A stretch of DNA of 40,908 nucleotides from Kipferlia bialata. Taxonomy: Eukaryota. Under the pieces are notes generated by a model, which saw nothing but the letters and a program-made list of their open reading frames with translations, was not told the origin of the DNA and searched no databases. This document shows, in pieces, positions 1-40,908 of this stretch (position 1 is the stretch's first letter; each line of letters opens with the position of its first letter). Both the position numbers and the translations under genes were made by a program. Where the stretch lies: the NCBI GenBank assembly GCA_003568945.1, contig BDIP01000032.1:1-40908 (forward strand), read 5' to 3'.

Positions 1-31
1 TATATATATAGTGATACACTCTCACCCCAAG

Positions 32-3000
32 GCTTCTTGCCTTCAATGCCACCTACGGGTGTGAGGTTGGAATCGATGTCGGCATTGAGCTCTTTGCCAT
101 GCACGGCATGAAGCCTGTCAGGTATTGTATGTATATATATATATACGTATATGCATATGAGTATGGTAGTGTATTACAGGATATATTGAGCTCTTTGCCA
201 TGCACGGCATGAAGCCGGTCAGGTATTGCTTGTATGTATGTTGCGGAATACATATGTATTATTGTTATCATGTAAGTGGATACTCACACACATAACAATG
301 TTAACATAAATAGTGATAAATCTACCTTCGTTCATTCCTGACCCCCAGGGATGCTCAGACCTCTGCCGACCTGGAGCTCGAGTGTCTGCTATGCTCATCT
401 AGGTACCAGGGTACATGTATAGTTGTATTCATTGCAGGTGTAAATGTATATGAAGATACATAGTAGCAGCTATTTGACATCTTGCTATGCTACATTGTAT
501 TTATCCCTCAGAATCACTGTGTTAATCATTATTGTTAGGGTATCTACTCTATACTAGCGGATAGCGCTCCAATCATACTATTTCAGCACATCTCTGACCC
601 CAGGGCATATGTGTTTGTCATCACTGTGAGTGACCTTGTCAGGACAGTCTATGCATGGGTCGGGAGTGAGGCCAGGTATTGCATGTTGCAATACATTACT
701 GTATTGCTTATTATATACTCTTGTCTGGCTGTTCTGCCTCCATCCTCAGTCTCTCTCTCTCTCTCTCTCTCTACACCCTTATACCAAGGGGCGAGTCTGC
801 CTGTGCTGCCTCCATCCTCAGTATCTCTCTCTCTCTCTCTCTCTCTACACCCTTATACCAAGGGGTGAGTCTGCCTGTGCTGCCTCCATCCTCAGTGTCC
901 AGACAGCGGCATGGCTCAAGGACACATACGGAGAGAAGGTATATACATTGATACACTCACACACATACATATAGTAGTGTATATATCAACTGATATATGT
1001 ATATTATACATATTAGTGTCCAGACAGCAGCATGGCTCAAGGACACATACGGGGAGAAGGTACACATGGTGTATATATACACACTGTTTACATTCCCTAG
1101 CAGGGACCATCGTCAATACATCTGTATATACCTAACCTCCCAGGTTGTGCAGCGTGTGGAGAGGGAGGGCAGTGATATACTGATACATACAATGGTATAC
1201 GAGTCTCTTCTATATATATCCGATGTCTAACCCAGGCTGCGCAGCGTGTGGAGAGGGAGGGCTGCGATATACTAATACACATCAAACACTCTAGTATGAT
1301 ATATGAGTCTATTCTATGTATATCTCTAACCCCCCCAGGTTGTGCAGCGTGTGGAGAGGGAGGGCAGTGAGAAGGACGCATTCCTCAGCCACATCGGACC
1401 CATCGTCGTCATGGAGGTGTATATAGATATATAAGGGCATAGATATATATGTGTGTGTATATATTCACATATATATATATACATATATACGATGTATATA
1501 TATACTTGTATATATATATATATATATATTAGAAGGACGCATTCCTCAGCCACATCGGACCCATCGTGGTCATGGAGGTATATATAGATATATATGGGCA
1601 TATATGTATATATGTGGGTATATATATTCGTATATATATATATATATACATATATAGGATGTATGTTTATATATATATATATATACGACTATATATGAGA
1701 AGGACGCATTCCTCAGCCACATCGGACCCATCGTTGTTATGGAGGTATATATAGTTATATTTATCCATGTGTATGTTAGTGTATACATAGTATATATATA
1801 TATATATTGCATTCCTCAGGACCCATCGTTGTTATGGAGGTGGGTGGTAGACATGCCTATATAAGTACATCTCTTGGATGTAATATTATATGTGTGCATA
1901 TATTCTAGTATTCACTGATGCTCAGGAGGACTGCCACGTGCCCTGTGACACCAATGTCCTAGTTATATACCAGATCATTCATATACGTTCATATATATAT
2001 TCCCCCCACCCCAGGAGGACTGCCACGTGCCCTGTGACACCAATGTCCTTGCCAGGGACCCCTCTAAGCCTAAGCCAAAGACCAAGACAGAGAGGAAGAA
2101 GGCACTGCAGGGTAAGTGTCCTGATAGCTCATATATTGTATGAGACTTGCCATATATCTGTATACTATTGGTTTCACTGAGATGCCTTCATTCACAAACT
2201 CAAGAAGGCCCTGCAGGGTACGTGTTATGTAGTGTTAACCATAGTATTGTATCCCAGCATATGTATACCATATGGTGTATGGTATGATGTTGTTGCATTT
2301 TCACATTTCCTGTGCTAACCCCCAGAGGAGGCCGGTGGACTTAGCCATGACGTTCTATTGTAGTATTGATTATTGTAGTATTTATTATCAATATTCCATA
2401 TTGTATACTTACACCAGAGGAGGCCGGAGGTCTGAGGCGTGTTGTATCCAACACCACCTCTGTCCAGATATACCACATATCCAAGGGGATCGATACAGAC
2501 TTCCCAACAGTGGCCAGGTACCTAGTTAGTTGTATAGACTAGAGTTTTTAGTTTCTACGTATATGATATAAGTAATATCTGCTGATATTCCTCAACCCCG
2601 AACTGCCCTCCTTCCTGGCCTCCCTACCCATATAATGTGATATATGCATATACATATATAAGGAAGATGAACTTCCCACTGTTGCTATATAGTCATATCT
2701 CATCAGACTTCATCTCATCCCCCAGACTGCCCTCCTTCCTGGCCTCCCTGCCCCCTCTGCTCATACCCACGGGGACAGACGCAGGTCGGTTATGTATATT
2801 ATATATATATATATATAAGATATATATGTATATACGGTATACACTCCTGCCCCTCTGCTCATACCCACGGGGACAGACGCAGGTACAGATATATATATAA
2901 ATATGTATATGATATATATATATGTATATATATATACGATATACATGTCTATCCCTCTGTTGATACCCACGGGGATATACGCAGGTACAGATATATGTAT

Positions 3001-6000
3001 ATATATGGTATTTATATATATATCATACGATATCCATATATATCCCTCTGTTCATACCGACGAGAACAGACGCAGGTGGATATGTATATCTGTATGCGAG
3101 TGCATATTTAGCTGTGTGTAGTGTGAGCATTTACTATTCTGCCGTTATCTCTTACCCCTAGACGATGAGCCCACCTACTCCGATGTCAACCCCGAAGACT
3201 ATGTGCTCTCTCTCTCTCCCTCTCTCTCTCTCTCTGTCTCTTCCTCTGACTCTAACCCTAGATGACGAGCCCACCTACTCCGATGTCAACCCCGAGGACT
3301 ATGTGTTCAGACTGGAGGAGGAGGATGGGGGGGAGGACGGGGCCGAGGAGGATATTGTCCAGGTATACTTCAAAGAGAACTGAATTCCATTTATACAGTT
3401 TACATATTTATGTATTTACATATTTATATTTATATATTGATGTATTTGTGTTATATATTTCTTCCCTAACCCCCCAGCGCCAGTGGAGTGGTGTGTATGT
3501 GGTGCATGTCCATATCCCATCAGTAGAAAGATACACATATATGTATATTATACCTATCCCCCCCCAGCGCCACACCCCAGCCACCCACCCACAAATGTTT
3601 ATATTTGCGTGTCTTACATCCAGCGCCAGTGGAGTGGTGTGTATGTGGTGCATGTCCACACACCTGCCACAGAGACAGAGGGGGAGAGGCACGATGTGTA
3701 TGAGTACACACCACAGGTATGGAGTGTCTGGCTCTGCATAGATGTTTTTATATATATGATATTATGTTCTTTGTATATATATGTCCCCCTCACCCCAGGT
3801 CAACCCCATTGTCCATGTCATATTCACATTCAAAGTGATACTTCATGTTTGTATGTGTTTGTGTTCCGTCTGATACTGACCCCAGGTCAACCCCCGTACC
3901 TTTACCATGTATATATATATATATATATATATATATCACCCCAGGTCAACCCCCTTGTCCACGTGGCCAGGTGGAGTGAGAGGGCAGCTGCCAGGTATGG
4001 ATGTACTCTAGTGATACATGCTTCTTTGTACTTCTTCTATGGTAAGTATGGGTAAGTATTGTAATGTCTTCTGTGTACCCCATGACGGTGTATATCCCTA
4101 ACCCCAGGGACCTGTGTGTGCAGCTCAAGGGCAAGCACAACGCAAACCACATCATGCTGGGTATGTAGTTATATACCATATTCATTGGAATCTTGATCAT
4201 TCTCACCATGGACAGTATACTTATCATAATATGTGCTGTTTCCTCCCACCCCAGACTTCGACAACCCGGGCACAGACTACACAGCCGCAACTGCAATGTG
4301 AGTGACAGTGAGTTGAGAGTATTATACTTTTTGTCACCTCCTTTTGCTCAAACCCTGTTTCTGCCCTTTTGATACCTGTTATCCAGCACTATATCTCTTC
4401 ATGTGGCTCTTATATATACTCATTCCAGGTACGATGCCATTCTGTCTGTGGATCCCTATGCCGTTGAGTACCTCTCTCTGTCTCTCTTCTGTTCTCCTTC
4501 AGTCCTCTAGGCAGACCATTCCCATGCCTGGATGCACTCAACGGAGTCTGGGAGGTACGGATAGATGTATGTATATATTAATGACATATGTATTATATAT
4601 TTCATATATACATTGTAATACTGAACGAATGTACTTACTTAATGCTAGTAAGCATTGGCTATTTTATTGCACTCAATGGAGTGTGGGAGGTATGCGATAG
4701 TTTCTATATACATATATGAAAGTATATTGGTATATATACAGAGAGATGGTACCAGTGACTAACCCCCCAGGTCATCGAGGCCAGGGAGAATATATCACTA
4801 GTAAATAATCATGACATATGACTGTGCATGTGCTCATGTATTTGTATTGACTCACCCCCCAGGTCATCGAGGCCAGGGAGAACACCGACAACATCGACAT
4901 TGCATTTGGAGCAGAGAGGTGGGAAGATAATCTTGTTATTATCATTCTTGACTTCTTCTGACTCTGTGTTGACTTCCTCTGACTCTCTAGGGGCATGATG
5001 GAGGGTGATGTCTCAGACGAAGTGTGGGTGTTCAGAGAGAAGACAGAGGCAGAGGCAGAGGGACAGGAGGAGGTATGTTATGTGTAAATTATTATAAATA
5101 AGTATATATATATATACAGAGAGAGAGAGAGAGAGAGAGAGAAGACAGAGGCAGAGGCAGAGGGACAGGAGGATGTATGGTGGATTCATATGATATATGC
5201 ACTGTTTCTTATATGTATTATATATATTCATACGTATATTGTATACTAAGTGTACTTACTCCAGCGTGGCTTTGTGGCCCCTGTGCATGCTAACAGACTG
5301 GAGGTGCCAGAGACAGAGGCAGAGGAGGGGGACGAGTACCCAGCCACAAGGTGTGTGTATATAGAGTGGGTAGTATGATTATATGTATGTATATATATAT
5401 ATGCACATGTGATATAGATGTATCAGAGGCCGAGGAGGGGGACGAGTACCCAGCTACTTGGTACACTCTCTATATGTACCATAGTGGTGATAGTTATTCT
5501 TTGTGTCATAGTATTGCAATATATATACACTGTATCCCCTCACCCCCAGGCCCATGTCCCAGTCTGACACTATTTTTTTAATATATATACACATATACTT
5601 ATGATTCTTTTATATACTTGATACATCCTAACCCCCAGACCCATGTCCCAGTCTGACCTCCACCCCGATGTCGTCACTAATATATATATATATATTTATA
5701 TGTATATATATATATATTCACTGCATTCTAACCCCAGACCCATGTCCCAGTCTGACATTATATTTTAATAAGTATTCATCCATATATACTTATAAGTCCA
5801 TGTATACTTGACATATACACTGCATCCTAACCCCCAGACCCATGTCCCAGTCCGACCTAAATGCATCTTCAAATATCAAATATAATATATATATATATAT
5901 TTATTAGTTGTATATACTTGATATGTACACTACATCCTAACCCCAGGCCCATGTCCCAGTCCGACCTCCACCCAGATATTAACACTTATTAATCCTTCTA

Positions 6001-7485
6001 TTATATATACTGTAGATGTACATATATATATACACTGCATTCTAACCCAAGGCCCATGTCCCAGTCCGACCTCCACCCCGATGTCGTGGCATTTGTACTC
6101 CACGGAGACACATGCTTTGTGTGGAGCGGAAGGTGTGTTATTTGAATATTGTGATATATGTTAATTGGATAGTGAGTTACTGGAATATAGATAGTCATTC
6201 CTCTCACCCCAGGTTCTCCCCCATGGCCCTCAGGAGTGCTGGAAAGAGACTCGCTGAGGTGGGTTGTATATAGATAATATCATTTATCATTACTATATAG
6301 CTTGGGCCACAGTTATCTCTGTTGTATGTGATATTCATCTCCCAAATGTGGTATCGTATCATGTTGTTTACCCCCGAGGCAACCTACCGTGACACGGGTT
6401 GTCCTTTCTATGTTGTATACAATCACATATGTATTTGTGTTTGCATGTATTCATATGCGTATATATATACTCTTATCCCCCAGGCCACCTACCACGACAG
6501 AGATGGCCTCGACATAGTACCATATACATATTGTTATATATATAATTGTACTTGTATTACATGTGTATCTATCTTATCCCCCAGGCCACCTACCGGGACA
6601 GGGATGGCCTGGATCTTGTCTTCACCAACCAGATGATCGAGGGAATTGAGTTTAGGTATGTATAGTCTGAATGATTTACTCAGTATTCGTATACACGAGG
6701 ATTCGTCTCTGATTCCACTCACCCCAGGTCCCTCTTCTCTGACTGGGGCTCTGGTTACGGAGCAGCTCTCGATGAGGTATGGAGATATTACAAATGGGTA
6801 TTGATAATGCATAAATGTAGTGTTTCTATTGAAACCCCCCTCACCCCCAGTACATCACCAAGAGTAGTGGAAGTGTGTATATACATGTGTAGCTTATGTC
6901 TATGTCATTAGTGTAATTATGTATTCCTATGCCTCATCCCCAGTCCATCACCCAGAGAGAGAAGTGCAAGACACACGACATCACTGAGGTATGTAGTATA
7001 TTGACAGCTGGTGTTTGCAGTGACCAGTATTATTATAAGTATCATAAGTAATATTCCTCTATCTCAGACAAATCCCCTAAGTATATCTCGTGACCCTTCC
7101 GGTATATTATTACTATACAACTTAGATATTGTATACAGTATTCTAATGCCCCGGGAGACCACCTCCACTAGTCTTCACTAGTGTGTATTCATATATATAT
7201 ATGTGTGTGTGTATGTGTGTGTGTATGTATATAGTATACACTCCTCTCATACCCCAGGAGGATGAGGATGTGACCACCATTAGCCCTGAGGGCAAGGCAG
7301 CCACACTGGCAGAGGGGGACATGACGTGGACAGGTATGTGAATGTATGGTATATATGTGTGTATATAGTATTATACTCTGCCACACTGGAAGAAGGGGAC
7401 ATGACATGGGCAGGTACGACTTGTATATGTATGATATACATCATATATATATATTCATGTTGATGTATATAAAAATATAAATACA

Positions 7486-7519
<34 letters not shown>

Positions 7520-10500
7520 CTGTAACACTGGCAGAGGGGGACATGACGTGGAACGGTACGACTACTGCATATATATGATATACAACATTTTTATATTCAT
7601 GTTGATGTATATGTATATATAAATATATGTATTCATTTTGTATATATTTATTTATGTATATATATATATGCACTCCCACACTGGCAGAGGGGGACATGAC
7701 ATGGAACGGTACGTGTAATGTGTATAGTTGTATTCATGATGACTATCTTTTGTTTGAGATACTATCTGAACAGGCGTTGTGGCATCTTGTATTCTTTATA
7801 GTTGCCACTTTCCTCTCTCATTCCAGGCGTTGACATCTCGTGGTACAGTCAGTACCCCCCTGCCATACCCTGCCCAGCACCAGCGGAGTTGGAGGTATAT
7901 ATATGTACACATAGATATTCAATGGAGATTATCACACTAGCCTCTGACAATTTGTCCACTCTCACCCCCCAGACTGACTACTTCATACCCCCATATATTG
8001 TATACAATACGTATACAACACATATGTATACTTGCCCTTGTCTAGTACATATCTACTGTCCCCCTCCCACCCCCAGACTGACTCCTTCATACCCCCAAAG
8101 GTGTTCCACGCACATGACGACCGGTACGCCAATACATATACAATAGTGGGAATTAACCTACTAGTATATTTCCACCTGTTCAGACGACATATAACATATA
8201 GACCACCCCCTCTCTCAATTATATGTATATATTTATATTATACATATATATACCGAAAGGTGTTCCACGCACATGAAGACCGGTACGGCTGCTGCATATA
8301 CATATATAGTTATGAACCTCTACCCACTGGTTCATATTCATTCAAGTATGTCTTGTACTTGGATTCCACTTACATCAGGTATGAGCTAGTACACAACCCG
8401 AGAGGACATAATGATTGTATACCCTATATGATATTCTAATTAGTGTGTACCTCACCCCAGCTATGAGCTGGTGCACACCCCCGAGGACGGGTGCTACCAC
8501 TTCTACAGCACAGACTGTGTCATGGCACTGGTCGAGGGAGGTATTCAGTGTATGATATACATACATATATATATATATATATTGTATATAGTATATAGTA
8601 TATAGTGTATATATTATTGATGTGTACCACTTCTACAGCACAGACTGTGTCATGGCACTGGTCGAGGGAGGTGAGTATTTATAGATATATATAAATATAT
8701 AGTATACCACAGTATATATTATATACTGTGGTATATGTAATAGTGTACCACTTCTACAGCACAGACTGTGTCATGGCACTGGTGGAGGGAGGTATGGTTG
8801 AGTATATACGTATAGACATACATATAGTTATATCTGATTCTCACCCCCAGACGGTGCGTACACCGTACATGCCTGTCACTGATATATATTTGTATTGTGT
8901 ATGTATACCCATATATGAATCCCCCCACCCCAAGATGGTGCCTATACTGTACATGCCTGTCGGTGATACATCTATCTATTTATATATGTATATAGTGTAT
9001 GTATACCCATATATGAATACCCCTCACCCCCAGACGGTGCCTACACCGTGCATGCCTGGACCGGTAGGCACAGCAGCCCACTGTCCAAGCTGTCATTCTA
9101 CAAGGTGAGTATACTCATTGATATATATGGATGGATACCTACATACATATTAATATAGACATATGAGTTGATGATATATAATACAAATTTTTTGTGTGTA
9201 TGTCTATTCCTCACCCCCAGGACCTCCTTCTCTGTGTTCTTTCCATGTAATGACTGTGTTTCCTAGTAATATATATATTGATATGTGTTTCTTACCACAG
9301 GACCTCCTCCCCCGCCTCAAGGCCCTGGCCACCCAGCAGGGATACCCCAATGTGGACATTGTGCACACAGAGGAGGTATAATGTATTGATTANNNNNNNN
9401 NNNNNNNNNNNNNNNNNNNNNNNNNNNNNNNNNNNNNNNNNNNNNNNNNNNNNNNNNNNNNNATGTATATGTATATACTATACTGTATTGTAAGGGATAC
9501 CCCAATGTGGACATTGTACACACAGAGGAGGTATATTATAGTAATATATAGTATGACACAGCATAATATATATATATATACTATTTGTCGTGTTAGCAGG
9601 GATACCCCAATGTGGACATTGTGCACACAGAGGAGGTATGATCAAAATCATATACATTAATCGTGAAGGTATATATGTATATATACACTATACTGCATTG
9701 TGAGGGATACCCAAATGTGGACATTGTACACACAGAGGATGTATGATCTACAGTATAATATATGCAGTATATATATGTGTGTGTGTGCGTGTGTGTGTGT
9801 GTGTGTGTTATACTACATCATTAGTATACCCCAATGTGAGGTATTTATATGCATTGATTGTATATATCATGATGACTGCATTGTCGAGGGTATCCCTGTG
9901 TGTACAGGAGGTGTTAAACAACACTATTATGCATATATATTTAGGATGAATATGTGCATTATTGTGTCTAACCCCCAGGGTGCGGAGACCCACGAGTTTG
10001 CCAGGGTGTTCAACTACAGATGCGTGTTCCACCTAGGTACGTATAGATATGTACTTACTGTTCAGTACCTATTGGTTATCTTTGACATACGCCATTCCAG
10101 AGACAAGTGTATCACATTTATGTGTATATTCTAACCCTGTCCACACATGATTTACATGTGTATCGTATGTTATTATATATTCACTAACCCTGTCAGGTGG
10201 CAAGTCCCACCGCTTCTCCTCCTTTGACTATGACTCCATCAATGGGACAGAGGACATGCCATACGAGGTGGGTATGTTGTATGGTGTATGTAGAGATATG
10301 TGAGTGTATATGAACAGCCAATGTGCTGCACTATATATATATTTATATATACTCTTGTATATATGTGTATAGATACCTGCTAACGCTCAGAACACCTCTG
10401 CCCCCTCCCTTGACACTGACATTCTCTCTCTCTCTCTCTATCTCTCTCCATCCATTGTGTGTAGCATTTTAACCTTAGAACACCTCTGCCCCCTCTCTGG

Positions 10501-11415
10501 ACACTGACATTGTCAATGAGCTGCACTCCAGCCAGGACATGATAGACGTCGTGGTGCAGAGGTATGGGTTGTATCACTTTCATGTACATTTTCTCGATAT
10601 ATATGCTTATCTGTATGATTCTTATTATGTATAAAAAATAAAAGTATTTATGTATAAATATACTTCTAACCCTTCCAGGTTTGGACTCCTCCAGTCCAGA
10701 CTGGACACTGTCTCATTCATAGTATATATACATAGTGAATATCTATGTCATGTATATATACTAATTACTAGGTTTGGTCTGCTCCAGTCCAGACTGGACA
10801 CTGTTTCATTCATAGTATATATACATAGTGTATATGTCCTGTATATATATACTAATTACTAGGTTTGGTCTGCTCCAGTCCAGACTGGACACTGTGTCTG
10901 CCCTTGTCAACAGCCATGCACAGAGCCAGTTCTTCATGGAGGGGGGAGCTAGGTATATAGTATAGTATATAATGTATGTATGTATTGACATGTATATATG
11001 TATATATATAGATTATTATATGTAAATAGTGTCTGCCCTTGTCAACAGCCACAGTTCTTCATGGAGGGAGGGGCTAGGTATCTTATATGTATACTTCATC
11101 AGTATAGTATACATTGTCATAAATGCATATTTACTGTACTCTTATACACTCTCACCCCAGACTGTACAAGGTGTGCCTCACCCCCTATGCCCCCCCTGCC
11201 TGTAGACAGATGCACCCCCCTGCATTTTGCATGCTGGACTGTAGGTTTGTATGCATTATATATACACACACACATATGTGTGTGTAGTAGTTATGGTGTT
11301 TCTCACCCTCAGGCATGTGTACCTGCTTGTCTGTGCCCACAAGGTGTACGTCTGGGCAGGAGAGCACAGCACAGTCATCGATAACGAGGTACCATACATC
11401 ATATATATAAACAAG

Positions 11416-11448
<33 letters not shown>

Positions 11449-14383
11449 GCAAAGTGTACATACCACTATTGACAACGAGGGGGGGAATGAGAATATTTCT
11501 TGTCTCTTCTGAAGTTTATATCCATGACCTATCTCTCCCTATATATATGTATATATATCAGCACTTACCTCCAGTACGCAGCACTGTATGCCTCTGAGCT
11601 GTCTGTGCATGACACTGTGCATGAGCAGTATACACACACACACATATATATATATATACATATGGATATATATATATATATACTAACATTAGTATGCCGC
11701 CCTCTATGCCTCTGAGCTCTCAGTGCATGACACTGTGCATGAGCAGCAGGGTGAGACAGACGCACAGGAGGAGAGGGAGAGGGAGATTGTACACCTCGAC
11801 GAGGGTTCAGAGGTACACAAATATACTTACTTATGTAGTAATATATGTGGATTCTTGTCTCCTATTATTAGTATAGACCCTTATCCCCAGGTCCCCCACT
11901 TTGTGGACTGCCTTGGTGGCAGGATGCCCTACAATGGGGTCCAGAGTGTGAGGATACCATCCACGGCACCCACAGCATCACTCACAGTGGCACCCACACT
12001 AGGTATATATATACTCATATATATTTGTTTGCGTGAATATATGTATGTCACATGTAAAATGTCTTTGCATAGTGACTCTATTCACTAACCCCCAGTCCAT
12101 CTCTCTCAGCGGTATCAGTATTAGCAGATATATATACATCGTGACTAACCCCTAGCCCATCTGCAGTGGCTGCACCGCACTGGGTGTCTGGAGGGACCAG
12201 TCCTGGAGGCATATGCTAGGACATGCCTGAACAGGTATATACATTGTATAGTATATATATATATATGATATAGTATAGTGTATATTGAACAGTCTGGAGG
12301 GACCTGTCCTGGAGGCATACGCTAGGACATGCCTGAACAGGTATATACATATATACATATACTGACCATACCTGACTTCTCTTGACCTCTCTTGACCACC
12401 AGGGATGACACCGATAGAGAGGACATCCTGGGCACATCTGAGCTGAGGAGGACAAGGGTGGACGAGCTGGATATGAGGTATATATGTTCTATTTGCTATA
12501 ATAATGCGAATATTTATTCTATGAGGAGTACATAGCTACATACATAGCTGGTAAATATTTGTGAATTACTATTTAGTTTCTGTACTATTCAGTGTGTGTA
12601 TTGGCCAATATTTGTAGCATCCCTCCTTGTGTTATGACCCCTCCCTCTTACCACTAGGCTTGTGTCTCTTGACAGATGTATATATATGGTGTAAGGAATA
12701 ACGAAGATCTGACTGTCAGCTGGCTTGTCTCTTTACAGATCTACATGGATTAATTACGACGATCAATATCTAACTGTCAGGCTTGTCTCTGAGACCCGTG
12801 TTCTGTCCTCTGTGGAGGATGACATCACCCTGCTCGCAATGTGAGTGATATGTATGTTATATGTATGTATATTATATATATAGCCACTGAGTATATGATA
12901 CTGATACTGATACTGATGATGGCATCACCCTACTCGCAATGTGAGTAAGAGTGACTATATATAAATGCATGTACCTTTGTATGCCCTCTCACCCCCAGGT
13001 GCCTCTCCCCCCCACCCATCACCCTACCTAGGGTATACACTGTATCTAGGGCAGGGAGGGTCACCATATGCCTGATGCCTCACCAGGTGACACATTGCAT
13101 TGTACATATCTTTAAGTATCCGATGATCTGAGTAGTGTGATGTTTCTATGACAATCACGTATGTACATTCCAAAGACACATGCATATTAACATGCTCTAA
13201 CCCCCAGGCCTCCCTTGAGTCCAGTGATGCTGCCTGTGTCGTGGTGGATGACCTGTCCATGGTGCACCTCTGGATCAGAGAGGTGTGTGCATGATAGATA
13301 TATGCATTGATAGATAGATAGATATATAGATAGGTAGATAAATATATAGATATGGTATAGTATAGTATTGGATGACCTGTCCATGGTGCACCTGTGGATT
13401 AGGGAGGTGTGTGGATGTATACTTCCGTATTCATTGACGCATGATAGAAATGGTGTATCATGTATTGTTTACTTTATATGTACTCACCCCCATGGTGTGT
13501 CCGAGTCCACTGATTATGTATCAGATATATACATATATACATATTCTATATATATTGTGTATATTCCCCCTCACCCCAGGGTGTGCCCGACTCCACTGAA
13601 TATATATATGATATATATCCTATACATATATACATTATGTGTGTCTCTCTTACCCCAGGGTGTGTCCGAGTCCACTGATTATATATATGATGTATTATAT
13701 ATACTATACAAATTATATATATATACATTCACCCCTCTCTCTTACCCCCAGGGCGTGTCCGACTCTACTGTCAGAAGGGCAAGGGCATTCATACTGGCCC
13801 TGCTCAGAAACCAGGGCCGTGTTGACCTTGTTGATGTTGTGCACAGCATGGATGAGCCCCTGTCCTACGCTGCCCTGCTGCCAGGGTATACATATACATA
13901 TACATATATATATATGTATGAATGCGTGTGTGTGTGTATTCATGTATTAGTACATATATAGTGGTGTTGTCCTATAAGTGTTCTCCTCACCCCCAGCTGG
14001 GCCAGAGTCCCACTCCTTGACGAGCCAGAGCCAGAGCACAACTCGAAGGTATAAACAACCACAAATTATCGCACTTTATGTATCTATTTCTATTGTATAG
14101 TGCCGTCAAGCCTTACATATATATATGTGTGTGTGTATCCTCTTATATAGTGTCGTTAATGTCATTCCTTACCCCCAGGCCGTCATGCTTCGGGAGGGCC
14201 TCATCCGCTATGTGGCCAAGAAGAGAATCACAGACCTCAGAAGGGCATACGACAGTGCCGAGAGCGAGGTAACATGTCGCACTACAATTCACATTATATA
14301 CTGATTTGAGTGATAATGGTATGTCCATCCAAGTCTTTCTAGGATGACATACGACACTGCGGAGAGCGAGGTAACTAATATGG

Positions 14384-14419
<36 letters not shown>

Positions 14420-14465
14420 GTACCATATATCTTGTACCAGGAGGAGGCCTCTGACCTGATGACCC

Positions 14466-14505
<40 letters not shown>

Positions 14506-14587
14506 GTATCGGTTCTCTCTCTCTCTCTCTCTCTCTCTCTATGTATCGTTTCTCACTCTTCAGGAGGAGGCCTCCGACCTGATGCTG

Positions 14588-14629
<42 letters not shown>

Positions 14630-15061
14630 GTACCACATACCTTACACTAGGAGGAGGCCTCTGATCTGATGCGTGACCTCCTTGAGTTCAGAGCAGACTT
14701 TGTGGCAGACTACTGTCAGACAAACACAGACGGCACACCTCTGGCAGGTATATCCTTAATCCAATGAATCCACACCATTCCAATAATGACAGTGACCTGT
14801 TCCTATTTCTACTCACTCACAGGTGCTGGTGAGCGTGGTGTGTTCCCAGACGCCTACTCACCCACTGTACACACACCCTCTACCCTGAGGGAGGGAGAGG
14901 AGAGGGAGAGTGTAGACAGTGAGGGAGAGTACTACGAGGGAGAGGCAGACGGTGAGGGAGAGGGAGAGGGAGAGGGAGAGGGAGAGGATGTGTACTATGA
15001 GGAGGGGGCTGCACCAGGGGGGGTCATTATATGCTCAGATACAGAGTCTGAGGACTACTAG
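32..15061 (+). CDS. Large multi-exon gelsolin/villin/flightless-superfamily actin-binding protein (5'-truncated by the window), about six divergent gelsolin repeats plus an acidic tail
   Basis: Hand-spliced exons join in phase almost throughout (ambiguous near 4430-4510 and 7070). 604-675 [23 protein letters not shown]; 863-938 [18 protein letters not shown]; 1339-1416 [19 protein letters not shown]; 6052-6132 [24 protein letters not shown]; 8461-8540 [11 protein letters not shown]; 9979-10036 [11 protein letters not shown]; 11313-11388 [19 protein letters not shown]; 11693-11812 then 11891 [19 protein letters not shown]; 13208-13282 [22 protein letters not shown]. These match gelsolin-repeat motifs (L.S.D.F/YIL...IY.W.G..S, E..AAA....QL, EG.E...F...LGG). 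Stop TAG at 15059-15061. Confidence 0.85.
1130..1845 (+). repeat. Exon 1339-1416 flanked by two upstream acceptor echoes and three downstream donor echoes
   Basis: Upstream copies start at 1144 and 1236. Downstream copies end ...ATGGAG|GT near 1577, 1744 and 1839. Confidence 0.95.
5520..6132 (+). repeat. Tandem array of five acceptor-type exon echoes followed by the true exon (unit about 90-110 bp)
   Basis: AG acceptors end at 5549, 5638, 5737, 5837 and 5946, each followed by (A/G)CCCATGTCCCAGTCYGAC. The full exon is at 6052-6132. Confidence 0.95.
8703..8735. repeat. Perfect 16-bp inverted repeat with a 1-nt loop between two donor echoes
   Basis: TATACCACAGTATATA-T-TATATACTGTGGTATA. Confidence 0.9.
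9393..9462. other. Assembly gap (70 N) inside an array of donor echoes of exon 9301-9375
   Basis: Run of N; echo copies follow at about 9493, 9596, 9703 and 9825. Confidence 0.99.
14387..14627 (+). repeat. (CT)n microsatellite cluster interleaved with acceptor echoes GAGGAGGCCTCYGAYCTGATG
   Basis: Four CT tracts; echoes start at 14440 and 14564, true exon at 14651. Confidence 0.9.
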
Positions 15062-15267
15062 ACAAGCCTTAGATGTCGGCTAACGTGTATATATCTCTAT
15101 GTGTGTGCGGTCTGTGTTTCGTGTGTACGCTCTCTATGGATGGGCTTTATGTTCAAGTGTCCCCGGTGGTGTTTTGAAAGAGAGGGACAGGGTTTGTATT
15201 GTAATAGAAGAGCTTGTTGGACATGTAGCTTGCCTGAGAAAACGTTAGTTGCAAGCGTTTCATAGTC

Positions 15268-15277
15268 TCCGATTCTG
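15268..15277 (+). promoter_or_regulatory. Candidate promoter element TCCGATTCTG, starting 84 nt upstream of the gene 2 ATG
   Basis: The identical 10-mer lies at the same distance upstream of the paralog's ATG. Confidence 0.5.
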
Positions 15278-15351
15278 TCGGAGATTTTCAGGATCTGACT
15301 GAAGCCACACACAAGCATATCTCTTTCTAGCAGTGGAACTTGGGGTTTGGT

Positions 15352-18300
15352 ATGCCTGCAGAGTGTTTGGGTGTTAGCAGTACACCTACTATAGATGGTG
15401 TAGCACCAGAAGAGAGAATGGAGACGGGGGGAGAAGGGGGGGAGTGTGGGAGAGAGGATACCTCAGCACATCCCTCTGGCACTGATTCTCACTCTCTCTC
15501 GCTGTCTGATCCTCCATCTAACACTACTCTTCTCATCGAGGGACAGGTAGAGTCTGTGGCAGATGTTATGGTGGAGGCAGCTGGGAAGTGTGGGGGTGAG
15601 ACAGTGAACTGTGCTGCTCAGAGAGAGAGAGAGACAGTGGTGGAGGAGGGGGAGGTTGTGAAGTCCACCTATGCTCAAGACTCTGGTGTGCAGGAGACAC
15701 TTGGAGAGCTTGTAGGCAATGTATCTCTGGCCAGTGAGACAATGAGGTAAGATACCACGCACACATCTATGCCTCCAACATTATGTCTAATTAGTGTTCC
15801 AATTCCATCTCCGAACCATAATATATCATGTACAATGGATGTCATTCTGCTCAAAGCGTATAATGATGGCCTCATATTTATAACATCAGAGTGACTTGGG
15901 GCCCAAGTCACTTGGCAGACGAGGCTATTGTGTTCTTTCCCTCCTCATTGCTCACCCTTCAGTTATGTACGTGAGTTCATATGCAAACCTGACCCTGAGA
16001 GTGACTTGGGGACACAGTCCCGTGACCTATTCGCTGGACTCGGCCCACTGTGCAAGGATACACTAGGTATCCAAATGTATCATCCACCGATATATACTTC
16101 ACAGCTCCAGTGTTTTCAGAAACATATCATGTAGAATACCATCTGGATACCTATTCACTCCCCCACCCCAGCCCTCTCCGACACGTGGTTCTCCTTTCTG
16201 CTCGATGCAGTCAAGACACTGCCTCTGAGTGCAGACACTCTCTATGGTATACTGATACCACTACGGGTTGTGGCAGGTTGGGCTTCACAATTGTAGTATA
16301 GTGCTAACTCTGTACTACTAGGACTAGTAGTATAGATTATTGAATTCTGACAGTAACATGTAATTCCTTCTGACTACTCCTATATATCAACATATACTCA
16401 TCACTATGTCCATCGCTCCCTCCAGACAACCTGACATGTGAGTCTGCCCCCCTCCTCCGAGAGATGTGCACTCTACTCATCAAGGGGGCAGAGACACTGG
16501 TACAGGAGCCATACAACTTTGATGTGGTGGCTAGGTATGTATATAAGAACTATATAGTGTATAGATACTTAGCATATGTACATATATGTATAGAATATCA
16601 ACTTTGACGGTATGGCTAGGTATGTAGAGAGACAGGTCGTATATACATATATGATATATGTATATATATGGGTGTTACGTGGTACTTAGCATAATGCTCT
16701 AAGCATATGTGTTCATATATATGTCTACAACTCACACAGGAGTGCAACCACCCTGATGTGGTGGCCAGATATGTTATGAAACAGTATAACTACACTATAC
16801 ATATGATATTTACTCAGTATTACATTCAACTTTGATGTACCAGCGTATGTGTATATATTCTAGACATATAGATATCCATGTAAATGAATATGTACACTGT
16901 ATCCAAGATATAGTATATATCTTACACAGGATTGCCACGACTCTGACTCTGCTGCTGTTCGATGACGGCATATCTCAACCAGGTAGAGTGTAGTCACATT
17001 GTTAAGACTAAACATTCATAGTTATTTGAATATTGACTATATTCTATCAGTAGCATGGCAGGGACTCTACTCAGGGAGAAAGTGCTGAATATCTGTTTGT
17101 ATTGTTGCTATTTTGCCCCCAGCTGACAGTCTTACTTCAGATCTCAGTGCTGACAAGAGGGCATGTCGCCAGTACCTCATAGACGAAGGTATAGATTCTA
17201 CACACTGTTGCACTAGAAGAGTCCCGTCCCTAACCACATCCAGTGTATCATACATTTGCATGCATGTAACTGATTCAGGCCTGCTCTTTTGCATACGGAA
17301 ACTCTTGTGTGCCCTTATGGACGAGATAGAGTACGAGGAGGAGTTAGACCCGATGAGTGGGATGGACGGGGTGGAAGGAGAAGTAGAATCGGAGACTGAC
17401 AGTGAGGGGGATGCTGAGTCAGAGAGTGACTCTGACTGTGAGTGCAAGGAAGAGGGAGAGGAGTGTTCAGGAGAAGACCACTCCGACGAGGATCTGGAGG
17501 ATGATCCCTCTGTGCCACTAGACTACAGAGCACGCCAGGATGCAACCTACGCTCTCGGCGAGATGGTCGTTTTGATACTGGTAGGTGTGTGGATGTTATT
17601 GAGAAACATTCTGCTGTTGATTCGCAGTACGTAAAATCGACGTCCTAACCTACCTAGAATTTGCTGACACCAGCGGAGGATCTTGTTTACTCCATTGACC
17701 ATGTGAGGGACCTCGTTGGCTTCTTTGTGGAGTACTCCCTGTTGACTGAGGTCATTTACCACCAGTTGTTGGCCCCGCTGACTGTTCAAGGTACATATTG
17801 AAGAGTATACTTAGTTTTGTATATAATATATATTCAGTTTATATACTCATAGTATATGTATTAGTATTAGGTCTAAGGCGTAAGTACGTTTGCCACTTGA
17901 TAGTGCTATCTTCGTGGTAACATGGATTGAACTGAGGGTGATGTTTGAGACACATTCTGACCCTCTATTACTATTACTGACCTTTAGACAAGACATGTGA
18001 GCTCCTCTTTGAGTCCGGTATCCTGTCCGCCCTCACTGATATTGCAGAGGATGATGAGGAGGTGGGAGGGCTACTGATTGCCTAATGTGACAACACAATC
18101 TAACTATACTGGTGTCACTATCCGAAATTTCGGCTCTTCTAACTGCAGCATGAGTGCATGTTACAGTGGCTGACAAGGAGGCTCCTCACTAGTGGTGAGT
18201 CAGAGAGAATATGTCGATTATCACACGACCTACTGGACAAGTAATATTAGTGGAATACAGTTCGAAATCCCATTACAGCATCCTATCAATAGTAATACTA

Positions 18301-21181
18301 TATAGAGATACTATTGTAGTATCTCTATATATGCAGTGTGTTGTATCCAATATGCCTTCTCCTATTTGACAATTCAGAGACATCTACCGCCAACCACTCC
18401 CTGCGTCCTGGCTTCCTACCCCTCCTCAACGTCATACTCCCTATGCCTGACTATATGGAGGGGCACGGAGATGCATACCGGCTGCTGCTACATGGCTCAC
18501 CTCTCCTCCAATTTGACAGAGATAGAGCAGCCACCCTGCGGTGCCTGAGAGTTGCACTAGAGAGAGGTATACACCATCATAGCACGTATATATCAATTCC
18601 TGACCCTCCCATTGTATTGTGTGGTAATAGTTATCTCTGAAAGATCCACTCACTCGTTAGACACCGTCACCGATGTCGGGGATCTGGTGACGGGGCCCAA
18701 GTCCCTTCCCGCACTCATATACCCACTGCTCAAAGTGAAGTATGAGGAGCAAGACATATCCCTGGCGACGCAGGTATGGAGTCATAGCATACAATCTGCA
18801 AGGACTATCGGATACCCATATTAGGTCATGCCTCTCTAACTGAATATGTATGGTCCAGTATTGTATTTCTCTCTCCTTTCTATCTCCCTTTGCGGTCAAT
18901 CATCAATGTATTTGTATATCCCTCTAATACTCAGATGCTAGGAGAAGCCATGTTTGTGCTGTGGGTGCTCGCAGACAAGGGTATGTGACACGCTATGTAT
19001 ACTGACTATATTGTGATACGTAATCACATGTGTGTTATGTGATGCGTATATACAATGTATTTTTCAACCCCAGTGGAATCACCTGAGCAGGAAGTGTCAA
19101 TCCTGCGTCCAGCCTTAGAGCCCCTCTGTCAGTCTTTCTTAGACTGCAAGGTGAGTATCAGTATCAGTATATATAGAAAGATACTGATACTAATACTGAG
19201 GTGACCAAGTCTGTCCAGAAGGGTGGGGGCGTCATCTCACTCCTGTTGCTGCGCACTGTACTGCGGGTCCAGGGCAGAGGTACAAATATGTATACACACA
19301 CATAGATATATATATATACATATATATGAACATGTGTGTGTCAGGATCGTCCACTCTTGGTGCCCTCTATTATTGATTCTTACATATTCTCATTCAACTA
19401 CCAGTGTGGAAGCGTAATGACCCTCACTCCCAGCCCCATTTTCTCAACCAGAGTACATTCCCCAAGTCCACAAGACTGTCATCAAGGTATAGTTATATTG
19501 ATCCTCACGGGAGTCACATCGAGAATTTCACACAATACACCCTTGTTGCGATATATCTGGTATAGTATCTATATGTATGTGTATACTATGTCGCCAAACC
19601 CCTCGTTGCCTGTTGACAGTGCTTAATCACCCCAATGACCCTAGATTCTCAACTGGAAGAGGATCCAGAACATACAGTCAATGTGTGCCATGGTGCTCTT
19701 CAACATGGCTGGGGTGGAAGGTGACCCATGGTGATACACAATTACACATATATATACTATATGATGATACAAAATTTACTGTGGTGGAAGGTGTACATGT
19801 AGAGTATAGTGACACATATACATACAGGCCACCGGCAGTGGAAGAAATGAGGTGATATGCAATATTACTGTACCGTTAACTATCCATGAATTGTGCATCC
19901 AACCTCAGAGACTCACTCACCTTCTCGCATGTGTGAAAGCGCCACTGTCCAGAGCCTCACAACATACATCTCTCAGTACTCTGATGTGAGTGGCGTCATG
20001 TTCAAACTCCCAGTCTGGAGGTTGCTCGCTCTCTGGTCAGCAAACCGTACGTCATCATTCAAACTCCATAGTGAAATGTGTATCTACTTCGTACAACACG
20101 GTGTAAAGTTTGACTCTTAGCTGTTGAGTACAGAGGGTTCTCTTTCATAATGGTCTCACCGCAGCTGGGAACGAGAAGCCTCTGACAAAGGGCAAGGTCA
20201 ACACAATGCTCTCCTTCTGTCCCTTCCAGGTTTGTCCTTCTAATGTGATGCTACGTATTGTGTACTACCTTTCAATAGAGTCAGTGGTACACGAGAGCAA
20301 TACAACTTAACGTAAAGAGAGTACAACTTGAAATCACTCGGGATTCTATGTATCTGGATACTTTACCATCATCACAAGTGAATTAGTGTCCAGATTAATG
20401 AGTCAAGTATGCATATATATATTCATAGTCATTCGTATCTTACTCTCTTAGAACGTAAAGCGTATCTCTTATACCAGTACCCTCAGGAGAGGCTGGAGTG
20501 GTACACAGCCAGGGTCTCCAAGTACAAGAGGGCTCATTCGCTAGAGGCCATCTACAAGTGCACCACCAACAGGTACAGGACAGGATATTCTTTTCCTTAG
20601 CCTATACGTATGAACTTAGTAACTATCTAAGAGGATCGATACCTAAGATCACGATTGCGTTCATTCATTTCATGCTATATCTCACCTGTTAGTGATGGAG
20701 TGACCAGTTCCACAGCAGGGTGTGTAATTGATTGGCCTGTAATGTAATGTATACTCCACCATCTTTCTTTCCATACTCAATATAGCGAGGGAGTGACCGG
20801 TGCCACATCAGACCACAGAGGCCCAGAGAGTGTTAAGCTCATACTGGCAGAGATACACCAGCTGGCACAGATACTGGAGGCCTTCTTCAAGGTGCGAACG
20901 GCCATCTGAACACACATTCTGAATACACATTCTGAGATGCTTACTATTGTGACTCAATATGCATCAACGGTGAAAATGTCGTAATTACCCACCCTGTATA
21001 CCAATTATCACCAACCCAGTGGAAGGGGGCAGAACCAAAGAAGCAGGAGTCCCCTTCAGAGGAAAGGCCAGAGACAGTCACTTCCTCAACCGACAAGTCC
21101 AGTGACCAGTCTATCACACTCATCCGCATCCTCTACATCTGCATAGCCTTCTGTGTGTATTCCTATGCCGTATGGTCATAG
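15352..21181 (+). CDS. Multi-exon hypothetical protein, probably alpha-helical/ARM-like, with acidic low-complexity segments and a C-terminal hydrophobic tail; paralog of 26375..31762
   Basis: ATG at 15352, first exon ends ...ETMR|gtaag at 15745. Internal exons read LVQEPYNFDVVAR, LLFESGILSALTDIAE, LPALIYPLLKV..., MLGEAMFVLWVLADK, PVWRLLALWSAN. Last exon from 21020 ends ITLIRILYICIAFCVYSYAVWS-TAG (21179-21181). The fold assignment is inference. Confidence 0.7.
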
Positions 21182-21791
21182 GGCATGAGACAGAGGGCAA
21201 TGACTGAGAGCCTCAGTCTGAGACATGGACAGCACAGAGACGAATAGAGAGAGAGGTGGATTAATATTTCTTCTGTATGTATTCCTGTGCCATATGGTGT
21301 TACGTCCTAGGAGGAGAGGGCAATGACTGAGACATAGACACAGTATAGCAGTCTGTAAAGTATCCCCAAACACACCTCCAGTTTCCAAGAGACATCAGAG
21401 TACAATTGAGACTTGAGAGAGTCTTTATCACTTAGTAATTATCCTACACACTGTATATACAAGAACGAGTCGCAAACAGCCTGTTATACTGTAACTAAGT
21501 GGTGCTAGATCCGACCCACATGGATTATTGTCACAATTCTACTATTTGCATTGTAAACTCAGTGTATTATCGGAATAGTATACATGTATGAGCGTATGCT
21601 GGTACCCATACACGGATACATGTGTGCATCTCTCGATGGTTTACCGGCCGCAACAGACCACAATCAGAGAGACAGAGAGCCACACTGATAGTCGGACCGT
21701 TCGTCATCGAACGGTGCCAACGTCATACGTCTCACCCTCCGTGTATATACTAACCCACACTCTCTAGGAAGATAGAGAGAGAGAGAGACTA

Positions 21792-24700
21792 ATGGGAGAT
21801 GAGTATGAGTATACTCTGCCTATGAGGTATCTCCTAGGGGGTGTGGTGGAACTGGTGGCTGGGCTGCTCGCACTCTATGCCCTGTGTTGTCAGGTACGGA
21901 CACTTACTTCTGATACCCACACACTCCTATTTGGATACAGCAATAGCCATGGGTATGTATCCTGTAACACTCATGTCCCCTCACTCCTCTAGAGTTAGTG
22001 AATGTCTATGGTACTCTCTCCCCAGACCCAGCAGAAGAGGGTCACTTATCCCTATAGAGTATATTAAAACTGTACATATAATTACTATATTGTATTCATA
22101 ACACTAGGTCTCTCCCCCCAGAAGGGTGGGTTTACTTATACCATACTATAACTGCAATGTATTCATAACACTATGTCTCTCTCATAGTACTATATCCTCT
22201 CTCACATCAGACCCAGCAGAAGAGGAGGCCCTCACTCATACTGTAATGTACTTCAATATAACACACTATTATGGTACCTATATGGGTATACGGTGTATGA
22301 GTCTAACATCAGACCCAGCAGAAGATGCGACTCACTCACACAGTATTGAAGTATGTATATAGTGCTATTGTATCACTGATAGAGTACACATATAAGAGTG
22401 TCTCTCTCACCCCAGACCCAGCAGAAGAGGAGGCTGAAGAAGGGCCCCTGCTCTTGGCACAGCAAGAGAGCCAGACAAGAAGTGACACGGTCACAGGTAC
22501 TGACTCTCTCTCTCTGTCTCAATATATGTATATATATCTTGGGTCTGCATTTGCACAGCAAGAGAGCCAGACAAGAAGTGACGAGGTCACAGGTACTGAA
22601 GCACTATCTCTCTCTCTCTTTCTTTCTCTGCCGCTATATATGTATACATATCTTGAATCTGCTCCTGGAACAGCGAGAGAGCCAGACAGGGGGTAGTGAC
22701 AAGATGACGCCTACTGGTCTCAGTCTCTCTCTTCCTCTTTCTACATGTGAATTCCTAGGTAACAGGTATTGAGCAGGAGGTGACACGGTCACATGTATGG
22801 ACCCCCCCTCTCTCTAGACATATTTTCGTCTCAATACACTGTATACTGTATACAGAGAGCCTCTATATTATATAGACTATATGTCCTCTCACATCCAGCT
22901 CATGCTACTTACAGCAGTCCTCGGCCATGCAGTCAGGTACTCGTTCTTCTCTCTCCCTCTCTCTCTTTATCTCTCCCTCTCTTCCTCTACCCCCTCATTG
23001 TCGGCCATGCAGTCAGGTGTGTGTTAATATCTCTCTCTTCCTCTCTCTTTCTCTATCCCCTTAGTGCCAGGGTTGCTTAGGTTACTCTCTCACTATCTCT
23101 CCCTCTCCACCCATACTACCAGGACTGAGGTTCGTCTCTCTCTCTCTCCCCATCTACACCCTTATTCTCAGAACTGCCTGGGCCTTTGCGATGCCTCTGT
23201 CCAATGACCAACTGCCATTCCTGCCAAAACTGGCCATGAACAGGTACTCTATGACTCATAAATTATGAGTATGTATACAATCACCATTATTATCCAGCAT
23301 ATATACAATAAATATCCTATACATACTATATACACTGGCTACGCACAGGTACTATAATAGAATGTATATGTGTTATCTAACCTGACTCCCATATCAATCG
23401 GCATATTATAATTATACACTTTCCCATATATAGTATATAGTATATATATATTCTATATACACTGTATGGTGTAACTCTCTCACCCTAGACTGTCCACCCT
23501 GCTGCTGTTCCTGTCCTTCAGCATGTACATCAACCAGTGTCTGCTGGTGTCATCAAGGTAAATGCATGCAACTACTACATTTTTGTGAATATATGAGTGA
23601 GGTATATTAGTATAGTCTAAAGATAATCTAAGATTATCTTTAGACTAAAGATTAGACATCAACCAGTGTTTGCTGGACCAGCAGACTCTGCTGGTATCAA
23701 GGTACATGAATGTAACGATACATATTGACATATATATATCAACAAATACACGTTAGCAGTTAGTAACTATAATAGTTACTAACTATTCTAAAGTGTGGGT
23801 TGTCTCTTCCACCCACCCCAGCTATGTCATGTCAGAGAGGTCACTTCCTAGACACATCATCAATGCAGTCACATGGGTTGTGGCATGCACATCAGGTACA
23901 TATATGTCACCATGCATCATATTCATCCATGTGTATAGTACGTCTCTACCCTCAGGAGCCATCATTGTGTACTATGTCACCATGTAGTATATGCATACAT
24001 GTATATATACATATATATCTACGTAGTTATGGTAGTCTCTACCCTCAGGAGCCATCATGGTGTACTATGTCACCATGTGGCTATTGTGCACTGACGATGC
24101 TGTAGCAAGAGAGCTGCCATTCACCAAGTATGACCTGGTAAGTGTGTGTGTGTGTCTCTCTCTCTCTTTCTCTCTTTCTCTCTCTCACTCTACTTCGTAT
24201 CTTACAATACACACTACTTCAATTCAGTACTATTTCGTGGTATTATGGGTGTTTGTGGCCTATATACCAATCAAATAAAAAAGTCTCTCTTTTCATCCCT
24301 CTAGTACTAACATCCAGTATTACGTCGTCTTTGTCTGGGTGTTTGTGGCCATAATGTTCCTCTTAGCCGGAAGGGCCATCAAAGGGTACGTTTTACGTAA
24401 CGTACAAAGACAATGACTACTAGTCTCTATTCATGAATATCAAGGCTAGAGCCTTATATGTTTTATATGGATATTGTTCACAGGGATATCATAGGGTATG
24501 TAGGCATATATCATTGTATATATCAACCCTATCATTCCAGGCAGCTACAATTGATCATGGTAAGCTGTCTAACTTGTCACTCTCGGTCACTCCCTTACTC
24601 TCTATATCTTACTCCCAGTGAATTTGTATATATATTCAAATACAATTGTGTATATATACGTGCATCTGACTTCCAGGCAGCTTGAGCTGATCATGATCAG

Positions 24701-26087
24701 CTGTCTGCCCCATGTTTCTCTCTCTCTCTATCTCAGCATATACATATGTATCTATATATATTAACACATAATAGCCAATATCTGACTCCCAGGCAGCTGA
24801 TCATGGCTAGCTCTATCGGAGGAACAAAGGTAAGCTATTCTCTGGCATACATACGTAATATGTAATTTATGACCATCGACCAACCTCGTGTATGTTGTTC
24901 TGTTAGTCACTATACACATTCTAACAGATTTCAATTCCCGATAACTCACCTCAGAACGAGAGAGACTTCTCCCCCCTGATCAGACAGCTCAAGGTGGGGA
25001 TGGCAGTCAATTCCTGATGATGATGTAACCTCCTATATATTAGTAATATATAATATAATACAATATAATATAATATAATAATACATCTAATAAATCAAGG
25101 TCTCTTCTGCCATTGGTGCCGTTTGTGCAGTGGGCAGAGGCATCGCATACCTCCTGTGGTCATTCAGAGACAACCCAGGTACTTGTATGTGGACCTCTCA
25201 CTCTCTTCCTGTCTCTCTATGTGTATATATTCATATACATATATAGTGTGTGCACTCACTCCAGATGTATGGAACCTGCCAGAGGGCTGGGACCTCTGTA
25301 TCTCCCTCTCTCTCTATGTATATATATATTCATATATGTATGTATGTCCCCTCACTCCAGATGTATGGAACCTGCCAGAGGGATGGGACCTCTGGGTGTT
25401 CTTCTTCCTACCAGACGTTGTCCCTACAGGTATGAGACTAGTATTTTACCCGTTATGCCATTCCATCACATGCTATGCATCGGACATGACCTCTAATCAG
25501 CTAATTGGGTGATAGTAGCGCTGACTGACCAGTCACCATGTCCAGAACAGTATTACTTATTATTACAACTATATACATTTTTACTTTCCTTCAAAGGATA
25601 GGAAACATCGGAAATGACCTCTACTAACTGTCCAGTCACCATATCCCTCCTTGTGCTCGGCAAGGCCCCATTGACAAAGAACAAGAGAGCAAGGTGGGTG
25701 CTATCTCTACATAGTAATACAGATAGAAGTACTATTGGTATTATTGATGCTATTGTGTTGTCTTAGCAAACTGGGTATTCTATCTACTATTGGGTGGTCC
25801 AGCGGTATTGTTTGTGTTATGATCAAGTACCTCTCTCAATGATTGAGTAATACATTAACCCAGTGGAGTGAGTCTGAGCTCTGGCAAGAACCACATGCCA
25901 CCAGTCATTCCCAATCCCTTGATCACACAGGTGAATATGCTATACATTAGTATATACATGTATTCTGTTATACATACATTTGATCTCCATCGCTGCTTCA
26001 ATGTCAATACCTGTCCTATTCTCTCTCTAATTTGAACAGGGTTCCAGGCCAGTTGCTATGGGTACTGTCCAGGATAGTGTGCTGTGA
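21792..26087 (+). CDS. Multi-exon seven-transmembrane protein, THH1/TOM1/TOM3 (GPR137-like) family candidate
   Basis: ATG at 21792. Spliced hydrophobic segments: YLLGGVVELVAGLLALYALCC; AMNRLSTLLLFLSFSMYINQCLL; IINAVTWVVACTSGAIMVYYVTMWLL; YYVVFVWVFVAIMFLLAGRAIK; QLKVSSAIGAVCAVGRGIAYLLW; WVFFFLPDVVPTVTISLLVL. The last resembles the family's TM7 E/D-x-x-P motif. Last exon 26040-26087 ends TGA. Confidence 0.65.
23613..23647. repeat. Perfect 17-bp inverted repeat with a 1-nt loop (intronic)
   Basis: TAGTCTAAAGATAATCT-A-AGATTATCTTTAGACTA. Confidence 0.95.
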
Positions 26088-26290
26088 TAACACAATGTTT
26101 CCACAAAAGAGTGAGTAGACTCTACTGTGTAGAGTAATAGTGTTACTTGTGTCCAGAATTAGGCCAGAATTAGTAGTGTTAGGATTCTTACTTAGAATAG
26201 TATATGCGCCCCTAACAGTGAATAGACTGCCTGCGGTGCTCTGATTATTGATTTCATCTCGTTTCATGCACCGTTTGTATATCGGAATTT

Positions 26291-26300
26291 TCCGATTCTG
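26291..26300 (+). promoter_or_regulatory. Candidate promoter element TCCGATTCTG, starting 84 nt upstream of the gene 4 ATG
   Basis: 26375-26291 = 84 = 15352-15268. CGTTTCAT also lies a short distance upstream in both genes. Confidence 0.5.
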
Positions 26301-26374
26301 AGGCTGCTTGCTTCGTCCCCTCCTGGCCGCATGCTCTCTCTCACCCCCTGCTGGCAGCAACATACTATATATAC

Positions 26375-29300
26375 ATGCCACCGGAAGGCATTGAGTTGCC
26401 GTATACCGCGGGTACCCTGGTAGTTGAAGAGAGGGAGAGCAGAGAATGTGTGGGGACTCTAGACGACAGAGGGTCAGGGCATGAGCGTATCTTTCTCTCT
26501 GAGTGTGCACAACCTCCTGAGGAGGGAGGGGGAGTTGGAGAGAGCACTAATACACCCACTGTTGATGAGTGTGTAACGAATGTGCAGCAGGAAGCGGATA
26601 TGACAGTGTGTAAGTGTGATGATACATCTGAGAGAGAGGGAGAGAGAGAGAGGCTTCAGACACTCTCAGCACCCTCCAGTGATGCAGACACTCAGACGAT
26701 GAGGTCAGATATACTCTCTCTTGTTTCTAACACCTTCAATGTCACCCCCCTCCCCCCTTCCTTTCTCTTCCTATATCAAGAGCAGGATATTTGACTCTCT
26801 GTCATCAATACCCCTTGCTCCTCATCCTAGGGACGTAGATGCCCATCTCATCCACTGTGTATCCACGGGGGATGACATTGTGCAGTACCTTGTTGAGATA
26901 GAGACCTCTCTATCCGAGTGTACAGGTGCGTAGTGTATTCATATGGATTCCTACTCTAACTTGGAAGCTCACTCAGGTCCACTTACCTCATCCCCCTCTG
27001 TCAAGTCCTCTCTCTCTCTCTCTAACAATATATATATCTACCTCTCTCTATCTCACCCAAGACCACCTGCCCCCCACCCCCTCACCCTCCGGTGGTGAGA
27101 TATGTTCCCGCCTTATGAAGACTGTACACAGACTTGTACAGGAGCCACACAATTGGGACGTGGTGCAGAGGTATATTATGCAATAGTGTATATAAATATA
27201 CAAATATGTATACGTGTAAGTGTGTGTATATATGGTACTTGTACCTGGGCCACACAACTGCGACATGGTGCAGAAGTATATATAGTTCATGGTATGGTGG
27301 CTGTGATACATCAATTAGTGTACATATATATGTGCGTATATATATGTTTGTGTATATATGTATAGATATGACTCCTCTTGCATCTACTCCAACTTTGACT
27401 TGACTATATTTCAGATCCTCAATATGAAGTTCATATTATGAACCCTACTCACCTTCAGTATCCTAGAGATCCTGACACGCCTTGCTGAGAGCAACACTCT
27501 CGTGGGAACAGGTATGACACGGTTCTTTTGGGCACCTACTTCCTTTAGAGTCTATCATAGCATTTCTGTTCTCTATATATTCAATTCTAAGTCTATATAT
27601 TGTATATATACTGGATAGGATATACACTTCTCTTCTATTTATTTCGGTCAGTGACAAGTTGTCACTGGGTGCTCTCTTTGTGCGTTCATATAGTCTCAAA
27701 TGTCCACCAGATATAGTGCCGCAATGTACTGTAATATGTATGTATCTGCGTTATCTACGCTTAACCCCCAGAGAGGAGTGGGGTTACCACCAAGGAGGTC
27801 ACATATGCCCAATATCTACTAGATGCAGGTAGAGTAACACATTATAAGACTAGATATGCCTCAAACACCATCATGGCTATTCACTGGTGTTCTAGAAACC
27901 TACATATGTGCTCTGGTATCCTTTGGAAGTTTGATCATATATCCCACGTATGGCGTTGCTGTTGGTGGTGTTTGTGTCCCCCCTCTCACTACCAGGTGTC
28001 AGTGACTGTCTGCAACAGGTACTGGACGCTGTTGCTGCCGAGGGTCTGTACTTGAACGGCCTTGACCCTATGAGGGGCATGGGTCTGGATACAGATGGTA
28101 CTGAATCTCAGTCAACATCAGAAGAGAGGGAGGGAGAGGGTGGTCCAGTGTCTCTATCTTCTGCAGAGACCAACACACTGCAGGACGGGGTCAGTGACGT
28201 GTCTGGTGTACGTGACGCTCTCACCAGTGGAGATGGAAACATGACAAGAGAGGGAGAGGGAGAGGGAGGGTGGGAGGGTGAGGAGGTGAAGACTGACGCT
28301 GAGAACCAAGAGCCTGAGAAGGTGTCTTCTACAGCTAGTGAGGGAGACAGAGTGGAAGACGGAGAGTGGGACAGGGATACCTCACCAACCTACGAAGATC
28401 TTCTCTCGTCCAAGTTCCAGGCTCTAAAGGTACCACCTTCTACACTGACCACTGTCTGGTTCCTCTTGTACTTATAGAGGGACGTATTTGTCAAGTGAGT
28501 AGTATGACCTCAGGTTGTCTCTAGTCAAGTAGCCAGGTACCGTGTCCTTGCCATTGAAAGGGGCGCTGCAGTTGCCCCAGACCACTCCCAGCAGACATCG
28601 ACCAAGACTGGTGTGGATACCAAGAGCAAGGCTCTATCAACTGTGTGTGGGGATCACTCTCTAGTGCAGCAGAGAGAGGCACTAGCAGCAATATCTGAGG
28701 CTGCTCTACAGCTGGGTATCTGTGTCATGAGACGGACACCTAGCTCCAGCCACCAGAGGCTGTTTGACGATGGTATCCTGTCCGCACTCCTGTCTGTGGC
28801 AGAGACATGTCTAGAGGTATATATATATTATCTATATTATATGAAAACCAGGTAGTTATATACATTATATATATAATGCGTATACCAGGTAGATATATAT
28901 ATTCACATACCTAGCAATTACATGTATATGTAAACGAAATTCGTTTAACGAATCCATTCCTAGACACCTCTACATGATTAAAGGCACTCTCTCTCATGTC
29001 AGGTTGTGCCCTCTGTCGCTCGGTTCACAAGACTTCTCCTTGTGAGTGGTGAGTGACTGTCCACTATTGGTCCATGCTATGATACAAGCTATTTTTCTGC
29101 ATACTCTTCCTACTCACCACTAGATAGCTCAATCGACCAGGGTACCCTGCGCCCTGATTTCCTTCCCCTGCTAGAGAGGTGTGTAATATTCCTCCTAGTG
29201 ATATCTCTCTGATGCGACAGGATACGTCATTCAAACACTTTTGTCTCACGTAGGATTGTGCCCAAGCCGCAGTCTGCTGAGTACTGGACAGCGTGGAGCA

Positions 29301-31762
29301 CCAATGTCTACAGAGCCATGACTCTCCAGTGCCTCAAGAGTGCACTCAGCAGAGGTAAGGAGAGGGATAATGTATCAACACTATGGTCATCACACTACCC
29401 ACTGTGAGTGCGTCTCCACAGAAACTATTGTCTAATCCACAGACTCTGTGACAAAAGAGGGCTGCCTCTCCCTGCTGACTGGGCCCCACAACCTACATGG
29501 CCTCCTCTACCCCATTGTCAAGACACCCACCACAGAGGCATCATCATCATACGGGTCAGGGGCACTGCAGGTATGTGACTTGTGTAGCTTGGTGTTATTT
29601 CATAGTAGAGGTATTTCTGTCGGGGAAGTGTGTTATCGGGATACATGTGATTACTTTTGTGTATATGCCTGATTAACTTTCAGATGCAAGCAGAGGCCAC
29701 CTATGTGTTGCGGATCCTGGCCAGCAAGAGTAAGTGTTTATCTATCTCCCACACTCTGTGTATCTTTCTCTCACTCTGTATGTCTCTCTCTCTGTATGTA
29801 TATGTGTTATACCCTGTGATAGGTAACTCTCTGTCTCATATTCAGTTGAGCCGAGTCAGACCCTTGGTCTCCTCCAGCCCCTCATCCCACCTCTTGCCAC
29901 AGCTCTCCAGGTGGGAGTATCTAATGAGTGTCAGTATCAGTACTAGTATTAGTAATAGTATCAGCCATAGTGTCAGAGTAGTATCCGTATCCGTATTACT
30001 AATAGTACTTGTAATAGATATAGTATCAGACTAATATCAGTATTAGTACTATATATATATATATCACTGATCCAGGTGGGTGTTGTGGACGGAGTGAGCT
30101 CCAGACTGAGGGTGCTGCTCATTGACACCATCCTAGACACATGTGCACAGATCGTGGCTGCAGATGGTAGGGAGTCTATACTAATGAGTAAATCCCATGA
30201 CACTTCATTCTTCTCGTATGAATTATGTGGCTGACAACTTGTCATAGTTGTGGCGTGGTATAGAGCTAGGTCTTTCATTGCTTAGCGGTTAGATGACGTA
30301 GTACATACTGATTAGTTACCATTAGGGATAGATCTAACTCCCAGGGCTGGATCAGCCGTCACAGTACCACAAGTCCATACATGACGCCGTTGTTAAGGTG
30401 AGTCAGTCTCAATTCAATATCATCGTTGCACAATTTATAGACAGACATGTGCTAACACACTAGGTCCTGACGTGCTCCAAGCTGAATCGCTCCTCTCTTA
30501 GGATGTGTGCCACTCTGCTGTTCAACATGAGTGTGGTGGGAGGTGCGATATTGACAGACACCATACAAATATTGTATATCATATGGTATGACATGTGCAA
30601 GGTACAAGGTTGACACATTAATGTCTGCGTAATGTGTATCCATGTGTACATACATATTCTTTCGTTATAATAGCGTTCACATTCCCTTACACCAGAGTCC
30701 ATCTACCCCTCCCTCATATGTGACACCCGTACGGTCAAGGCCCTGGTCGCCAAGGTGAATAGTGTACACAACACTTCATGAAATCTCACGCTTTCTGTTA
30801 TGAGAGGTCATATTTCTGGAATCATCTACTCAATTGTATGCTTATCTCTCTCTAAGTTCATAGTATGCACAGACTTTCTGACCCACTACAGATCAAGTCA
30901 TCAAAGACCAGTTACCGTGAACTGGTCCCCATCTGGAGGCTGTTTGCTCTGTGGTCCGGAAACGGTATGGATATAGAGTATATATCATGGCTCAATAATG
31001 GAAATGAATTACAATATATTTTAGAGCCAAGTTGACTGAGTCAACTTACAACTCTATCAGTATGTGCATACCCATTTGTTGGACAAACTCGGATGACCTG
31101 TTCTCCCTATCCAATACTCTATCCACCCTAACGCAGAGTCCAACCGGGCCCAGATGGCATCCGTCAACATACAGCTCCACATAAACAAGTTGAGTATTCT
31201 ACATATATACAAGACAATATTGACTTAACGACAAACAGTGTTGGCAACACGATGAGTAGAGATAGTACATATGATAGGTTAGTAACCTAAGGTTACCGCG
31301 TATCTCTGTTCTGACACCCTAGGCAGATGGGTGTTGGAGCACGTCAGCGCTACGTGTCTAAGCACGGCCCTACTGGAGATGAGACCATGCTAGATGTCGG
31401 CAGCATATACAGGTATCATACAGTATTTGTCAATTGTCACTATAACCAGATACACTGGCACACACAGGCTCTTACACACATATGCTCAGTAATCCATATA
31501 GTATTGAAACAACGGCACTCACCACAGTGTCTCTCTGTCCCCCCAGGGCCATCAGATTGGGAGTGTCACTGGTACAGGACGTGTTGCCGGTTGGAGTGAG
31601 CTGTGCCACATTGGGACAAGGCTGGAGCAGTACTTCAAGGTAACTCATGTTTACGATAGATACCCCTTTGTACTAGCCGTGTCTAGCTTGAAGCGTCTCT
31701 CACATCAGTGGGTGGTACTGAGAACTGGGGAGGGCAACCTATCAGACTCAGATGAGGAATGA
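26375..31762 (+). CDS. Multi-exon hypothetical helical/ARM-like protein, paralog of 15352..21181, lacking the TM tail
   Basis: ATG at 26375, first exon ends QTMR|gt. Colinear similarity to gene 2: LVQEPHNWDVVQR, RLFDDGILSALLSVAE, LHGLLYPIVK...MQAEATYVLRILASK, PIWRLFALWSGN, ELCHIGTRLEQYFK|W, with several shared intron positions. Last exon WVVLRTGEGNLSDSDEE-TGA (31760-31762); this assumes the GTATTT donor at 31423. Confidence 0.7.
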
Positions 31763-32133
31763 GATGGCGCGCCCCAGCAGCCTGCTGGGCCAGCAGGTCA
31801 ACCTCCTAGTGGGAAGTTCCCACTCGGAACTGGATTGACAGAGACAGAGACAAGTGCTCCCTTGTGAGATTACACCAATAGGATTTTAGTAAAATCATTT
31901 TACACTCTTAATGAAGTAAATAGTTCGTATTCACTGAATACTATTCAGTGTATTCCAACCAAGTGAACACTGACTTCTAGCCACGATAGTGATGACGCTC
32001 TATATTGCTAGTGGGGAGGATACACACTCTTGAGTACTACACAGGTATATCCAGTATCCAGTCTTGGCTAAACTAAACATGATCGAAGACATACTAAATA
32101 GAAATAGGGAAAGTGGGGCGGATTCACATATCA

Positions 32134-32980
32134 CTATGGATCCTCCCTCTCAGAGTCTCTCTCTCTCCCGCTGTGTCTGTGATATGCGTCTGTGTCTCTC
32201 TCCCCCTCTACCTCTCTCTCTCCCGCTATGTGTGTGATATGAGTGTCACCCTCTCCCTCTCCCTCTCCCTCTCTCTCCCCCTCGGTGTCTCCCTCACTGG
32301 TATTGAGACATGCCAGCATGGCTGGGTCAGCCAGATCTACTGTATCCCACAGGGACCTGGGGGGTGAGAAGGACTACATGTATCTCACATGTGCCATAGT
32401 GTCCCAGAAGGATCTGAGGTCACACTGTCTCTATACTATATACAATTCCCAATATATACATCACTTACCTGTTGGTGTCTCTGGTATCCACCAGTGACTG
32501 CAGCAGAGTGTATCTCTCTCTCATTATATCAATATATATATCAATATAGAAATACATATATATACCATACCTGTTGGTGTCTATGGTATCCACCAGTGAC
32601 TGCAGCAGAGTGGCCAGTGGCGTGTCTGTATCACCAGACAGGGAGGGAGCGGGTGAGAGAGAGTGAGTGCTGGAAGTGCCAGACTCACCCTCTCTATCCA
32701 CCTCTCTCTCCCCCTCAATATATGGCCTAGAAGTATATGTCTCATCCACCTCTCTCTCTCCCTCTGCTACTGAAACACTAGTATCTGTCTCGGCATACAT
32801 TGCAAATGATGCTATGGAAGCGGCATACCGTCTGACAACATAGTCTATGAAGGAGACCTGAGATAAGTATACACAAGGGTGTAATTGAAAGTACATATCT
32901 ATACATTTATGGTACCTGGCACTGCCTGATACCCTCAGGGCCTTGGCCTCTATCTCTGAAGGAGCCCATCTGATAGTTAG

Positions 32981-33014
<34 letters not shown>

Positions 33015-33162
33015 TCTATCTCTGAAGGAGCCCATCTGAGGGTTAGAAACATATACCGAGAGGGACAGAAAGAGGGAGAGAGGAAGAGAGAGAGAGAGAG
33101 ACATATACAGTGTGTCCCTGAAGGAGCCCATCTGAGAGTCAGAAACATATATCAAGAGGGAC

Positions 33163-33206
<44 letters not shown>

Positions 33207-34699
33207 GTGTCTGTACCTGAAGGAGCCCATCTGAGGGTAGGAGGGGAGAAGCACATATACATAAATGCTATGATACCGTATTACGCTACCTTACTTTCTC
33301 ATCCCTACCTCCAGTCCATATGCCACTTCTAGGTCCCCTGTCCGATAGAACTCGGACATGACATTGAGAGAGTGGGTCTTGGCTATGGGGAAGGGTCTGA
33401 TAGTTAGGGTATATATAGGCACACTTAGAGAGAGAGAGAGAGAGAACTCAGACATGACATTGAGAGAGTGGGTCTTTGCGATGGAGTGGCATGATATTAG
33501 AAGACATATATTAATATATATATACTTATTGAGAGAGAGACAGAAAGAGCAAGAGAGAGAGAGAACTCAGACATGACATTGAGGGAGCGGGTCTTGGCAA
33601 TGAGGAAAGGTCTGATGGTTAGGCGAATAGAATACAAATATATATATGTGTAAATAGATAAAGAGACGCAATGTATATATATAGGTAACCAATAGAGTAT
33701 TTTCATACACACACCTTGCCGCGTTGCTGATGTCTGCCAGTCTCAATAGATATATAGTATTGTATATATATATACCTATATATATGAATATATATATATA
33801 TATACCTAGCTGCGTTGCTGATGTCTGCCAGTCTCATGCTTCCAAGCATTGATATAACACTCACTATACAATGGATCTATAACATTGTATATGTATATCC
33901 TATATATATGAATATATACATATATATACCTAGCTGCATTGCTGATGTCTGCCAGTCTCATGATGCCTGACAGCAGTACCTCCTGGCACTCCAGGAAGGG
34001 GGTGTCTAGAGGGTGAGACACCAGTGATATTGATATCAATATGACACTCCATATACGTATATCATACGTACTCTCTGCATGTCCCTTAGATAGGGCATCC
34101 ATGGCATCACAGCTGGCAAAGACAGTCTGGGGGTGAATACATACATACCCATTCGCCGAATATTATTACCATTACTATTATTCACACATTTGTGTACACA
34201 TGTATATACACGTACCCTGGGATCTGTTGCCAGCACCAGCCCCTGGAAGAGTGTCTCACATGTCACTCTATCATCATCGGGTAGGTCATCAAACACGCTG
34301 AAGTATCTGGGGTTAATGAGATACACTATATGACAAGATCTTGAATGGCCGTTGGTTATCGCTGAATGTTGGTATACACTCTTACCTTAGAACATATGCC
34401 CCCAGCATCGAGTGGTACTGTTCCAGGGTGGCCTGACTCCCAAACAGGTGGTACAGAGGGTGTCTGGTATTAGGATGTAGAGGGAGAGGGAGAAGAATTT
34501 GGTACAGGGGGTGTCTGGCATGAAAGGGTGGTGAGTCATATATAGTATATGTGACAGTATAATACTGATGTAACAGTAGAGTAATGTATACACGGCCTAG
34601 TAGTAATGAATCAGTTGTATAGTCTCACCTGATGTTTGTGAGCAGGTCCGATGTGACACCAACGTGCTCAACGTCATGGGCAGCAGCTGACATAAGGGT

Positions 34700-34738
<39 letters not shown>

Positions 34739-37700
34739 CTCCACATCATGGGCAGCCGCTGGGAATTGGAGGTCTCTGTATACACATGGAGACACTGACG
34801 CACTGAATTACAGGCAGCAGCTAGCACACGGGCGTAGAGAGAGATATATACATAGTCGGCATTATTGGTATGATAAGATGTGTATGTGCGAGACTGGAAG
34901 GTTACAAAGAGAGAAAAACATACGTCAATGGTATCAGGTGGCTATACAGTGTAATTTATGTATATATACATTTACATATTAATTGAATACACTCTGATAT
35001 ATACGATTGCGGATGCACACACATATTCATTTGTGTATACATATGAATCCATATACATTCATACCTGCAAGAAGCATGACCCCCACCACTATGGGAGGCG
35101 CCAGGGTCTGACCACGCTCTGGGGGGTGAGAGGAAGAATACTTCAAATACTACATCAAAGCAATAGGATAAACTGAATAGGATGATGACACTTATACATA
35201 TATACCACTATATACCTGTCCTTCTGAGCCTGTCCATTGATACTTATACTATATATACCACACAGGAATATATGTATGTATATATACCTGTCCTTCTGAG
35301 TCTGTCCAGCATGACTGCCACCATCTGCATCACATCCACGGCATGGGTACTTGGGGTTAGTACACACACACACATACATATATATTCATACCTAGTAATA
35401 TGTAACTGTATATATATATATATATAATTGTACTGCCACCATCTGACTCACATCAACGGCATGGGTGCTGGGGTGAGATATATGCACATATATTGGTATA
35501 TATTCAACTAAGTATATATATATTCAACTAACTACTATAGAGACATAACTGTTGCTACATGGTACCTGTTGTGGTATGTGGGCTGGCCAGAGTCACTGTA
35601 CATCCTCTGGAACTGCATGAGAGCGGCAGTGAACCTATGGTTAAGTAAGATGTACGGATACATATGTGTAATGGATCTAATAGAGCAGGAAAGGACCCAT
35701 ACCTATACCATTGGTAATAGATGGCTGAAGGGACAATACCTGGAACTGCATATATTATATGTATACACACATATACACATATATATATACCATGTACTCT
35801 GTACCAACGTACCTGTTGAGTGATACCACCCCCTCCAGACTGAAGTGTGTGTGGCACAGATACCCCAGATAGGCAAGGGAGTCTCGCCGGTGGGACCTGA
35901 GGTTTAACCGTATATATATCTCATATATACAATAGTATTCTGTATGCAAGAGCATGTCGGAATCCATAGGAGTTGGATCATTCGTCATGTTCACAAATCA
36001 ACCACAACCGGTATATACTCTACCTGCCTCCATGTACATAGAGAGTAACATCCGAAACACTATAATGAACACTGAAATAGAGGGTATGTATATTCTATAC
36101 CTCTTCCATGCGTGTGCATCAAAGTCAGGTGACAGGAACTCAGGTACAGTGTCTGAGGGTGCAGCAGAGGGACAGGAGGGTGGTAGTGGGTTGCAGTTAG
36201 CATCTCTGGCATCCTCTGTCTCTCCTCTCTCTATGGATTGTGTGGATTGTGTAGGGCACTCTGCGATGGAGGCAAGTGACAGGTCAGAGCCAGCCAGACC
36301 AGATGACCTCAGCTTGAAGCGCCTGGAGGTTATTGTACTTAGACATATATATATAGAGATACATATACTTATGATCTGCACGTGAATATATACGATGTCA
36401 CACACGAGAATGCTACGTTTGTGCAAAATAGAAACAGAGTATACGATAGTGTGTTGACTACCTCCATGGGTGTCACAAAGACACACACATCGATTATTGA
36501 ACCATTCTATCATATGGTGTATCAATATATATTGGAAAGTGTGTGAATAGTATCTGGTACCTAAGTGTGTTGAGCACTTCCATGGGTGTCACAAAGACAG
36601 ACCGACCAGACACAGAGGGGTTGCCTGGTGTGAGTGTAATATCCATATACGTCTTCACTCACTACTATAGTCGATAGTTCCAAACAGAATGTATATACTT
36701 ATACACAAGTTACACTGACTTATGGATGAAGTGGAGGTAAGAACGCTTGATGTATACCTTCTGCTGACAGACCCTGCAGCACCTCAAAGAGAGACCCAAG
36801 CTGAGGGTGAGAGATACATGATGGCGGTTCCAAATACATCATTGACTTCCCCCCCTGCCCCTCTATCACATTGTCACATATACATATATATATATATATG
36901 TAGAGAGACCCAAGCTGAGGGTGAGGGGGATGCTGATGTACGTATATTATGTTACACACGTAAGCACAAATGTATGTTATATGTTGTTATACAAAGAAAT
37001 TCTAATATATATGCGTTCAAGATAGTATCCATACCCCTTGTCCCTCCATCCTGTTTATGGGTCCATCACAGCCCACCCTGGCAGACCAGACACTGCTGGT
37101 GCCTAAGATGAGGTATTCAAGTATTAATGCTAATGAATACGTCAATACAATGTACAGGATACATACATAATCACAGCCCACCCTGGCAGACCAGACACTG
37201 CTGGTGCCTGGTGTTAGACAGTTAATATATATATATCAATATATTAATATACACATATATATGATACTCAATATGTGTCCATCAATATTGAATGACACCC
37301 ATCTGTAACTACTATACCTGACGGTACAACGGGACCCAATGAGCCACTGTTGCTGTGCCTGGGGGTCAGATATAGAATATTGTCTCGAATTGAATGAGTA
37401 CATGTATACGTACTAACTGTCCTTACTCAGAAGAACTACCACGTACACATATATACACCCATCCATACATATGTATATATACACACAGATGTATATAGAT
37501 GTGTACTATAGATAGATATACCTCCCCGATGACCCCGAGACAGCACTGGCCTGCATCGAGAGCCTGCCTGGGGGTAGATAATATATATGTATATATACAT
37601 ATATACATATATACATATATACATATATACATACTAACACTTAAAACACTGTGCATTTAGTATTCACATGGAGGATTAGGAAATACAATAGAGTACTCCA

Positions 37701-40700
37701 CGTCATAGAGTGATAGGGTATATATGTATAGTTCCTATAGCTTGTACGTGCGAGAATATGTACTCTGTCCGTGACACAGTTATACTACATGTTAACCATA
37801 CTATAGTATACACATATCCACGCACCCTGTCCGTGTGAGAAGACACTCGATGCATCAGTAGACAGCTATACTACATATACACTATACTACATTTTCACTA
37901 TACTAGAGTATATACGTACCCTGTCCGTGTGAGAACACACTCGATGCATCCGAGGAGTGGCTGGTGGAGGTGGCTGGGGGTGAGAGTGAATATAACAGTA
38001 TATGTAATGATAGAGTATAGTCACTCCATACAGGTATATCCTATACCCCTATATAGAATATATACGTATTCTATACAGAGACGGAGGAGTGGCTGGTGGA
38101 GGTGGCTGGCGATCAGGGTATGTATTCGACAACATATGAACATATATGTAACATACTTGAGGAGTGGCGGTGGGGATGGTATACATATATAGTGACATAT
38201 ACATAGTGTTCCACACCTGAGTGCCGGTTGGGCAGCAGTGGATCTCTGTACTCCTTGGGCCTAGGGGTGAATGGAGAAGCAAAGAGACCAATAACAAGCT
38301 CTTTCTACAATTATGTACATGTATACCCACAATTAGTAAGTTGGACTCACCCATCCTCAATAATAAAAGTAAATATATTGAATATAGAAAATACTATATA
38401 TATATATATATATTCATACCTAGTTGATATATAGTAGCATATTTATACCTGGTTGGAGTCTTGCCCCCAATAGGAGTATCCATGGCATTATGTGCCTGTA
38501 TTCCCACAGTACCCAAGTCGGACTCGTCAATAATAGTATTTATAGTATCAGAATATTTACCTAGTTGGAGTCTTGCCCCCAGGAGTATCCATGGCCAGTG
38601 TGTTGGGTGGCAGTCTCTCTCTCTCCCTCCCTTCACCCTTTTGTAGGGCCTCCCCTCTCACTGACTCAGAGCCAGGTGGTGTGTAGGGGGCTCTTGAGGT
38701 TAAAGTACTGACTATAAATATGGAACAAATATACATCTACAGTACACACTATATAAAAGCCAATATGCACATGCTTACTGAGAGTATCTACCTATAGTAG
38801 AGGTCCCTCCCGTTCTCGTGTGTCACCTTGCCCCAGTCAATCTTGCTAGGGGGTGAGTGTATTGGTAATAACTCATATAAAGATGTGGCTAGGGGGTGAG
38901 AGTAGCCCCATATATATAGGAGAGGCACAAAGATAGCCAGATGAGAGAGTTTAAGTACATAAAGATCCGTCAATGTATCTATATACCTAGTCTCCGGGAG
39001 TATGACTGAGGATGAGTAGCTGGCCAGGAGGGTCCTCTCTGGACGTGTACCCTCTCCCTTCCCTCCCTCTCTCTCTGTGTCATGTGCCTCTGTACACGTG
39101 TCAGTCTCAGTGTAGATGACCTAAGGATGAGGGCCACTACTACTACATGATTTTTAACACACAGTCTAAATACAAATATGTCTCATACAAATATCTAATC
39201 ACCTCCCTATCCTCCTGATCATTCCATCCCTTCTCCAGATCTAGCAACTCATATGTGTATATGCATCATATACCTATACATTAGAATATATGAATACCTC
39301 TCTATCAGCGTCCTGTCCCTTCTCCAGTGGTGACCCTGACCCAGCGACTGATAGAGAGAGAGACAGACGGGATATGTCGGAGAAGGTGGAGGGGGAACCA
39401 AGGAGAGCCCTGACAGGTCAATAGTGAATCTAGATATATATACGTAAATATAATTACTATATATATAGAGAGAGAGGGGGGACATCTCGGAGAAGAGGGG
39501 GAGCCCTGACAAGTGAGATAGATGATTCAATGAATATTGTCTCATACCTGTAGAGAGAGAGGATAATATACCAGTGATCTACTAATAGTCATTCATATGC
39601 GGGTACCTGGATGGCCTGAGTGGATCCCCTCCTAGATAAGAACTGAATCTGAGGTTGCCTGGAGGGTCAGAAACAAGCATACTTCTGGTAACCGAAGTTA
39701 TGAATAGAGTATATTTATAGTATATATATATATACATGATCATGCATGATGCCTCACTACATAGATATATACACACACAACCACATATGATATACAATTG
39801 ATATATATATATGTATATATATCTATCAACCACTATACCTGATGCCTCACTGCCTGGACATGACAGCAGCATGGTGGCCTGTCCGGAGTGGCTGGGGGAT
39901 CAGAGGAGGATAGGTATAGGTATAGTGAGATATACACTAGGAACCTAAGGTGACACATAGGTCTGACACTTCATATAATTACTGGCGATACCTTCCCAAT
40001 GTGTGGTGTCTCCTAGCTGGGGAGAGAGCGTCCTCCTCACTATCTGTGTCCTGGGGATAAATTACACACACACACATATATATATTGCGTGTGTGTATGT
40101 GACCACCTCCCCCTCTGTCTCATATACTACCACTGAACATGTGTATATGTATATGTGTACATATATACGTGTGTGTGTATATGCACCCACCTCCTCTGAC
40201 TCCCCCTCTGTCTCATAGACAGTGCCGTACACACCCAGCACATTGGATGAACAATAATGCCGATTATCCCACACTCTCACTCTCCCTAGGTGACTAACCA
40301 CTCACCGGTTATGCTACCAGTGTCTGAATCAGGTGACATACACACCCAGGGTTTCGTGTGAATCCAGCTATATCACAGTGACGTATGAACGGTGTTGGAC
40401 TAAACTTTTTGGTTTGACCCTTTTAACACATCCAGCCGACCATGTCAACTGTCTGCATACCTCTATTTGGAACACCTTTCGAATCACAATAGACAAGTAT
40501 CCATTTCTCTCCTCCTAACCTTGTCTATAATACGTCGGGGGCAGAAACCAAGAATTATCAATAGCGCTGATATGGACGTATCTTACTCGTTACTCTCATC
40601 ATCCTCAGAGGTGGGTGCTTCAGAATACTCTTCAGAGTCTTCACCGAAGAGGTCACCCTCCTCTTCATCGGATGACTCAACTTCTGGACCCAGCCTCCCC

Positions 40701-40831
40701 CTCCTATCCTTGTCCCACTCCAATATCCTACCCCACCCCCTCTCCTCACTGGGGTAGAGTAGGGCGGGGTTGAGGGTGTAAAGGCCTGATACTGGCACAT
40801 CATCTCTGACAAACCCAGTCCCTAGGTTCAG
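32134..40831 (-). CDS. Class I 3',5'-cyclic nucleotide phosphodiesterase with a long N-terminal extension (5' end probably outside the window; structure above about 40290 uncertain)
   Basis: Phase-consistent minus-strand exons where checked (38693 down into the catalytic region), further coding-like exons to about 40831, stop TAG at 32136-32134. PDEase_I motifs appear in the correct order (see next feature). Confidence 0.85.
32790..36130 (-). other. PDEase_I catalytic domain region (spliced)
   Basis: TYHN|STHAVDVMQ (exons 35634-35566 and 35349-35288), AAAHDVEHVG (34686-34629), HPLYHLFGSQATLEQYH, LVLATD, RLADISNAAR (34005-33930), VMSEFYRTGDLE, Q|VSFIDYVV. These correspond to the canonical YHNxxH, HDxxHxG, LExxH, ATD, ADISN, EFxxxGD and invariant-Q motifs. 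Confidence 0.92.
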
Positions 40832-40853
40832 CTTCAGTGTGTAAAATATATAT

Positions 40854-40907
<54 letters not shown>
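40854..40907 (+). repeat. (GA)n microsatellite, i.e. (CT)n on the sense strand of a probable PDE intron
   Basis: Read directly at the window end. Confidence 0.95.

Positions 40908-40908
<1 letters not shown>

Follow-up and report, generated by a model that had tools for sequence, protein, structure and literature searches.

Half-exon copies crowd the introns of a Kipferlia bialata contig and carry a coding signature unlike that of dead duplicates

The window, one complete contig of 40,908 nt, comes from the free-living fornicate Kipferlia bialata, which is reported to be diploid and whose genome is a short-read SPAdes draft with an assembly size equal to the k-mer estimate (PMC5874029). Its introns contain partial copies of the neighbouring exons, many of which a self-trained gene finder called as exons, so the gene models were curated by hand instead. 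The five curated genes, with 136 exons and 131 introns, define the scope of the census; every intron is GT–AG and each gene has a single open frame. The genes are arranged as follows.

32..15061, forward strand: gene 1, 47 exons and 1223 codons, truncated at the 5′ end where the contig begins; 59 copies
15418..21176, forward strand: gene 2, 22 exons; 3 copies, with pN/pS about 1
21792..26087, forward strand: gene 3, 15 exons; 8 copies
26375..31762, forward strand: gene 4, 22 exons, a paralogue of gene 2; one copy, 27237–27275
32134..40285, reverse strand: gene 5, model of 30 exons, 13 of which have copies (18 in all)

Gene 1 is weakly gelsolin/villin-like, the Pfam Gelsolin family matching two single exons below its cut-off (E 0.02 and 0.25), and a homologue search with one gene 1 exon returned no match. 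Its model requires an uncertain 35-nt intron at 4468–4502, where the other introns measure 50 nt and up; either an exceptionally short intron or a local misassembly within a CT run may explain this. The paralogous genes 2 and 4 have several exon sizes and intron positions in common, and copies are few in both. Past the modelled end of gene 2 lies a direct repeat with an acceptor-like site (21180–21340), and the true last exon is uncertain; intron 13 of gene 4 (29911–30075) holds a wholly intronic repeat with a period of about 53 nt. Gene 3 encodes a hydrophobic product, probably a membrane protein of the multi-pass type. A public protein model, KIPB_000302 (P0001), is identical to gene 3 over 281 amino acids and to gene 4 over its last 718, and uses the same inner exons as the curated models; it fuses the two genes (21792–31762), which the curated models keep apart. 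The last exon of gene 5 (32157–32290) contains an internal 57-nt tandem repeat, and a coding-looking exon upstream of the modelled gene (40587–40748, reverse strand), for which no confident in-frame join was found, is excluded from the counts.

The 131 introns hold 89 half-exon copies, 49 of them exon starts lying in the upstream intron (acceptor copies) and 40 of them exon ends lying in the downstream intron (donor copies). An anchored search, using exon bases only and a score of at least 18, gave 49 upstream matches to 5′ exon parts and 41 downstream matches to 3′ parts; upstream 3′ and downstream 5′ matches both numbered zero, leaving no copy of the wrong polarity in the five genes. The downstream match at 5168 is a shifted duplicate and was dropped, giving the total of 89, and the chance expectation, estimated from 2917 far pairs sampled out of 17302, is 0.5 and 0.0. 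In unanchored local alignment of each exon against the introns, 62 of 262 adjacent exon–intron pairs reached a score of at least 26; the corresponding counts were 1 of 252 for next-nearest, 71 of 17302 for far and 0 of 262 for reverse-complement pairs. This alignment yielded 92 matches (42 upstream and 5′-anchored, 38 downstream and 3′-anchored, 12 unanchored), none of them a whole-exon copy, in agreement with a preliminary description of this DNA that had seen no complete duplicated exon. All 13 of the coordinates checked from that description are anchored half-exon copies with AG or GT intact, the one given as 13371 being the copy at 13369–13406.

The copies end abruptly, and their exon parts measure 10–54 nt, never more, separated by spacers of 36 nt or longer, with a median unit spacing of 101 nt (interquartile range 92–118). 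AG is retained in 46 of 49 acceptor copies and GT in 38 of 40 donor copies, and every copy lacks at least one of the two splice sites and covers at most 0.66 of its exon. Nearly one junction length is common to 10 of 17 arrays. The principal arrays are listed below.

185..222, forward strand: gene 1, exon 1 donor copy, 37/38, GT
789, with a truncated one at 723, forward strand: gene 1, exon 4 acceptor copies
1015–1059, forward strand: gene 1, exon 4 donor copy
1144 and 1236 (array 723..1262), forward strand: gene 1, exon 5 acceptor copies
1531..1960, forward strand: gene 1, three exon 5 donor copies and one exon 6 acceptor copy, the latter with exon part 35/35 and flank unrelated
2846..3208, forward strand: gene 1, three exon 8 donor copies and an exon 9 acceptor copy; the live exon 8 donor is of the weak GTC type
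3478..3512, forward strand: gene 1, exon 10 acceptor copy, exon part 35/35, flank unrelated, its splice signal outscoring that of the live exon
5424..5977, forward strand: gene 1, exon 18 donor copy and five exon 19 acceptor copies; among the six versions of the exon 19 acceptor, two synonymous sites occur in all four combinations
7380..7708, forward strand: gene 1, three exon 24 donor copies with a four-gamete pattern
8625..8959, forward strand: gene 1, two exon 27 donor copies (46/46 and 45/46, same junction) and two exon 28 acceptor copies
9493..9740, forward strand: gene 1, three exon 29 donor copies beside the assembly gap at 9394–9462
10679..11077, forward strand: gene 1, exon 33 copied three times, twice at the acceptor and once at the donor
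13369..13677, forward strand: gene 1, exon 42 donor copy and three exon 43 acceptor copies, all three with the same 19-nt junction
14348..14592, forward strand: gene 1, exon 45 donor copy and two exon 46 acceptor copies
22026–22325 and 22550–22794, forward strand: gene 3, three acceptor copies in the first interval and donor copies in the second; others elsewhere in the gene
37207, reverse strand: gene 5, copy 38/38, flank unrelated
33230–33035, reverse strand: gene 5, three acceptor copies

Copies occupy 51 of the 131 introns (39%), and the median intron length is 261 nt with copies versus 129 nt without. Each copy adds about 97 nt to its intron (r 0.86), and arrays account for 9571 of the 26552 intron bases in the window (36%; 55% in gene 1), which upholds the earlier proposal that local duplications over one splice junction, here about 100 nt apart, enlarge introns. 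The same description called the copies pervasive, which is true of genes 1, 3 and 5 and not of gene 2 or gene 4; within gene 1, copies accompany 30 of 47 exons, and copy density tracks intron TA content over the five genes. Donor copies lie 5′ of acceptor copies in all 11 introns that have both kinds, an order from which no AG...GT pseudo-exon can be built. A candidate chimeric acceptor–donor pseudo-exon at 16740–16769 was rejected, being a donor copy with GT changed to AT.

The polarity of the copies is no discovery in itself: it follows from the geometry of any duplication over one junction. Other features exceed what geometry provides: for every 89 halves, random duplication with the observed lengths would leave about 25 whole-exon copies, and 39% of the halves would cover more than 0.66 of their exon, whereas the observed figures are 0 and 0 of 81. 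This absence of whole-exon and long copies, together with the donor-first order and the rarity of outer sites that would keep an open frame (14 of 89), would fit choice of the innermost acceptor–donor pair and purging of the rest. Random duplication also predicts about 38 intron-only duplicates, which are hard to see; a repeat occurs in 4 of 50 copy-free introns, two of these repeats looking like missed copies, and this comparison lends no support to a targeting of splice junctions beyond geometry. A proxy test for junction microhomology gave no signal (p 0.28).

A coding signature marks the exon parts of the copies. Third codon positions hold 126 (73%) of the 172 differences between copies and live exons, compared with 43–45% when a dead copy and its live exon are simulated under the same detection; on unique changes, the binomial p for the excess is at most 2e-6. 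Between copy and live exon, pS is 0.195 and pN 0.029 (pN/pS 0.15), or 0.186 and 0.022 with the copy ends left out, and four-fold sites differ at 84 of 433 versus 46 of 1662 for zero-fold sites, a pattern that holds for every base. Copies compared with one another give the same ratio (pS 0.230, pN 0.035, pN/pS 0.15). By rank outward from the live exon, pS rises slightly (0.17, 0.21, 0.26) and pN takes values of 0.018, 0.022 and 0.027; pN is alike in the proximal and distal halves of copies (0.030 and 0.028). An internal contrast comes from genes 2 and 4, whose four copies resemble products of ordinary decay free of codon bias, with 3 synonymous versus 11 non-synonymous differences (Fisher p 4e-4 for the contrast). 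Synonymous states are shuffled among copies: in the 8 arrays with three or more copies, all four gametes occur in 3 of 4 informative column pairs, from two arrays, a small test in which recurrent mutation could mimic exchange.

Matrices trained on copy-free sites score the splice signals of the copies at full strength. A copy scores at least as high as its live partner in 59 of 89 cases, and acceptor copies score 7.2 bits versus 6.6 for the live partners and −5.6 for random AG. At 2785, 6052, 10863 and 11693 the live site (a GTC donor, or an acceptor of the AAG or TAG type) is less strong than its copies, so the choice of the inner site cannot rest on strength alone. The intron side is far less conserved: identity between copy and live flank is 0.35–0.44, with 0.28 for unrelated sites, and flanks are related at p < 0.05 for 24 of 49 acceptor and 17 of 40 donor copies, three donor flanks abutting an N gap. 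When the spacers of the 52 innermost units were aligned with the neighbouring flank, 7 reached z > 3, 11 reached z > 2 and 27 stayed at z < 1 (mean z 1.2), where a true homologue at 20% substitutions would be expected to reach z > 3 in 73–93% of cases. In those 27 units the exon part is still identical at 716 of 785 positions (91%), and exon identity shows no coupling to flank similarity (rho −0.04 and 0.28).

The copies do not behave like dead duplicates. Kept amino acids, silent sites about one-fifth diverged, strong splice signals and scrambled flanks together indicate junctions that were working until recently or have been refreshed. The proposal that the copies form a stratified record of each exon's own past fails on the same data, since the synonymous bias exceeds the limit for dead copies, pN does not rise outward and clear homology to the neighbouring flank is seen in just 7 of the 52 innermost spacers.

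Other alleles as the source of the copies are the most economical reading of this working-version pattern. On this reading, to which we give a probability of about 0.5, the copies are pieces that come recently from working alleles which have diverged, and homologous exchange, pairing in the exon-derived repeat alone, renews them. We infer a route of three steps. A first junction would arise by one-sided repair of a break in an exon: one end, with the homologue or the sister as template, copies about 100 nt spanning the splice site and is end-joined back, so that the old half exon is left outside and the new copy inside. The spliceosome would use the innermost acceptor–donor pair, making one-junction copies harmless and leaving whole-exon copies to be purged. 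Between alleles with introns diverged beyond pairing, unequal crossover or gene conversion would then place acceptors, donors and exon halves of live alleles at outer positions, and would also add units with the same junction and collapse long copies. The copies themselves would be non-functional, their coding signature inherited from a recent life as working alleles. The repair gene set of K. bialata fits such exchange: fornicates are without NHEJ and Rad51A and have Dmc1 duplicated (PMC8516963), and in K. bialata Spo11, four Dmc1 entries and Pol theta are present and Ku70 is absent (PMC8516963, Supplementary Data 2). A wider picture, put forward tentatively, is that the introns are a haplotype archive, in which exon-only pairing swaps the live junctions of highly diverged alleles and splice sites turn over; over a third of intron DNA would have been made in this way, and one haploid assembly would record about 19% silent-site diversity together with cryptic recombination.

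Several observations weigh against the allele-exchange reading. It calls for alleles that differ by about 19% at silent sites and are close to saturation in their introns, and high allelic diversity in K. bialata is something we infer rather than observe: an exon-4 query returned KIPB_000302 alone, in a cluster of one, a gene 3 query returned no short allelic or paralogous protein, and a metagenome scan with KIPB_000302 found no relative. Many of the repeats, at 10–25 nt, are short for conversion; the flat pN of proximal and distal halves goes against a single unequal crossover, which predicts older distal ends; and the missing microhomology signal and the decay-like copies of genes 2 and 4 also count against it.

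The main rival, which we regard as unlikely, dispenses with hyperdiverse alleles. The copies would be long-lived tandem duplicates under second-order selection, in which pop-out recombination makes an outer splice site and its half exon live and damaging changes are purged in a very large population. This accounts for the synonymous bias, the intact splice signals, the old, scrambled spacers and the failure of the searches to find a second allele, and the 54-nt ceiling is in line with loss of longer copies by pop-out. It predicts, however, that pN is higher in distal halves and that exon and flank identity are correlated, neither of which is seen, and it needs high collapse rates for repeats of 10–25 nt.

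The tandem-duplication model of the preliminary description, taken here as plain duplication between sister chromatids with neutral decay afterwards and faster slippage where intron DNA is TA-rich, is improbable. The 7 innermost units that are clear whole-unit duplicates, the pN/pS near 1 of the gene 2 and gene 4 copies, the relation of copy density to TA content and the slight outward rise in pS all speak for it, and it may be valid for a minority of copies. As a general model for genes 1, 3 and 5 it is refuted, because it cannot yield the third-position excess, the copy-versus-copy pN/pS or full-strength splice signals beside unalignable flanks.

Error-prone repair synthesis, or a switch to a foreign intron end, with survival only of products that keep the protein and the splice site intact, would give unrelated flanks with strong signals and synonymous-only differences, and Pol theta is present. 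The account is nevertheless very improbable: a per-base error near 20% in one event would be required, pS would be expected to add up with rank and does not, and the spacers are on average weakly related.

Present coding selection, acting on copies translated in part of the transcripts through alternative splice sites or a non-canonical jump between direct repeats, is similarly hard to credit. Used exons do show such codon-level constraint and strong splice signals, but in just 14 of 89 copies would splicing at the outer site leave the reading frame intact and free of stops, and spacers after acceptor copies do not begin with GT. The sole spliced contig seen, of 180 nt and depth 4.5 from run X2 (presumed RNA), agrees at every base with exon 21 of gene 2, starting at the inner acceptor, and skips the following intron at GT..AG. 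Evidence for use of inner exons thus consists of this contig for gene 2 exon 21 and of the public model KIPB_000302 for genes 3 and 4.

Least probable is an assembly artefact in which a short-read assembler stitched diverged haplotypes head to tail: allele-like differences, the 54-nt ceiling, a spacing near a short-read length, one N gap inside an array and the short-read nature of the draft would suit it, but up to six distinct versions of one junction occur in a reported diploid and the assembly size equals the k-mer estimate (PMC5874029). The independently assembled contigs of run X1, which may be the source sample, contain 0.94 of 980 words sampled from positions 1–9390, where 41 false junctions would remove 94–129 words and at most 64 are missing (p at most 3e-4), a result under which some individual junctions may still be false.

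Among known systems, tandem exon duplications and mutually exclusive exons place exon-like copies with coding constraint beside an exon, but no Kipferlia copy has both an acceptor and a donor. Under the Rogers model, introns are reportedly gained by tandem genomic duplication, duplicated exonic AG and GT making a new intron. The Kipferlia arrays likewise involve local duplication that includes splice signals; in contrast, existing introns lengthen and no new exon or intron arises, each spacer having one splice site only and frames running continuously through the inner exons.

The preliminary description suggested, with reserve, that the arrangement had not been described as a genome-wide architecture; the same arrangement exists at single loci. 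Amphioxus ‘mirages’, reported for the globins BflGb6/BflGb9, Adh3, troponin C and PGBD5, are tandem copies over an intron–exon boundary that include exon 5′ or 3′ ends, mostly keep AG or GT, have units of about 60–160 nt and reportedly leave splicing undisturbed (PMC3087553, PMC3902484). The Kipferlia copies resemble them in spanning the boundary at either exon end and in mostly keeping AG or GT. They differ in the intron part, which in BflGb6 aligns across all units at 81–100% identity (PMC3087553) and in Kipferlia is mostly unalignable, and in extent, mirages being found at a handful of animal loci and Kipferlia copies in 39% of the window's introns. The available text of the two amphioxus papers (PMC3087553, PMC3902484) contains no codon-level analysis to set beside the coding signature of the Kipferlia exon parts. 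Because most units lack the whole-unit similarity that defines mirages, the Kipferlia copies are termed mirage-like.

Splice-site-spanning minisatellites are described in human genes (the 37-bp VNTR of F7 IVS7; CBS IVS13, IFI 6-16, lamin B2 and PDGF), and in F7 IVS7 the donors are reiterated downstream of the exon and the most upstream, innermost one is used (PMC1557585). VNTRs of the F7 type are homogeneous repeats with identical pseudo-sites and few exon bases (PMC1557585), whereas the Kipferlia units are heterogeneous in length and flank, include 10–54 exon bases and duplicate acceptors as often as donors. Repeats at exon–intron boundaries are also covered for human paralogues (PMC2812944). 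A search of the open-access literature on Kipferlia introns, splice sites and heterozygosity, including the available text of PMC6679479 and PMC11316075, returned no account of half-exon copies. The architecture is therefore known in kind, and new in its density, its lineage and its allele-like signature.

Half-exon copies are a trap for gene finders. If they prove genome-wide, they would provide thousands of natural contests between equally strong splice sites, and so a direct test of inner-pair choice, in an organism whose spliceosome is reduced to 87 of 174 proteins (PMC6679479). They would also constitute a pathway of intron growth that can be measured, in the one fornicate of the 2018 genome paper that is rich in introns, and offer a testable explanation for amphioxus mirages, and allelic diversity and recombination would become readable from one assembly.

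Follow-up and report, generated by a model that had tools for sequence, protein, structure and literature searches.

Partial exon copies in the introns of a Kipferlia bialata scaffold show an excess of synonymous differences and may descend from other working alleles

In pseudogene and silent-cassette conversion reservoirs, and under concerted evolution, copies that are not translated retain their likeness to a functional gene, and both copies are under coding constraint when tandemly duplicated exons are spliced in a mutually exclusive manner. Short exon duplications beside splice signals also occur in intron gain by tandem genomic duplication. In mouse meiosis, aborted gap repair between homologs followed by end joining was described to give haplotype switches and tandem duplications from homolog-joined breaks, as is proposed here, and fragments set free may become inserted where the homolog is broken, much as is proposed for the copies analyzed below (Lukaszewicz et al., 10.1101/2020.06.23.168138); these events were reported as rare, caught by PCR, found mostly without ATM, and extending over 0.5-2 kb between hotspots. 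At human meiotic hotspots, polymerase-theta end joining after partial re-synthesis was described to leave side-by-side imperfect duplications, again as here, with extended ends joined by microhomology, and the mismatches were ascribed to errors of the polymerase and to template switching rather than to silent differences between alleles (Hinch et al., PMC7615360).

Kipferlia bialata is a free-living fornicate and a relative of Giardia. In a 40,908-nt scaffold of its genome (GCA_003568945.1 BDIP01000032.1:1-40908, hereafter the window), about four in ten introns contained partial copies of an adjacent exon, here termed echoes. In contrast to the mouse events, these are fixed copies, spaced 50-215 nt apart, present in 49 of 128 introns and known from a codon signal alone; unlike at human hotspots, any microhomology at their junctions would be hidden by the diverged flanks. 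Whereas intron gain makes a new donor and a new acceptor, echoes hold an existing splice site within an existing intron. They also differ from silent cassettes, being 13-60-nt half-exons of ordinary genes that lie 100 nt from the exon and whose changes are silent, not diversifying, and from mutually exclusive exons, as no complete copy was present among 89 echoes and RNA used one copy where this was tested. No earlier description of such echoes was recognized by title or opening of the abstract in the literature searched, a coverage that excluded most subscription journals, and the consulted portions of the K. bialata genome report do not mention exon copies (PMC5874029).

An automatic gene parser took echoes as exons and was replaced by hand curation, which resulted in five genes (g1 to g5). 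These comprise 133 exons and 128 introns; all junctions have AG/GT, and none of the reading frames contains an internal stop. Genes g1 (32..15061), g2 (15395..21181), g3 (21792..26087, 15 exons) and g4 (26831..31639) were located on the plus strand, and g5 (40285..32134, 29 exons) on the minus strand. The model of g1, without its 5' end, comprised 47 exons and 1220 aa, three of its junctions being borne out by an RNA contig. This gene was provisionally named gelsolin/villin-like on slender grounds, namely motifs that we take to be gelsolin-like, beside matches to PF00626 (Gelsolin) below cut-off in two of the 19 g1 exons scanned (E 0.02 and 0.25); protein searches with two g1 exons as queries returned no matches, a result of little weight. 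The g4 model corresponded to part of KIPB_000302: its exon 28514-28816 showed 100% identity with P0001 (hypothetical protein KIPB_000302, Kipferlia bialata), and 19 of its 20 exons were found verbatim in this annotated protein. Throughout the curated introns, the donor was GT followed by A or G, and the acceptor was C-rich with a branch-like CTAAC, CTCAC or CTTAC near the AG; the shortest intron modelled had 47 nt (4468-4514).

Echoes were searched by frame-blind Smith-Waterman alignment of each exon with the introns on either side of it; the score threshold was one that approximately 1% of 1,538 non-adjacent exon-intron pairs reached. Among the 99 matches obtained, 89 were anchored at a splice site (≤3 nt from the exon end), including 48 upstream (5') echoes, each formed by an acceptor and the exon start, and 41 downstream (3') echoes, each formed by the exon end and a donor. 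They were distributed as 56 in g1 (26 of 46 introns), 19 in g5 (14 of 28 introns), ten in g3, and three and one, respectively, in the echo-poor g2 and g4. The largest share of an exon covered by any echo was 74%. Copies lay head to tail beside the source exon, with a median spacing between successive copies of 101 nt (IQR 92-118), and formed arrays of up to five members, as in the 5' array of exon 6052-6132 (5550..5977, plus strand), the inner breakpoint being mostly common to the members. Two 3' echoes of exon 8461-8540 (8625..8791, plus strand) showed 0 and 1 difference in 46 nt and a common left junction, with differing donors, both valid. A 70-N gap (9393-9462) lies within the echo array of exon 9301-9375 and may conceal a further copy. 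Echo-bearing introns were twice as long as the others (median 261 vs. 134 nt), and in g1 and g5 their (TA)n tract content was three times higher than in echo-free introns (0.159 vs. 0.052, P = 7e-10; the difference held within each gene); this richness could possibly be a source of breaks or a product of repair.

Ten exons had echoes on both sides (863, 1339, 2015, 2726, 8077, 8461, 10863 and 22416 on the plus strand, 37973 and 35349 on the minus strand), with no excess over expectation (P = 0.22). In nine of them the 5' and 3' halves met within 12 nt (P 0.008-0.018 for absolute lengths, 0.04-0.10 for fractions), and divergence levels of the two halves of the same exon did not co-vary (rho -0.01, n = 10). 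These exons look as if an insert of 189-263 nt with a whole new copy had split the old exon. The 3' echo of exon 10863-10952 (11019..11077, plus strand), which carries a 10-nt deletion, reached within 5 nt of the 5' echoes inside the exon, and was found with the exon on one DNA contig.

An example of an echo was found upstream of exon 36 of g1 (11693..11812, 40 codons, open in the 47-exon model). The 5' echo (11575..11628) copies the first 18 codons of this exon, and its six differences from positions 11693-11746 were all synonymous (TAT>TAC, GCC>GCA twice, CTC>CTG twice and TCA>TCT), as had been pointed out in a first-pass annotation of the window. It is preceded by an acceptor (11559..11574) with a branch-like CTTAC and the ending CCAG, different from the live acceptor in sequence but equally well scoring (PWM 10.3 vs. 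8.2 for the live one), and is separated from the exon by a (CA)n/(TA)n-rich spacer including the live acceptor (11629..11692, with CTAAC at 11683-11687 and TAG at 11690-11692), all on the plus strand. The other echoes named in that annotation were reproduced as well, with all differences synonymous at 8935-8959 (4/4), at 3162-3205, 13371-13406 and 34758-34738 (3/3 each), and at 1015-1059, 10391-10423 and 12292-12340 (2/2 each, the last being a 3' echo of exon 12156-12234, plus strand), together with its counter-examples at 1236 (1/4 synonymous), 7380 (2/4) and 12915 (1/3). In full alignment, the 3' echo of exon 13208-13282 (13360..13406, plus strand) showed five synonymous and two replacement differences. 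The six of six at 11575..11628 is by itself insignificant among 89 echoes, whereas the pooled excess is significant.

For the main pooled count, the 10 unanchored matches were dropped, six inner-end columns were trimmed and repeated differences were counted once. Synonymous differences amounted to 93 of 150 (62%), compared with 30% expected if all changes were neutral and 47% for a neutral echo and a frozen exon (P = 1.1e-4); the latter null takes the echo as neutral and lets the exon admit silent change alone at the same rate, with base-matched expectations. The first-pass annotation had proposed pooled dN/dS, set against such a null, as a check of its claim, and the value obtained was 0.27 (bootstrap over 50 exons 0.17-0.38), with a larger synonymous share than under the null. 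A similar excess was observed with all 99 matches untrimmed and repeats counted once (122/227 vs. 43%, P = 7e-4), against a null matched by trinucleotide (48%, P = 6e-4), when each exon side was represented by a single echo (72/111) and after removal of eight hand-picked echoes (72/128 vs. 46%, P = 0.010). When the frame was shifted by 1 or 2, 21 and 22 of 162 differences, respectively, were synonymous. In 400 simulated runs of the null, the synonymous fraction averaged 0.42 with a maximum of 0.53, against 0.64 observed. Fourfold sites differed in 77 of 373 cases and zerofold sites in 53 of 1460 (ratio 0.18), and divergence reached approximately 20% at silent sites, approximately 4% at replacement sites and at GT/AG, and far higher levels in the intron flanks. 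Where the nearest echo differed and a farther echo equaled the exon, 15 of 25 changes were synonymous (vs. 32%, P = 0.004; trimmed, 11/20, P = 0.017), in a comparison which assumes that the echo adjoining the exon is the youngest, so that such changes should be neutral. With echoes treated as independent, a model with prior silent divergence (~0.12) followed by later decay (~0.035) had the best AIC (440, vs. 485 for the null and 451 for a single ratio). There is thus statistical support, for one scaffold and one isolate, for more constraint than expected on sequence that splicing removes in the introns tested.

This excess was carried by g1 (60/80 synonymous) and g5 (17/26), two of the five genes, while g2 to g4 together showed 16/44 (11/23 in g3, not above the null, and a neutral-like 5/21 in g2 and g4 jointly). 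The claim of the first-pass annotation that echoes differ from their exons mostly at synonymous sites holds for the pooled data, and "all synonymous" overstates the general case. By divergence, 24 of the 89 echoes were identical to their exon, and synonymous differences in the remaining ones were 31/37, 36/50 and 36/75 from least to most diverged. Low-scoring echoes showed 31/56 (vs. 54%), and transversions alone 39/74 (vs. 45%, P = 0.11). Among echoes of one exon, 33 of 57 differences were synonymous, some of which may correspond to exon changes between two duplications.

The splice dinucleotides provided a second, independent sign of constraint. GT was kept in 38 of 41 downstream echoes and AG in 45 of 48 upstream echoes, and this total of 83 intact out of 89 fits the replacement-site rate and lies above the expectation from half the silent rate (P = 0.002). 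Changes were observed in 24-49% of cases at donor positions +3 to +7 and in 23-46% at acceptor positions -3 to -10; mean scores in echo vs. live sites were 6.0 vs. 6.1 for donors and 9.2 vs. 10.7 for acceptors. The next 40 intronic bases showed a mean identity of 62%, compared with 55% for random intron pairs, exceeding 75% in 12 of 89 echoes. After removal of three echoes of exon 9301, whose flanks extend into the N gap and have identities that are artefacts of it, 57 of 86 flanks were within the random range, and flank identity was not correlated with divergence of the exon part (rho -0.11, P = 0.29). Since GT/AG is kept, donor scores are alike and flanks are mostly random, an echo resembles the same exon-intron junction taken from another functional allele. 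Together with the pooled, context-matched, simulated and one-per-side comparisons, these results support the proposal, made in the first-pass annotation, that the divergence largely arose under coding constraint.

In one chromosome lineage with one working copy at a time, at most half of the joint branch length is constrained, so that simple duplication and decay are expected to give a dN/dS of at least 0.5. If the exon converts the echo, the clock merely starts anew, and the ratio should not fall much below that value. Values of 0.18-0.29 would thus require either that both copies worked at once or that selection acted on the echo. Because conversion stays at 0.5 for theta up to 0.2 in a rough calculation and mutually exclusive exons would call for complete copies, alleles on different chromosomes are left as the reading. 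Accordingly, the explanation favored here, to which we give somewhat better than an even chance, is that echoes are pieces of other working alleles, left by break repair from the homologous chromosome combined with end joining.

Under this explanation, each copy would have served as a working exon, on a chromosome of its own, for some of the time since the two separated. A broken end in or near an exon would then copy approximately 100 nt from the homolog through mismatch-tolerant Dmc1, and the extended end, rather than annealing, would be closed by end joining of the polymerase-theta type, leaving a 3' or a 5' echo; alternatively, an allelic patch of ~220 nt with the whole exon might be set into the break, the old halves becoming echoes on both sides. 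Selection would keep only events that leave one complete exon, which would explain why echoes are anchored at splice sites. Unequal exchange between an echo and an exon of different chromosomes could later expand arrays with the same junction and refresh them with working sequence, as suggested by array members with common junctions, and neutral decay would subsequently bring in replacement changes. Meiosis may have brought the homologs together, as may mitosis in a diploid cell. Codon periodicity produced by base-triplet stepping of Dmc1 was considered and rejected by argument, as nothing sets its register to the reading frame.

The repair genes reported for this group are compatible with such a route: NHEJ is described as absent from metamonads, Rad51A as lost and Dmc1 as present in two copies in fornicates, and PolQ, Spo11, Hop2 and Msh2 are listed for K. 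bialata in rows of Supplementary Data 2 (PMC8516963); Dmc1-type residues are reported to aid recombination between divergent sequences (PMC6719624). The K. bialata genome was called diploid from two k-mer peaks, and the same report gives one coverage peak and an assembly size equal to the k-mer estimate (PMC5874029), which argues against high present heterozygosity. In addition, no second allele of three exons within 9840-10960 was found at 85% likeness in assembled DNA contigs, a data type that drops rare variants. The donor alleles, 12% apart at silent sites, must therefore be assumed lost, and flanks mostly at random level, uncorrelated with exon-part divergence, imply that capture of alleles would have to be accompanied by very rapid turnover of introns or by refreshment at a later time. 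Exchange between divergent alleles, one of three options offered in the first-pass annotation, is the best fit to the data, with no second allele in 1.1 kb; what it implies is recombination between homologs and not necessarily sex, since mitotic exchange would suffice. Should the echoes be captured alleles, homolog recombination and past allelic diversity are recorded in countable form within one genome, and an unusual set of repair functions (Dmc1 alone, polymerase theta and no NHEJ) is tied to visible genome architecture. A simple test for any intron-rich genome would then be whether dN/dS between exons and their half-copies in introns is below 0.5.

A bolder form of the allele explanation, which we put forward tentatively as a possibility, is that the introns constitute a dense fossil record of outcrossing. 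Exon breaks would have been patched with ~220 nt of a divergent allele (by Spo11, Dmc1 and polymerase theta, without Rad51A or NHEJ) while the old halves stayed as echoes, and for each exon one homozygous genome would store several alleles that once belonged to a hyperdiverse population with silent divergence near 12%. Sex is stated to be unobserved in Metamonada (PMC8516963), and this form, if true, would count as evidence, drawn from one genome, that a metamonad has sex, and would represent a main engine of intron growth.

An unlikely alternative is a template reservoir, in which old tandem duplicates on the same chromosome convert the exon often, so that replacement mutations in echoes are selected against indirectly. 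Near-identical exon-like parts beside unalignable flanks are in line with it, as are the strongest bias in the least-diverged echoes and the common junctions and mosaic site patterns of array members (168 of 284 informative pairs incompatible in a four-gamete count over nine arrays, a figure of little weight that includes doubtful flank alignments and has no null). Nevertheless, in a rough calculation at steady state, with total conversion set by the silent divergence, the lowest dN/dS was 0.5 for theta up to 0.2 and 0.3 at theta 0.5, where the alleles themselves are divergent and capture of alleles applies. Conversion, also among the options of the first-pass annotation, is thus insufficient alone to bring dN/dS below 0.5 unless theta exceeds approximately 0.2, and later exchange among copies is likely.

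Equally improbable in our view is ordinary tandem duplication over a splice junction followed by neutral decay, with the synonymous excess due to unmodelled effects such as silent sites changing faster in exons, the exon being duplicated serially, or small sample size. The cis head-to-tail position is as expected for simple tandem duplication, g2 to g4 and the most diverged echoes fit the null, and transversions alone were insignificant; on the other hand, a dN/dS of at least 0.5 was found only in g2 to g4, and neutral expectations were exceeded in the pooled, context-matched, simulated, one-per-exon and nearest-echo comparisons. GC3 was 0.59-0.69 in the genes against AT-rich introns, suggesting constrained silent sites, and constraint on silent sites would raise the null instead of lowering it. 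Moreover, the retention of GT/AG is independent of codons and exceeds that expected at the neutral decay rate.

Contigs from two runs were compared with positions 9840-10960, a 1.1-kb part of the window outside the echo at 11575-11628. DNA run X1 is possibly the source sample, and hence tests the assembly and not the sample; X2 is a presumed RNA run, whose GT-AG joints behave like spliced RNA. In X1, exon and echoes occurred on single records with an even depth of 370-430 and no other letters, there was no joint skipping an echo, and 0.98 of the sampled words of 9500-14300 were contained. The share of words of 9500-14300 in X2 (0.18) equaled the exon-only expectation (0.18) and was not used as evidence. 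A 4,043-nt X2 contig had GT-AG joints at 10036-10197, 10267-10479 and 10561-10863, and so passed over the 5' echo of exon 10479-10561 (10391..10426, plus strand) and the two 5' echoes of exon 10863-10952 (10679-10714 and 10772-10807, within 10679..10807, plus strand), which have a common inner breakpoint and lie in cis in DNA contigs; it consisted of exon bases only, with no other letters. In all three introns, two of them with echoes, splicing joined the old donor to the acceptor that belongs to the complete exon, and no new intron was formed. In the spliced RNA of 10268-10862, the nearer acceptors at 10391, 10679 and 10772 were bypassed for that of the complete exon, which suggests exon definition in this short-intron protist or decay of other products. 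A search of metagenome contigs with an exact 24-nt pattern from exon 36 of g1 gave no matches and yielded no other isolate.

It is very unlikely that echoes are translated, be it in minor or stage-specific transcripts, through non-canonical splicing or following programmed rearrangement of the DNA. Their splice-site scores are like those of real sites, and a donor-like GT directly follows the echo at 11575-11628, yet the resulting cassette would be 53 nt long and out of frame, nearly all echoes have a single splice site, the RNA contig skips those it crosses, and the DNA contigs of 9840-10960 show no joint that omits them. Use of echoes in mRNA, a further option of the first-pass annotation, is unsupported for the main transcript in the region covered. 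Both copies constrained on one chromosome and splice sites kept would also be expected if echoes were truncated whole-exon duplicates, formerly mutually exclusive and both translated; with exon cover of at most 74% and 0 of 89 complete, where approximately half should be complete if half of their history had been functional, this origin appears highly improbable. An assembly artefact with two haplotypes set in tandem, for which the short-read assembly of a reported diploid (PMC5874029), the spacing of ~100 nt and the N gap within one array might speak, is hardly credible given separate read contigs that carry echo and exon together at even depth, the presence of nearly all sampled words in X1 and arrays of up to five different echoes, and within the 1.1 kb compared the echoes are not collapsed haplotypes, the outcome that the first-pass annotation had named as fatal to its claim.

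On the practical side, the well-scoring splice sites of echoes will mislead gene predictors and short-read assemblers in K. bialata. By eye, the two echo-poor genes g2 and g4 look paralogous (LFESGILSAL and LFDDGILSAL; MCAMVLFNM and MCATLLFNM), and both are also TA-poor. The last codons of g2 and its stop region recur in its presumed 3' untranslated region (21148-21176 vs. 21270-21298), indicating that echoes are not confined to introns.
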